DNA of 63,153 nucleotides, counting the filler, from Hausera hauseri (lineage: Eukaryota), in NCBI GenBank assembly GCA_046269625.1. It is 12 parts of 12 records of this genome, joined end to end, with 100 filler letters (N's around TTAATTAATTAA, not from the genome) between each part and the next. Parts side by side here need not be neighbours in the genome. Positions count along the whole stretch, not along the records: positions 1 to 8,148 come from JBJURY010750986.1; 11 more parts are not named here. The stretch is one strand, 5' to 3'. Numbering within the stretch: position 1 is the first letter of the stretch; every line of letters starts with the position of its first letter. The notes beneath the pieces were generated by a model. It worked only from the letters and a program-made list of their open reading frames with translations. It had not been told where the DNA came from and did not search any database. The translations under genes and the position numbers were made by a program. This document shows, piece after piece, positions 1-63,153 of this stretch.

Positions 1-557
1 GTGGATCAACAATTGTCTCTTTAATTGTATCGGCAGCATGTTTCTTTATTTGAGGTACTGCATCGAGTACATTTTGTGTATCCACTTTCTGATTGTGTGC
101 CTTTTATCTCCGTTTTATTAACCGTCTTTGTATTTTTTTCTAACCAATGACTCATCCACGAACCACTTCCTTCCTTTCCTTCTTTGGCGGGGGATATGGT
201 GCCATGTGCTCACATCTACCTACTTCTGTCTTTCTAAAATATTCCTTGAGAACCTATAGAAACAGACAAAAAATTCGAGATTTCTAAATTATTTTTGAAA
301 TTGTGTTACAAGTTTCGATTTGTTTCTTGTACAAGTCGGCAGCAGCAAGGGTACCAAAGGGAAATTGACTCGGTGTCAATACAATCCTGGTTTCATTTTA
401 ATAACACAACTGCTCACCGAGTCGCCGTTGTTTTAAAACTGTTGTCAATATTATCGAAGAATGATTTTTCCGAGTCACAGAAACCTTAAACAACGTTACT
501 TATGGACCAAAGTTCAGATGCTGCAAATTAAAAAAATGATAGTTTTTAATAAGATTA

Positions 558-1592
558 AAATGCTCAAAAGCGGATTTTACTAATGAACCTTGTAATATAA
601 AAAGGATAGAACCATAATCCTTTTCCAAAGCACCGAAGCATTTAAATACTGAAACTGTATACACAAAGCAGCCAAGAGGTAGGCCGAAAAAGAATTCACA
701 GATTATAAGTGACGCTAAAAAGAAGAGTGAATTCGAGAATGATGGAATAAGAAAGTCAAAAATGGACAGTGACAAAAACGTTTTACCAAGTATTAAGGGC
801 GAATCAACAACAAATTCACTAATCAACAACACAAATGAGGCGATTATATCATTTTAATTGAGTGCATGTCCTACGCCCGAAACTATTAAGAACAGTAGTC
901 CGATAACGACTGAAAAACTTGGATTATTTAATGAGTCCGACAGTAAAAACTAGCATTCTCCGCCAAAGAACTCACCATGGCTTAATATGTGTTATGTGTG
1001 TGATTATTCAAAATCTTCGTCTCATAAGTTTCCGTACATAGTTCAACGATTTTTATCGAAAGAACACATCGTCATATCTCTTACTCACTGGACCTCACCC
1101 ATATCTCCTGCGTTTGATGGTGGTTTGGAAGGCAGAGAAATATATGTACATAGACCGCCGCTGATGCTCGAAGCCATAAACTGACATCAGAGGCATAAGA
1201 CTAAAAATGCAACATTTATGAAACTCTTTACAAATATCGATTATCGACTAACGAACCTCAAATCGTCCCTAATTGTGACGTTATACGAGCAAGTCTCGGT
1301 AATTTTGGCGAATATTGAAAACAATCAGTACCAATAGGAATTAATTACGGTGTATTTTGAATAGCCCAATGAGGCATGGCTTAAAATCATTGATAAAACC
1401 TCAGACGATGCTACAGTTCTGCTAGATTCTCGAGTTTTCGGTATTGTAAGACCAATTTTAGAAATGATTGCTCGATCATTGTTGATGCTTCAAGACGAAT
1501 ATATTAATCAGCTTATCGAAATTTGCCCTACATCTTTTGATCGACTGAATCTTATGTCACTAAACCTTATTCGAATTACACAGAAGGTATGA
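558..1592 (+). pseudogene. Degenerate ORF of unknown family with an AT-hook motif
   Basis: One frame, interrupted by several stops, carries KQPRGRPKK (666-692), the CYVC-containing ORF 987-1184 and QLIEICPTSFDRLNLMSLNLI (1509-1571). Boundaries approximate. Confidence 0.45.
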
Positions 1593-2985
1593 GTCAATGG
1601 ATGTCTAGCATGTCAGCAATATAAAATACATAAACACCTCAAACCAACACTTTACCACTTCTCTTGCACTTCTCGTTTTGAAACAGTATATTCAGATATT
1701 GTGGGTCCTCTACTTTTCGACAGTGGTTATCAATATATCCATGATGGATCGTGCTTCCCGTTGGCTTGAAGCCGTTCCACTTTGATCAACCAACACCAAC
1801 TTAGTAGCAGATGCATTTATCAAGATATAGGTCAGCCGCTTTGGCTCACCACGTCACATCATAATGGACCAGGGTCCACAATTTGAAGCTGATATTTTCA
1901 CATCTCTTCTAAAGCATTTGGGTATAGCCCATCTCCATATGACGCCGTACTATCCCCAAGCAAATGGTATTCTCGAGAGATTTAATCGCACCATGAAGAT
2001 TTCCATAAAAATCCTGGCAAACAACAAACATAACTGGACCTCAATTCTTCCTCTTGTCCTACTCGGTTGGAGCAACACGCCATCCACCACCACAAGCTCT
2101 GAACCAGCTGAGGCTCTCTTTGAGACACCCGTTCGTGCACTATTTGAGCTCTCCAATCTCGATGAAAGTCTGTCAGATAAAGTTTTTCGTATGACACAGT
2201 TTCACGTTACTGATATCAACTAAAATGCATTTTGTCGTCTTATAAATAAAGACAAATTTTATATCCCAGAGGACTTATACTCAGCCAAGTTTGTATGCCT
2301 GAGGGATCTGTCACCTTCTGGTTTTCGGCCTCAATACGTTAACCCTTACAAATTACTGAACCTTTTTACGCACACCGCTACTATTTTACGCAAGAACAAA
2401 CCTCAAAACGTACACATCATTAATCTTAAGCCAGCAGTCTTCGTTGACGATGACGAGGATAACAGCATTGTCTCAAATTTCAACTCTAACTTCTCTACCC
2501 TCAAGCCTTCATCTAATTTCCTTGATGATTTTAATCTGTCGCAGCATTCACTATCGCGTCACAATTAGCTCTCTTCACTTCCGTCATCATCCACTGCTCC
2601 ATCAACATTGGCTTCTCCGTTATCGCCTGAACATCCACTGCTCATTTCACCGTTATCTCACGATTCTTTGCAATTTTCAGTTTTGTCTTCTGCGCGTGAT
2701 CCCTTACCCATTTCAGCTCCTTTTCCACTCTCTCCTCTTCATGAAGCATTCTCCCAAAACACAACAAAATCTACAGTATCCCTCCTTCAAACAACTCCAC
2801 AAGCACCAGTAACATCTAACAGATCACGTTATGTGACGTTTAATACTTACAGCAGGGAGAAGTTTATAGATGGAGTCCAACGTCTAACACGTACCAAAAC
2901 CGAATATGTACAAGCTCTTCTTTTACTACTATAATTTCTATTCATTTTTTCTCTTATTATTCTACGTTTTGCCACGGGGGAGTGA
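1590..2985 (+). mobile_element. Ty3/Gypsy family A (CsRn1-like) pol 3' end: integrase, Ser/Pro-rich tail, PPT
   Basis: CLACQ zinc-binding end, DIVGPL, DQGPQFE, TPYYPQANGILERFNRTMK. Tail ends YVTFNTYSREKFIDGVQRL. PPT GGGGGAGTGA at 2976-2985 is followed by TGT. Stops and frameshifts present. Confidence 0.92.
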
Positions 2986-3066
2986 TGTAGTGCTTAAAGT
3001 GTGGTCGCACAGGAGGGGTTAGCGAATTAATGGGAGGCCTTTCCCCACAATGTGACTACACTTTTA
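2986..3066 (+). repeat. Start of 3' LTR with imperfect hairpin
   Basis: TGTAGT directly after the PPT. AAAGTGTGGTCGCACA pairs imperfectly with TGTGACTACACTTT. Confidence 0.6.
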
Positions 3067-3116
3067 AACATTTTACGTGTAAATAATAATTTCAAATAAT
3101 ATATTCTTTTTGAATT

Positions 3117-4667
3117 ATGTTCAATAAATGTATAGAGTTAAAACGACTTTCTTTTGATATTTTAATCAAAACAGTGGACAAAAAACATACGTTATTTGCT
3201 GCGATATATCACAAAATTCTCGCGTTGCAGGAAAGTGATTGTACGTTGTTTGTGCAGCGGAATTTAACAGGCGATATTTCCATGCACCAACTAAACGTGA
3301 TTGCTAATTTTATATTTGTGCCTTTACTAACTAATCCCAAGGATCGGTGTCTGATATACCGTCATCCCCTCAATACTATAATCGGTACTAATATTCTCTC
3401 ATAATTGACAAAAACGCACTTGGTGATTTAACAAAAATACACCATTCAGTAAGACATCTGTGCCCCCGTCGAAAAGAATCAACAATAGTACCATTTGTAA
3501 TGAACATGTTAGTTCAGAATGAATTACTTTTAGGAACACTGATTTACGGTGGTTACAACTTGCCTGCATTTATTGTTGTTATCGTATTACCTTACGAAAC
3601 AAGATCGATTCTGAAGAGCCAACGATCCACAAAAGTGAATAACTAACTGACAGTTACTATATCGAAAAAGAAGCTTCAGAAAAGGAGTGGAAGGCCTAAA
3701 TCAGTCAGACTTATGCCAGCAACAAAAATACAAAGTTGACAAAATTAAATAGAATAATGGACAGTATGAAATTGGTCGAAATTTTCATAAAAATACATAA
3801 AAAGGCAAAATAAACCGATAGGAATATCATCTTGTCCCAATATTCCTCGAACTCAAGGTCAAATACTTGTCGATTATCGACAATAGTAGTTCCTATCCGA
3901 ATTTCAATTACCAATCAAATAAATCAGTGAAGGATATGATTGCCCTCATTACATCCATATGTATATATGCTATTAAATATTCTAATGTGTATTTATTGAT
4001 GAATAATAAAATGGCAGATTTTCACCAAGATTCAAAATACCCATTGATTATGGCAATGGCCAATATTTTGATTAGAAGCCAAACGTCAACTTTATTGAAA
4101 CGGAAGCCATTGTTTGAAGAAATCACAATGAAACACCAATTTTACAATACGATAATACCATTCGACGTGGAAATGCGTAGAGAATTTCTCGTCAAATATG
4201 ACAATTCAATTACTGGACAAGTCCGAATTTATCGCAATACATTTCCTACATTACATCAAACAAATGACAACAAGACAAGCAATTGTAGAAATGTACCGTC
4301 GTATATTTCTTACCGACATAAAACACAATCGAGTAGGTTCAGAGACAAAAGATTGGAATGCTTTGGTGATGCTGCTATTCAACCAATTACGGGTATTCGT
4401 CTGTTTAATATATTACTCGAACTATCCGAGGGGCATCTCGACGCCTTTTGCCAGGCTTTTGTTCAGAAACATTATCTAGCTGATTGGTCTGTGAGATTGG
4501 GTTTTCATAAACTTTTACTCTACACGCATAATACCAATTTCCCATACGATTCACTATTCACCCATGCCAGTTCAGACGCTTACAAAAGGTTCCTTTACGC
4601 ACAAGTTATCGAATTGACCGAAAAAATGAATTCTTTGGGTCTTACCACACTGAACCTTATACACTGA
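3117..4667 (+). pseudogene. Unknown ORF(s) downstream of the LTR head (putative cargo)
   Basis: ORFs 3117-3404 (95 aa) and 3867-4667 (266 aa), co-oriented with the element. No recognisable domain. Confidence 0.4.
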
Positions 4668-4941
4668 TGGAATTAAACTTGTATTGACAATTGTGACCGG
4701 TCGGGTTAAAACCATGTTTTCAACGGCTCAACCAATAGCTAAAAGATACTAGATAAAATATAGAGCGATACCACTGTTAATTTCGATAAATATTTGTTAT
4801 TAAAAAAATAATCCAAACGGGTAAAGAAATTCAAAAATTCAAAATAATGGCAGAAGATCAATCAAATCAATTTATTTCCACCTAAGTTCAAAAAATATCT
4901 AACATAAATACCATATTTAAACAAAAGGTATTAAAAACAAC

Positions 4942-6066
4942 TCAACAATACTTTGGTAAAAATCCTCTACAGTCTGACGAACTACAACAAACTATCGACG
5001 AAAAAATGGAATTTTGTTGATTTTCTTGACAATAACTGAATGTCAATTCTTCACCTTGTCGAATATTTCTGAAAGTAAAAAAAGAAACTCAACAATATAA
5101 AATGCTTGTTGTCGATATAGATTGGCAGAATATACAAATTCGGACTGCCGGAATGATTGATGATTAACGACTATGGCATATCGGACAGACTGTCAAAGGC
5201 CAACGGGCCACCATCGATGGAAATTACAACGGAATTTTTTCCGTATTGTATCAAAATTTAGCAAATAATTTCGTCCAATTGTTTTCAAATATTCTTTTCC
5301 TCTCGTTAAACTTTTTTCCAACGGAACATATTCTCCTTCATAATTAAGTATGAATGTATTCTCATTAATGTCCGTCAATGCAAACAACCCACTACCAACA
5401 CAGTCATTAACAGATTTAAAAAACACTTCTTGAAATTTGACATTTTCTGAATGAATCTATTTTCACATTCATTGTTACAAGAACAGTTAGAGTTGCATTC
5501 GTAGAGGAAAATTAATCTTGGTAGGGGATACTGAAAGATTACCTTGGTAAAAAGATGATTTAATCATCTGATTATATTTTCAGAAAATTCCGCCACAATT
5601 GTTAGTTAGAAAAGATTTAGTTTTATATGCGTTTGCTGACGATGTTTGGAATGTCAATAATCGCTGATAGGTTACGAGAATGTATTGTTGCTGGGATAAA
5701 TCGTCTGTTGTCACATAAATTTGAACTCTGTGATAGATGGATTGTTTTTAGAGTGGGACTGTTTTCGAATTTGTCAATACAGATTTTGATAAGACGTTAT
5801 CTGTCAAATTTAACGGCAAAGTCCACGAGCACTCTTTTTGGGTTTCTGTTCTACATATCTTTTAGTTATATTTGTCATTTTCTGAATCACAAGAGTCGCT
5901 TTCGTCATCAAAGATGTTTGTTCGAAAAATATTGATTGTTTGTTTCTTCGAAGATGTGACTCGATATTTCAGCTTTTCCTTCCAAGACGAAAAGTAATTC
6001 GTATAAAATCTAAAATTTTATTAGGAACATATGTAAATTCAATTCAGATATGTTTTCTATTTTCAT
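4942..6066 (-). pseudogene. Intronless Su(var)3-9/SUV39H-like histone lysine methyltransferase (pre-SET, SET, post-SET, possible N-terminal chromodomain), degenerate
   Basis: Manual translation across frameshifts gives LYECNSNCSCNNECENRFIQK (pre-SET, ~5445-5505), GSGLFALTDINENTFILNYEGE, TRGKEYLKTIGRNYLLNFD, TIDG, INHSGSPNL (~5135-5160), VSFFTFRNIRQGEELTFSY (~5032-5088) and VCCSSSDCRGFL (post-SET). Stop at 4944-4942, ATG at 6066. Motif order and spacing match SUV39H as recalled. Confidence 0.88.
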
Positions 6067-6067
6067 C

Positions 6068-6197
6068 AGTTAACATTTTTAAGGCGGAAAATCGGGGTCT
6101 GCCTATGCGCCCGACGCGCCTGTGGCGGAAAATCCGATCGTGACCAACCAAATGGGCCGGAGGGCGACGGTCGACGCGGGCTCCACATCACACCCCT
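6068..6197 (-). repeat. PPT and GC-rich 3' LTR head of a family A element
   Basis: PPT AGGGGTGTGA (6197-6188), then TGTGGAGCCCGCGTCGACCG from 6187. The ~120 bp head is homologous to 17641-17760, and homology ends exactly at the TGT. Confidence 0.8.
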
Positions 6198-8148
6198 GTG
6201 GAAAAGTTAGAACTATAAAAAATAAAAGACAGAAAAAAAACGCAAAACGAAGTGTTTTAGCTGAGCTTAGTGTGAATAAGACGTTGAATGCCTTCGACTG
6301 ATTTTTCCCTACTATACTAGCTGAATGTGACTCTGCGTGTGGTATGTTTGTGCAATGTGTCTGTTTTTAGAGATTGATGTTGGGGAAAAATTGGTAGATT
6401 TTGGTGTAGGTGTTGTGTCGCGTGAAGGTGAATCGGAATAAAGAGAAGAAAAAGACAAAGAAGAAAGAGGGATTGTTAAAGACGGATGGTTTAAGGTATT
6501 GGAAAGAATTTTAGAAGACGAAGGAGTGACGAAAGGTGTAGTGACGGGTAAAGAAAGAGAGGAAGAAGTTGGAGTAGAAATTGGAGTTGTGTTGAATGAA
6601 AGAGTGGAAGAAGATGATACAGAGGTAGTGGTAGAGATAGGAAGAGTGGAAGAAATAGAAGGAAGAAGTGTAGGAAATGATGGAGCAAGACTGGGCGCGG
6701 AAGAGGAAGGTGGAAATGGTGTAGCAATAGATGTAGTGATAGCAGGGAGTGGAGGAGTAAGAAAAGAGTTTGACGTGTCGGTTGCTAAGGTGTCGTCGAC
6801 AAAAAAGGCAGGCTTTAAGTTGGTGATGTGTACTGTGAAGTCTTTGCCGTCTTTGGAGATGATGGCGTTATGCGAGTGTAGCTTTATAAGTTTATAGGGC
6901 CCCATGTACCGTGGCTGAAAACCGAAAGGACCTTGATTTTCAGCCATACGAATTTAGCCGTATACAAATCTTCGGGTAAGTATGTTTTGTCTTTGTAAAG
7001 TATCCTGCAGAACGAATCTTTGCTGACCTCGACGAAGTATTTTCCGCTGCCCGTATTGTCTCTTCCGTAGAAATGTCGTCTAGGGCAATTAGTTCGAATA
7101 ATGATCGGACAGGAGCTCCAAGTAAGGCTATAGTAGATGAGCTTCCTGTAGAAGTGCACGGAGTGTTCCGACAGTCGAGCAAAACGAACAAAAGAAGATT
7201 TGTCCAACTACTGTTGGACTCTGCAAGAATTCTTAGTGACGTTTTCAATTCACGATGGAAACGTTCTAGGAGGCCATTTGATTGGGGGTGAGAAGGTGTA
7301 GTAAATATATGGTGGATACCCAATCGATTGACAAGGGATTTGAACAGGTTGGATTCAAACTGTGGACCCTTGTCCATGATGATGAAGCGAGGTTATTCAC
7401 ACCTGCTAATCCATGTGCGAATGAAAACGTCAACTATGGTGTCAGTGTTTTGCTCCGCAGAGGGATGGCTTCTGGCCATCGCGAGGAATGGTCCATCATG
7501 GTGAAGATGAATTGATGACCGTTGTCTGGAGGAATAGGGACAACGATGTCGGTATGCACGGACTCAAAACGCGGTGTGCAGGGAAGTGGAACAGTAGTGG
7601 CTTTTAATGCTTAGCTGTTTTGTATTTTTGGCAAGACACACACTCTTTAATCCATGCCTGCTCATCAGAACGCATTGACAACCATATTACTTGTCGATGA
7701 AGTAGACGAAAAGCGGCTTTAGCACCAGAATGGTGTAGTGAATGCACATGGTGCTAGATTTATTACTGAATGGCTTAGTTTGGAGGTGTCCAAAGCCATG
7801 CCGTCAACGATTGTGCAAGATTTAAAAGACGTAAGCACGTCTTGAGGTGGCTGGTTTTGTTGAAGTTGTTCGTGCGTAAAAATCGGAGAAAAACTAATCG
7901 AACTAACCGACCTAGATAAAAAATCAGCAGCTAAATTGTTAACTCCGTTAATATGTTTAATATCGAAGTAAAATGTCGATAAGTATGATATTTGTCATTC
8001 TTGGCCTGTGGAAGGGTGTTTATGGCCATGCTGTTAAATAAGGGTTTGCGATAGGTTTGTATAGTGAAATAACGAGCGACAAGCAGGTGTAAGAAGTGCT
8101 TTAAAGCGAGAATGATTGCCAATAATTCTCGATTAAACGTGGGATATC
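6198..8148 (-). mobile_element. Ty3/Gypsy family A pol: RNaseH end, integrase, Ser/Thr/Pro-rich tail
   Basis: ELLAIILALKHF, HSLHHSGAK, DKGPQFES, HPQSNGLLERFHRELK, PRYMGPY. Tail ends RRVTFS*YSREKSVEGIQRL. Degenerate. Confidence 0.93.
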
Positions 8149-8248
8149 NNNNNNNNNNNNNNNNNNNNNNNNNNNNNNNNNNNNNNNNNNNNTTAATTAA
8201 TTAANNNNNNNNNNNNNNNNNNNNNNNNNNNNNNNNNNNNNNNNNNNN
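8149..8248. other. Artificial contig-joining linker (first of 11)
   Basis: 44 N + TTAATTAATTAA (stops in all six frames) + 44 N. Identical 100-nt linkers at 8149, 14604, 19196, 23607, 27694, 31838, 39599, 45570, 49791, 55000 and 59074. Confidence 0.99.
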
Positions 8249-8559
8249 AAACATAACTATACATCCTGTTGCTTCAAATGTAGTATCATATTTCAAAATT
8301 TAACACACATAATCTGCATTAGTTAAAACTTAAATAATTCTTGTCAGAAGGACAAATTTTTACTGTTTTAAAAAATTCACATTTGTTTAATAATCTGCAT
8401 AAAAGACACTGATTACATTTTATATGAATCTTAACTTTTTTCACATGTATTTGATTATTAACATTTGTTATGAATTATTCTTACAACCACTACTGTATAT
8501 TTAACAATTATTTTTAATTTTAATACCCTGTATAGCCACCATTTTTAAAATTACTTTAT

Positions 8560-9420
8560 ACACCCGTTCTTTTATTGATAAAACTAAGTTTTTTAGATAT
8601 TCCTCCAACATTTCTTCCCAGGTTCGACAAATTGATGCTTCCAATTGAGAAACGGTGCCATATTGTCGTCAACTGGAGTAGAAATGTATTCTCAGCCGCT
8701 TTCCATCGGATTCAAGTCGGGAGAACGAGGTGGCCACGGCAGAACAGGAACTAACCACTCGTATGTTGATTTTGAAGCATGAATAGGAGCATTGTCCTGT
8801 TGGAAAATACTTCCCCGGTCAGCCATTCTAACTATCACGAAGTAGTCCGCACCTAAAGTACATCCTGATAATCTTGGGATGTTGATCGTGTCTGTACAAG
8901 TCGTAGTTCGCTCCTGCCGTGACACCGAAATGCTCCCCAGAACATACATAAACTGCCTCCTGAAAAAATGTTTAAGATGTACAAATGCTTGAGAGATAAT
9001 ATGTCCCTTAACTTACCAAATTGAAGTTTTGAAAAAATTTCCTTTTCCTTCTTTAAATCATGTCATTAGTGTACGAATCTGTCCGGACCGTCAAGGTTGA
9101 ATTTTTCTCATGGGAAAATACTATTTTCTCCCACTATTTCGTCAATGTCCGATGCTCTTTTGCAAATTCAAGATGGTTCTACTTCTGTTTCTTCTTGAAT
9201 GTGGCTAAATTCTTCGTTTTCGCCATTTTAAATAATTTGTTCATTTAACAATGTTGTAGACGGTCCTAAAATTGGCTCTGGTAGGCAAATCTCTTTAGAT
9301 CGATCGAATAGAATCTCTTCCTAAAGGAGCCAAACTGGCTACAATTCGTTTGTCTCTTAGCTTAAGAACTTGCTTCCTACCTGGGAAATGATTTTGCTTA
9401 GTATATTTTTTACCTATCTT
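8560..9420 (-). mobile_element. Tc1/mariner-superfamily (Tc1/Tc3-like) transposase remnant
   Basis: [10 protein letters not shown]...[12 protein letters not shown], plus upstream FSHEK/FNLDGPD motif. Frameshifted; boundaries approximate. Confidence 0.88.
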
Positions 9421-9459
9421 CAATACATTTTTGAATTTTTTTGAATTTGTTTGTGAGTT

Positions 9460-12400
9460 CAGACGTATTAACTTGAAAGGCCCAATGTACTGAGGTTGGA
9501 ACCCTGCGACACTGGATTTCTCAGACAGACAAATTTAGCTGTATACAGAGTGTCAGGAATATATGCTTTGTTGTCAATTAAAAACTCTGCAAAACGAATC
9601 GCTATTTAACGCAACAAAATGTTCCTGCGCAGCCCGAATTGTTTCGTCGGTGGGTGTTTCATCGCATTACGCTAACTCAAACAATGCACGTACTGGTGTA
9701 CCAAAGAGTGCTTCAGAAGGATAGCAGCCAGTGGTTGTAGATGAAGTGTTCCGCCATCCAAGTAAAACGTAAGGGAGAAGGTTTATCCAGTGTTGATTGG
9801 AGTCTGATAATATTTTAAGAGAGATTTGCATCATGCGACGAAAACGCTCCAGTAGCCCATTTGACTGGGGATGATAAGGTGTTGTGTGGATGTGTTTGAT
9901 TCCCAGTCGATTTACTAGTGATTTGAAGAGGTTCGACTCAAATTGGGGGCCTTGATCCGTGATTACGTGCTTACGCGAGACAAATCGGCTGAGCTACGTG
10001 CGTATGAAGACATGTCCAATGGTCTCAGTGTTGGTTGAGCGAAGCGGAACGGCTTATGGCCATGTAGAAGCACGATACATTATAGTAAGAATGAATTGAT
10101 GGCCATTGTCTGGTGGTAGTTGACCAACTATATCTATATGCACTGTGTCAATGCGTAATGTGCAGGGAAAATGATAGACTGACGGCTTTAGGTGTTTGGC
10201 TACTTTAAACTTTTGGCATGCCGCATTTTCCATAACCCAATCATGCACATCTGTTCTCATTGATGGCCATATAACTTGGTGTTTAAGAAGGCGATAAGCA
10301 GCTTTGGATCCTGGATGATGCAGGGAATGGACATCGGTGAAGGCGGTTTTTTGCAAAGAAGGTGATAGAATAATTTTAGTAAACCTAGGATTAGAGGTGT
10401 CCAAAGCTACACCATCAACGATTTTGTAAGATTTGAAAGCGGAGAGAATAGAGACGTCTGGCTAGTTCCGTCGGAGCAACTAGTTGTCAAACATGGGTGC
10501 AAATGTGATCGAATCGACGGAAAGCGATAAAAAGTTAGGCACTAAATTATTTACCTCTGAAATATGTTTTATTTCAAACGCGAATGTCGAGAGGTACGAT
10601 ATCTGTCTCCTCTGACGTGGAGATAAAGATTTCATTGTGAGAATATGAAGTAGGGGCTTGTGGTCCGTTTGAATGGTGAATGTGCGTGAAATTATCAGAT
10701 GTTTAAAATGCCTTAATGCTAAGACCATTGCAAGAAGTTCCTTATCAAAAGTTGAATAGCGCTGTTCAACTTTTGCGAATTTTCTTGAGAAAAATTCAAC
10801 AGATTGATGAGAACCGTCGTTGAATTGACGCAATATTGCACTTGCTGCTGTTGTGGAGGCGTAAGTTGTTAGGAAAAGTTCCGAGTTTGGATTAGGGTAT
10901 GCAAGGATTTCTACAGTTTTTGGATTATCTTTGAGGTATTCGAAATAACTGACTAAGTCAACAGTCCAGTGAATAAGCTGGTTCTTCTTATCAGAGCTGA
11001 GTGAGGCAAATGGTACCGTAAGTGTTGAACAGTGCGGCACGTACTTGTTCACAAAGTGAAGTGTTCCGAGAAAGGAGCGCATTTCGGTCGATGTTCGTAG
11101 TAGTTTAATGTTTTTGAGTTGATTGATGCGATCTTGCTGAGGAGTGTGACCAGACTGAGTAATAACTTGTCCAAGAAAATTGATACCACATTGGAAAAAG
11201 GAGCATTTGGAAAAGTTTACATCAATGTTCAGCATGTTGTTTGGGAGACGACGAGACAATGAGTATGTCGCCTGCGTATTGAAAAGCAAAATTTAGGCCA
11301 GTAAGAACAGTGTCTATGTGTCTTTGGAATGTTCGCGAGGCACTGTGAAGAACAAAGGCATATAGACATATTCGAAAAGACCGAATGGTGATATTACAGC
11401 CATTTTCGGTATGTCAGCAGAAGCGACTGGAATTTGGTGATATGCCTTGTGGAGATCGATAGACGAAAAAATTGTTTTACCATTGGGTCTGTGCAATATG
11501 TCATTGATCAGTGGAAAGGGATGTGCCTCCATGATCGTTATGGTGTTTAATTGACAGTAGTCACCACAAGGTCTGAAAGTACCGTCTTTGTTGGCACGAC
11601 ATGCAAGGATGAAACCAAAGGTGACTTAGAACGTCTGATGATGCCAACGTTCTCTAAAGTTTGAAACTCTTCATCGACGGCTTTTCTGCCACGTGGTCAA
11701 AGAGTTCGCACTTTTTGCCGAATTTGACGTTGATGAGAGGTAACTATGTGGCGAAATGTTTTGGAGAGAAATTTAAAGCATGGGTCTTTTAGAGAATTCT
11801 TGGGAACTGCGTAGTGACAAATGTTTGCAGATCCGTTGATAGTTGGCAGAAAGATGGTTGGAATGGAGACACATGTTTGTCAGTGTCTAAGGTGGTTTGG
11901 TTTGATGTTATATTGTTGGAAGAGAGAGACTTGGTACTCTTAACACTCGAGGTTTGATTATGTGAATTATTTATAATATTCATATTTTTAAAGTAGATTT
12001 TATATCAGGTTTAGAAATTGGTTGAGTTAAATTGTTGTCAGTAACAAAATTATGCGCTGGTGAAATTGAACTCAACATATTCGAAACCGACATGGCTTTA
12101 GAACAAACGGCGGAGCTTTCCATCAAACGACGCTCTCTGCAATCAACTAGCAAATTGTATTGTGAAAGAAAATCAGATACAAGAACTGGTCTTTGTACAT
12201 GTGCTATAATGAATTTCCAAGAAAAAGGTTTGGAAAAATTTGACGGAGAAAAATAGAAATGTGCTGTGTCAATGGTACGCAACGGTTCACCATTGGCAGT
12301 AAATAATGATTTACCGGTTGAAGAAGATTTCTGAGATTTATATGAGAGAGGAGGAAGTGAGACTGTAGCTCCAGTGTCAATGAGGAAAGAGATAACAGAG

Positions 12401-13840
12401 TTTTTGGGCGTAATGGTAGCTTGCAGTGTAAAGACAGCAAAAATGCGTTACGGCTGTTTAATGAGGTGTTTGCGTTTTGACCAGAGATTGCTGTTACTTC
12501 TGGTGGCATTGTCAGTTTTTTGAAGGCGTTGCTGAGTTTGACTGCGCCGAAGAATTTTAAAATTTACAGCCTGATGATAAATGCAGACGGCGTCATTTGA
12601 TGTAAAATTTTGATTGTAGAATCTGTATCCTATGCAGCATTTATTGGCGCGTTGCTTAAATTTAGAGTGAAAAAAAAACAGATCAGGCTGTGCGCAGGAG
12701 AGTTGCCACACGAAGAACAATTCGATTTAGTTGGGAATTGTCTATTCCCAGAAAAAAGATCTACTCGGTAATGTAATGTGATTAAGTTTTCCTGTTATTG
12801 CTGTAATAGCTTGTCTTAAAGCTAGATTCTCCGCGTGTAATGACTGATTATCAATAATCGAAATTGCGTTTTGAGTGTATGTCGTTGGTGTTGTTATTGC
12901 TGCTGCAATGCTGGGCGAATTTTGAGTATGTAGTATATCGTAGCTTTTGTCAGTCAACTGGGCTAATTTTTCCAGTGAGGCGCTGTCCTCAACGATAGTA
13001 AGCAGGGCCCTGATCTCTTTCGGCAGGAATTGGAGAAAGTAGTGACGTATGAGATCAGCATTATGGTTTTGGGTCACACCCAGAGTACTAAGCTGTAAAA
13101 GGGATGTCCGAAGACATTCGGACGGTTTGATGTGACCTAATGCTTTTTCATTAAAGAGTTTTTGGATTATTGCATCGATAGATGGTTCGGTGAGCTTTAG
13201 AACTGCGGCGTGAAATGAGATATGTGGGTCCGCTTCAGCAAAGATTTCCATAAGATTTGATAAACGTGATTTTAGAAAAGAAGGAATGTAAAGAAGGAGG
13301 CTGTTGGCTTTTAAGAAAGAATCTGTCAGATTGTGAGCTTTTAACCAACGAGCATGGACGTCCAGCCAAGTCCGGGGAGAGTTTTGGCTGTCCAGAAAAA
13401 ATCGACACACTGGAACGTTGAGGAGTTGGAAGATGATTACCTAGATGACTAGGTATGAGTGACGTTTTTTTATGCTCCAAAGTATCGAGGTTAATATCAG
13501 AACCACGAAGAAGGCGAGGTTTAATTGATACGATTGGATGAACGGATCAGAGAAGCATGTGCAAGGGTGAATTATTTGAGTATTGGAGGAGAAGACCATT
13601 ATGATGAAGATAAAAGGTTTTAAAGACGAAATGGTGTCTGATAAAAGAATATAGCTGTTGCATTGTCGTATTTGTACATGTATGGTATGTGAATAGCATT
13701 TTATTAAGAAAGAAAAAGGAAATATAGGTCGGAAAGTGAATGCCATAGGCATGACGTGGTGCGCGAAGTACAGGCGTGCCCAGGCTCCAGGCGAAGTTGT
13801 GTTCGGGCCGTCTAACCGGAGAAATGGCGGCCAGAAACAA
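9460..13840 (-). mobile_element. Ty3/Gypsy family A element, near-complete gag-pol, degenerate
   Basis: Gag 12742-13410, CHCC remnants ~12550-12680, protease FLIDTGATVS (~12370), RT (IDLHKAYHQIPV, PFGLFEY), RNaseH (FFSRKF...YSTFDKELLAM), integrase (HSLHHPG, DIVGQLP, DQGPQFES). Confidence 0.95.
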
Positions 13841-13869
13841 TACCTAATGCCTCCCGTTCAGGAACGCAT

Positions 13870-14603
13870 TATTTGAGGAACAATATTGAATGCTTTGAAT
13901 GTTGTTCGTTGATTTTTTGTGTGAGTTACGTCGACGATGTTTTTTGCATTATTCCTTGTAGTTTGTTGCATTTCGTTTCGTGTTCGGAATTACACTTTGA
14001 GCAAAGTGTAATATTTCTGGGCCGCCTGAATGAGTTAAAACGTTATTCATCTTCCAATTCAATAAACAAAATCAAAGCTGTTAAAGCTTGAATTGAACTC
14101 TCTCGACTGTTCGTCATAATTGCACAAAGAGGCTGATCATCCAAATCTAAATGTATAGAAGAGTTTAGAAGAATACAGAGAAATATTATACTTGTGTGTA
14201 GTATACTTAGTGCTGCATTTGTAATATTTTTATCTAGATTTGTTCATTAATAAATGTTTTACGTGTCAATCTTGTTCACAAGCAATAAAACATGACGAAT
14301 AATATTTATTTACAAGTCTTTTTACAAAATCAGTGATTGTAGAAATAAATTTATTCTCTTTTGTCGCAGTCGAAGACAATTCCTGTAACAAATGCAGTAG
14401 ATAACGATATTCTTCCCGTTGTAAGGTGAGATTTTCCAATGCTTTTTCTGCTGGGATCAATTCAAATAGGATCCATAACGTATCATTTGTTAAAATTGAT
14501 TCTAAGTTTCGTAACGGGAAAAATTTCGGAAAACCACTTGCAATGTTGCGTTCACTTTCAGGTTTTATATAACAAACCGAACTGCTATCTGTTGTTATTT
14601 GGT
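13870..14603 (-). pseudogene. Unknown degenerate ORF upstream of gag, co-oriented
   Basis: ORF fragment 14266-14460 plus adjacent coding-like sequence. No recognisable domain. Confidence 0.25.
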
Positions 14604-14703
14604 NNNNNNNNNNNNNNNNNNNNNNNNNNNNNNNNNNNNNNNNNNNNTTAATTAATTAANNNNNNNNNNNNNNNNNNNNNNNNNNNNNNNNNNNNNNNNN
14701 NNN

Positions 14704-16747
14704 TCCCCCGATTTTAATACAAGCAACATCGTTTGCATCTATCACGCAAAATTTGGAACAAAAGCACAAAAATGCCTACCGGGCTGTATCTACAACACGC
14801 ACAATAAAATCAACAATACTAAACTCACACAAAATAGTAGGCCAAACTCACCAGCTTTAAAACACTGATTTCGCCGCTAGGAGACACGGCAAGTTCTAGC
14901 AAAGGCAACAACCTACAAAAAGATAGCCGACACATTTCTTGCTGTATTCACGTTGGAAGCAGCAGTCGTCACTCCAACAAAGCAAAACATTAATTTTCTC
15001 ATAGAAACCGGCGTAGCAATCTCTTTACTACCACCAACATAGCACATCCAAAACAATTTCACTTCAAAAAGCAACTGTTCACTGCGTTTGGTGAACCTTT
15101 ACAAACTTTTGGTGTTACTAAATTAACTTTTACACTTCCAAATTTCCCAAACATATACACTTGGACATTTACAGTAGCCAATATACGCACACCTATATTG
15201 GGTTCAAACTTTCTGTCCCACTAAAATTTACTTGTAGATTGCAAACGATGTTCCTTAAAGAGCGGAAATAACTTTAATTAAATTAGAAGCATTTTGGTGA
15301 CCACCCGGGCGATCGCTTACAGCAAGTCAATACTAAAGAAAACGACTTCCGACTTAAATTATTTTTATAATCATTCATTATATAGAAATTTTTATTACGG
15401 CAACAAGTACGATATTGCCAACTGCGTGGCACCTATTACTGATAGTACAGCTGCCAACACCATCTTCAACACGAAAATCCTGCACTTAATACCACCTTGT
15501 CACAACTCCTTGTCTACAACTCATACCTCAACTGCATCTAGTCACGATGCATCGACACCATCTGAAAACTTTTCATCGTTGCCCTCTGACTTACAGCAAT
15601 ATATTTTGTCTTCCTGAACGCGTCTGTTGCAAAAGGACAAATCATCCACATGACATCACATAGTAACAGTACATCAAAGACCAATACGTCAAGGGTCCTC
15701 CTGCTATCGCCTCACCTCAGACAGGCTGTGGAGACTCAGTTTCTCGAACAGGAAAAATCAGGAATAATCAGAAGATCCAAATCCCCGTAGTCTTCACCCC
15801 TACATGTGGTTTTAAAAAAGATGGTACCTTTCGCCCATGTGGTGATTACCGCCAACTCAACATCATAGCAACAATGGATGCCTACCCTCTACAATTAATC
15901 AACGATATTCTTCACAGGCTCCATATTTTTTTCCTGCATTGATTTGCACAAAGCATACCACCAAATTCCGGTGGCCCCAGCAGACATTCCGAAAGCGGCT
16001 GTCATTACACCTTTCGGACTTTTCGAATACTTTTCCATGCCTTTTGGACACCGCAGCGCTTCCCAGACATTCCAAAGGCATATTGACACAGTTCTCTCAG
16101 GTTTACACTTTGTTTATCCCTATACCGATGACATCCTAATTGCATCATCTTCCTCGAAACAACACTCCGAACACTTAGGTTTAATCGTCCAGCGCTTGCA
16201 CCAAAACAACTTGCAAATTAATTTCTCCAAATGCTCTTTTTTCAACATAATGTCAACTTCCTAGGACATATTATTAGCTCATCCGGACATTCACCTCAGC
16301 CAGAGCGCATCACACAGCTTAAAAACATATGGCTACCACGTACGTCAACAAAAATGCGTTCTTTCCTCGGAACCTTGCACTTTATTCATAAGTATATTCC
16401 ACACTGCTCCACTGTAACCGTTCCATTTGCATCACTAAACTCTGGCAAGAAAAACAGCCTATTCAATGAACTGCCAAGCTAGTCAACGCTTTTGATCATC
16501 TCAAAGATAATCTAAAAACTGTGGAAATCCTGACCTATTCCGACTCCCATGCAGAACTCTTTTTAACCACGGATGCATCCATAACAGCTGCAGGTGCTGA
16601 CCTCCTTCAAGTAAAAAGTGGATCCCATGAGCCATTAGAATTCTTCTCTCGAAAATTTACGGCACAAGAGCAAAGATATTCCACCTTTGACAGAGAGTTG
16701 CTTGCAATGATCCTTGCCGTAAAACACTTTAAGCATCTGCTAACCGT
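14704..16747 (+). mobile_element. Ty3/Gypsy family A: gag end, protease, RT, RNaseH (truncated)
   Basis: CIYHAKFGTKAQKCLPGC (CHCC), FLIETG, HKAYHQIPVAPADIPKAAVITPFGLFEY, YTDDILI, TDAS, YSTFDRELLAM. Confidence 0.95.
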
Positions 16748-17123
16748 ATTAAGTCAATAATAAATATCAAAAATGACAGAAATAATCGAAACGGCTGAAA
16801 CGACTAAATTCCGTAATTAATAGTTAATGAACCCAAATGGATTTCAAAAAGTTAAAAATAAATATCCACACAAATGAAAATGTATGACGATGAAATTCTA
16901 AAATAAAATCTGAAAATCGTACCACCAAAAATTGAGTTTGACAATGACACAGTAAAAATTCAAAATGTCCCAAGTAAAATCGCCATAATCAATTTATTTT
17001 TCAATTTTTCCAAAAAAGCACGTATATAACATTTAAACAACTTATTTTTTTTAAATCACAAAAAAAATATTTTCCGTTACATGAAATTCAAACACGAAAT
17101 CACAAATTGATTGTTTTTAAGAA

Positions 17124-17760
17124 ATCGGGTCACCACCTAAATTGATCTGTAATTGCTAAAATTTACAAATTGACATCGCCGAACAAAATTCTAGAAAATC
17201 ATGGCAGCTAATAATATATTGAAATATTGACGGTGTTCGGATTGACAAATTTCACAAATGAAATATTTACACTAAACCGTAAATTTAAAATGTACACAAG
17301 TGCAAAATCTAATAATAAAATTATAAGTTCAATGTACGCGACCAAATGTCAGTGAATTTCAAATGAAAACCGAGCAGTACAAAAGTAGAGTTAAGGAACG
17401 AATGATAAGAATGAAATTAAACTTGAATAAATACAGCTGGACAATGCAAAATTGCAAAACCAAACGACTCCAATAAAATGTCTGCTAAATTTCAGTGATT
17501 TCAAAAATGTCTGTGATAGAATCATCGGGGATATCCATTTCGTGGGTATTGATATCGGATCGAAAATCGGAGAAACTTGCAGTAAAGGTCTCAAATTCGT
17601 TCATTCAACAATGTCACTAGTCCTTTCGAAAAGTATTTAAAATTGACATTTTCAAGGTGGAAAATCTGGATCCGCCTATGCTCCCGACACGCCGGCGGTG
17701 GAAGCCCGGCCGCGCCCAACCGTATGGGCCAGAGGGCAAACGGTCGACGCCGGCACCACA
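17124..17760 (-). repeat. Probable family A 5' LTR with tRNA-Trp-like primer binding site
   Basis: Starts TGTGGTGCCGGCGTCGACCG at 17760 (homologous to 6187). TGGTGACCCGAT at 17135-17124 resembles the tRNA-Trp PBS used by CsRn1-clade elements. A terminal CA is not cleanly adjacent to the PBS. Confidence 0.6.
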
Positions 17761-18420
17761 ACTGGTGTAGTTAAAATCCTTAACAAAATTGTTAATCTTA
17801 TACCAAATATAAGGAATCCCATCTCGATAATTTCTTTGAGAAATTCTGTTGGCCTCATACTTGATTTAAAATTGGACTTATAAATTCGTTTTAAAAGTAC
17901 AAAATTATATTTATTTTATAATGGAGACAATGACAAATAAATGCGTTTGCGCTAAAATGTTAACTATTTGTTTCAGGGAAGTTTTACGTGGTATTTTTGT
18001 TTAAAAGCATCTAAATAGTGTAAATAAAGTCCCAGAAGCCTGACATGTACTCAATGACAGGTGAATAAATGTTTCTCAATCACTCACCTGCTGTAACTCA
18101 AATGACAAACACACACAAACAAGCCGTTAGTTTACTGTCGATAATTTACACAAACATATGACATTTATAATTTTCATAAGAATTTTCCCTGATATCGCAG
18201 TTACTACAGTCTCCACATTTCGACCAGAGTCGATCCTCTGATAATCTTTGACCCCTAAACTGTTTTATCAAACCCCAACTACTAGTTACTGAGTGATGTA
18301 ATAAATCGTTCCAAAAGTAAATGTATTTACAGATAAAACAATAATCTGATAAATCGATGTCTGTCTAAGAGAGTTTTCTTCACGCTAACGGTTTTGTAAA
18401 AAATCGTACATCTGGCCCAC

Positions 18421-18613
18421 CTTATAAACGTCGTAATTTTCAAGGATCCCATCAAAGCATGAGTAGAGATCGTTGAGAAGATTGATAATCTGAACAGGTT
18501 TCAGTTGTGAGCACATTTCGGTGAATCCAACTATGTCACTGAAGTAAATGGTCACACAGTCATACTGTTCGGGTTCCACAGTCAGTCCGGCCTTTAGTCG
18601 ATCAGCCACAGAT
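18421..18613 (-). CDS. Internal exon of a receptor-type guanylyl cyclase (class III cyclase catalytic domain)
   Basis: [64 protein letters not shown], bounded by an AG acceptor (18615-18614) and a GT donor (18420). Confidence 0.92.
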
Positions 18614-20065
18614 CTTCATACATCAGTCAGGAAAAAGATTTATCAATAATACATTTTAAACATCATCAGTATACAAACACATTTTTTGTCATTCACAGAC
18701 AGACACAATTATAAATAAACCAGGACAAGAGCGACCAGCGCAAGACAAAGTCTTGACACGAACTAAGTGAAGTCCTATGTTTCTCAGACATTTGAAGGAT
18801 ACATTAAAAGAAGTAGCAACAGAGCTGTGCTTTATTGAGCTGTTCTCGCTATATATGATAAATACATTAGCGGATTGTGGAGTCAGGAACAGTAAGAGGA
18901 TAAACACTAATATATAGCAACGCCACGGCAGTTGGTACCCCAGAAACAGTCAAGGTATATTACGTTACCAAAAGTGAAATATAACCCCCGTATTTAAGAT
19001 ATGCATTTTTAGACAATGATAACCTCTGTGGCAATGTATTACCAAAGATGTTCTCTTATTTAAATACAACAAGGAAAGCGTTTATGAAAATTACTATTGG
19101 AGGATACATCTTTCATTTGGGAATGGTTTGGTCGACAGGCTTCGTGTTCGTCTTTCAAACGTGACAAGAATAACGACATTTCGAAACCGGCTGTGNNNNN
19201 NNNNNNNNNNNNNNNNNNNNNNNNNNNNNNNNNNNNNNNTTAATTAATTAANNNNNNNNNNNNNNNNNNNNNNNNNNNNNNNNNNNNNNNNNNNNGAATA
19301 ACACGGTGACATCACCTTCTCTATGAACATGTTAATGGAGCTTGGCGTGAGGTGAGGAGAGTATCTAAACTTTTGTATTTCCAGTAACATAACTTGTATT
19401 CTTTCGATTATTTTTTAATTTGTATTTGTGCTTGTACATTTATTAACGATTTTTAGTTTGTTTCATCAGGAGGCATATCACTGACCTATATTTTATATAA
19501 TGTGCGAATTAGTTGATGAGGGTAGAGGAAGGTAGAGGAAGTGGTCGTATACTGCACATAGTTGCGATGCAGCCTAGATAACTAAAATACCTACCGCACG
19601 CTGCTGAGTCCTCCTATAATGACAAAGAGGAGGGCGCGACAGGCCGCTTCTGACGGAGGCACCAGCTATTTATCTGCACTGGTAAGCTACCGTCCGTCTC
19701 ATGGCAGGCAGCCTGCAATCAGTAAGGTTCTGACTCACCATTAGCCATAAAAGAAGCTGTTCGGTCTGAAGGCAGCTATATATTCTGCTTTTAAAACCGT
19801 TTGACAAGACGAAAAGGTCAATCAAATTTGCACAGCTGAAGCTGTAGATGGGTGGAGCTGAAGGAGCCTTCCAAGAAAAGCAGATTACATAAAACAATTT
19901 ACATAAGCACAGGACAAACAAAAAATGAAGACGTATAAAAGGAATGACTCTTTATGACTTTATTGCTAAGAGTCTATCGCTATAATTTTATTTCAGAGAG
20001 TTTATTACTACTTCTACCCTATATCTAAGAGTTTAATACTATTCTCTATTTCTAAGAGTTTATCT

Positions 20066-20170
20066 CCAAGGCTACTGAGTTGGAGTCGCTGAGCCGGAGT
20101 TAGTGTATGACGTAAGAGAAGAAAGTTTTGTCCGACTCCACAGCTTTACGAAATCAAAGAGTCGGAGTTT
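20066..20170. repeat. Degenerate MITE-like element with GGAGTCG motifs
   Basis: GAGTTGGAGTCG, GAGCCGGAGT and GAGTCGGAGT on +, with the inverted CCGACTCC. Confidence 0.4.
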
Positions 20171-20299
20171 AATTGGTTAATTGAGCCAACAGTTACTTCT
20201 GGATATTTCTAGCTGCTGACTATTTTGACGACCGTGATGATATGAAAAAAAAAATAAGAGTCCCTTTTTCACCCAGTGTTTAGACTTGACCGGGTCTAG

Positions 20300-23200
20300 A
20301 CCAGTGCCGGCTTACCTTGATTTATAATTCCATCTGAACGTTCTCTATTATTTCTCGTTCATTACCTGATGTTTGATATCGAGCCCCTTTAAGGTTTTTT
20401 GCATTGCTTTATTGACAAATTCTTTCCCGTTGTCGGTAATTATTACTTATGGGCTTCCATACCTACGGATGCATTTTCCCAATAGGATGTCTATTATATT
20501 GTCTGTAGCTTTGTTGGGTACGCATATTATCTCTAGCCAACAACTGTAAATATCAACAATATTTAATATGTACTCGTTCCCTGATGCGGTCAGCGGGTGA
20601 GGTCCTGATAGATCTAGACTGATTTTCTCAAACAGAATCGGATGTTTCAACATTTCCATGTTCCTGAGTTTCATATATGACAGTTCCCCATATACTGTGC
20701 TATGTCTTTCGCCATGTTGTCCTAGTAGTATTTTCTGGATATCATCGAATATGTTCTGTCTCATCCTAAATCATGATACTGGGTTAGCACTGTACTTCAA
20801 GTGAGTTGGTATGCATTATTGAAATTCGCCTTGTGCACCAATTCGGTATAATTCCTCATCTTCTAGAATGTATTTCTTCCACTTCTGTCGTTTTTCTTCA
20901 CTGTTAGACTTTAAATCAGATATGATTTGCTTGAGCTCTGCATCTTTTTGTTGTTCAACTTTCATATTTAACCTATCTACTTCACTTTTCTTTGTCTCTG
21001 AAGTGTATTCTATTTCGTTTGACTTCCTATCTGTAGAAGTGATGAGAGATATTTGTAAGGTATGATCGTCTGTTTCTGGAGTTCCTTCTTTTTCTTCTGG
21101 ATTTGTTGTTTCTTGATATTTCTTCAGCATTCTTGAAAGTAAGTCTGCTACCGTGTTCTCTTTTCCTGGAATATATTGTATGTTGATATTGTAGCCTTGT
21201 AGATTGAGGATCCGTGGTTGAATTCTTCGATTCTGGGCATCTGCTTTCATGAGTGCTTTGAGTGGCATGTGGTCCGTCTTTATCATAAATTTGCTACTGA
21301 GTAGGTAGAAGTGTAGTTTTTGTAGTGCGTAGTGAATAGCGTATGCTTTTCTTTCAACTACTGCCATTTCTTCCGAGACTTGGTAAGGTGGTGTGATAGA
21401 AGTATATAGGTTTTTCTTTCACCACTGTCTTCCCTTTTACTACTTCTCTATCTTCTTGAGTCAGGACTGCACCGATTGCATAGTGTGAGGTGTCCGTATA
21501 CAAAGTGTACTCTTTGTTGGTAGTAGGGTATGCTAACAACAGAACAACTGTTACGTTCTCTTTCAGATACCCGAAAACTGTCTGGCACATTTCGTCCCAT
21601 TTAAATCTAGCAAACTTCCGTGTTAAGGCCACTAGGGGTTCGGCTATGGTTGAAACATTCGATATGAATCTTCTATAATAGCCACAGGTGCCTAAAAGTC
21701 CTCTTACTTCTCTGGTGTTCTTCGGGCTTGCCATTGACGTAATAGCAGGTACTTTTTCGTTATCTGGTCGTATGCCATTGCGAGTGAGGATAAATCCAAA
21801 TAATTCATTTCGGTGTTTAGAAATTCACATTTGCTCAATTTGAGTTTTACTTCATGTTTTCTCATCTCTGGAAAACTTCTTCGACTTTCTCTAGATGATC
21901 TTCAATATTTTGGTGAAAATCAGGATGTCGTCAATATACGCTAGTGTGAAGCTTTGCATTCCTTCCAGTACTCTGTTCATTAGTGCCATATACATTGCTA
22001 GGGATCCTTTCAAACCGAATGTCATAACGTTCCATGAATATAGCCCATTATGTGTGCAAAAAGCAGTTTTTTTCTTTGGTCTCTGGTGACATGCGTATGC
22101 ACCAAAATCCGGATCTAGCATCCAATGATGTAAAATATGTAGCACCGTCGAGTGTACCCAATATATCATCAATGAGCGTCATGGGGTAACTGATATTCGA
22201 TGTTTTTTCGTTGAGAGCCCTATAGTCTACACAAAATCTGTGGCTTCCATCTTTCTTTGATACAAATACTACGGGAAATGATCATTCCGATCTTTTCTTT
22301 CTATGATACCCGCTTGTAACATTTCTCCTACCGCTTTTTCAATTATTTCACGATTTCCTAACAATTTCGATGCTCTGTCTTCAGCTATAACTACTTCTGC
22401 TACTGTCTTTTCTTCTTCCATGTGCCTTCTCTTATCTCTTGCAAGACCTTAATTCTATGTGTCTGTCGTTGCTTTATGTCGTTTTCATGTTCTGTTAAAC
22501 CTTGTCTTTTGTTTGTGTTTTTTCTTTCTTCTTTTTTCATTTTTTTTTTGTGTGGTTACTCCGTCTGTTCATTCGTTGTTTCTTTCTGTTTTAGCAATGA
22601 TACATCCTTTCTGTAGTGTTATCGTTTTTCCCGTATGGTTGACAATCATTATTGGCATCTCTTTCTTTCTGTTCAACTCCACTATACCGTTGATTGTTTG
22701 TAGTCCTGGTTTTTTTTTAACAATGTATGTATCTTCTAACGGTTCTAACGTAATGTTATCTCCTTCTTTTCAGTATTAATTTCTCTTCATTGTCCATATC
22801 ACTAAGTAGATTAAATTTGAATTCATTGTTGCTGTATGTTTTATCCTCACTATTGATGCAATATGGATGTCATCTTCTAAATCTATGTATTCGTTGTCTA
22901 TTCTGATTTTCTTGTGGTCGAAATATATACGTACATTATTTGTTTTCAGAAAGTCTCTGCCAATACAGCTTTAATAAAGCACTTTCTGAAATACCTAATC
23001 AACACGGACTGTCTACCACCGTAACCTCAATCTGTTTCTCCTTATTTGCTGATTGATTATTCCAACCACGTGGTTATCTTAAGTATTTTTTGTACTATTA
23101 GTGTGTTATAGTTGCCAATTCTGATTTTTTGAATGAAACATTTTATCCACATGAACAGCCGTATTATTTACAAGTAATGTTCTTCTTCTTCTTGTTTCGT

Positions 23201-23606
23201 TCATCTTGATCTATATCTGCAGATGTGTCTCCCTGATGAACTGCACAGTGTTCTGGAGTTCTATGATGGAGCCATATAGCTTTGTGTCTAGTGAAGTTCC
23301 TCTTGGCCAGTAAGTGTGCCTCAGTGCAGTTTTGAAGGATATGTTCCACAGTACACAAGGCAGATTTACCTATTTTTGACTTTGTGTACATGTGGTTGTA
23401 GAATATCTTGTGTCATGTTCTGGGGCGAAATATCGGGACTTGTTCATTTCTATCCAACAAATGATAGGCATCTGGTAATACTAAAAGTGATTTCTTGTGG
23501 ATCTTTATCATACCCTTCATGTTGTCATACGTTAATGGGATAATTTGTTGCTCTATTAGTGTACCGCCTTTGGCCTGATTATCAGCTTTCTCATTTTCTG
23601 AAATTC
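20300..23606 (-). mobile_element. Ty3/Gypsy pol (third family), degenerate
   Basis: FCVDYRALN, AYIDDILIF, LLGTCGYYRRFI, YTDTS, TDHMPL, integrase LDLSGPHP...YILNIVD...RYGSP. Confidence 0.93.
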
Positions 23607-23706
23607 NNNNNNNNNNNNNNNNNNNNNNNNNNNNNNNNNNNNNNNNNNNNTTAATTAATTAANNNNNNNNNNNNNNNNNNNNNNNNNNNNNNNNNNNNNN
23701 NNNNNN

Positions 23707-25138
23707 TTCCTTCTGACATTATTAAGGGAAAAGGTATTTTTCCATATACTGCATCCAAATCGTTCAGTGACTTGCAGTCTATTAATGAGTTGCCATCGAA
23801 ATTGGATGGTGTTAGTGTTATTGATTATCAGGAAGCACAAACGGCTAGGTTGAAATACAGTTATAATTGTCTTTTAGATTATATGTTGGTGTACATGAGG
23901 CTCGACGTATACTTGTTAGGGGATATCTTTGAGTGGTTTAGAAAGGAGGTTAAGTTGCAGGATGGTTTAGAGGCGGTTAATTTCCTTTAAATTCACGGTT
24001 TATCTTGAGCAACTGCACTAAAATCCAGTCACGCTAAGGTTGAGCTCATTCAGGATTCTGAGATGTACAATTTCTTTCAATCAGGTATTCGCGGCGGTAT
24101 GACTTTTGTAAATAAACATAGGGTTACCGCTGATGAGAAAACCAGTCTCTTGTACATAGATGTAAATAATTTGTACGGTTGGGCTTTATCACAACCTCTG
24201 CCATTTGCGAATCTGAGTTGGATTTACGATGAGGATGTCTTGACTAGTCTGATACAACAATTACTTTTTATTGACTGTGTGAAGGGAAAACGAGGCTTAG
24301 TCTTTGAAATTGACTTAAACTGCAGCAAACAATCCTTTTGAAAAAGACTTTTTTAAGCTTAAGAACAACTGCTTATATGGCAAAACAATAGAGAATTTGC
24401 TGAATAGGTCAAATTTGAGATTGTGCAATAATGTTAAAAAGCTAATCGCATATGCTAATAAGGCCCAGTTTAAAGAGAGCATAATAATAGCCGATGATCT
24501 GGTTGCCGCTCTCCTCGATAAAGACAGTCACCTTACATAGACCCTCATACATTGGTCAGGCCGTACTTGATCTTTCCCAGTTACCGATTTATGAGCTGAA
24601 TTATATCGACTAGGAGACATATAGGCACCAGTTTCAGTGTGAACGTAATATTGTTTCCGGTGACACAGAGAGATTTTTCATCGAATGCCATGGAGTGGAC
24701 TTAAAATCGCAACTGCTACCGGTAATGATAGCAAATGAGCAGTTAGATACATGGAACTATGACAAGAGTGATCCACTGTACTCGACTCGTTTTGCAGCTG
24801 TAATAGGCAAATTTAAAGATGAAAGTAAGGGCTGCGTTCAGCATCAAGAAGCGATTTTCCTACGTCCGAAATCCTATGCCCTCAAAACCAAAACCAAACC
24901 AATCCTCAAATGCAAAGGTATCAATCTGAATCAAACAGACTTGCAGTTCAGTAACTACCTACATGCTTATGAAACGGGTTACAGCACCATGGTGGACCAG
25001 GAGCGAATTGGCAGTAAAAACCACCAACTTATGACAATGAGCTCAAAAAAGAAAGCACTGGACCCGTTCGATGACAAACGCCACTGGATTGAGAAAAACC
25101 GGAGTGTTGCATATGGACATTACTGTATAAATATGTGA
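23707..25138 (+). mobile_element. Polinton/Maverick (adintovirus-like) protein-primed DNA polymerase B, C-terminal half, pseudogenised
   Basis: KGIFPY, DVYLLGDIFEWFR, GIRGG, YIDVNNLYGWALSQPLP, FFKLKNNCLYGKTIEN, FKDE, LRPKSY, KCKGI, DDKR. Frameshifts and an apparent internal deletion after FEIDL. Confidence 0.93.
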
Positions 25139-25219
25139 ACATTTTCTTCGTACATATATTTATATATGTTATACCAATAGTTTTAAATCTCTTATATTTT
25201 ATTGCTTTGGCTCTGTTCT

Positions 25220-25466
25220 AGGGGTGGGAATAGTGAAACAACGATCAGGCCAGAAATCCCTTTGTTCACAACCAAAATTTGAACAAAAAAAATTTTACGC
25301 GCCAAATTCAAATTTTTTAAACCACTCTCACGACCGTGTGCCGCCCATCTCCACCCTTTTTACCGTGCGTGCGTGTATCATTTTTTTCTACCCCATAACT
25401 CATCACGAAATACTTCTTTTCTCCTTCCCTGGGGGGTGTGGCTTGGTGTGCTCCCTTCTAACTACT
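25220..25466 (+). repeat. Probable Polinton terminal inverted repeat (right end)
   Basis: Non-coding GC-richer block after the polB stop, ending in ACTACT (25461-25466), the complement of the typical AGTAGT Polinton terminus. The partner TIR is not in this contig. Confidence 0.55.
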
Positions 25467-26587
25467 TATGGTAAATCTACAATCTCTCATCCTTTGCGTA
25501 AGACATAAGATTCTGAATAAGAACTCATCTGAATCGGTTTGCTACGTGGGAAAATTTCAACGTTACCGTGTTAAACTTGATGCCCACTGTTTTCTGCAGT
25601 TCAACTCTAGACTTATGTTCAATAAGTCTATTTTTCCAGGGCGACAAAACGAACTACGAGCCATAGAAAGAACGAGTATTAAGGACATCGATAACGACAG
25701 AGAATCAGAATGCAATGAATTTCTGAATTTTACTTGAAGATGAACATCATGCGACCCTCGATCTTGGTGTACTGTGGAAGAACGTGTTTATGATTGGAAT
25801 TTGAAGTTAAACTGTTCGATATTTTATTAAGTACGGATACCTGAAATCTCTTTATGAAAATACCCAATAATAAGCTCTTCGCAGTTAACAATTTGGACCT
25901 TCATTCCCGTCATTTTAACTTTGCCGTATATTGGGAATTGTGGAAGGTGCTTGACAGCATCACTGGCAACCTTGTCCTTATAGGAGAAAATGAAGAAGGT
26001 GCGCAGTCTTTGTCAACAAAATGATATTCTATGGAGCAACGGCTGGTCTCAGAGGTAATTCTCATAACGTAAAACTTATATCCATCTGAACAGAATCTGA
26101 ACAGCCTTGTCCCATATCGACAGTCTCATTTTCAAACAGTTCAAATGATTATGGAATATTGTCCACAATTCACCATCTTTCCCGGCGTGCTCGGCCTTCT
26201 GAATGGGGATGTGATGCTTAAGACATCAATTTGACTCTCTTTCTCTTTCGGTAAAATTATCTGTGACATTCAATAATCTCTGAGTCAAATAGAACAAGAG
26301 AAAATGCCCAGAGTGACTCCTGGATTCTTCTTTTACCAAACGACTTTCACACGAAATTCGGCGTCGAGGAAGACCACGCCAAACGTAAGACAGAATATTC
26401 ATTGTCATTATCAGGGTTCAGTTGTGGACGGGTTTGCACCGGGTGGCACTGGCTATCAGGCCTGAGGATTATTGTGGATTATTATTATCATAATGGCCAG
26501 TAGCCATGGGATTTCATGTGCACGAAATGTCGTTATCCTTTGATTGAAATCGAGTACAATAGAATAGAAAATTGAAATTTTTTAAAT

Positions 26588-27433
26588 TCAAAATAATATA
26601 AATAAATTTTTATTGACCCCCTCCTTCTCCCCCAACACACGCATACTATCCCCCATCAAAATACCATCTGCCGCACCATTCAAAATACCACCCCTCAATC
26701 GAACTAACATGTGTTCATTTATTCGCGTTATTTCCTCACGGAGCTGCTCATTCACTGCAGCTGCATTGTTCCGTCGTTGACGAAGTTTTTTCTCCAATCG
26801 TTTCCTGTGTTTGATGAACCAATGCAATTCGGAAATATCATTGGCACATGCCTCATGTTCTACAATAATTATCAACGATATCCAACAATCCTAACACACC
26901 TTTCTGAACGGCCATGGGCATTTCTTCGTACCGAAAGAACGCAAGACTCTCGATTTTCTGTAGAATATCATCAATTTTCTGCTTCTGTTTCACGATTTCG
27001 TTGAGCACGTTTCTTCGGTCTGTTTCCAGTCGACAAACAAGGCAACACGTGTCCGTTAGCAGATTTGCCACAGAAATTGTCAAATCGGCGGGAAAAATCA
27101 ATTTGGATTTGGAAATGAACTCGTCTGTTAATTCAACGAGACGATCGCGTAGATAATTTGTTTGTTCGCTTTCTGGTAATTTTCCTATGCCGATAATGTT
27201 TTCCTCCAAGGATTTCTTCAGCACAGTCATACCTTGCTGGAAATCATTGACGATTTTCTAATGTTAATTTGACTAAAACAATTTACCTTGGCTTTGTCCA
27301 CATTTAGTTGGTAGACATTCGTCAACTGCAAAATTTCTGCTCCATTGTTGAATTGGTATAAGAAATTTTCTTCTGATGGTGAATAATTTACAATTTGCAA
27401 ATCAGATTCGTCCTCAACGGAGACGATTTCCAT
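26588..27433 (-). CDS. Three small overlapping hypothetical ORFs (68, 125 and 95 aa)
   Basis: 27227-27433 and 26853-27230 overlap by ATGA; 26588-26875 overlaps the second. Predicted helical, no known domain. Confidence 0.35.
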
Positions 27434-27793
27434 TTAACGATAACTTTTAAATTACAATAATACAAATTTCAATATTTATTATTTTGCCCTAACTCGAAAC
27501 GATATTGCACATTATAATAAAAAAATATAGACCAGAGATAAATACAACTTATTTTGTATTATTATTAGTTTCCTGCAGGGTTTGCGCAACAAAATTAAAT
27601 AGAAATGCAAAATAATTGTATTAATAAAAAATAATCGATACTACCAGAATTTAATGAGCTATATACTCTTTGACATTTTTAAATTCGAATTTCNNNNNNN
27701 NNNNNNNNNNNNNNNNNNNNNNNNNNNNNNNNNNNNNTTAATTAATTAANNNNNNNNNNNNNNNNNNNNNNNNNNNNNNNNNNNNNNNNNNNN

Positions 27794-28526
27794 GCTAGTT
27801 CAGAAACTGTCTCTTTAACTCGTTTCCTGGGGGCAATGATCTTGGAGTAAATTTCGGTTCCGTGTATTTCTCTAATTAATACTTCTATCAGGATGTCATT
27901 TCCGTCGTCTCCTTCTCCGTAGTTTAGGGCTATGATTCTTGTATTTCGTTCGTCTTGGACTAGTCTGTAGAACTGTAGATGCTCGTCTCGGCTTTTCTCT
28001 TTTGACATTTGTTTGAACATTAGAGGTAGAAGTTGTATATAAGGGGCATCTTTGTAGGTATCTTCCATCATAATTTTGACAAGCAGAGCGGCAATACTGA
28101 ATCCCAACTCATTCCTTCAAGTTTTCACTATATAGCTGAAAAGTGCTAAATCTGACTTGCCTTCCTTCATTTGCGTCCTAGTTCTGCCCTGATATCCGAT
28201 AGTAAGTTCGCCTTCAGCTAGGTGGATGAAGATACGTTCGCAGTATACGGGCTCATACGCAATTAAATCTTTTAGTGTATACACTCGGGCATCCGAGTTG
28301 TTCCTCATTGCATAGAGGAACATTTCTTCAGAACGATTTTCTTCAGTTGTACCTATTAAATTATTGTGGATTCTGCTGATCTGGCTGAACTCAATGAACG
28401 TTTTTTCAAATAATTCGGTATTAATTTGTCGATAGATCGACTTGGATTTAGGTACGAGTACAGTAACTCATTGATGCTGTGTCTCTTTTGATCTTCGGCT
28501 TTCATCGTCATTCTAGTACTTACCAT
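27794..28526 (-). pseudogene. Unknown ORF 3' of the family B pol
   Basis: ORFs 28117-28323 and 27794-28107 share a frame, separated by a single TGA. An upstream ATG at 28526 follows an acceptor-like TTTTTAG and needs a frameshift to join that frame. Confidence 0.4.
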
Positions 28527-29669
28527 TCTAAAAATAAATAAATAACAGTTAATACTAAAACAAAGTATTGTTTTAAACTAAAACCAATTCTTTGTTTGAT
28601 GATGGAATAACCCGATCTGTAATTGTAAAGTTATTCTATCATAGGTACTATTTCGGGTGTCATTTCCCTTAATTCCCTTTCTTCGATTTCATGGCGCTTA
28701 GACTGAATTTTTGGTAAATAAACGAAAAGCCGCAACAAATATTAGAACGAACGCTGATAGTCCAATAAGTGATGAAATTGGCAAGGTTGTTAATCCAGTC
28801 GGTTTTGTGCAGTGATTGGAGTTGTTATTTCATCGCCTATATTTTCGCCTAGACGGGGTTCTGCGTGGGTTTCATCTAGAGTGGTGAATGTCTTGTTTAC
28901 CCTTTGCGTATATTTGTATTACATAACCCGACTGTTGTTTTAGTAAGTTACATTCTGTCTGATAACTATTTTTAAACAGTGCCACAATTTGGTTATTATA
29001 CAATGTTCGGCAACTTATTTGAATATCATAATTTAGTTTTTCTTCCATGGAAAACACAATTTTATACTGCTGGGTCAAGTATTTAATGGATATACTTCAT
29101 AATTCTCTTTTCTGAGTTCTATCTGACGTGACGGTATTCATTCGAGTCGTTGACTTCCTTGTCGCTTCAAACGAAATTTTCCATATTTGACCTTCCGAAT
29201 AATATCTCAAATAGATACTTGATTTATTGGGTCGGAGTTGATAGAGGTAAAACTGGATTTTATACCGTAACCTCTTGGTATTTTACAATATGGTTTCGGT
29301 ATTGTAGACCCGATGCTACAATAATCTGATGATGGGGCCGATTTATTTAATTTGGTTAATTGGATTGAGATCACTCGGTCATCAGGTAACCTTCCTTTAG
29401 TTTTAATGTTGTTACAGCTATTTCTTTTATCTTCTGAGATATCAATTATATTCTCATCTAACATTCCTTTTCGTGGGTCGGCTGATCGGTTCATTTCGCT
29501 AAATTTCACCTTGTTTGTTTTATTCTGTTTTGGCACGTTTATTTCGAGTTGTGCAATTATGTATGCCTGAGGCCCGTAAAAATAATCGTAGATCATTTGA
29601 AGCCTATATTGGTAAGTCCGTCCAAAATTTAAATCACAACATTTTTGTACAGTTCCGTAGGGTAAATCA

Positions 29670-31075
29670 CAATCTCATTTTGAGCCCATCTACATTTCTT
29701 CGGGTTCAATTTTAATCATGTATGTTCTAATCGCATCAGCGTATCTTCAATATATTTCAAACGTTCTTCTGTTCTTGACACTATCATTACATCGTCTAAG
29801 TATGCAAATAAGCGGTCCAGTCCCATGAACAGTTTATTCATCATTCTTCTAAAAATGGCCGGTCCAGTTGCAATAGCGAACGACATAAGATTGAATTCGT
29901 ATAGAACATCGTGCATCTTAAACGCTGTTTTATAATGGTCTTTGTCTTCAATTTCTACTTGCCAATATCCGGATTGTAAGTCCAGAGTAGTGAACCATTT
30001 TGCTCCTGAGAGTCTAAGGCTTCCTTTACGAATGGCAATAGGAAAATCTTTCATCATGAGAATATTTACTGCTCTGTAGTCGATGAAAAATCGATTTTTC
30101 GTAATACATTTCTTTTTTAACCATAAGTATCGGCAAATACCAAGATCTGTAGCTCGGTCTAATTATGTCGGCTTTAAACATTCGTTCGTCCCCTTGTTAA
30201 TTTGGATCTTAGCGAGTGGGGTCAAAGATAACATTTGGACATCTTCTGATCTTCAAGATCAATTTTTTTATTTGATTCAGGCTTTTTCTTGAGCAGAATT
30301 GTTAATCTTAGAGCCTTAGCTCTACCAATATCTTCATCCTTAGAAATGATTGGTTTATAATGACATAATATGTCATAGAAGCGACAATATGATTCAGATA
30401 AAAATTTAGTCTCAATATGAGCTGGAAATTCAGCGCATTTATAAGGTTTTTCTTCAATGATTATTGATGATACTTTATACGTATGGCCTAGAGTAGTATC
30501 AGCATATAATTTAATTGAAGGTGGCGCATTATTAACTAATCAGATCGGTATACGACCTGAGGTTACTCTTGTTAGTACATTATTAAATATAACATTTGGA
30601 TTTAGCGTTTCCTTTGGCTCGAAATATATCATCATCTTGTCCAATCTGTGCATAAATCAGCATCTTCCTTCTAGGCGGAATTCCTTCATCTACCGGAATA
30701 CACACTTCTCTGAGTTGTCAATCTTTTGTAGTTTTTACCTCTTTTATCGGTCCGAGTTCTATCAATTTACCGGCGTGCAATTCTACTGCGACATTCGGTA
30801 GTTGACTCAATAAGTCACATCCGAATACATCGTCGGTTAACTGTTCCATTACTGCAAATTCGTGGTGGAAATATTGTCCCATAAAGTGACCTTCGGGATT
30901 CCATTTGAACATCGGTCTCGACATTTGACTGAAAGCCCCATACTGGATACAATTGTTTTCGTAACATATGCGGTATTGAATTATTTTTGATATATAACGT
31001 TTCAGAGCCTGTGTCGATTAAGGCGTAAACGTCCCCGTCTTCGATACAAATTTTGCCGAAGGGTCTTCCTTCCAT
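29670..31075 (-). mobile_element. Ty3/Gypsy family B protease and RT (copy 1), truncated after RT
   Basis: EGRPFGKICIEDGDVYALIDTGS (protease), KWFTTLDLQSGYWQVEI, AYLDDVMI, LKLNPKKC. Collinear with 56720-57980. Confidence 0.93.
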
Positions 31076-31837
31076 TTCTCTTCCGTAACAATTTGACGCA
31101 ATTTTTGGCGCCTAATCGTCGATATTTTATGTCCATTGATTCTGATTTCTGGAGAGACAATTGTATTTTCAGCTAGTTGCTTCAATTCGCCATTCGGGTA
31201 TAATTCATTGTTTGCAATGTTGGAATCGTCTGTTTCATGGTTACTGATTAGTGTTTCTCGATTATTCGTATGCGGCTCTAGATTTCGAAAAGTTTGCGTT
31301 CTTTGATTTCCTCAGACTGTTGATCGGGTTTCTATATTTCGAGTTATTCTTGGAGAATATAATACTTTGTGATCATCCACCTTCTGTCGGCGATAAGGCG
31401 CAGTATTTTTCTTCGCTCCCATGCATTTTTTGAAAAACTACATATTGTTTCGTTCTTCATAAGGGTTTTCGGAACTAAACGGTCTTCTATAGATTTCTGT
31501 TTGATACGAGCTTATCGATCGTTTGTCAAAATCGTAGTACATTGCGCCGTTGGAGGCAACATAGGTTGTTGTGACTTTATGACAGAATACGTTTTGTGTT
31601 TGTTTATTCTGGAGATGGCATCTCTTCCTTTAGGCTCATTATCATCTGAATTGTTCTTCCGCAATTTTGGGATGCGAAATTTTCGTCCATATAAAAATGA
31701 GTTTCTCTCAGAGTTTTAGATTATGATAGCCAAAATGTCGTTCTACATCAGTTTTCCACCTGCATCCTTCATAAGCCTTCAGAAATTTTCCGAACGGTGT
31801 TATAATTGCAGTCAAAATTTTACATGAAAATCCAGTT
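31076..31837 (-). pseudogene. C-terminal part of chuvirus-like glycoprotein ORF directly upstream of protease (copy 1)
   Basis: TGFSCKILTAIITPFGKFLKAYEGCRWKTDVERHFGY...EIRINGHKIS, homologous to 55985-56704. Confidence 0.85.
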
Positions 31838-33545
31838 NNNNNNNNNNNNNNNNNNNNNNNNNNNNNNNNNNNNNNNNNNNNTTAATTAATTAANNNNNNN
31901 NNNNNNNNNNNNNNNNNNNNNNNNNNNNNNNNNNNNNTTTTCAAAACCCAATACCATGGCCAAAGCTTTGTCCAATGAAATGTCGACAATATCCTTAGCC
32001 AGTTCAAATTTAATCAATCCATTTGTATCTGACTCGAAAACTTTAAATATCGCCTTGTACTTTTAATTGGAAAAGTGTTGACAGAGCTGTGCTACAGATT
32101 TACAATAGACATTGTCTCCAATCGAGATGTATAATGTAGACTCCGTTCCTGTTGTATAGGTAAATTTCACCGTTGTCTGGTAATATATGGGACTTAACCT
32201 TGGAGCAACTTTGTTTCGTGAGTTCGCGGTTAAACAAAAAGATAAAAAAATAGTTTCAGTAATTTTAGGCTCAGTGTACATAGTAAACGAGTGCGGGGGT
32301 GCGTTATGCAACCGATTTACCCGACTTGTTTTTTTTCTTTAAAAGAAGCTTAAATGAAAATTTTGTTTTAATTCACGAAAAACGTTTTGCTTCGAGAATT
32401 TTAAAACTCCATGTTTTTTCACATTGTTTTCGGAAAATAAATTTTTGGCGATACTTATTCGATTCGTTTTACCAGAGCTAATTTTTATACCGTGGAATTT
32501 ATTTGAAATGGTACAGGCGTTGGAAATCAAATCCCCCTCAATGATTTATGATAGCAGTATTCGGAGGAACACGACCCTTTTTGGGGTGGGTTGGCTCTCC
32601 CAATAAATCTTGGTACAATGATTTCCTTCTTCAAACTAAATCAATTAAGGTACCATTCTGATACCACTACCAAGAAAATGATATAAATGATAATCTTCCC
32701 ATTATCCAAAGGTACAACGCAGATAATGATAACGACACCATGCATCATTTAGGTGTACTTACTATCCCCTTCGAATGCATTCTCACGAATAAGACAACAC
32801 ACAACACTTGGAACATATTCCGTTTCCCCAGTCGTCGAATTTTTAAGGGGATTTTTACTGTTGGAATTTTTAAATTTTGGGCTGATTAAAGAACGTTAAC
32901 AATTTCATTAAAAGGATCCAGCATTTTTCATATAAAGTAAGTAATTTGATATTTATTATTGTTGTGATATTTATTATAGTTCTTTGTGAAAATAGTTTAA
33001 TAAATAACTATACAGGCTAATATTTATAAACGTTGGAATATCGAAACTGATAATCAGACAGTAATGGAGGAAACATTGGTAATCGGCTTTTTGAATGTAC
33101 GTTACGGAATATGACCAGGATAATGTTTCCAGTTAGCAGAATGAACAATCAAAATCCTTTAAAGACTAGTTTTACAATCTTTAACAAGGAGTATGACACA
33201 ATTTGAAAGATTTAAGATGATAATAAATACAATGATGTCTCAGGAAATCACATGACGTGAGAGAAATGTTTCTCTTGAAATAAGTTTGTCGAAACAAACC
33301 TTTTGTCTTACATTGTTGCTTGTCAATACAGAACTTCAACAGTCCGTGTAAAGTATCGACAAAAACCTTTAAAGTTGACAATACTATCACTTCTTGACAT
33401 ATTATAAGAAACTGTAAAAATTAACACTATTAATTGTACCCTACTCCAAAACACATCTATAACCAACATTAGATCTGATCCCATTGATAAGAAATGGAGA
33501 CAAAAGTGAAAAATCTATTACAAAAATAAAATAAACAAATTCAAA

Positions 33546-36500
33546 TTAAAAAGATGGTTTGTCAACAAATTCCACAGAACAGCCACCCTTACAGTTCGTT
33601 CCTTCCAGTTCAAAAACCTGAATTTTATTCACACCATTCACCAGGAAATTCTGTGGAACATAAAGAGCATATTGTGGTCCCTTTGTATTCCAATAACGAC
33701 CGACATTTTCTCCATTTATCAAAAGAATTCCTTTAGTGAAACCTTGTATCAATGCATAAGTGTCATTTGGTGTTCCATTTATCTTCAAAGTGGCACTGAA
33801 TAAGCCAGCCTGAGTTGGAATTTGAATTCTATATAAAATGATTGAACAAGTAAATGAAATGTCAAATAAAATTACAATTTTTTAGAATGGGTCTGATCAA
33901 ATTGCATTTTACTGTTGAGTATTTCATCAATTTTTGTAAAATTTATTGGAATATGTTTCCAGTTTGTCAAAATCTGGCCATTTATTGAAACGTTACCAAT
34001 GATACCCTTAAAATACAACGATGATGATGTTTATCATAAAATGGATGAGGAAATGTACCTTCAAGTCATTGAACATTGAATCACCAAAATTCACGTGGCC
34101 AGAATTTTCTGTCAGCACAATCAATTCTTGTTGTGCAGGTACGGCAATTGATAACTTTTTCATATCTCTGCTTAACACGCCGATGTAGTTCTTAATAAAA
34201 TGGAAATGATTAAAAATATCAAATTTAACCATTTATTCAAAATTGTGATGAAAAATATTTTTATGAAGTTCCATGATACCAAATGATACTTCTTGTCCTT
34301 CTACATATGCAACTTTCATATTTTTATTTGCACTGAGGCATTGGCATACTTTTGATATCATTTTCCATAACATTTCTCAGCGTTATTTTGTTTATATCTC
34401 AGCAAATCCAGCTATTAATTAACATTCACGGACAGGTCTCCATTAAATTTTTGAACGGTGTCGAAGATCACTTTTCCCTGCGGAGTACTTAAGGTTTTGA
34501 CATTTTGTCAAATTGAAATCCATTTCCAATATTTTTAAGAAACCAAAAGTGTCTTTGCTACTTTCCTTATTGATGCTTTGATATTCTCGTAAAGTCTGCT
34601 ACGCATAGACTTGTGTCGATGTTAACAACTGAAATTTCATGTGGGTTATTATCACCACTTTCCTTTTACACTCGAAGGTGAATAGAACGCTTGTAGTCAT
34701 ATACAAATTTAATTAGGCCATATTTCTGCAGAATGAATGATAAAAAGTGACAAAGTATTTTTAATATCAAATTTTATGTCGACTCACATTTCGTGAATGT
34801 TAGTGATTTAGAAAAATATTTTAATTTGATAATTATTAATAATAAAAATAAATAAAATATAAAATGACACTAACAATTTGTGAATAATCCGAATTACTCG
34901 TAAAAATGTACGCATAATCACCAATTCGATCAATTGTCACAGTTACTTGCTGTCCGGCAAATGATGACGTGTTAGTCTCATAGATCATATATCCTTGATA
35001 CTGAAAATTAATTAAATTATAACAAATATTTTATGACGTCTAGAGACGAATATTGTTGAGAATTTGAAATTCAAAATTTCAATTTGTCAAATATTTTATA
35101 ATGATATGCAGTAATTGACTAAATAGGTACCCATTATGTTAATAGACTCTTATGCACTACTCTCCCATTCTACTAAAATGAACATTTGAAATTGTAACAA
35201 AATTTCTTAATGCGCATCTTTCAAGTAGAAAATACAGCAGATTGTACAAATTAACTTAATGGTCATTTATTTGGTCAATTACTGTAAAATTCTGATTTGA
35301 AAATTCTCAACAATATGACACAATTATTAACTCAATTGCCTACATGTCTCAAAAATTCCATCGGCTGTGGATAAGTAGAAACTGTTGATGGACCACCGAG
35401 AAGTTTTGGTAAATAATCCATGTTCTGCGTTACATCCAATTTACCATACGCGACTTTAGTGATATTAGCTGGTACGTCTGGTAATGATCTTTCTGGATAG
35501 AGCTGAAATCAACAATTATGAAATGAGAAAATGTTAAGAAATAGTAAACCTTTTGCAGAAGATTTCTCAAGGCCATGTACTTTGATGTAATGTCTCCTGA
35601 TTCCGATATTGGTGCATTATAGTCGTAACTGCTGATCTGGGGCTCGTAACGAGGTTGATTATTGGCTCCTGATTAAACATAATTTAATCAATATTTATTT
35701 TAATAAATTCAAACAATAAATTACCATTCCAGAATCCGAATGATGTACCTCCATGGATCATATACCTGTAAAGTAAAATCATTTGGTCATCAAGTAGTCA
35801 GAATTGTAAATCCTTACAGGCTAACACTCACACTTTTCGAATACGTAAGCATTTTCTCTAAACCATATACAACAGCATTTGAATCTACGACAGTATGTTT
35901 CTGTCCCCACGGATCCAACCAACCAGTGTAGTATTCAGAGTTTACCTGAATTAACAATGAGAATCAGATAGTTATGGTATAATGCAAAATATAAAAATTG
36001 ACAATAAAATCTTACCAATGGTCCTTTGGGTTGCCAACGTTTCAAATTCCCAAAAGCCCATTCTGGATTTTTGGCAGCTAAAATAAAGAAATGGTTAGAA
36101 ATATTCATTTTATTAAAAATTGTAAAAACAAACAAATTACAGAAAATGTATTTTTGATAGACACGAATAGACTTCCGTGAATGAAATTAGAACTAGTTAT
36201 TTATAATTTTCAATATTTTAGAATACACGGTAGTTTTGATACATCTGTATGTGGTTGGTAACTTGACGGATAGAAATATGTCTTACAATGAACGCCATTA
36301 GGATTTTATTGCGATGCAGATTCCATTAAAATGTGTCATGTATGCAGATATCAATATTATAAGAATTCTACCAACATTTTAGTTGCATTTATTCATTTTT
36401 AACAAAAAATTGATTTAAAAATTTTTTGTTTAAATTATACAAATTATTTATTTTCATGGCATTGAAATGACCGAACTATTCACAAAATATATGCACGAAA

Positions 36501-39016
36501 ATTCTACCTTAAATATGGAATTACCATAAATAACTTTTGAAATTCTCACATGAATATAGTTTGAGGTTTTACACCGAAAGTTTTTACATCCAAAGTTGGG
36601 ATTTTCTGTGTTCGTGTACTTTTGGATTTTATTATATTCATTATCCATAAGCATTACAGTAACACTGATTCACACTAACTCATCATAAATACACAACGAA
36701 AAATAAATAATACACACAAAATCTGAATATTTGGTGACAAAATTTCAATGGATTAACCATCATCATCATTAAATTGTACGTTAAAACAAATTTTCCAATG
36801 ATTTTCTGGTAAATTGCAATGCCAAAATGTAGCAAAATAAATCTGTGAATCCGTGAAAAGCAGTGGAAAATTTGTTTGCTATAATATACTATTTTACTGA
36901 TGATGATGGTTAATCCATTAAAATATATTTATAAATGACGATATTTAATTTTATGCACAAATTGTGACAAAATTCTTATAATATTGATTTCTAAATACAT
37001 GACAATGCTTAATAAAATCTGCGCTGGACAATCCAAAAGTGGGCCTTGTTAATTGGACAACGTATGCAATGGATTTTCGTATCAGAGTTACCTGACTACT
37101 CTACCAACTGTTGAATTTTTATCCCATCTCTGGCTATATCGAGTTAAATGGAAAAATAGTACATTATATATTTAAAATTTTGTAGAAAGGACCTGATTCT
37201 GATACTTTTAAACGAAAATTAGTATACATGTACGGAATTGAAAGATTATTAACAAAATAAATTTAAACGGATATAAAAATGTTAATGTTCCATTGATGTT
37301 CTGTAGAAGTAAATAATATTCATTTAGTAATCAATCACAAATATTTTGAATTACTTATAAAATATTTAATGCAAATAATTTTTGTATTCCAAATAAATTC
37401 ATTCAAAATACCAAATAGAATTTTGTTACCTCAACTATTTTCAGCACATTCCATTTTAGTCTACTATCGCATGTTACAATTCAAGTGCAAATTGTACTAA
37501 TATACAACTAATATCAGTTCATATCATTACAAATATTCACATTTGACCAGACAATATTTAGAGATAAAATTATTGTTATGTGATCACCAAAATATTCCAA
37601 TGACATAAGAAATAGATAAGTCAAATATAACAATGATAATTATTGATATCATGTAAAAATTACGCAATCATACCATCTGTGTTAAAGTCCACAGTTGCGA
37701 ATACCCTTTTATCAGATGATCCACATTTGAAATAACCATAATTGTTTCCCTCAGTTGTATAAATGATTACATCCAGACCTAGTTGTGATCGGACAATATC
37801 ATACAAAGTTTTGACATATTTTCCATCACATGTCTTGTATAATCCATACTCATTTTCTATCTAATGAAAATTGAAATGACAAAGTCGATTAATTTTACTT
37901 GGACCATAATGATAGAGCCATTATTTTGATACAAATGTGGCTTGAGTATTGGTAATAAAACTGAGTACCAATTTTTTACTGCTTGCATGTATTCTAAATA
38001 ATAATAATAATAAAAGTAATAAGATGATGATTAGGAAGAAGAATATTTGATATAACTTTGTGCTCAATAAAACGTAGAATAAACAAGTGAAAATAATTGG
38101 TTAGATGAATGAACAGTCCAACATCACCAACAATGAGCAATGATGAAAATAAAATTACAAAGAGCAGATGGTTCAGAAATATGTATTATTTATGTTTTAA
38201 TAATTGAATTAATTGTATAAAATGCCTACATTTATTGTGAAGTAATTTACACACAAAATTCAAATTTCAATGACTCACCAATTATTTCAAATTGATTGTC
38301 TAACATTTTATCAAATTTGAAATAAGAAAGATGTTTTTAATTTGCTGCTATAACAAAAAATCATCCAACTACTAATTAATAATTTATCAATTTGTTTATT
38401 AAATTTCTTAATTAATTAAAATAAATCATTACCAGGATCTGATGAACGCAACACCATTTTGGGATTTTTCCTCAGTAGCCAAGCAGGTAAACCACCCTAC
38501 CAAACTATCAATTAACAAAATTCAAACAAACAAACGATAATTACAAAATCCCATTCACCACAAATGTAAGGACCACTACGCAACAAAACCAGCAAATCCA
38601 ATTCTCGAGCAATTTTCAAAAATTCATCGAGATCTCTGTCACCTTTAAAATTGAACTGTCCTTCCTCAAATTCATGGTAATTCCACGGGACGTAGCTACA
38701 TCGTATTAACCAACATTGCAACATTCATTAAAACAAACAATTGAATTGCATTGGCCCCCATCGCCTTCACCCGCTGTAGTCGATCACGCCAATATTGTCG
38801 AGGAATTCGGAAGTAATGAATGCTACCAGCGACGTATTGAAATGTTTGGTTCTCCTTCAGAAAAATATTTTTGTCATAGTCAATGGTGAAACTGCGATCG
38901 GCGAATGAAATCTCACAGAGAAATCCTAACAAAAGTTCATCAAAATGATGACAAATGAACAACTTACCTAATAAAACAAATGATAAAATTGGCAAATATG
39001 CAATTTGACGATTCAT
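33546..39016 (-). CDS. GLB1: Beta-galactosidase (GH35, GLB1-like), multi-exon host gene
   Basis: Signal-peptide-like start, then [45 protein letters not shown] (acid/base Glu), [13 protein letters not shown] (nucleophile Glu), [47 protein letters not shown] introns, e.g. 38926-38967 (42 nt) and 38696-38738 (43 nt). Confidence 0.95.
35050..35316. repeat. MITE-like inverted repeat in a GLB1 intron
   Basis: ATATTGTTGAGAATTT (35050-35065) and AAATTCTCAACAATAT (35301-35316) form a perfect 16-bp pair. Inner pair CAGTAATTGACTAAATA/TATTTGGTCAATTACTG. Confidence 0.65.
36747..36919. repeat. Foldback/MITE-like hairpin in a GLB1 intron
   Basis: Perfect 22-bp arms AATGGATTAACCATCATCATCA/TGATGATGATGGTTAATCCATT, plus inner 14-bp pair AAACAAATTTTCCA/TGGAAAATTTGTTT. 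Confidence 0.75.
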
Positions 39017-40184
39017 CGTAGAATTGCAGGGAAATTTGATATTTGTGATGAGTTTTCAGGGGGTATAAATAGTGTTCTGTGGGGTTAGCCTTGACATTGA
39101 AAATTTTATTCATTTAAACAAATGGATTGATAAATTTCAGATATAAACTGTAACTATAACAATATGTATTATATGAATGATGAAATTTGGACTTCTTGAA
39201 TACATTCAACATTTCTTTTTTGTGCCATTTTGTTAGCAATAATAAATAAATTTATTTTTATTTACTTATTTATGTACTATAGAGATTGTACAATAATCAA
39301 TATTTTTAACATTTGTTGAACAATTATGATTTAACAAGATGATAATATCATTTGTTAGATATTTTATTGCCATTATGATCTTTCCTTCACAAACAGTATT
39401 AAAAACTTCCTTTGTAAACAAATTGTAGAATCAATGAGATATGCATGGGTAACCACATAAGTTCAATGAAGTTTGTAATAAGTGAAATAATTCCCTTATT
39501 AAATCAAACACTGTTTAATAAACAATATAAAATTATTGATTATTTTATTATCTGTAGTGTCCATATACAAAATAAAAAAATAGTAAATTTCTAACAAANN
39601 NNNNNNNNNNNNNNNNNNNNNNNNNNNNNNNNNNNNNNNNNNTTAATTAATTAANNNNNNNNNNNNNNNNNNNNNNNNNNNNNNNNNNNNNNNNNNNNAC
39701 TGTTGGAAATATTTTTACAGTTTTCAGATCGTCCTTTTACTTACGTTGTCATAGATCTCTTCTATTACTTGATTGCTACTCACTTCGCATTCTATTGAAA
39801 TATTCACAGTGGCATCGGTAATTGGCCTTTTTTATTTACAACATTAAATTAATTTGGGTAAGCTTCAGCCATTTTGGGATTTTGCCTAATTTTCAAATGG
39901 TAGAAAAATCTCAATTTGTCTAATTTTCTCGGTTGGTAATAGATTGAACTAAGTAATTTCGATTTCCAGAAATCGAAAAATTGATCATGAATATTACAAC
40001 AAACGGAGTCGCGGGATAGTATAATACATATAATCAAATTCATCTACCTGTAATCTGCGTATTGGCCGCAACATGCTCAGCCCGCCGAAAATGAATCCTT
40101 GGATCGTCGGTCGGTTTCTAGATCCACAGAATCGGAACGCCTGCGTGCAGGAATATGGCTGAAATTTCTGACACCATTTACCGG

Positions 40185-40687
40185 GAACGATGGTTCATGA
40201 ATGTTTGTGAACACCAACTTACCATCGACAATAGTTACGAAACTCTTGTAATCGTGAAAATAAAACGTACATGGTGACATTTTTGGATGAAACATTCAAA
40301 AATGAAGGAATGCCGGAAATTGTATTAGCGCAAAAATGTCGGACTGATACAAGTAAAAAAGCAAGTTTTTTTTAAATATTAAAACAAAAAATAAAAAAGG
40401 TCGGGGGAATCAGACTATTATGCATTAATCCCCCACGACTCCGTTATTTTTGATGTGGTAAGCCGTTTTGAAGAATTTTGAGAATGATATTTTCCCAATT
40501 TGAAAACATTTTCTTTTTTTTGAATATACAAATTTATTGAAATAATTCGGGTTCGGTGATACTGAATAATTGATATCAATCTCTGTTACTTCCAATTTTA
40601 AATTATTTGTAAAATAATACTAAATCCTAACGGAAGCTGTACAAAAATATATTCAATAAAAGTTAATTGCCTTTGGCTACTTATTTC
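40185..40687. repeat. Unclassified interspersed repeat, copy 1
   Basis: Clearly alignable by eye with 49270-49790, e.g. AATAATTCGGGTTCGGTGATACTGAATAAT is identical in both. Confidence 0.85.
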
Positions 40688-41279
40688 TTCACAGGCGTTT
40701 ATTCAGACATTATGTACATCGACTTCCTGATTTAAATAATTTATTCTTGTTTGATAATCTTCAAGACAAATTTTCTATTTGATGTATCCAGCATTTTTAC
40801 TACGATTTAATTGAACTGCATGAGATTTATTATGATATCCACCATATTAAATTCCGAGTTGGAGAGTAACTCCAACGTAATATTGTTCAGATATGTTTTA
40901 CATCAGGTCGGTAGTTGGTAATGAGCATTATGATATTGTCGTAATGCAACTGTGTGATAATGACACATGTCAATCCCTTTGCGTAAAAAAACAGAAACTT
41001 TACGGGCCTTAAGTTAGCTTCCGTATTTCTTGCAAGACTATGCAAAACCAGTGAATTCAGTGAGTATTTTTATGCGCTTGACGCACATTAGTTGGGCTTG
41101 TATTGTCATTCGTTACTTCCAACTTGAATCCAGGCTTTTCGACAACGATTATGAAACAAACGGTCAAAATAAAAATAGAGTAATTGGTAGCCTGATAAAC
41201 AACTAAATAAGAATATTTATTTTATTTGACACTGATATGGACTGTTTGGCTGCAAATCAAACACAGGCCAAAAGTTAAA

Positions 41280-41379
41280 CGACAGAACGAAAACCGTGCC
41301 GGCCTAGCTGCACCAAATGGTGACTTGATTGCCAAAAATGGAGAGCCATGTCCTAGACCGTGACAGGACATCACCCCCC
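41280..41379 (-). repeat. PPT and 3' LTR head of a family A element
   Basis: PPT GGGGGGTGA (41379-41371), then TGTCC...GGACA hairpin from 41370. Confidence 0.65.
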
Positions 41380-44300
41380 GTGGCAGTATAGAAACTATAA
41401 AGCAAAACAGAAAGGGATAAAACTCAAAAAAATGTTTATTGCCTATTGGGTTTTGGTGTGTATGAGGCGTTGTATTCCGTCTGCGGATTTTTCCCTATTA
41501 TAGGTACTAAATGTCACTCTGCATGCCTTATTTGATTGATTTGTGCTCGGCTGTTGAACGACATTTTGTGGTAGACGTTTTGTAAGATTTTCTGATTCAG
41601 TGTACCGTGTTGCTTGTGGTGAAGACGTTGAAGATGATAAAGAGAATAAGTCAAGCAAAAGAGGCGAAGAAACTAAAGGCGATGAAACAGAAGGCAGTGG
41701 AGATGAAGAAAAAGTGGGAAGAGAGTCGAGCGAAGAAAACGGAATAAGCGATGTAGGTAAGATGAAAATGATTTAGTGTGAGAGAAAAGTAATTGCTTCA
41801 ACGGAGCGAAGTCGTGGAGAAAGTTTGAGGAAGGAATGGAAGGAGTGAGAGTTGAGTTGGGATTGGAAGCAGAATCGGCATCCGGATTGTCATCAACGAA
41901 GAAGCGGGCTTAAGATTCGAAATGTGGACGTTGTAGGGTTTATCTTGGAGTAAGATGGTAGATGTATAAAATGAGAGGTGAACGTGTTTGTATGGCCAAC
42001 ATATTATGGTCGGAAACTTGAAGGCGATTGATCCTTCAGCCATACAAACTTGGCTGAGTATAAATCCTTCGGAATGTACGATTTGTTATTGTTAAACAGG
42101 CGGCAAAAAATCTGAGCTGACCTCAACGAAGTGAGACTGTGTCGCGCGAATGTTTTCGTATGTCGGATTGTCGTCGAGGTTGGAAAGTTCAAACAGAGCC
42201 CGTATTGGAGTCCCAAAATGTGCCTTGACTGGAGCACAACCTGTGGTGGTGGAAGGTGTGTTGCGCCACCCCAGTAAAACAAATGGTAGGATAGACGTCC
42301 AATTGCAATGATTGTCTACGAAGATTTTTAAAGAAATTTTCATTGTTCGATGGAACCTTTTAAAGAGGCCATTTGATTGTGGGTGATACGATGTTGTATG
42401 GAAATGTGATATCCCCAAGCGTTTAACAAGCGATTTAAAGAGCTCCGACTCGTACTGCGGACCTTAATCCTTTATGATGTGTCGTGGGCAGCCAAAACAA
42501 CTGATCTAGATTTTAATGAAGGCATCGGCTACTGAATCAGTGTTTGTTAAAAGAAGAGGAACGTCTTCAGGCCAACGCGAAGCACGATCCATCATAGTGA
42601 GAATATGTTGATACCCGTTGTCAGAAGGTAAGGGGCCAACGAGATCAAGATGGACGGTCTGAAAACGTGATGTACAGGGGAAATGGTAAAACGGCGGTTT
42701 AAGATGTTTGTTGACTTTTTATTTTTGACAGGCTACGCATTTCTTAACCCAGCTTTGTACATATGTGCGCACTGATGGTCAAACTACATGACGATGGATC
42801 AAGCGAAATGTCGTTTTCGAGCCTGGATGATGAAGCGATTGCGTGTGAAGGAAAGCTGGTTTCTGCAATGAAGGAGCAAGAATGGTTTTTTTATTACCGG
42901 GGTTAGATGAGTCGTATGCATTGCCGTCAATGATTTCGAAAGATTTGAAAGAGCTAAGAATGTCAGCAGATGGCTGATTGAGCATTAGAATTTCGGAATA
43001 AAATATTGGTTAAACCGTAATTGAGCCGACCGACCGCGACAAAATTTTCAATATCTGAAATATACTTTATGACAAAACTAAATGTAGATAGATACGATAT
43101 CTGTCGTTCCTGCCTCGGTGATGGTTGTTTTAGTGATATGATGTGCAGTAGAGGCTTGTGATCGGTTTGGATGACAAATGGACGAAAGAGGAAGACATGT
43201 TTAAAATGTTTTACTGCCAGAACTATGGCTAGTAGCTCACGATTAAATGCTGAATATCGGCTTTCTGATTGTGTAAGTTTTCGAGAGTAAAATTCTAAAG
43301 GTTCATCGACGCCGTTGGAAATATGGTGTAGTATTGCACCAGCAGCTCTTGTAGATGCATCGGTGGTAAGTATCAGCTCCGCGTCGGGCTTTGGATAGGC
43401 CAGTATTTTCACGGTTTTTATGCCTTGGCGTAAGTGATTGAATTTGGTGACTAAATCTGGAGTACACTGGATTAACTGTCTTTCTTTCCAGATGAGAGGT
43501 GTGCGAAGGGTGCTGTAAGCTTAGAGCAATGCGGTACGTACTTATGGACAAAATGTAGTGTGCCTAGATTACTCCTTGTATCTGCAGAGGTCGTTGGTAG
43601 TGTTACACTTTTCAATTGCTGTAGTTGATTGTGTTGTGGAGAGTGACCGTGAAGAGTAATGATGTGTCCAAAGAAATTGACACGTTTCTGAAAGAAGTAG
43701 CACTTGGAGAAGTTAACTTGTAAGTTGTTATAATGTAGTCTGTGAAAAATAATTCGGAGATGTTCATGGTGTTGTTTGACGGAGTTGGAGGCAACTAATA
43801 TATCATCGATGTACGGATGAACAAAATCAATGCCTGAGAGAACGGTGCCAATGTGGCGTTGAAAGGTTTGGGCTGCGTTACGTAAAATGAATGGCATAAA
43901 GATGTTTTCGTAAGGGTCAAATGAAGTGCAACGGGAATTTGGTGGTAGGCTTTGTGCAGATCTATTGTGGAACAGGTATTGATGTTGTTAAGACTGTGTA
44001 GGATGTCCTTTATGAGCGGTAATGGGTAAGCATCCATGATGGTTAGATTGTATATTTGACGGTAGTCCCAACATGGTCGAAAGTACCGTCTTTTTGCTGC
44101 TACATAAAATGGTAAAGCCCGTGGTGATTTTGACCTCCGAATGATACAAGATTGTTCGAGTTTGTTAAATTCTAACTCCACAGCTTTTCATCTACGAGGA
44201 GATAATGGTTTCACCTTTGTCTGACAGGTCTTTCGTGTTGGGTCACTATGCTGTTGATGGGAGCTTAAAACTAGAGTCCTTTTTGAGTATGCGAGAACAA

Positions 44301-45300
44301 GAAGAAATCATGTAGGATTTGAGATTGGAATCTATGATAAAGATGATTGATGTATATCATGAGAGGAGGTGGTGACTGTGATTGACGAAGAACGACCAAC
44401 ATTGTCACCATGAACATTCGATTTAATCGATTGTTTTAAAATCGACTTCGATATTTGAGATGTAATTAAAAAATTGAAAAATTACTAAATGTATCGTTAT
44501 CAACCAATCGACAATTTGCAAAACTCACGTGTGAGTTTTCAGCCGAAGTACCTGTTGAGCTGTCTGGAAGACAATCGTTAACGTTCACGACGGCGTTTCT
44601 ACGTAGCAAGCAGCCATACTTTCAGTCAACTGGCAGATTGTATGCGGCCAAAAAATCTGAGCCGATTATGGGCCATTTAATATTGGCCACGTGGAATTTC
44701 CATATGAACTTGCCTGGTAAGTTTGAAAATGTAAAAACGAGTTCAATGGTACCTGCAATGCGCGGAGGTTGACCCCTGGCAATGAAAAGCGTGAGAGAAG
44801 AAACTGCAGTGGATGTAGGGACGAAGGACAAAGGAAGGAGTAAAAAGGCAGCTCCTGAATCAATAAGAAAATCTATATGCGAAGCATTGCTAGAGAACAG
44901 TGTAGCTTTTAACAGAAAAATTGCGGAGGCGGTGTTAAAACGGCTAGAAGACAAAGCGGTATTGCCTACGCAAGAATGTGCTGTGACATCTGGCGGCGTT
45001 TTTAGATTTTTGAAGATTGTGGAAGAAAAGAAGATGAATGATAAGAAGAAGGAGGAGGAGGCGAATATGAAGAAAAACTGAAGTTGTTTTTGTAATGTTT
45101 ACATCCCAGAACACACGATCTAGTTAGAGAGTGAAATTTTGTGTGGTAAATACAGATAGGACTGTTCATCGCAAAACGCTCGTCATAAAATTTACAGCCA
45201 AAGAGACATTTATCTGCGTTTTTACGAAATTTATTGTGATAAAAACAAATCATTTGTCCGCCCGGATATTTAGAATGAAATGAGTGCCTGGAGAAGCAGT
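41380..45300 (-). mobile_element. Ty3/Gypsy family A (CsRn1-like): gag end, PR, RT, RNaseH, IN, tail
   Basis: Two C-X2-H-X9-C-X3-C motifs (45002-45253 ORF), FLIDSGAA, IDLHKAYHQIPV, YIDDILV, TTDAS, HPQSNGL, tail RVTFSTYNREKSADGIQRL. Confidence 0.95.
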
Positions 45301-45669
45301 AGATGGATGTAAGTGCATGGCGTCAAGACCCCCCCAGGGAAAGAAAGCATTGAGCGTGGGAAAATTTTTGAACCGTGGGAAAATTTTTTATGTTATCGAG
45401 AGAAATTTCGTTCCTTGGTAGCTTAATTTTTATTGAAAGTTCTGTCTTGTGCAGAATTTAATTCTGCGTCGAATGGTGTAGGAGTCAACTTTATGTGACT
45501 TTTGCCTGTTGTGCTATAGCACAAAAATGTGCAAAATTTGCATATTTTTTTAGTTCTACGCGAGAAAATNNNNNNNNNNNNNNNNNNNNNNNNNNNNNNN
45601 NNNNNNNNNNNNNTTAATTAATTAANNNNNNNNNNNNNNNNNNNNNNNNNNNNNNNNNNNNNNNNNNNN

Positions 45670-47050
45670 TAGTTGTTGCATGCTGCACCTCGATATGTGC
45701 CTGTAAAATTGCATTGATCCCTGACTTTATGATTTTCCTTGGTGAAGGACTTGTCGCACCATTCTTTAGCTTGTTTCCACGACATACTTATGTTATGCTT
45801 ATGCTGCTGAAGCCTGTTTTCAAGCTTATGAGCCATATCTTCAAGTCGTTTAATGAAATGTGCTGCTGCACCTGGGCCTCTAAATAGAAATAATTCGCTG
45901 TCTAATTCTTTGGTATACATGCAATACGATGAGAGTTCATGATATTGATATGCCGTTGTGCATCTATGTTGGGGATTAGGGCTACAGCTGTGAATTGGCC
46001 GGAGAATAGCTTCAAAGTCGCAATATATATCTATTGAGACCTTGATCTTCTTCTCGAACTCTTTGAATTTAGTATAATCCTTCTTGGAAAATTCTGGTCT
46101 GATACAGTAATTGTTGCTGCAGTACATTTTGTGCTGAGCAAGCTTGTCCACGACCTCATCGCCGCTGAAATTGGAAAAGCATCGTTTATATATTTCTATT
46201 TGTCAATGATGATTCGTAATTTGGGATCTGACTAGATGCTCAAAGTTCTTGATCCAAACATAATGTTTCTTTTCTCCATCGTCTTGTAGGAGCAGATCCC
46301 TATGATCTTCCAATTTTATATCATATATCTGCAGGGGATAAAATTTCTCCTCATCCAATCCAATGATGGTGATGGATATGTTGTTGATTTGGCCGAACTT
46401 CTTAATTTTATCTAAGGGTGGACAGAATGTGATACATTGGAAGTCATAGTTGTGCTTCAGATCATTATATAGTCAAACTCGATCTTCTGTATGTTTTTTA
46501 TGCGGCACTAGTTTAGATAGAATGGCATACATGAAACACATGTTGTTATTATTATGGACATTAATGCATGCTTTTTATTAGCAATCCATTCCGGAAGCTG
46601 AATATAAGAACTGCCCCGCATTGGAGAGTACTTGTGAACATACAGAAACAATCTCTTGATGGTTGCCAGAGTCCATCTGGTCCACTCTGGATCTTATCAG
46701 CTTTACGGATCAACTTTGCATGCTCTTTATGCAATATATTATATTGGTGGCTTCAAAAATGGATCTATATCTGGTCTTAAAGGCCCTCTTGGACTCTTCG
46801 CCATCAACTTTGACGTATGTGGCCTCAAGTTTTATATTAGCCTTAATGGCATTGAGCTCAGTAAATGTTGTCCTGGAGAATCCCCTCTGTTTCGTCCTTT
46901 GTGTACTCCAGGAACTCCTTGATGGTTGTTTGACGAGTTGCATCAATGACATATTTGCGGAATTTTTGCTTTACTGGTGCACCATCACCTGGCCGCTGTC
47001 TTTGACTCTTTGTTGGAGCCGCTGCGTCCGATGCGTCCGATGCGTCCAAT
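45670..47050 (-). mobile_element. Polinton/adintovirus-like pPolB N-terminal half, pseudogenised
   Basis: IKANIKLEATYVK...AFKT, GSSYIQLPEWIANKKACINVHNNNNMCFMYAIL, HYVWIKNF, IYCDFEAIL (ExoI), VRDQCNFTGTYRGAA (endonuclease-VII-like insert). Confidence 0.92.
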
Positions 47051-47216
47051 GTGCGTTTTAGTCCTGCTTCTGGCTGTACTGCAGGCTGTAATACTGCAGG
47101 CTGTGGTACTTCATGCTTTGTACTGCAGGCTGTGCAACTGGCTTATGTTCATTAAAGATGATCTTCTTTTACTTTGATGCGAAGTAAGTCAAATGATGTT
47201 TGTAATCATCATAAAA

Positions 47217-47603
47217 CTATATGTATTCTCCATCACATACAGCCTCACATCCTGGGCAAATATAATAGAGGACTCTATTGAATTTGTGTCCATGATAGCT
47301 CCTCATTGAATTGTGGCAATTCTGAGGGTTGTGTATTACACATGTACAATACACGTATGAACTGCACCCTCGATTTTCCTTCGTCACAAACGTCGTTATT
47401 GGCATATTGGTACTGAATATTTGTTTTTTCGACTTGGTGAAGGAAATCAATTGCTGTTTATGGACATTGTAGAAGTCTTCATAATTGATTTGGCACACTA
47501 TCTCACATGTAGGGCATATATAATACTGAACCCTGTTGTACATATGACCAAAGTATTTTTTCATAACACTGTGACAATTTTCCGGCTCGTGCAATTGAGC
47601 CAA
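47217..47603 (-). CDS. Small Cys/His-rich protein with two internal repeats, between the TIR and polB
   Basis: HEPENCHSVMKKYFGHMYNRVQYYICPTCEIVC and HNPQNCHNSMRSYHGHKFNRVLYYICPGCEAVC. Confidence 0.6.
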   Translation of the reverse strand: MAQLHEPENCHSVMKKYFGHMYNRVQYYICPTCEIVCQINYEDFYNVHKQQLISFTKSKKQIFSTNMPITTFVTKENRGCSSYVYCTCVIHNPQNCHNSMRSYHGHKFNRVLYYICPGCEAVCDGEYI

Positions 47604-47849
47604 ACATTAACTGTAAACTTTGCACATCTAAAATCAACCAATTAATTGAGGGGTACAATTAAAAAATTCACCATTCGTTGAAGAATTTTTGGAAATAATG
47701 AAAAATATAGCCATATTGCAATATGCTGCCTCGCTTATTGATTGGTTTAAGTGTACGTTTGTTTTAATGCATCAATTAAATTAAATACGTCTCATCGCCA
47801 AATTTAAGGTTTTCATCCATGGGGAATCGAATGGCCTCATTGGTTTCTT

Positions 47850-49110
47850 CGAATAATGCATGCTTCACCGAATATTCGAGTTCAAATAGCTAAGTATTCG
47901 ACTTGTAAGCTCGAATTCGAATATCTGATGCCATATTCCGATTCAACATACATGTCTTCCCATCCCGCCCCGCAATTATATTTATTGATTTCCTCTTCGC
48001 TGGGCTTTAAATGCAGGTTTTGCTTAATTCAAAACATTGATTTTGAGACTATATAGTATTTTTTCATGGAATAATTTTTGTGCACAAAGGGCTTTTCGCA
48101 TATGCGGAATCCATTTCCGTTGTTAGATTTTTCGAATAGTTCGAACTCCGATATTCGAGCCAAAAAATATTCGAATTTAGAATACCTGACCCGAGATTTG
48201 AGCTCTACATGGTTGATTTCCTATCTGTCCCCGCTAATTATAATATTGAATTTTGCTTCCTTAGCACCTAAAAACCTATGGGAAATCTGGCCAAGTTGCA
48301 ATTTGGATCGATATTAATCGATTACTAATTGATAAATTTAAATTCTAACTGCACATTTATATAATACACTATGTTTGCTTTTGAATGCACCCGGTCATAT
48401 GTCTAAATCATCAATATTGGAAATATCGGAAATTCGACATTATTGATCTATCTACCTGCACTTGACCCCAATCGATTCCACCAATTCTACGCTGTACAAT
48501 GACAAAAATGTGAAAAGTGAAAAAGTGCCTTGGCAACCGTATCCACGAGCACACCTGAATCGAGTATTGCACTGATCGAAAGTACGTCAAGTACTGCACT
48601 TGCCAGTATATGTGCCATATTGATATTATTGATTTTCAATTTTTACTGGAAAGACCTATGGGAAGTCTGGCCCACTTGGCAATTATTCGAAAACCAGTCA
48701 ATATATTTAAATTCTAACTGCATATACACACAATCCATTATCTGTGCTTCCGATTGTACCCGGTGCCGTTCCCCAATAATCAATATGAGGAATATCGGAA
48801 ATACAATATTATTGATTTTTGCACACTTGCACATATGCTTCACACCTGCACTGTGCACTAATCGATGCGCACTGATGTGCGCTATGAAGTAGTGTTTCGT
48901 CCCGATCGATTCGATCAATACTGCACTGTGCAGCGATCGATTTGTCAAAAGTGCAAAAGTACCTTTAGGAACGGTGCCTAGCAGCACCGTCGCCTAGCAC
49001 TCTACCGATCTATAGTGCTCCGTGTGCACTATCGATTTGCATATGTGTACTATCGATTTATCGACGCGCACACCCCGGCGGGTGGGCCAAAATTCCTATT
49101 TTACCCTACT
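47850..49110. repeat. Probable long Polinton TIR/subterminal region with degenerate internal repeats
   Basis: Ends in CCCTACT at 49110 (AGTAGGG on -). Internal repeats ~47900-48000 vs 48170-48260 and ~48240-48450 vs 48620-48820. polB is transcribed inward from this end. Confidence 0.55.
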
Positions 49111-49269
49111 TATGTAGGCGATGTAGGCACATAAATGAGGAATATGTGGAGAATATATGTGAAATATAGAAAAATATATGGGAATACATGGGGAACGTGA
49201 GGAATATAAAGGCAATATTGAAGGAATATATGGGAAATATATGCGGAACTATCGTATATGAATTTATCA

Positions 49270-49790
49270 AAGACGATGGTTCTGGAATAATTAATGTTTG
49301 GGAGCTCCAACTTACAATCGACCTTAGTTGCGAGACTCACGTAATCGCAAAAATAAAATGTACCGATTGCTCTTTTTGGATGACACATTCAAAAATGAAG
49401 GGATGCCGGAAAATGCATTAACGTAACAAAAATGTGTTCGACTAATACACTGTATGAAAAGCGAGTTTTTTTGAATATTAAAACAACAAAATTAAAAAGG
49501 TCGAGTGAATCAGATTATCATGCACTAACCCCCACAACTCCGTTATTTTTGATGTGGTATGCCATTTTGAAGAATTTTTACAATAAGACATTTTCCAGAT
49601 TTGAAAAAATATTCTTTTTTATTTTGTATGTGCAAATTTATTTAAATAATTCGGGTTCGGTGATACTGAATAATTTACATCAATCTCTGTTGCTTCAAAT
49701 TTTAAATTATTGGTAAAGTAATATTAAATTCTAACGGAAACTGTACAAAAATATATTCAATGAAAATTAATTGCCTTTTGCTACTTGTTT
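49270..49790. repeat. Unclassified interspersed repeat, copy 2
   Basis: Homologous to 40185-40687. Confidence 0.85.
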
Positions 49791-50449
49791 NNNNNNNNNN
49801 NNNNNNNNNNNNNNNNNNNNNNNNNNNNNNNNNNTTAATTAATTAANNNNNNNNNNNNNNNNNNNNNNNNNNNNNNNNNNNNNNNNNNNNACGGATTTCC
49901 TGATGACACGAGAATTACTATACCGAAGTCGCTTCGTGCGACATTTAACCAAGTTAGGACGCTCCGACCCATACTCGTTGCCGAGTCGGCTGCTCCAGAG
50001 GTTTTGTGAGGACGGGGAAAATCGGCGTTGTTTCGACTCGTCGGTTTTCCTGCCAGTCTTTTTGAGACTAATGTCGGCAGTCGACCGGCTCTACGAGTCG
50101 CTGGCTCCTTCGAAGAGTGGACTAATACCTGACAGCCGGACCAACAACAAATCTCGGGAAAGAACTGTAAGTTCCAGTTCAGGCGATGGTCCTGTGCAGC
50201 CGAACCTACGCCGTCTGCAGCGAATGAGACGTGACCTAACATCTACTGACTCGGGTTCAGATGTAGTTCCGATCCACACGCAGAGAAGTGCCTAGACTGA
50301 CCCGGCCCATTCCAGTACCGACGACTCGTACGCTTCGGCGGAGGAGTCTGATATAAAAAAGAATAAATGTTTAGAATTTTATTTGTTCTTTATTTTGTTC
50401 TTTTTTTCTTACGTGTTTTGTTTTTATGACCGTGTAAAATCTAAACACA

Positions 50450-52450
50450 CTAAAGAGGCATATCATTAGAAAGACCAGCTGCAGTGATTGACGAAAAGTA
50501 ACTGTCATCGCTACTGTCGACGTCTAATTTGGATTTTTGTTTTAGAATAGAATTAGGATTGTCGTTCATAACTGAAGGAATACCGATTTTGGAAGTTTTT
50601 TATAGATGACGAAGCGTTCAACATGTTTACATATGAGTGCAATGAATTGCTCGCTAGATTGTCTGCGAGACATGTGTTTGGAATTGCGATCGAGATCCTG
50701 CTTAGAAGTCAGCCGTGTTTGCAATCGACCAATAGATCATGTGTGACAAGAAAATCTGAGTCTATTATGGGAGATTTAATATTGGCCACGTGGAATTTCC
50801 AGACAAACTTATCTGGTAAGTTGGCGAAAGTGTAAGTCAGTTCCGTGGTTCCTGCAACATGCAACGGTTGTCCACTGTCAGTGAAAAGCGGAGGACAGGA
50901 AATTATAGTGGATGTAGTAGTGATGGACAACGGAAGGAGTGAAAAGGTAGCTCCTGAATCTATTAGGAAGTTGATATAACGGGGTATCTCTGCATAACAG
51001 TGCAGCTTTCAGCAGGAAGACTGCGGAGACGGTGTTGAAACGGCCAGAAGATTCAGTGATATTGTCTGCCCCAGAATGTGCCATAAAATCTGGAGGCTTT
51101 ATTAGCTTTTTGAAGGATTTGGAGAAAAGGAATAAGGGGTAGAAAAAGGAGGATATTTATTTTTGTAATGTTTGCAACCAGGCACACATGATCTTCCTGT
51201 GACTGATACTTGTTGTGGTAGATGCAAATAGGGCTGTCCACTGCATATCGTTCGCTGTAGAATCGACAACCCGAGGTATTTCCTTACATCCCTTCGAAAT
51301 AGCGTGTGATAGAAGCACGTCATACGTCCGCCAGCTGAAGTGGATCGAGTAGAGTGTCTCGAAATGCTTCTCTCCCTTGAAGGTCTGGTGTCACGTCGTC
51401 GAGGCCCATTAAGATTGTTTAATTTGGTGGTAATGGCGGAAATTCACTGCCATAAGGAGTCAAATTGTTGTCGCATCATTTGCATTTGTTGAGCGAAAAT
51501 ATTGGTGTCTATATTTTGCGTTTGTATGATTGCAGCCGCAATTTAGAGAGAATTATTTGCATGGAGAATTTCGAAAGACTTATCAGTCATTATGGCCAAT
51601 TTTTCAGTAGCAGTGGACTCGTCGACAACGGTAAGCAAGGCTCTGATTGAGGGGGCAAAGGTGACAGGAAATAACGGCGAATTAAGTCCGCGTTATTCAT
51701 AGGTGTTTCTCCTAAGGCTCTAAGCTGCAGAATGGCCGTTTGGAGAATATCGGATGGCTTTTGGTTTTCTATCGCATGATCGTTAAAGTATTTTCGTATA
51801 ATGTGATCTATCGAAGGATCGGTGATATGGAGTACAGCCTTAGAGTGTTTCGTATGGTGTCGATGATTGGAGCAGTTCGGAAATATTAATGATCTGCTGC
51901 TTGACGTTTCTTGGCCCGCACAAAGGAGTCGGTGATGTTGGATTTTAGCTACTATTGGTGGAATTCGAGCCATGGTTTGCTGGAGTTGTTTTTATCAAGA
52001 AAAAAAATCCACACAAGATAGATTTAACGAAGCTCGTGTTTGTTGACAGTTTGGTACACGATAGATATTGTATGTATTTGTGGATTTATCATCCGAGAAA
52101 GATGGATTTCAGTCCGATCCACCCCGAAGGCGAAAATGGAGCACGAGATGGATGATTGGACGTTCGTGGCATGCGAAAGACTAAGGGGAGTCGGGAAGAT
52201 GTACAGTGACACTTTGATATGTGAGATAGAAGTGAGAAGTGTTGAGTGAGGAGGATTAAGAGTTATATAAGAGCTGTGCCGTGTCGCTGAGTGGAGCTCT
52301 TATGGTTTTTGTGTTGATTACTGCTGAAGATTAGGAGTGAAATTTGCAGTGAAGTGATGCCAGAAGAACGCTGAAATGCATGGGGGGGGCTTGGGCGGTT
52401 TCCTTTGGGGTTGAGAAGTTTAGGCGTGTAGCGGGGAAAGCAGTGGCAAA
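50450..52450 (-). mobile_element. Ty3/Gypsy family A: leader, gag and protease
   Basis: Gag (AVLHITDPSIDHIIRKYFND...NADLIRRYFL) homologous to 12742-13410, double CHCC remnants 51170-51320, protease FLIDSGAT...IIDSDFL. Confidence 0.9.
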
Positions 52451-52639
52451 TATTGATTGTGATAAAATAATACCTAGAGTTTTTGAACTTAGAAACCCTC
52501 TAAAATTAAAATCGACGTTGTCTATTAAAGATTTATGTTTGTCCAAAAAATGGTCGCGCTGGTGGGCGCAAATCAGTGAAAAAATCTTATCCACCTGTGT
52601 CTGAATGTGGTTTTACTGAACACCATGACAGTATCCTCA

Positions 52640-54999
52640 TTATAACCAAGCATTGATTGTGATTTTAATATAGAATGATTGTGCTGAACAATTTTCACTG
52701 GTACCGAATGCTGTTGAATTGAAATTGGTACCGTGTGAGCTGATCTGCCTTTGTGGTAAAAGGATATTAGTATCTGCGATTTGGGAAGCCGTTCCTTGAG
52801 TTCGAAAACTTTTCGGATAGCTATTATCACTTTTGCCTATCGTATACTGGGACCTGATCTGAAACGTGAAACTGTGTTCGTGTGATACAATCTTGAATTT
52901 ATTTGTATACCGATTATTCCAGTTCACAATGAAGCCAGTTATTGGTGCCGTACGGTCACTTGTATCACGAGATTTCCGGCCTTTCTTATCTCCAGCATTC
53001 GCGAAGAGAAAGGTTGTTTTATGGGCATTGAGTCTCGGATAGTTGGATTTATCAATCCGCGAATTATCCTTGTACCAAATCAAGTTGAATTAGTGAGTTC
53101 AAATATCGAGCCCATTTGTCCCTCAATTTCTGCGTCAGAGTCAAGATCTGGCTCAGGGTTAGCTGAAGTCTCTTTGCTCAACTGACTGTAGTCCCTTTCT
53201 TTTTTGGGAAAGTCCTTTCTCAAAACTTTCAATTTCTCATTAACGTCTCGAACGATGGATAAGGTCGTATTCGGTCGATCTTGCAAGTTATTCAAAAATG
53301 CAACACTTTTATCTAAATCCGTATTTAAATCTTCGAATTGCTTCAAAACATCATAGGGAGGACTCACTTTCTCTGTCCAGTGTTTCTCCCACTAATTAAC
53401 CCGGTTTCGTCTCTGTTTATCTGCAGTTAGACATGTCTCATTGGCTGATTTTTTAATCATTCACAAATGGCAGGAAAAGATTCCGAATATTGCTCCAATA
53501 TTGGTCACATCTACTCTTCATACTATTATGATCATTAATTGTTAGATATACAATAACATAATATTTAATTGGTAGCAACGTGGGTCGGAACCACGCTCTG
53601 CTACCATTTGTTAGAGATACATAATAATATTTATATAAGAAATTCGTTTCGGTTGGGGGATTTAAATAGTATTTAAGTGGTAGACTCGTTTTTATATCAC
53701 ACGGTTTGCTGGGCCCATTTCTAACAAACCTTTTCCTATTGATCATACTACCCGATTCATATGTTCTCCCGTTAGACTCATCCATTTTGAATATCCCCAT
53801 AATCTCCCCATATCCCTTTCCAAATATATAAACATATATAAAACCTTTTAATTCCCCAATTTTCGCAACCGTTAATATCGGAGGGTTGCTCTCCGGGGGA
53901 GCTTCTCCACCATTAATTTTGCTGTAAACTCTCAAACTGATTTTATCAGTCATACAAACCCTGGCAGGGTTCATCATACTAAAAGAACGAAAATGAACCA
54001 CAACGATATTATTCATATAACATTCTAATACCTTTATCATCCTTCCCACTTCAAACGTAAAAGCATCAATAGAGTTCCATTTCTGTATCAAAGTTATGTT
54101 CTGGGTGTTTTTCCATTTAACCATAATTTCGTTTAAATCACAAACATTCATGGAACTGAGCTTTCCAAATAAAGCAATCACGTCTCGACGAATGAGTTTT
54201 TGAACGTATGGTAATTTTAACTGATTACCAATTCCAGAATCTGATAATCTTCTTTTACATATTTTTTCATTAACTTGTGTTTTAGCTTCAGGATTATATT
54301 GAGATATAGACATAGATGTTAATTCTAACACTTTATATCCATTCATTAAATTCATCATCACAAATTTCATTCTTATCACTGGTAAATTGAAATTCATAAT
54401 TTCAGCTTGCGATTCATAAATATTTATCCACTTCATTTTATGCCAAATCGCTGATTCAAAAGTTAAATTTGTAATTTCTAATCGTCAATTTGCAATTATT
54501 CCCAATTCTAAATTCAATTTTTATCATGATCAATTTTAATTTTATATAATCATTCTTATACTGTTATAGCAGCAATGCATTTTGTTCAGCAACTTTAATA
54601 TCTTCCTGATAGCTGCTAAGCTCATTTACTTAATTTCCATTATCAATTTTTTTTAATTCAGTTCATTTTTTTTCATAACTTTCCTTGGCATTTATTGCCA
54701 CACATCCACATATATACAATTTATATACATACTGACAATCCAATCATAATTCACAGTTCTTTTATCCCATTCTGATTGAGATGACAATTTGAACAAAATA
54801 TTAGTTACGAAATACATATTATTATTCCAATGCGTGATCCATAATAATGTTGCCGAGAAAAGTCTGCAAGTTATGGTCATATTTGTTGTTATGTTGATTC
54901 CAAATATATAAATTATTCTCGCTCTTATCCATATCAAAAATCTGTTTATAATCTTTATAGACGTTCTTCTGATTCGGATTAATGAGTGCAAAGACAAAC
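52640..54999 (-). pseudogene. Long unknown ORF region upstream of gag, co-oriented
   Basis: ORFs 53453-54436 (327 aa), 53080-53367 and 52640-53083, plus an interrupted upstream extension. No confident domain. Confidence 0.4.
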
Positions 55000-55099
55000 N
55001 NNNNNNNNNNNNNNNNNNNNNNNNNNNNNNNNNNNNNNNNNNNTTAATTAATTAANNNNNNNNNNNNNNNNNNNNNNNNNNNNNNNNNNNNNNNNNNNN

Positions 55100-56704
55100 G
55101 AAACAGAAATAAATGCAAAGACTTACAAACTAAAAACGCAGGATATCCGATTTGAGGATTATCTGAAAAACAGAGACGATTATTTCTTTTATAAATGGAA
55201 AGTCGGAATAACCGAGTTATATCATAAAATGATAACAAATGATTGTAAATTGGATATGGAAATCATGACGACAAAACTAGCTCTTATTTAAGCTATCCAC
55301 GAGTTAGCATCCCCAATAATTCCTATGAGAGAAGGAATTTTTTGTCGAGTTACCGGTGAAGTACTATTGACATACCAATGTGAGAAAAGAGGTACCAATC
55401 AACGTTGAAGAGAAACGCTGGATTCAGGAACTTCCCGTTATTTACTAGAATATTCCAAGGTTAGCCATGCCACTCACTAGAGTGCTATTAGACAATGCAA
55501 CTGAACCAACAATCTTTAAAGATTGAAAGCAAGCTTAGGAGAACCCATGTTTAGACGTAGCGAAACAGATTGGGTTTGTCTGCCAAATGGAGGTAATACT
55601 GCTGTTCCAAATAAATTAACAGGAACAAATCTCGCAAAAGGGATTACAGACGACAAGTTTCAAAACACCTCATCGAAGGGTACATATAGACCTAATAAAA
55701 TTGAAGCTTTCCGACAATTTCTAGCTTTTTCGCGACAATGCACACATGAATTAAATCGAACCATGGCTTTTGTAGTGGATGACACTCGATACCATGCTAA
55801 ATGGGAATCATTACTTGGCGTAAACCATTATCAGCGAGTAACCACAGAAATATTCTACAAAATTTGCGGAAGATTTTTGATTTTTGGCCAAGCCGCCTCC
55901 GGATACTTAGCAATATATTTTCTGATACAAATGATTAAAGCAGTCATCCAAGCAATAATAAATGGGTATGAAATATTTACATTGAGTGGATTTTCATGTA
56001 AAATACTGACTGCAATCATAACGCCCTTTGGAAAGTTTTTAAAAGCATACAAAGAAAATAGATGGAAATCGGACGTAGAACGCCATGTCGGTTATTATAA
56101 TCGTAAACGAAAAGGAAGGCCTATATTGTTGCAAAAGCAGAAATTAACAAAACCTAATATACGAAGAAATAATTTAGATGATGACGAGCCTAAGGGAGAA
56201 AAAGTACTTTCAGGAACAAACATATATAAGACATATTCAGTCATTAAAGCACCATTGTCTATGCTACCCTCTACCGCTCCAGTCTATGAAGACTGTGACA
56301 AACGATCAATGAGTTCATATAAGACAGAAATCTGTAAAAGGACAATTAGTTTACAAGACCCTTATAAAGGAACGAAACGTTACGGAGTCCTACGGAAAAT
56401 GTGTTATCGACAGCCCCTCGACGACCCCAGAATATTGTATTCCCCGCGAAAACCTCGGTATATAGAAACTAGATCAACTGTCTGGGAAAATCCAAGGTTA
56501 AAAACCTTCCAGAATATAGAACCACACACTAACAATCGAGAACCATTAATTAGTACACATGAAACGGAAGAATTGAACATAGAAAATAATGAACTACATA
56601 CAAACGGAGAACTGAGGCAATTAACGGAAAACATAGTATCCTTCCCAGAAATCCGAATCAACGGACATAAAATATCGGCGACCAAACGTCCAAAAGTTGC
56701 ATAA
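55100..56704 (+). pseudogene. Chuvirus/Monjiviricetes-type (class III, gB-like) fusion glycoprotein, C-terminal half plus long cytoplasmic tail (family B, copy 2)
   Basis: ELYHKMITNDCKLDMEIMTTKLAL, EGIFCRVTGEVLLTYQC, QELPVIY, PLTRVL, SKGTYRPNKIEAFRQFLAF and the membrane region GRFLIFGQAASGYLAIYFLIQMIKAVIQAIINGYEIFTLSGFSCKILTAII follow the order and spacing of chuviral G motifs as recalled. Confidence 0.82.
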
Positions 56705-58430
56705 AACTGTTTTTGAACAGTAATAGAAGGAAGACCTTTCGCCAAAATTATTCTTGAAGATTGGGAAGTTTACGCAATAATAGTTGGATAGTTTTTCCGT
56801 CATGAATTTGCAGTTATGGAACAATTAACTGACGACATAGTTTTGGGATGTGATCTACTAAAATGACTACCAAATATAGCAATTGACTTGCAAACAGGAA
56901 AGTTAATAGAAATCAGACCAAATAAAAATGTAAAGAACGCTAAGGATAGGAAATTTGGAGAAGTGTGGATATTAGTCGATGAAAACATTCCACCGAGAAG
57001 AGATAATAATTTATGCTAAAGTTCAACAATATAACGACCAACCGGTATATTTCGAACCAAAGGAGACATTAAATCCAAATATAGTACTTAGTAGCATACT
57101 GACAAGAGTACATTCCGGTCGTGTACCGATCAGAATACCAAATAATGCACCGACTCCCGTCAAGCTTCATGCTTATACTACTCCAGAAGATACTTATAGA
57201 ATGTCGTCTATAACTATTGAAGAAAAGCCTTATAAGTATGCCGAATTTCCACCTCATGTCGAAACTAAGTTCTCTCCTGAATCTTATTGTCGATTTTATG
57301 AATTATTGTACCGTTATAAATCAGTCATCACTAAAGACGACGAAGATGTTGCTAGAGCGAAAGCACTAAAGTTGACTATTCCTCCTAAGAAAAAGCTCGG
57401 ATCAAATAAAGAAATATATCTCGAGGATCAGAAGATGCCGAAATGGTACCCTCCGCCACATTCACTAAGGCCAGAGATAACGAAGGAAGTTGAACAAATG
57501 TTTAAGGCCGATATAATTAAATCTAGTTATAGATCTGGTATTCAGGCATCCTTATGGTTTTGCATTGATTACAGGGCATTGAATAATCTTATGATGAAAG
57601 ATTCTTTCCCATTACCATCAGTAAAAGAGGCTTTAGACAGACTCTTAGGAGCAAAATGGTTTACCACGCTGGATTTAAAATGCGAATATTGGCAATTAGA
57701 GATCGAGGACGAAGACCGTTATAATACGGCATTCAAAACGCATGATGGTGTTTATAAATTTAACGCCATGCCATTCGGTATTACTACCGGGCCAGCCATA
57801 TTCACGAGAGTGATGAACAAAATGCTAATGGGATTAGACCATGTTCTTGCGTACTTGGATGACGTGATGATAGCGTCAAAGACAGAAGAGAAACATTTAA
57901 AAGATATTGAACACACGCTAATGCGTTTGGAACAAGCCGGATTGAAATTAAATCCGAAGAAATGTAAATGGGCTCAAAACACGGTATCCTACCTTGGCCA
58001 CATAGTTAGAGAAGGAGGATCGAAACCAAATAAATCGTTATTTAACAAAATATCAGATTGCATGGAACCACAAAACCAGAAAGAGTTAAGGCACTGGCTA
58101 GGACTCTGCGGATATTACGCAACCTATGTGCCAGATAATTCAAAAATTAATGCACCTTTATATCGTTTACTTAAAAAAGGAATTAAATGGAAATGGACAG
58201 AAGTCGAACAGAAAGCCTTCAACGAGATGAAGAAGATAATAACAAGCGAACCTGTTTTACGGTACCCACACTTTAACTTACCCTTTATAATCAAGACAGA
58301 CGCCAGTAAAGAACGCATTGGATATGAATTAGCGCAGAAAAGAGAAGATGAAGAATTAGAACACCCAACTGCTTATGGAGGGCGTTCCTTGAAGAAAGCC
58401 GAGAGAAATTACTCTCTTACCATATTATAA
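56705..58430 (+). mobile_element. Ty3/Gypsy family B pol (copy 2): partly deleted protease, RT, RNaseH start
   Basis: IEGRPFAKIILED...VYAII, VLGCDLL, FCIDYRALN, AYLDDVMI, LGLCGYY, IKTDAS, AERNYS. Confidence 0.96.
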
Positions 58431-58433
58431 ACG

Positions 58434-59038
58434 TGTTGTAAATTGGTAGTGAATCACTGCAAATAAGCCGATTGTAAATCGGTTAACTGTGAATAATTGT
58501 TTACAAATATGCTCTGTGAATATTTACAACGTTAAATTAATATTTATGTGACGTTTACAATTAAATTAATATTTATGTGAATATTTACTACGTAAGATTA
58601 GAATGAATTGTAAATATTTACAATGAGAAATTGGCTGTATCAATTTGAAAATGGAAATAAATCAAAATTAATCATATGGAAAATATGAAAAACTGGATAA
58701 TCAATTGTAAATAAAGAAATCAGTGGATATATAAAGCAGTGCATGGAACAATGGAAGTAGTTGTTGAAGTTGTTGTCAAGATACGAAGTCAATTGTTAGT
58801 TTCCATTACTGAAAGCTCTTGTGAAGAAGACAGACGATATTGAAGATAAATCAGTTACCGAGCCAGAGGAGAAGCTCCCGTTATTCGATATTTCCTAAGA
58901 AGGATTCAATTGATTGTGCGATTGCAGAAACGTTTACGACGACTGTATCGTCGGATATGTATTTTGTTGTTTAATATATTTGTGTTGTAAAATTCGTTAT
59001 AGTTTTTCCGTCGCTCTTTAAGAGGGACTTGGACTACA
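58434..59038 (+). repeat. LTR-like/promoter-like block that truncates family B RNaseH
   Basis: Starts TGTTGTA. Repeated (T/G)TTTAC motifs, a duplicated TTAAATTAATATTTATGTGA, TATATAAA at ~58728, possible CTACA end at 59038. Confidence 0.4.
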
Positions 59039-60360
59039 TTAAGGTTTAAATTCTTATAAAATTCATAGTTAAGNNNNNNNNNNNNNNNNNNNNNNNNNNN
59101 NNNNNNNNNNNNNNNNNTTAATTAATTAANNNNNNNNNNNNNNNNNNNNNNNNNNNNNNNNNNNNNNNNNNNNCTTAAACTAATTAAAATTCGTTACGAA
59201 TTAATTGTGAAAGTCATTTTCATTAATGACAAAACACTATTTATTGTAAACTGTATAAATAGGAAGAAAGTGCTGGTATTTTTATGAATTAAAAACATAA
59301 ACGTAATTGCTATTTATCATAAATTGCTGTACAATTCACTAAATATTGAGCAGACTATATTGCTAATAAAAACTGTTTGCTTATTGCAGTTAAAATTTAT
59401 TTTGTGTGCATTGGTAGTAGACTTTATCAAGGCTTAATGAAGCAAAATTTGATAAATCTGAAAGCGAACATGCATAGGACGTCTTATATGGGTAATCCGA
59501 ATGTGACGTCAGATATTCGAAAACGAGTTTACAAACCTAATATTTTTCGAGTTTTTCTCAAAAACTCGGTCAAGCCTTAATTATTCTAAAAATCTGAGTG
59601 CACCAAAACCCTTTGTGGAATCATGATATGTATATATACTTAAAATATATGTAAAACATATACATAAAAATAATACATTTTACAAATAAAGTGAGCTAAA
59701 TTGCTCGGAATCGTCCTTCAATTAGGTCGTAATATTTTTTTCTGAGCTTATACTTAGATGACGAAGACAATAAAATTTAACTCGTGTAACTTGGGAGGTA
59801 GCAGCGCGGGTGTGTTACAGTGAGGATTTTGACATGGAGCATGCTACATCACTAAATTCAATGTTATCATCACTTTAGGCAGATTCGTTTTTATCATCTC
59901 TGGAACATGGCAAGTTTTATCTGTCATCTGGAACGCAACTAGATGAGCCACTTTCATACATTTTCCTTCGTTTTGACGGGTCACTGGTACTTTCATCAGC
60001 CAATTTCATCGTCGTGTATCCAGTTTTACCCTTTTGTGTCCATCTGGGTTTGATACAGTCGTTTATCCTCATTACATAACCAATCACTATTTGTATTCGT
60101 AACATCGAACATTTTCTTTGTTTTAACTACATTAAGCTTTACTGAGTGGTTTGCCTTTGACATAATTATATCAGTTGGGTACGCTTCTGCGAGTCATTAA
60201 CTAAAAATGAAAACAATGAATGATAATTAGGTAAATTCCAGTATAGGTTTGCATAGAACTGAATCAAAACTTACGTGACTTTTGGAATGTGCCGTATATA
60301 CAGATCTTATCAATACCGAAATGCGCAATTAAACTGAATTTACAATTTCATTTACATATG

Positions 60361-60615
60361 TTGGCCGCGGGGGCATCCACGCCGTCCACCTCGTCACCCA
60401 GCTGGAGTAGGGTTGGAAAATCCCCGTCCCCTGGTCTGTTTGCTGAATCAGAATTTGATCGTTTGTAATTGCTCATCGAAAAGTAACAACTGTTGTTGAA
60501 AATGTTTATTAAAATCCAAATTATTTATTTGGTAACAAATTTTCCAAATTCACATCAGATTTTTAATATTACATTTTCAAATTAAAGTTTTAATTTAAAT
60601 TTAAAAATGTTCCTA
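60361..60615 (-). repeat. LTR-like direct repeat, copy 1
   Basis: Homologous to 62411-62680 (shared GCATCCACGCCGTCCAC, TTGGAAAATCCCCG, GATCGTTTGTA). Confidence 0.75.
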
Positions 60616-60619
60616 TCGT

Positions 60620-62408
60620 GTCTATTCGGTGTTTGATGAGAGATGTGCACCCTATGTCCCACTTTTTGGCCATGAATCCTTCTGCGTATTTCTGTATAAT
60701 GTTGAGTAGCTCTGTGTTTTCACGCACCTAAAAAGCTTCCTTCGCCCTGTTGACTCGTTCTTGGTTACTCACCTTACGGCCGAACTTGGCTTCCAGGTTG
60801 CATATATCTTGCTGTAATGTTTCCGTTTCCATGCTTTTCCATCCCAGTTCTATTCCGAATGCCTTTTGCAGATCCACACCATCTATTATTTCTGGGCGTA
60901 ATTCCAACACTACCAGAAATGTCATACGTCTCCTTATACCCTTGATTTCTACGTCTGTTGTAAGTGTGCCCAGGAAATCTAAGGGACTATTGTTCACGCA
61001 TCGCAGTGTGGTATCTGATTTCTCCATGTGTGTGTTTGCAAGTTTATCCACGATCTTTTTGCTTATGACGTTTACCCTGGCCCCTGTGTACAATAAGCAA
61101 CATTCCCATGTCTTGTATCTTTAATTTTATTCCTGGTCGCCCATTAAACTTCCTGTATGATATCTGTTCGACATACAATTAGTCTAGCGTGAAGATCTGC
61201 GTATCTTTCCCACTTTCCTCCATTCCGTTGAAGTATACTTCCTGGAAATTCTCCGTTTTCATAAATTTCCGTACTTTTTCCTGTGTCCTTTTATCCATCA
61301 CCATATCTCCGTGTCCTCTTCTTGACCCGACTATACTGTTTGATATACTACTACTATGGGTGACTGAATTTGTTGTAGTGCCCCGATTTGCTCCACTTCT
61401 CTCGGAGCTCTGCCTTTTGGGGCAACTGACTCCTGTTGCGATTCTGTTTCCTCTTCCTCTACGTTTGCGACGTCCCCTGTCTTCTGTTCAGATTATTGCC
61501 GTACCTTCTTTTCACTTTTTATGTAACCCATCTTGGTTATCTTTTCCCCTCCAGCCTGCTGTAGCACACCTTTTCGGTATGTCCTCTATGGTGGCATCTC
61601 GCACAGCTAAGATTGGTACAATTTCGTCTGATGTCCCCTAGCTGACCACATTCGTAGCATCTTATTGGATTCCTTTCGGGACACTGCCTGCTTATGTATC
61701 CTTTTTTTCCGCATCCAAAACATTTTACCGGTCTCCGTACGGTGCAATATCTGCTCGTATGTCCTTCCTTCTGGCATGTCCAACACTTTAATTGAATATT
61801 TGATGTTCTGGTTTGGATCGTGTTGATTCTAGGAACGGATTTCCTGATATTTTGTGCTGCCACGTCTTGGTAGCTTCTTCTACCGACCCCGGATACTCCT
61901 TAACCGTGTTGACTTCTTCTGTCTTCCGTATTTTCTCCTTTATGGTGTACGCATCTCTTTTGTCACTGAGGCATATCTCTCTTCTTATCTCTCTGTTGTT
62001 ACAACATTTGATCGATTGTTCCACTTTTAGAGACTCGCGTGAAAGATTGTGCTTCATGACTTTATTTAGAAGTTTCTTGATTGTCTGGAAGTAAGCCTCC
62101 GGTTCCTCTCTATTCATTCTGTACTCAAGAGCTTCTTTCAGATCTTCGAACAGCGTTGAGGATCGGGCTAAAGCCTTCCGGAGTCTGTTTTGATACCCTG
62201 TTATTTTCACGACTACTGCCTCGTATCATTCTTGCGCTTTTTCCTCCAAGAAACATTCAACTATGATTTCCCGTTTCGCCGCCGTAGTGTTCATATATTT
62301 AAAGAATTTTTCACATGCTTTAATGAACTTCGCCACGTCGTCGCCTTTCCTGAATTTATTAAGCAACAATTGTTTCGCGAAGATATCCCTTGTGGCGAAA
62401 GTTGCCAT
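60620..62408 (-). mobile_element. Ty3/Gypsy gag and protease (fourth family), RT essentially missing
   Basis: Gag from ATG 62408, four CCHC-type knuckles (61537-61863 ORF), protease LL(Y)TGARVNVIS...IIDGVDL. Confidence 0.9.
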
Positions 62409-62410
62409 TT

Positions 62411-62680
62411 TGGCTGCGTGCGCATCCACGCCGTCCACGTCGTGGCCAAGCTTGAGGAGGATTGGAAAATCCCCGCCCCCTGGTATGTCCGCAGAAGCGG
62501 AATTGGATCGTTTGTAGTTACGCGTTGAAAAGTTAACACCAGTTGTTGAAAATTTTATTATAATCAAAAATACTTATTTGGAAACAAATTTTTCCAAATT
62601 TTCCCAAATTCTAAATTTAAATTATTCTTTTAATATTACACTTTTAAAGTAAATTTTTTTAAAATTTAAAAATATTTCTA
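62411..62680 (-). repeat. LTR-like direct repeat, copy 2 (immediately 5' of gag)
   Basis: Homologous to 60361-60615. Confidence 0.75.
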
Positions 62681-62769
62681 ATTTAAATTTAGAATTTCCG
62701 ATCTCGATTATATCCTCACAGTAAAATAAAATATCAGAACTACGGACTACCAGTAATTCCAAAAAATGT

Positions 62770-63153
62770 TCGGAAAGATTTCATTCGGAGGACACATGTG
62801 GATTTATGCCATCTAGGTTTTAAGAAAACAAAACAACGTATTCAACATCACTTTGCCGTTCCTGGTTTATCAAAAGAAGTAGAATATGTCATTGGAAATT
62901 GTGAAAAATGCTTACCCCCGAAAATCTCAACAGAAAAGACAAAAGAAAAGTTCATTCCTATTAAGAGTGACAAATTTCTGGACCAACTAGTAATGGATAT
63001 TTCGCACGTCGGAGACCAAGATAGCATGTATCCGTATATGTTGGTTATTATTGAGCAGTTTTCAAAGCTGGTGAGTTTAACGGAAATACGGACGCAGAAC
63101 GAAGAAATAGTTATCGAGTGCATGCTGGTGAAATGGATTTTCTGCTTTGGAAA
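62770..63153 (+). mobile_element. LTR-retrotransposon integrase fragment
   Basis: HVDLCHLG...CEKC (HHCC zinc domain), then LVMDI...YMLVIIEQFSKLV...WIFCFG core start. Confidence 0.85.

Follow-up and report, generated by a model that had tools for sequence, protein, structure and literature searches.

In a window of 63,153 nucleotides from Hausera hauseri (GCA_046269625.1), three 3' ends of CsRN1-like Ty3/gypsy retrotransposons, each made up of a pol tail, a polypurine tract (PPT) and the head of a long terminal repeat (LTR), are followed by a piece of a host gene in the same orientation. Drosha, a SUV39-type SET gene and ELOF1 are represented behind the three heads, and pieces of Exportin-1 and of a TRAF gene lie 5' of two fragments of this family (Table 1). 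There is in our judgement an even chance that in these arrangements host mRNA was captured by template switching and became joined to a short LTR at its R/U5 side.

The window consists of 12 pieces, each 4-8 kb long, between which stand 11 identical spacers of 100 bp (N44-TTAATTAATTAA-N44), so that pieces on either side of a gap may not be neighbours in the genome. Several elements terminate abruptly. Two genuine host genes are present, both exon-split, with beta-galactosidase in nine ORF pieces. Mobile DNA predominates in the window. Rfam and tRNA searches of it gave zero matches, and a GTDB scan confirmed 9 of 67 candidate stretches, all of them distant (30-43%) matches to bacterial records, which were not used.

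Table 1. Elements, LTR heads and host-gene pieces in the window
Feature	Position	Strand	Remarks
Exportin-1 (CRM1)-like decayed fragment	750..1592	+	match ~1221-1524; PDB phmmer E 0.0075
Copy 1, integrase (5'-truncated) and Ser/Pro-rich tail, CsRN1-like Ty3/gypsy	1585..2971	+	stops/frameshifts
Copy 1 PPT	2972..2985	+	
LTR head 1	2986..3171	+	TGT start, hairpin ~2987-3070, AATAAA at 3123 (+138)
Two short open frames	3114..3646 (3114-3404, 3392-3646)	+	96 and 84 codons
281-codon ORF ending with Drosha RNase III-a (RIIIDa) domain	3822..4667	+	domain at 4293-4613
SUV39-type pre-SET end, SET, post-SET	4942..5512	-	three frames, colinear
LTR head 2	5974..6187	-	TGT start, 110 bp at 64% GC, AATAAA at +166
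Copy 2, RNase H-integrase-tail-PPT	6188..8148	-	contig end cuts off rest
Element B, gag-pol with 3' truncation and candidate short 5' LTR	9479..13882	-	
TRAF-C/MATH C-terminal fragment	14266..14603	-	gap-cut, co-oriented, upstream of element B
Element C, family A	14704-16743	+	
PBS-like TGGTGACCC	17127..17135	-	sole one in window; 0.13 expected per window
Head 4	17643..17760	-	LTR start without PPT or TSD
Guanylyl-cyclase exon	18388-18615	-	upstream of head 4
ELOF1 C-terminal end and ~480 bp downstream	40187..40686	-	
ELOF1/Elf1 match	40685..40834	-	decayed, 50 ungapped codons, 2 stops
LTR head 3	41182..41370	-	TGT start, AATAAA at +145/+150
Copy 3, gag (5'-truncated, two CX2HX9CX3C motifs), PR-RT-RH-INT, tail, PPT	41371..45322	-	
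Element J, family A	~52600-50450	-	

Family A elements and their LTR heads

Six pieces in the window belong to what is called here family A (copies 1, 2 and 3 and elements B, C and J). They are CsRN1-like in Gag motif, domain order and PPT-TGT junction. The Gag CHCC motif CX2HX9CX3C, a signature of the CsRN1 clade according to the excerpted text of PMC2582038, was matched three times in six frames (45247 -, 45154 - and 14734 +). Four integrases, compared over ~610 bp, are only 62-70% identical, so that the three copies regarded in the earlier note as one family represent separate families of one clade. At this divergence, LTRs that cannot be aligned among the elements are to be expected and are no evidence of exchange.

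The motif CCACRGGGG-N0-2-GTGATGT occurs exactly three times in the window (2972-2988 +, 6185-6201 - and 41368-41383 -), a count reached in 0/100 shuffles, and ~200 bp upstream of the PPT-TGT junction can be aligned among all three copies. The common pol tail and PPT followed by TGT, described earlier for these copies, are thus confirmed, and the PPT stands immediately 5' of the TGT start of the LTR, as it does in the CsRN1 clade. No further PPT-LTR was found beyond the three post-PPT host pieces, the PPT motifs of the window being three in total.

In the PPT-anchored heads, ~110 bp of GC-richer sequence (39-64%) come first, and the AT-rich block behind them contains AATAAA. As background, AATAAA occurs in 806 of 12281 56-nt windows (7%) and in 303 of 1335 AT-rich ones (23%), the AATAAA window having been picked post hoc with the data already seen. 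Folding compared with shuffles gave z -2.8 for head 1 and 0.3, -0.7 and 0.4 for heads 2, 3 and 4; of the structured or GC-rich heads previously reported, the GC-richer stretch stands, and only head 1 out-folds its shuffles. Head 1 is probably U3-R. Its block 3063-3171, which contains AATAAA, is common to head 2, +78..186 of the one being alignable with +105..214 of the other (z 8.1), which contradicts the notion that wholly unrelated sequence follows the heads. When 1194 windows were scanned with the head 1 block, nothing scored above itself and its partner; with the head 2 block, one unrelated window scored higher. Terminal inverted repeats were tried as LTR ends and rejected: the best runs fall within the heads, at +75, +67 and +22, which is too early for LTR ends because homology reaches +118 and +214. 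By eye, head 3 has a possible ...ACCA end at +189.

Head 4 can be aligned with head 2 over 119 columns at 79% identity and has AATGAA at +156 in place of AATAAA. It lies ~630 bp downstream of the guanylyl-cyclase exon and is probably a solo or truncated LTR. The LTR-like start reported at 17760 is thus retained, while a PPT is missing and the head adjoins a host exon. No TSD of 4 or 5 bp was found for it within 1 kb, so that the short LTR with a TSD directly behind the head, named in the earlier note as the contrary case, was not encountered there. The short frame reported behind head 4 is present (MNEFETF frame, 17604-17485, 39 codons); no host-gene match to Pfam or PDB was found in this region.

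Element B has a candidate 5' LTR of its own upstream of gag, with TGT at 13882, 110 bp of GC-rich sequence and AATAAA at +178. For primer-binding sites (PBS), the tRNA-Trp consensus TGGTGAG/CCCCGT/A was used, after the excerpted text of PMC2582038. The only PBS-like 9-mer, TGGTGACCC, lies ~625 bp behind head 4, and gag does not come after it; upstream of gag in elements B and J, both decayed, no PBS was found with up to 2 mismatches allowed. Neither a complete LTR element nor an LTR pair, a TSD or a canonical LTR end was found in the window.

Host-gene pieces beside the elements

Behind copy 1, the stretch 3117-4667 had been described as unknown ORFs; its ORF 3822-4667 is a Drosha RIIIDa fragment (PDB Drosha E 1.5e-10; profile E 1e-23). 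Among 43 library matches the best two reach 40-47%, and tblastn of 4293-4613 gave 46% to these, P0001 and P0002, which may be parasitic-flatworm proteins. Word-indexed homologue searches gave no match, and in an Atlas search RNase III leads, with all scores under 0.9. A viral origin of the piece was considered and is not favoured, because it is with cellular Drosha that the piece aligns best. The ORF is longer than expected by chance (0/300 shuffles) and is open over 281 codons, against a longest frame of 130 of 281 in the adjoining integrase; it is the only cargo frame that exceeds both chance and its neighbouring integrase. The two shorter frames reach equal lengths in 33/300 (3114-3404) and 86/300 (3392-3646) shuffles, that is, in the chance range, and showed no significant Drosha homology. 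RIIIDb and the dsRBD are absent, a stop stands 18 codons past the match, and conservation does not extend to the last acidic catalytic position. Lacking both domains and this catalytic acid, the piece would be unable to act as Drosha.

Colinear weak HSPs upstream of 4293 were examined as further Drosha homology and rejected, since they were not significant in frameshift-aware alignments (17/40 shuffles; then 3, 5, 33 and 4 of 60; positive control 0/60). One of four sub-windows beat 40/40 shuffles through an 8-residue off-diagonal block, which was discounted. The Drosha relative P0009 has an insert of ~23 residues that we read as resembling a read-through intron, and at this site the copy 1 piece is continuous.

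The SET gene reported behind the second copy is present, classed as SUV39-type and decayed over three frames. Its Pfam Pre-SET/SET matches have E 0.001-0.02, and the best single match is SUV39H2 (E 5e-5); the middle SET piece by itself ranks NSD2/SETD2/EZH2 at the top, weakly. The pre-SET end and SET were placed in order by Pfam/PDB, and post-SET by eye. On these similarities the piece would be SUV39-type, with kinship to SETMAR, G9a or NSD possible. The SUV39 chromodomain and the start of the pre-SET were sought upstream of 5540, with no match.

Behind the third copy, what had been taken for an unclassified repeat does repeat, and its beginning can be named as ELOF1 (Pfam E 6.9e-8; PDB E 4.6e-10). 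The ELOF1 tail and the ~480 bp behind it occur again at 49273-49790, in a copy of 83% identity that is truncated by a gap.

The Exportin-1 fragment (81-101 aa ungapped, with 6 stops in frame) is in the same frame as the truncated integrase of copy 1, whose DNA homology begins at 1582-1608. The TRAF fragment matches TRAF1 (E 3.6e-4) and Pfam MATH_2 (E 0.004). It was also considered whether head 4 might be the start of element B's 5' LTR, element C having split a TRAF gene; this was rejected, no TRAF N-half being found in PDB or Pfam searches.

Four of the five host pieces are damaged in the matched region by stops, frameshifts or truncation, and the matched parts are colinear, with no intron-sized gaps, unlike the two exon-split host genes of the window. 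All five lie on the strand of the adjoining family piece (1/32 for a coin toss). A co-oriented host-gene match stands within 1.4 kb behind 3/3 PPT-anchored heads; a read-through Pfam scan matched 3/3 post-PPT regions and 0/1 region behind head 4, and in the control, read in the same way, 0/24 frames from four regions (6.5 kb) matched. An ORF-only Pfam scan of 107 frames (22.3 kb) gave the nine beta-galactosidase pieces, one guanylyl-cyclase exon, one DDE transposase and three weak matches (E 0.003-0.006). Over these 22.3 kb of other DNA, a host Pfam match in the same orientation follows within 1.4 kb of ~14% of start points (cubed, 0.003), a background that leaves out the DDE transposase and the three weak matches and is too low, because the Pfam scan missed Exportin-1. 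On three cases, the association between elements and host pieces is probably real.

Position of the host sequence and its possible origins

AATAAA lies upstream of all matched host sequence behind the three PPT heads. Significant host homology begins at +537 (ELOF1), +676 (SUV39) and +1308 (Drosha), and the position of the junction between head and cargo can only be inferred, since the DNA between head and match has no assigned homology. The cargo is host-like in composition (GC 32-35%, GC skew -0.02 to -0.08); the element interior has 41-44% GC and a skew of -0.24 to -0.38. In animal Metaviridae LTRs AATAAA is conserved, and U5 is taken as starting downstream of it (excerpted text of PMC3601003); LTRs of the CsRN1 clade measure 146-381 bp in the excerpted text of PMC2582038. 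Because AATAAA precedes the cargo, clade LTRs are short and cargo composition is host-like, the matched host sequence would most likely lie beyond R rather than in U3, if AATAAA is the poly(A) signal. A long LTR would nevertheless be compatible with the ELOF1 duplicate and with the PBS-like 9-mer, which lies at +626 of head 4.

It had been suggested that U3 of this family may act as an exchangeable gene-capture site. The tie between capture and the 3' LTR is supported (3/3 heads against 0/4 control regions). The placement in U3 and the exchangeable slot fare less well: AATAAA precedes the cargo, and no cargo-bearing LTR pair, TSD or shared post-cargo R/U5 was found. Among 20 pairs of post-cargo or pre-gag segments searched for a common R/U5 block, only the ELOF1 duplicate is clear, and three further pairs have p 0.05-0.06. 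The similarity of the head 3 end to element B was equalled in 26/500 shuffles.

In template-switch capture, the elements would be old CsRN1-like Ty3/gypsy elements with LTRs of ~190-250 bp, consisting of a GC-richer U3 followed by AATAAA. A host mRNA would be co-packaged with element RNA; minus-strand synthesis by the element's reverse transcriptase would traverse the host mRNA, then switch to R at the 3' end of the element RNA and continue via U3, PPT and pol. The product, pol-PPT-U3-R-host cDNA, would be co-oriented and intron-free. A switch within pol would give the junction of Exportin-1 and integrase, the ordinary internal form of the process. The products would probably be one-off or low-copy chimeras, decayed since, and the gene set would probably mirror mRNAs abundant where the elements were active. 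Were U5 retained beyond the cargo, both LTRs would receive the cargo during plus-strand synthesis, and it would become heritable. A similar capture route is reported for yeast Ty1. The basis for this proposal is the succession of PPT-TG heads and co-oriented decayed host pieces, and the likewise co-oriented pieces 5' of two family fragments. Against it, the post-PPT cases number only three, the parent genes lie outside the window, none of the cargos was found to be followed by a poly(A) remnant, by U5 or by an ...ACA end, and the post-cargo segments cannot be aligned with each other. Head 4, read in the same way, is missing AATAAA.

That the LTRs are short and ordinary, with the host pieces being flanking DNA (older retrocopies, decayed duplicates or the cargo of another mobile element) that received the LTR elements as insertions, we regard as unlikely. 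The LTR-like architecture is over by about +215, the cargo differs in composition from the element interior, and head 4 resembles an insertion adjoining a host exon, with T-rich DNA behind it; the duplicate of the ELOF1 tail is a multicopy piece without an adjoining head, its 5' side being lost in the gap, and the window is rich in other mobile DNA. Such a setting leaves the common orientation of all five pieces and the empty controls unexplained; moreover, head 4 has no TSD, and Exportin-1 is joined within the integrase, not at an element end. If it is right, the arrangement amounts to no more than decayed elements of the usual kind in DNA rich in pseudogenes.

Rather unlikely, too, are long LTRs of 1.2-2 kb with the gene inside, either in U3 or between R and U5, the cargo being present in both LTRs and swapped between lineages. 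Heads 2 and 4, which are alike over 118 bp and diverge at a common AAAATG, would fit such LTRs, as would the PBS-like 9-mer behind head 4, the open Drosha frame and the planarian Burro elements, which bear host domains including MATH_TRAF_C (excerpted text of PMC6431247). The second ELOF1 tail is co-oriented and lies ~4 kb upstream of the gag of copy 3, and is placed like an old 5' LTR if the gaps are true joins; neither a PBS nor a gag leader was found behind it. A complete LTR pair is absent, the attempt to give element B a 5' LTR made up of head 4 and a split TRAF gene failed, and element B bears its own LTR-like stretch adjoining gag. AATAAA ahead of the cargo speaks against U3, and the cargo lacks the compositional skew of the element. 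As for chimeric joins in a fragmented short-read assembly, the spacers between the 12 pieces and the abrupt ends of several elements recall them; but 3/3 head-to-cargo junctions lie within contigs, the copies are too diverged for assembler confusion, and misjoins neither fix orientation nor make decayed intron-free pieces, so that misassembly is very improbable.

An extension of template-switch capture, which we consider decidedly doubtful, is that this CsRN1-like lineage has a capture site inside the LTR, at the R/U5 boundary. The cDNA would stand in both LTRs and be expressed at first from the LTR promoter, and the Drosha RIIIDa, SUV39-type SET, ELOF1, Exportin-1 and TRAF pieces would have been kept as decoys or modulators of host defence. 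With five genes, selection and mRNA abundance are not separable; the silencing flavour of the cargo is suggestive.

Known systems and meaning of the arrangement

The genes sag of MMTV and nef of HIV are fixed and intact and lie in U3, ahead of the poly(A) signal; ORF3 of bdelloid LTR elements lies before the 3' LTR. The arrangement described here resembles sag and nef in having coding sequence 3' of, or spanning, the PPT, and differs from them in that variable host fragments stand behind AATAAA. With the CsRN1 clade (CsRn1, PwRn1 and AgCR, as far as the excerpted text of PMC2582038 goes) the elements share the Gag CX2HX9CX3C motif, the order gag-PR-RT-RH-INT with no env found, the PPT before the TGT start and, once in the window, a tRNA-Trp-like PBS motif. 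Unlike that clade as described there, copy 3 bears the CHCC motif twice, no pre-gag PBS, TSD or LTR pair was found here, and host-gene pieces are attached.

LTR-mediated retroposition is already known: Tan et al. (2016) report template-switch chimeras that are partial and multi-gene (excerpted text of PMC5131818). The pieces described here resemble these in being partial host-gene copies fused to discontinuous element parts in the same orientation, and the junction of Exportin-1 and integrase is a direct fit, its layout agreeing at the 3' side only with that of a retrocopy between two LTRs. In the same excerpt, retrocopies replace internal ORFs between two LTRs; the three post-PPT pieces lie instead 3' of the PPT and head, a position that differs from the described cases. 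Burro/GYPSM1 of planarians are likewise gypsy elements that bear regulatory domains of host origin, among them MATH_TRAF_C, in one case as an accessory ORF lying upstream; by the excerpted account in PMC6431247, however, they are giant and env-bearing, with a CCHC Gag and the cargo in the polyprotein or internal region, and are neither CsRN1-like nor placed behind the PPT. Bdelloid LTR elements with a variable ORF3 also have an exchangeable slot for an extra gene at the 3' end of pol, but this accessory ORF is intact and lies downstream of pol (excerpted text of PMC5408684), whereas the pieces here are broken and follow the PPT. In the literature covered, outside of which most subscription papers and Repbase reports fall, no case was found in which host genes follow the head of the 3' LTR in elements of this kind.

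If host mRNA was repeatedly joined behind R, these junctions would be a natural trace of a first strand transfer via cellular RNA. Retrocopies would thereby gain a ready promoter and possibly inheritance inside the LTR, and LTR-finding pipelines would miss such elements or set their bounds wrongly. Where such genomes have additional 'genes' for Drosha, SUV39 or ELOF1, these may then be cargo of elements. Had the cargo been under selection, an LTR element of an animal would have borrowed components of the silencing machinery.

Gag motifs and flanks of family A copies

Two tandem CsRN1-type CHCC Gag motifs are found in copy 3 of family A (the CsRN1-like Ty3/gypsy pieces), at 45247 and 45154 (-), and the doubled motif is also visible, in degenerate form, in two further members, elements B and J. 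In copy 2, a T-rich tract ahead of the PPT (6200-6240, -) resembles a 3' splice site (CTAAC, pyrimidines, CAG/G), whose AG is absent from copies 1 and 3. Between the stop codons of the Drosha and SET pieces lies a small GC-rich island (4692-4705), a loose mirror of the start of head 2, the putative LTR start behind copy 2. Judged by eye, this island is a possible LTR end; it was not detected in the terminal-repeat scan.

Host genes and DNA transposons

The beta-galactosidase gene was taken as the reference for intron density. No following exon was seen between the guanylyl-cyclase exon and head 4, an LTR start lacking a PPT, nor within 1 kb past head 4.

Features located in the window
Feature	Position	Strand	Remarks
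Beta-galactosidase (GH35) host gene	33549-39055	-	Multi-exon, short introns
Guanylyl-cyclase catalytic exon	18388-18615	-	
Tc1/mariner-like DDE_3 transposase remnant	8500-9060	-	Adjoins truncated 3' end of element B
Palindromic or inverted-repeat segments, MITE-like	36742-36924; 36316-37022; 39248-39590		Within or near beta-galactosidase gene
Monjiviricetes-type fusion glycoprotein in a second gypsy family	55520-56704	+	Pfam E 1.6e-17
Copy related to the preceding entry	29678-31834	-	70% related

By eye, the frames at 23707-25138 (+) and 45670-47100 (-) look like Polinton/Maverick-type DNA polymerase regions; a Pfam search of 24614-25135 and 45621-46202 returned no families, leaving this likeness unconfirmed. 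A 97-bp repeat (73%) is shared by the window start (132-228) and the DNA past the first of these frames (25380-25470).

Other LTR elements and an env-like gene

At 53569-53609, an iMet-like PBS on the minus strand is followed by an inverted repeat of itself, and thus PBS-like motifs upstream of a gag point in both directions. A direct repeat (60358-60615 and 62407-62680, 77%) borders gag-PR sequence from a third LTR family, and the whole may be an internally deleted element with short LTRs. Adjoining DNA also scores against the AT-rich block of head 2.

In the second gypsy family, the fusion glycoprotein sits upstream of PR-RT, which amounts to an env-like gene placed 5' of pol. The planarian Burro gypsy elements (PMC6431247) share this arrangement.

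What the first reader, a model, noticed from the sequence alone, without database searches (positions are those of the whole stretch)
4942..6197. SUV39H/Su(var)3-9-like H3K9 methyltransferase ORF inside the 3' LTR region of a CsRn1-like Gypsy
Seen: an intronless ~375-codon degenerate ORF with pre-SET, SET (NHSxxPN, GEELTFSY) and post-SET motifs. A weak chromodomain-like start (FLIKF..YTNYFSSW) needs frameshift repair. Its ATG (6066) is ~120 bp after the PPT/TGT boundary, on the element's strand, exactly where similarity to the other LTR copy (17641-17760) ends. AATAAA follows at ~4876-4871. The host gene in this window is intron-rich, so an intronless copy suggests passage through RNA. Established: SUV39-family enzymes deposit H3K9 methylation that silences transposons. 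Inference: the element captured the silencing enzyme as LTR cargo, possibly to manipulate or decoy heterochromatin. This copy is now broken.
Basis: partly seen in the sequence, partly recalled or inferred. Interest (0 to 1): 0.88.

Follow-up and report, generated by a model that had tools for sequence, protein, structure and literature searches.

The report
Decayed SET-gene fragment inside Gypsy LTR
A broken, partial copy of a cellular SET-domain histone-methyltransferase gene sits inside the long terminal repeat of a Gypsy retrotransposon, but it is only one of many host gene fragments this element family has picked up at the same spot, and nothing suggests that it works.

Summary
The SET homology is real, on the minus strand at about 5585-4942. 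It has the end of the pre-SET motif, the SET domain and the post-SET motif, and it is broken by stops and frameshifts. The proposed 375-codon ORF starting at ATG 6066 is a mosaic, not one gene. No chromodomain was found.

The fragment lies inside a true LTR (6187 to 4775, TG...ACA). This follows the integrase and polypurine tract of a decayed Gypsy.
- **Head:** about 114 nt, with at least 762 candidate copies in the genome.
- **Tail:** TATA-like box, AATAAA at 4876-4871, and U5.
- **Copies:** at least four contigs carry the SET-LTR (90-93% identical). Their 5' and 3' flanks differ, and two copies are followed by a partial primer-binding site.

Other LTR variants with the same head carry other cellular cDNA fragments, all in sense orientation: SNF2/RAD54, ABCF, AAA, RNB, ATRX-ADD, ion channel, Frizzled and Noggin. 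A sister LTR lacks SET.

The best reading is LTR-mediated retroposition, meaning reverse-transcriptase template switching into U3, followed by a few rounds of copying. The cargo is a 5'-truncated pseudogene. It is closest to short SET proteins without a chromodomain, not to SUV39H proper. The decoy idea has no support.

The parts
6315..8148 (-). 3' part of the pol gene of a decayed Gypsy element: RNase H end, integrase zinc finger, integrase core, and a Ser/Thr-rich C-terminal tail ORF. It runs off the piece's edge.
   Evidence: Pfam rve_3/rve on 6940-7377. Frame-by-frame translation shows several frameshifts. Read depth here is 2,000-20,000 against about 50 for SET.
6188..6201 (-). Polypurine-tract-like sequence just before the LTR.
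   Evidence: The same GCCACGGGG..TGA motif precedes TGTGG in 13 other loci that have a pol tail.
4775..6187 (-). Whole 3' LTR (1413 bp, TGTGG...TTAACA) that carries the SET fragment.
   Evidence: The 5' end is exact at TG in five contexts: PPT/pol upstream in the window and L029, unrelated flanks in L002, L009 and L028. There are three different 3' contexts: the window, L002/L028 and L069.
6074..6187 (-). Conserved GC-rich LTR head (start of U3). It ends in ...CCTTAAAAATG.
   Evidence: At least 762 candidate copies in the genome. Sequences diverge right after it, and contigs show loose ends at 6075 and 6187. No RNA structure signal (z 0.3) and no Rfam match.
6047..6073 (-). Other cargo variants share it.
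   Evidence: The same stretch precedes the RAD54-like, ABCF, AAA/Noggin and SET continuations.
5829..6046 (-). Segment a of the LTR middle (acidic, no domain). It is not part of the SET gene.
   Evidence: It occurs in L029 without SET, and in L031 inside a mosaic with an ABCF fragment. No Pfam hit.
5604..5828 (-). Module b of the LTR middle. It also occurs without SET.
   Evidence: L007, L008, L010, L011, L025 and L027 match only this stretch. In L007/L008/L010/L029 a different sequence X follows it.
4942..5585 (-). 5'-truncated cDNA fragment of a SUV39-family SET gene: end of pre-SET, SET, post-SET and stop TGA at 4944-4942. It is broken by stops and frameshifts.
   Evidence: Pfam Pre-SET/SET on pieces. 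PDB best hit SUV39H2. P0004 residues 46-249 align to 5539-4945 with 5 stops inside. Copies are aligned.
4775..4932 (-). Conserved LTR tail: TATA-like TTTAAATA (4921-4914), AATAAA (4876-4871), U5 ending in ACA.
   Evidence: Positions 4854-4932 match the tails of LTR variants with other cargo (L024 85%, L008 and L010 75%). L050 has the same layout. The tail architecture aligns up to the PBS in other family members.
2986..4774 (+). Insertion target: a high-copy repeat. Here it follows the PPT (2971-2985) and LTR start (TGTAGTGC, 2986) of a second, convergent Gypsy. It holds a 266-aa ORF (3867-4667) with an RNase III-like domain.
   Evidence: At least 366 candidates in the genome, with homology ending at 4774-4779. 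In L077, L080 and L082 the same sequence runs on into the leader and gag of a Gypsy. Pfam Ribonuclease_3: 1.2e-4 in the window, 5.5e-6 in L082.

Best explanation
The SET sequence is a passenger pseudogene in the U3 region of a Gypsy LTR.

Inferred origin: during reverse transcription, the enzyme copying the 3' LTR switched template to a co-packaged cellular mRNA of a short, chromodomain-less SUV39-family SET gene. It copied from just after the stop codon back to the middle of pre-SET, then switched back to the element's RNA. Everything between the polypurine tract and the primer-binding site is duplicated at the next cycle, so the insert became part of the LTR and was copied a few times with it.

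Shown: the LTR anatomy, the multiple copies with exact ends, a sister LTR without SET, and other cargos at the same site.

Inferred: the template switches, their order, and that the donor was a host mRNA.

The fragment has no start codon of its own, lacks part of the zinc cluster and is broken in every copy. It most likely does nothing.
For: - **LTR anatomy.** PPT, then TGTGG...ACA. The head has at least 762 candidate copies, and the tail with TATA-like box and AATAAA is shared with other variants.
- **Copies.** SET-LTR copies are in C750986, C241038, C339935 and C853158, 90-93% identical. The 5' end is exact next to PPT/pol or next to unrelated flanks. There are three different 3' flanks. In L002 and L028 a 2-3 nt spacer and 10 nt of the family PBS follow. 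The full PBS has 342 hits against 1 for the control pattern.
- **Sister LTR.** L029, L007, L008 and L010 have head-a-b-X-tail without SET. About 9 nt are shared at the switch point.
- **Other cargo behind the same head.** SNF2 5e-17, ABC_tran 2e-17, AAA 3e-9, RNB 1e-37, ADD_ATRX 2e-7, Ion_trans 3e-15, Fz 1e-4, Noggin 5e-17. Head + cargo + tail was verified for SET, Fz (L024) and Ion_trans (L050).
- **Orientation.** All domain-bearing cargos are in sense. ORFs of 90 aa or more number 35 forward against 16 reverse.
- **Decay.** All copies are broken. dN/dS is 0.4-0.7 on only 17-28 changes, not distinguishable from 1.
- **Known mechanism.** It matches LTR-mediated retroposition: partial mRNAs, multi-gene chimeras, microsimilarity at junctions, and secondary copying (PMC5131818).
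Against: - No parent gene was found in this assembly. So 'host mRNA', 'intronless' and the microhomology at the junctions cannot be checked against a donor.
- No contig holds a whole element, so SET in both LTRs of one element and target-site duplications were not seen.
- The return point near the end of the head recurs in many variants. Random microhomology switching does not by itself explain this. It may reflect selection for the head, or an unknown hot spot.
- dN/dS below 1, though not significant, leaves room for some past constraint.
- The junction at 4775 joins two repeats in a very fragmented assembly, and no listed independent contig spans it.
Confidence: 0.72

Rival explanations
1. 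Functional cargo: the element keeps a SET methyltransferase, or its RNA, to manipulate or decoy heterochromatin silencing.
For: The cargo is of the H3K9-methyltransferase family. Several other cargos are chromatin or RNA-processing genes: ATRX-ADD, SNF2, INTS7, RNB, RNase III. dN/dS point estimates are below 1.
Against: The fragment is 5'-truncated with no start codon of its own. Every copy has stops or frameshifts, some of them shared. SET depth is about 1/200 of head depth, so it is a rare variant. Unrelated cargos such as an ion channel, Noggin, Frizzled and ABCF sit at the same site. No RNA run was found.
Confidence: 0.05
2. An ordinary processed pseudogene, or a piece of a host gene, lying by chance beside a truncated LTR and later multiplied by segmental duplication.
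For: The copies are old (7-10% apart) and few. The assembly is too fragmented to show whole elements.
Against: There is no poly(A). The unit starts exactly at the LTR's TG and ends at the LTR's ACA after a conserved tail. It has different flanks on both sides, and a PBS follows in two copies. Many other cargos have the same head/tail frame.
Confidence: 0.06
3. The SET gene is an old accessory gene of this retroelement lineage, or was acquired from outside the host, and was not captured from the host. The copies seen are its last remnants.
For: No host parent was found. The best matches to the nearest intact relative P0004 in this genome are the LTR copies themselves. The nearest relatives P0001 and P0004 are unnamed short proteins of unknown context.
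Against: A sister LTR has the same modules a and b but another sequence in place of SET. The fragment is truncated. SET-LTRs are a tiny share of the family. Other variants hold plainly cellular genes.
Confidence: 0.07
4. Capture by read-through transcription and splicing from the LTR into a downstream host gene, as in retroviral oncogene transduction, rather than by template switching.
For: The junction recurs near the end of the head in many variants. Some cargos start near a start codon: L049, and INTS7 in L028.
Against: There is no GT donor at the junction. Many cargos, SET among them, start in mid-ORF and are flanked on both sides by LTR sequence, which needs two switches. Mosaics of several genes occur.
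Confidence: 0.08

Closest known systems
LTR-mediated retroposition (Tan et al. 2016, PMC5131818; Ty1 chimeras in yeast; maize Bs1)
   Same: Partial cellular cDNA embedded in an LTR retrotransposon. Sense orientation, no poly(A), short shared sequence at a junction, multi-gene mosaics, and secondary copying of the chimera.
   Different: Here the insert lies inside the LTR (U3), between a conserved head and the promoter/R/U5 tail. In the described cases it replaces internal ORFs. The same slot is filled by many different cDNAs across one family. Junctions right after the PBS also occur.
MMTV sag ORF in the U3 of the LTR, and U3 inserts in retroviral vectors (from my own knowledge, not tested)
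   Same: Coding sequence tolerated inside U3 and therefore present in both LTRs after replication.
   Different: sag is intact, expressed and selected. The SET fragment is truncated and decayed.
Retroviral oncogene transduction
   Same: A retroelement picks up spliced host sequence and carries it on.
   Different: v-onc genes lie between viral genes and the 3' LTR, usually arise by read-through plus one recombination, and are functional.
SETMAR lineage / short chromodomain-less SUV39-family SET proteins (helminth SETMAR of 262 aa, PMC10915263)
   Same: Pre-SET, SET and post-SET with no chromodomain. The nearest intact relatives, P0001 and P0004, are 252-265 aa. The ML tree groups the copy with named SETMAR-like proteins.
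   Different: The grouping is weakly supported and the AU test does not exclude a position next to SUV39H. In the PDB the relatives score SUV39H2 slightly above SETMAR.
Pack-MULEs and Helitrons carrying gene fragments
   Same: A TE family whose members carry varied host gene fragments, mostly non-functional.
   Different: Those capture DNA, including introns, in either orientation. Here the capture appears RNA-based, sense-only and inside an LTR.

Membership tests
SUV39 family of SET methyltransferases (broad sense) | SET domain | tested here: met
   Pfam SET matches two pieces (E 3e-3 and 4e-3, each below the gathering score on its own). A 122-aa open piece of copy L002 finds 98 SET proteins, best 3.6e-16.
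SUV39 family of SET methyltransferases (broad sense) | Pre-SET zinc cluster before SET | tested here: inconclusive
   Only the last part is present (Pfam positions 83-101, E 1e-4). The fragment starts in mid pre-SET, so the first cysteines are missing.
SUV39 family of SET methyltransferases (broad sense) | Post-SET Cys motif after SET | tested here: met
   A Cys-rich motif followed by RGFLPKYC and a stop is read directly at 4990-4945. It aligns to the post-SET of P0004.
SUV39H / Su(var)3-9 proper | N-terminal chromodomain | tested here: not met
   No Pfam Chromo hit at E<=10 on any upstream piece. The upstream stretch consists of modules that also occur without SET. The host's own chromo+pre-SET gene is elsewhere (L055).
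SUV39H / Su(var)3-9 proper | Groups within the SUV39H1/2 clade in a tree | tested here: inconclusive
   The ML tree puts it outside the SUV39H clade (split 100/99). The AU test gives p 0.063 for the copy alone and 0.35 with P0001 and P0004. The branch is long and only 122 aa were used.
LTR of a Ty3/Gypsy retrotransposon | Follows integrase and polypurine tract, with TG...CA ends | tested here: met
   rve domains at 6940-7377, PPT at 6201-6188, TGTGG at 6187, ACA at 4777-4775.
LTR of a Ty3/Gypsy retrotransposon | The same unit occurs as a 5'-type copy followed by a primer-binding site | tested here: met
   L002 and L028 have unrelated upstream flanks. The unit ends with a spacer plus 10 nt of the family PBS. 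The full PBS has 342 hits against 1 control.
LTR of a Ty3/Gypsy retrotransposon | Both LTRs of one element carry the insert, with target-site duplication | not testable with these tools
   No contig holds a whole element. The assembly has 909,086 contigs.
LTR-mediated retrocopy (template-switch chimera) | Partial, sense-oriented cDNA flanked on both sides by sequence of the LTR element | tested here: met
   Module b lies upstream and the tail downstream. The sister LTR has X in place of SET. Sense bias is shown.
LTR-mediated retrocopy (template-switch chimera) | Intron loss relative to a parent gene, and microsimilarity with the parent at the junctions | not testable with these tools
   No parent was found in the own genome. 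About 9 nt are shared between the SET-LTR and the sister LTR at the 5' junction, which is suggestive only.
CsRn1 clade of Gypsy elements | Gag with a CHCC-type zinc knuckle (recalled from memory) | tested here: inconclusive
   The window holds no gag. Gags of related elements (L028 6723-7169, L082 3119-3433) show a C-x2-H-x9-C-x3-C pattern. That these belong to the same family as the SET-bearing element was not shown.

The most novel reading that the evidence does not exclude
This Gypsy lineage has a U3 'cargo bay'. Between a ~114-nt head and a ~160-nt promoter/R/U5 tail, the LTR is repeatedly refilled with sense-oriented fragments of cellular mRNAs. The internal region right after the PBS is replaced in the same way. 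The family would then act as a large-scale engine of retrocopy formation and exon shuffling in this animal, with a preferred re-entry point that hints at a specific strand-transfer mechanism and not random microhomology. SET would be one such cargo.
Probability: 0.35. Interest if true: 0.65.

Novelty: new variant of a known kind. Interest (0 to 1): 0.4.

Why it matters
The SET fragment alone matters little. It is a dead, partial gene copy, and the appealing idea that a transposon stole its own silencer is not borne out.

The context matters more. One Gypsy family carries many different host cDNA fragments inside its LTRs and directly after its primer-binding site. LTR-mediated retroposition in animals has so far been described from a handful of cases per genome, with inserts replacing internal ORFs. 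A family with a hypervariable, cDNA-filled U3 would offer a natural system for three things:
- studying reverse-transcriptase strand transfer;
- dating and counting retrocopy formation;
- asking whether LTR-borne gene fragments feed small-RNA pathways against host genes.

It is also a practical warning for gene annotation in this genome. SET, SNF2, RNB, ABC, Noggin and RNase III hits may be LTR cargo, not genes.

Tried and rejected
- **Chromodomain at the ORF start:** no Pfam hit at E<=10.
- **Parent gene:**
  - The SET piece as protein finds only the LTR copies.
  - Pre-SET family search finds five other loci, including a true chromo+pre-SET SUV39H (L055). None is close by tblastx or blastn.
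  - The nearest intact relative P0004 finds no better locus.
- **Spliced-leader idea for the head** (it ends in ATG, as flatworm leaders do): dropped. The conserved unit is 114 nt, starts at the PPT boundary, and is followed by LTR tails.
- **Structured RNA in the head:** z-score 0.3 and no Rfam match.
- **'TGGTATCGC' after the LTR end in the window as a PBS:** rejected. It is part of the flanking repeat, which runs on uninterrupted in L077.
- **'TGGTGTCAGA' inside L024:** a chance match inside an ORF.
- **tRNA genes in L073/L074:** they hold the PBS complement, but ARAGORN finds no gene.
- **Selection test:** dN/dS 0.4-0.7 on 17-28 changes, not informative.
- **Expression:** no RNA run holds the stretch. 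Only two contig-level runs do, so nothing can be said about transcription.
- **Integrase homologue search for taxon hints:** no hit within the length limits.
- I replaced it with a coordinate-based listing.
- **Locus allowance:**, the genome search could cut out no more loci. Later loci came from the fetch from genomes.

Full report
**What is in the sequence**

On the minus strand the piece holds the 3' part of a Gypsy pol gene (8148 to 6315). It comprises the RNase H end, the integrase zinc finger, the integrase core (Pfam rve_3/rve) and a Ser/Thr-rich tail ORF. The gene is itself broken by frameshifts.

A polypurine-tract-like motif (6201-6188) follows, and then TGTGG at 6187. Pfam matches:
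- Pre-SET on 5378-5563 (E 1e-4, only profile positions 83-101).
- SET on 5196-5456 (3e-3) and on 4945-5088 (4e-3).

The pre-SET piece hits SUV39H2 and Clr4 best among solved structures. The SET piece alone is not specific. So the SET homology is real and degenerate.

**The ORF is a mosaic**

Homology to the nearest intact relative (P0004, 252 aa) covers only its residues 46-249, at window 5539-4945, with five stops inside. Upstream of about 5585 the sequence consists of separate modules:
- A 26-nt extension of the LTR head (6073-6047).
- Segment a (6046-5829). It also occurs in L029 without SET, and in L031 inside a mosaic with an ABCF fragment.
- Module b (5828-5604). L007, L008, L010, L011, L025 and L027 have it without SET.

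In L029, L007, L008 and L010, module b is followed by an unrelated stretch X and then, where the contig reaches, the LTR tail. The SET-bearing and X-bearing forms part after about 9 shared bases.

No chromodomain is detectable. The SET insert therefore lacks the gene's start and the first part of the pre-SET zinc cluster. It ends 12-15 nt after its stop codon (TGA 4944-4942).

**It lies inside a true LTR**

The head (6187-6074) has at least 762 candidate copies in the genome. Contigs of public runs pile up on it to a summed depth of about 11,000, against about 50 on SET.

In 13 loci the head is preceded by the same pol tail and PPT. In others, unrelated flanks abut exactly at TGTGG.

The last ~160 nt (4932-4775) carry a TATA-like TTTAAATA (4921-4914) and AATAAA (4876-4871), and end in ACA. 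This tail recurs in LTR variants with other middles: L024 at 85%, L008 and L010 at 75%, and L050 by layout. Its architecture aligns with family members up to the primer-binding site. The AATAAA is thus the LTR's own signal.

**Copies**

SET-bearing LTRs are found in C750986 (the window), C241038 (L002, 90%), C339935 (L028, 93%) and C853158 (L005, 91%). The 5' contexts are:
- PPT/pol in the window.
- Unrelated flanks in L002 and L028.
- L009, which has another flank but ends before the SET region.

The 3' contexts are:
- The window.
- L002 and L028, which share a 2-3 nt spacer plus TGGTGTCAGA. That is the first 10 nt of the family PBS, which as a 22-nt pattern has 342 hits against 1 for the control.
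- L069, with a third flank.

In L028 the partial PBS is followed by the 5' UTR and an open 248-aa INTS7 N-terminal ORF (Pfam 1.7e-51).

In the window, the flank below 4775 is a high-copy repeat with at least 366 candidates. It runs on uninterrupted in L077, and elsewhere it leads into the leader and gag of a related Gypsy. So the SET-bearing element appears to be nested in another element. This pattern of exact ends and varied flanks is that of an LTR, not of a duplicated genomic block.

**State of the copies**

No copy is intact.
- A frame change near 5419 is private to the window.
- One near 5255 is shared by the window, L002 and L028, but not L005.
- An in-frame TAG near 5170 is shared by the window and L028.
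- A frame change in the T-run near 5080 is in all four copies.
- L002 lacks 35 nt at 5059-5025.
- L028 lacks about 200 nt of head and segment a.

dN/dS between copies is 0.4-0.7, but rests on 17-28 changes and cannot be told from 1. No RNA run holds the stretch.

**Which SET gene**

A 122-aa open piece of L002 finds 98 proteins among 1.84 billion. The best are two short proteins, P0001 (265 aa, 43% identity) and P0004 (252 aa). Both have pre-SET/SET/post-SET and no chromodomain. Next come named SUV39H1/2 proteins.

P0001 and P0004 score SUV39H2, then DIM-5, then SETMAR in the PDB.

In an ML tree the copy, P0001 and P0004 fall with named SETMAR-like proteins, outside a 100/99-supported SUV39H1/2 clade. 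The AU test does not reject a position next to that clade (p 0.063 and 0.35). Helminths are reported to have a 262-aa SETMAR-lineage gene (PMC10915263).

The family assignment is SUV39 family in the broad sense. SUV39H proper is not shown.

The host has its own chromo+pre-SET gene in L055. No parent of the cargo was found.

**SET is one cargo among many**

Behind the same head, other loci carry these domains:

| Pfam domain | E-value | Locus or loci |
|---|---|---|
| SNF2 (RAD54-like) | 5e-17 | six loci |
| ABC_tran | 2e-17 | L016 |
| AAA | 3e-9 | L019 |
| RNB | 1e-37 | L039 |
| ADD_ATRX | 2e-7 | L042 |
| Ion_trans | 3e-15 | L050 |
| Fz | 1e-4 | L024 |
| Noggin | 5e-17 | L015 (also L022, 5.5e-8) |

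The full head + cargo + tail layout is verified for SET, Fz (L024) and Ion_trans (L050).

All domain-bearing cargos are in sense. Long ORFs favour the element strand 35 to 16. Mosaics of several genes occur (L031, L039).

Full PBS copies are likewise followed at once by different sequences, such as a mid-ORF INTS7 fragment in L061-L066.

**Interpretation**

These features match LTR-mediated retroposition by template switching: partial mRNAs, chimeras, microsimilarity at junctions, and secondary copying (PMC5131818). The particular point here is that the insert lies in U3 and so becomes part of the LTR.

The recurring boundary at the end of the head has two possible explanations. Only chimeras that keep the head and the tail may be able to replicate, or there may be a specific strand-transfer hot spot. 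I could not tell which.

The decoy or anti-silencing reading has no support. The cargo is truncated, broken, rare within the family, and not special among cargos.

**Limits**

- The assembly is very fragmented (909,086 contigs), and no whole element was seen.
- No parent gene is known, and there are no RNA data.
- The species is unknown to me.

Noticed in passing
window 2971-4774 (+): A second, convergent Gypsy (integrase at 1864-2223, PPT 2971-2985, LTR start TGTAGTGC at 2986). It is followed by a high-copy repeat (at least 366 candidates) with a still-open 266-aa ORF (3867-4667) bearing an RNase III-like domain (Pfam 1.2e-4 here, 5.5e-6 in L082). Copies 75-91% alike keep long ORFs. In L077, L080 and L082 the repeat runs straight into leader and gag. 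I did not settle whether it is LTR or leader, or whether the RNase III piece is a Drosha/Dicer fragment under any constraint.
   Followed up: partly
L061-L066, L071, L072, L075, L076: The 18-19 nt PBS (342 hits against 1 control) is preceded by an AT-rich LTR end and followed at once by a different sequence in each locus, for example a mid-ORF INTS7 fragment in L061-L066. Junctions exactly at the end of the PBS suggest aberrant transfer of plus-strand strong-stop DNA.
   Followed up: partly
L063 1-1520, L066: The order pol tail - PPT - ~700-bp LTR - PBS - INTS7 fragment lies on one strand, so a 3'-type LTR is followed by a PBS. This is the layout of tandem elements or one-LTR circles. Two loci 80% alike share it.
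   Followed up: no
L028 (C339935) 149-5777 (-): Downstream of the SET-LTR and its 10-nt PBS remnant come, on the same strand, an open INTS7 N-terminal ORF (248 aa), an INTS7 helical-bundle piece, a CPSF_A-type piece, and then a Gypsy leader and gag. Either host cDNAs are inserted between PBS and gag, or two elements abut.
   Followed up: partly
L031 (C96454) 1200-2400: A patchwork of an ABCF fragment, an unknown ORF piece, the 'segment a' of the SET-LTR, and a further ORF piece. This is a multi-gene retro-mosaic with no LTR head at the junctions.
   Followed up: partly
L055 (C255334) 21-830 (-): The host's own SUV39H-type gene: chromodomain and full pre-SET in one 271-aa open frame, unrelated at DNA level to the LTR cargo.
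   Followed up: partly
window 4777-5083, 5549-5771, 6047-6520: A run labelled as a different organism (X2, organism B) holds contigs 93-99.6% identical to parts of the SET-LTR and the head. It is either the same or a very close species under another label, or the element is shared.
   Followed up: no
L073 1500-1560, L074 1486-1550: The PBS complement continues as a tRNA-like 3' half (GGGATTCGAACCCAC...). From memory it resembles tRNA-Leu, but ARAGORN calls no gene. These are perhaps tRNA-derived repeats or decayed tRNA genes.
   Followed up: partly

Follow-up and report, generated by a model that had tools for sequence, protein, structure and literature searches.

The window analysed is a stretch of 63,153 nucleotides of Hausera hauseri DNA (assembly GCA_046269625.1) made up of 12 short contigs joined by N spacers, and it is filled mostly by decayed LTR elements together with an intron-containing host gene (33549-39055, minus strand; by eye GH35 beta-galactosidase-like). 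Such contents point to a repeat-rich animal assembly. A search with one exon of the host gene returned nothing. One of the elements begins at the first base of the contig at 55100-59073, the edge of which cuts into its envelope glycoprotein (Env). From there to 58427 on the plus strand this copy, copy 1, contains in order the C-terminal half of a chuvirus/gB-like fusion glycoprotein ectodomain, a membrane region, a polar tail, a protease remnant, a spacer, a reverse transcriptase (RT) and the first part of an RNase H. It is a dead, decayed copy. The Pol order protease-RT-RNase H, with RT and RNase H of gypsy type, places the element in Ty3/gypsy (Metaviridae).

Several other features were recorded in the window. 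A separate gypsy element (60731-62225, minus strand) has a conventional Gag with CCHC knuckles followed by protease, and an ORF lying between gypsy remnants (3822-4664, plus strand) resembles RNase III weakly, at an E of 1.3e-4 that falls below cut-off. Two further stretches (24009-25135, plus strand, and 45671-46472, minus strand) look by eye like a protein-primed DNA polymerase B of Polinton type, with no Pfam match for the two pieces scanned. A 343-codon ORF without a Pfam match (53456-54484, minus strand) stands at the end of the contig preceding copy 1 and is unlinked to the element.

The glycoprotein remnant (55100-55873, plus strand) is cut by the contig edge and contains at least two stops as well as frame breaks near 55390 and 55520. 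When 55100-56029 was written as one frame, with X at the stops, it matched the Pfam family PF24664 (Monjiviricetes_fusion) with E 4.4e-24; the ORF at 55520-56701 alone gave E 1.6e-17, and the separate pieces together matched profile positions 295-606 of 653. The original prediction, that a chuvirus-like glycoprotein lies upstream of Pol, was thus confirmed. In a feature atlas the three best matches were PF24664 clusters (0.91-0.93) and herpes gB was a lead below 0.9, the recognition score being low. A structural model of Env built from a 15-sequence alignment, with pLDDT 61 and pTM 0.27, places residues 17-62 in one long helix and predicts the membrane helices with confidence. A Foldseek search with this model returned no match at E 0.001, ranks 2-4 going to baculovirus GP64 and thogotovirus GP with E 1.7, and a PDB sequence search gave no match. 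Of the two checks proposed for the glycoprotein, therefore, the profile search was positive, whereas the structural search, made with a model of low pTM, gave nothing significant. Env is assigned to the gB/chuvirus class III type by profile rather than by structure.

The ectodomain is followed by the main hydrophobic segment (55874-55936, plus strand), a predicted membrane anchor that coincides with a hydropathy peak and with a high-confidence helix in the model. A second, weaker hydrophobic segment (55967-56029, plus strand), also a predicted helix, probably lies along the membrane rather than crossing it. Beyond it a polar tail of 215 codons (56057-56701, plus strand) separates Env from the protease. 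When copy 1 was compared with a second copy in the window (copy 2, below), third codon positions in the tail differed at 97 of 212 sites and the other two positions at 52 of 211 and 42 of 213. The protease read in the Env frame behaves in the same way, with 39, 20 and 12 differences of 87 and the third position again highest. The roughly two-fold divergence at third positions shows that the tail is coding and constrained in the Env frame. It contains no CCHC knuckle, nothing in Pfam matched it with an E below 0.11, 67% of its residues are disorder-promoting (compared with 54% in RT), and a single-sequence model gave two short helices only in what is mostly coil, although a mean pLDDT of 44 makes this weak evidence. 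These results support a coding tail without a recognisable capsid signature, and agree with the anticipated tail of about 210 residues lacking a CCHC or capsid-like motif. The end of the tail (56651-56680, plus strand) resembles, by eye, the first strands of a retropepsin and may be the stub of a duplicated protease.

The junction between tail and protease (56702-56716, plus strand) holds stop codons at 56702-56704 and 56714-56716, after which the protease starts in the same frame. The aspartic protease remnant itself (56717-56974, plus strand), recognised by alignment to copy 2 and by tblastn to the protease ends of the related proteins P0009, P0049 and P0052, keeps the Env frame with two further stops and lacks about 130 bases that are present in copy 2, among them the catalytic motif. 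A frame break near 57000 separates it from RT. The spacer between the two (57000-57260, plus strand) stands in the place of the dUTPase-like domain of the planarian element Burro; it has no Pfam match and aligns weakly to the same spacer in P0010, P0004, P0049 and P0052 (E 0.004-0.73). RT and the first part of RNase H (57486-58427, plus strand) match RVT_1 with E 1.5e-32 and RT_RNaseH_2 with E 2.4e-22; YLDD is found at 57852-57863 and RNase H stops at 58427. The claim that Env and its tail run directly into protease-RT-RNase H is accordingly borne out in copy 1 as far as the protease frame but not into RT, where the frame break near 57000 intervenes. The matched Pfam RT_RNaseH families are of gypsy type rather than BEL type. 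A BEL/Pao (Anakin-type) Pol was ruled out, as gypsy-type RT_RNaseH families were matched and no BEL-type family was.

Copy 2 (29678-31834, minus strand) comprises the end of the membrane region, the tail, protease, spacer and RT, interrupted by many frame breaks, and is 73% identical to copy 1 over 1962 aligned bases. Its protease retains the catalytic motif (31021-31004, minus strand), although the RVP match is weak (E 0.03). At the codons aligned to the two stops of copy 1 it carries no stop, but relative to copy 1 a single base is missing near window position 56689. The two copies had been said to share the same junction: the sense codons at both stop positions and the 1-base shift were found as described, but copy 2 starts inside the second hydrophobic segment and therefore carries no ectodomain. 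With two junction stops in copy 1 and a 1-base gap in copy 2, the two copies alone are not decisive as to whether the frame was open. No LTR was found flanking either copy, and no integrase was found behind RNase H or RT in either, both copies ending before it. About 1.9 kb behind the RT of copy 2 (27794-29670, minus strand) contains degraded coding-like stretches with no match in Pfam, in 15 relatives or in the rest of the window.

The state of the junction in the family was examined with two public runs, X1 and X2, both of which contain the family: 15,553 contigs of X1 and 1,003 of X2 align to the 3974-base contig. Most of the contigs aligned to 55100-59073 are less than 95% alike, which points to many diverged copies; the family is abundant. 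At 58957-59073 the depth in both runs climbs again to the family level, marking another abundant repeat, possibly the terminal part of the same or another element. Searches returned no intact member of the family and thus none of its Gag, LTRs or integrase, and no longer copy reaching upstream of 55100 was found in the searches made.

Contigs aligned on 56620-56800 (588 from X1 and 22 from X2, 610 in all) were used for the junction itself; these were kept only if at least 80% alike, which favours the subfamily of copy 1. In X1 the first stop codon was altered in 92% of the depth (68 contigs) and the second in 98% (89 contigs) with no stop left, and X2 agrees. No indel reached a share of 2% among the 610 contigs over this interval, and among the eight X1 records listed all span the junction, seven of them without a gap. 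The contigs of X1 and X2 also differ by indels at the copy 1 frame breaks near 55390, 55520 and 57000, so these breaks are probably private to copy 1. The two junction stops are private to copy 1, and since no indel is shared, Env and Pol were once in one frame. This supports an Env-to-protease frame that is open in the family, as the original prediction had proposed for the consensus, on the evidence of the aligned contigs.

Relatives were sought by searching 1.84 billion representatives with 55520-56701, which gave 46 hits, nine of them at E <=1e-10, through the glycoprotein part. Seventeen of the 46, chosen for length, were scanned. In ten, a single protein carries PF24664 and then a protease domain, one case falling below the Pfam cut-off, and five were stand-alone glycoproteins; the other two were P0011, with a weak Bcl-2 match before PF24664 (E 0.001, below cut-off), and a spurious WD40 protein. 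Three of the ten Env-protease proteins continue through RT and RNase H, P0004 and P0009 to integrase and P0010 to RNase H. Two further cluster members, P0049 and P0052 (3003 and 4844 residues), have the order Env-protease-RT-RNase H-integrase. These five single-ORF polyproteins, P0004 (HBK71150.1), P0009, P0010, P0049 and P0052, are the best matches for both Env and Pol of copy 1, and the two regions, like the spacer, align to them collinearly. Identity to the family is about 27-29% in Env and 41-45% in RT, the tails being unalignable, and several relatives differ in carrying 2-6 protease-like domains after Env. In a tree of RTs the window copies fall in an open fork with the relatives and an unrelated window element. 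P0004, P0009, P0049 and P0052 have, after the integrase, a signal-like segment, an unassigned domain and a hydrophobic anchor, possibly a second surface protein. P0004, a complete knuckle-Env-Pol polyprotein, is deposited under a Flavobacteriaceae MAG as a hypothetical protein and is likely to come from an animal retroelement contig in a bacterial bin.

The same proteins bear on the position of Gag. CCHC knuckles or a Retrotrans_gag match (the latter weak, in one relative) lie upstream of Env in four of eight distinct relatives; in the other four the 133-505 residues that precede Env contain no sign of Gag, and these proteins may be truncated. No knuckle lies between Env and protease in 15 proteins. 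Env opens with a signal-like segment in P0004, P0009, P0014, P0018 and P0052. In P0004 this segment is at 368-386, and the remnant in copy 1 begins at residue 685, aligning to residues 685-1005 with 29% identity over 331 columns. Judged by this best-aligned relative, about 300 residues of Env and everything before them lie beyond the contig edge, which is why the window could not show Gag. It is most likely, by analogy, that Gag lies just beyond the contig edge, upstream of Env. Upstream, relocated and absent had all been left as options for Gag; the relatives, with Gag before Env in the same ORF, favour the upstream position and leave relocation or absence unsupported.

Among known systems, NERV, the endogenous retroviruses of nematodes, reportedly have a continuous gag-env-pro-pol ORF. 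As Sacco et al. 2022 is cited in PMC13524379, NERV have ENV before POL, as here, in nematode hosts, a comparison that goes by the description cited. Closer in layout is Burro (GYPSM1), a giant Gypsy element of planarians, in which Env is described as lying in frame between Gag and Pol, directly upstream of protease; its ORF of about 5000 residues includes Gag, BCL2-like, ubiquitin-like and other accessory domains, with a dUTPase-like domain between protease and RT, in an element of more than 30 kb (PMC6431247). Shared with that account of Burro are an Env related to mononegavirus fusion glycoproteins in frame before protease, a protease-RT spacer and high abundance (PMC6431247), whereas Burro's Gag, its BCL2-like and ubiquitin-like domains and its ORF size are beyond the 3.3 kb seen here. 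The element would work like Burro, to which it is likened by published layout.

GAG-ENV-POL gypsy elements with a gB-type Env are reported by Chary and Hayashi from Nematoda, Bryozoa and Platyhelminthes, where they are not monophyletic, and the same authors describe arthropod elements in which gypsy Pol is accompanied by a chuvirus-like glycoprotein; nine flatworm and ten bryozoan elements are listed in supplementary file 1, and neither in-frame fusion nor the cytoplasmic tail is discussed in the main text (PMC13524379). With these errantiviruses, as described, the element has in common a gypsy Pol and a gB/chuvirus-like Env before Pol, and by eye the N-terminal Env motif of P0003 and P0009 resembles that of the Schmidtea elements in supplementary file 2; the published elements are intact, whereas copy 1 is dead and without the half of Env used in their alignment (PMC13524379). 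Anakin, the mosquito BEL/Pao elements with a chuvirus glycoprotein, likewise combines such a protein with an LTR element, but in a different superfamily from the gypsy-type RT and RNase H found here, on the accounts consulted (PMC10084718, PMC12440569). The idea that an Env-before-Pol fusion is a new layout does not survive these comparisons, an in-frame Env before protease having been published for Burro (PMC6431247) and the GAG-ENV-POL order for the errantiviruses (PMC13524379). The layout is unusual but published, and the finding adds one more divergent, abundant lineage.

The explanation that best fits these results, and one we regard as probable, is that copy 1 belongs, as a decayed member, to an abundant Ty3/gypsy family in which a chuvirus-like Env, tail and protease share one frame. 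The active form likely made one Gag-Env-Pol polyprotein, its Gag encoded beyond the contig edge on the upstream side. This explanation draws on the observed domain order, the shared Env-protease frame, the coding constraint on the tail and the layout of the relatives. An arrangement in which only Env and Pol form one ORF, Gag being a separate upstream ORF or joined by a frameshift or splice that allows more Gag than Pol, seems improbable. It would suit the four of eight distinct relatives that begin 133-505 residues before Env without a knuckle, and published ORFs are described as 'arranged as GAG-ENV-POL', the search tolerating as much as 2000 bases between ENV and POL (PMC13524379); but four relatives carry Gag marks in the same protein as Env, and the others may be cut at the 5' end. 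That the family lacks its own Gag, or carries it at another site, so that an Env-Pol polyprotein would use a borrowed or relocated capsid, is very unlikely. Neither copy shows a Gag and the 1.9 kb behind the RT of copy 2 is unassigned; both contigs, however, end inside Env, so the site at which the relatives have Gag is missing, and the 1.9 kb matches no Gag family and none of the 15 relatives.

The remaining two alternatives concern the tail and its junction. In copy 2 the base missing near 56689 puts the protease in the -1 frame, which would be the true state if a programmed -1 frameshift led from the Env tail into protease. This has been largely refuted and can be given hardly any weight: the 610 junction contigs contain no indel at a 2% share, neither copy has a slippery heptamer X-XXY-YYZ at the junction, and Env and protease are found in one protein in ten distinct relatives. 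Least probable of all is that the tail is a highly diverged Gag capsid, giving an order Env-Gag-Pol. The tail is coding, constrained and of about capsid length, and ENV-GAG-POL elements with a short Gag are described in two oribatid mites (PMC13524379), but it has neither a knuckle nor a Pfam match, it is richer than RT in disorder-promoting residues, its model, which is weak evidence, shows two short helices only, and the slot that corresponds to it in the relatives ranges in length between 62 and 322 residues and for the most part cannot be aligned.

For the single Gag-Env-Pol polyprotein that we favour, the relatives and the general rules for membrane proteins suggest how Gag, topology, processing and budding would be arranged. 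Gag would be made first and remain in the cytosol. An internal signal sequence, of the kind seen in the relatives, would direct the Env ectodomain into the ER until transfer stops at the hydrophobic segment at 55874-55936, leaving the tail, protease, RT, RNase H and integrase back in the cytosol but tethered to the membrane; this tether requires that the second hydrophobic segment does not span the bilayer. Where particles assemble at the membrane, cleavage by signal peptidase and by the protease of the element would then set Gag and the enzymes free, and a role in attracting budding or sorting machinery may fall to a Tyr-Pro motif at the tail's end.

This motif was found in the relatives. Their Env-to-protease tails (ten distinct proteins) are essentially unalignable, one pair excepted, and yet Tyr-Pro is the commonest dipeptide at the tail ends. 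A hydrophobic-Tyr-Pro word is present in the last 45 tail residues of eight of the ten, where shuffles gave 0.24 expected, and YPxL or YPx3L in five of ten, where 0.46 were expected; the pattern was chosen after the data had been seen and the relatives are not independent, so the shuffles overstate the enrichment. The corresponding position in copy 1 (56591-56614, plus strand) is without the motif, and the aligned stretch of copy 2 (31206-31183, minus strand) has one of LYPx3L type. Late domains of the LYPXnL kind bind ALIX. A sorting signal of the YxxPhi type, which is a rival to a budding signal, occurs in the last 45 residues of seven of the ten relatives (2.9 expected). LYPXnL is described as a class of retroviral late domain (PMC7995964). 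No paper on a Tyr-Pro motif in such elements was found in a literature search whose coverage excluded most subscription papers. The motif may be a budding or a sorting signal.

A tentative extension of these observations, which we would rate as possible but rather unlikely, is that in elements with an in-frame Gag-Env-Pol the tail of Env has taken over the budding signal from Gag: the motif, kept just before the protease in tails that otherwise have nothing in common, would recruit ALIX/ESCRT, and the Env-Pol tether would thereby also drive particle release; the present family would then be a separate, abundant lineage of this design, its RT being about 43% identical to the nearest relatives found. 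The family comes with good evidence of a single frame for Env and protease, and the Tyr-Pro motif of the tail offers a small, direct handle on how such polyproteins cross the membrane, are cut and bud.
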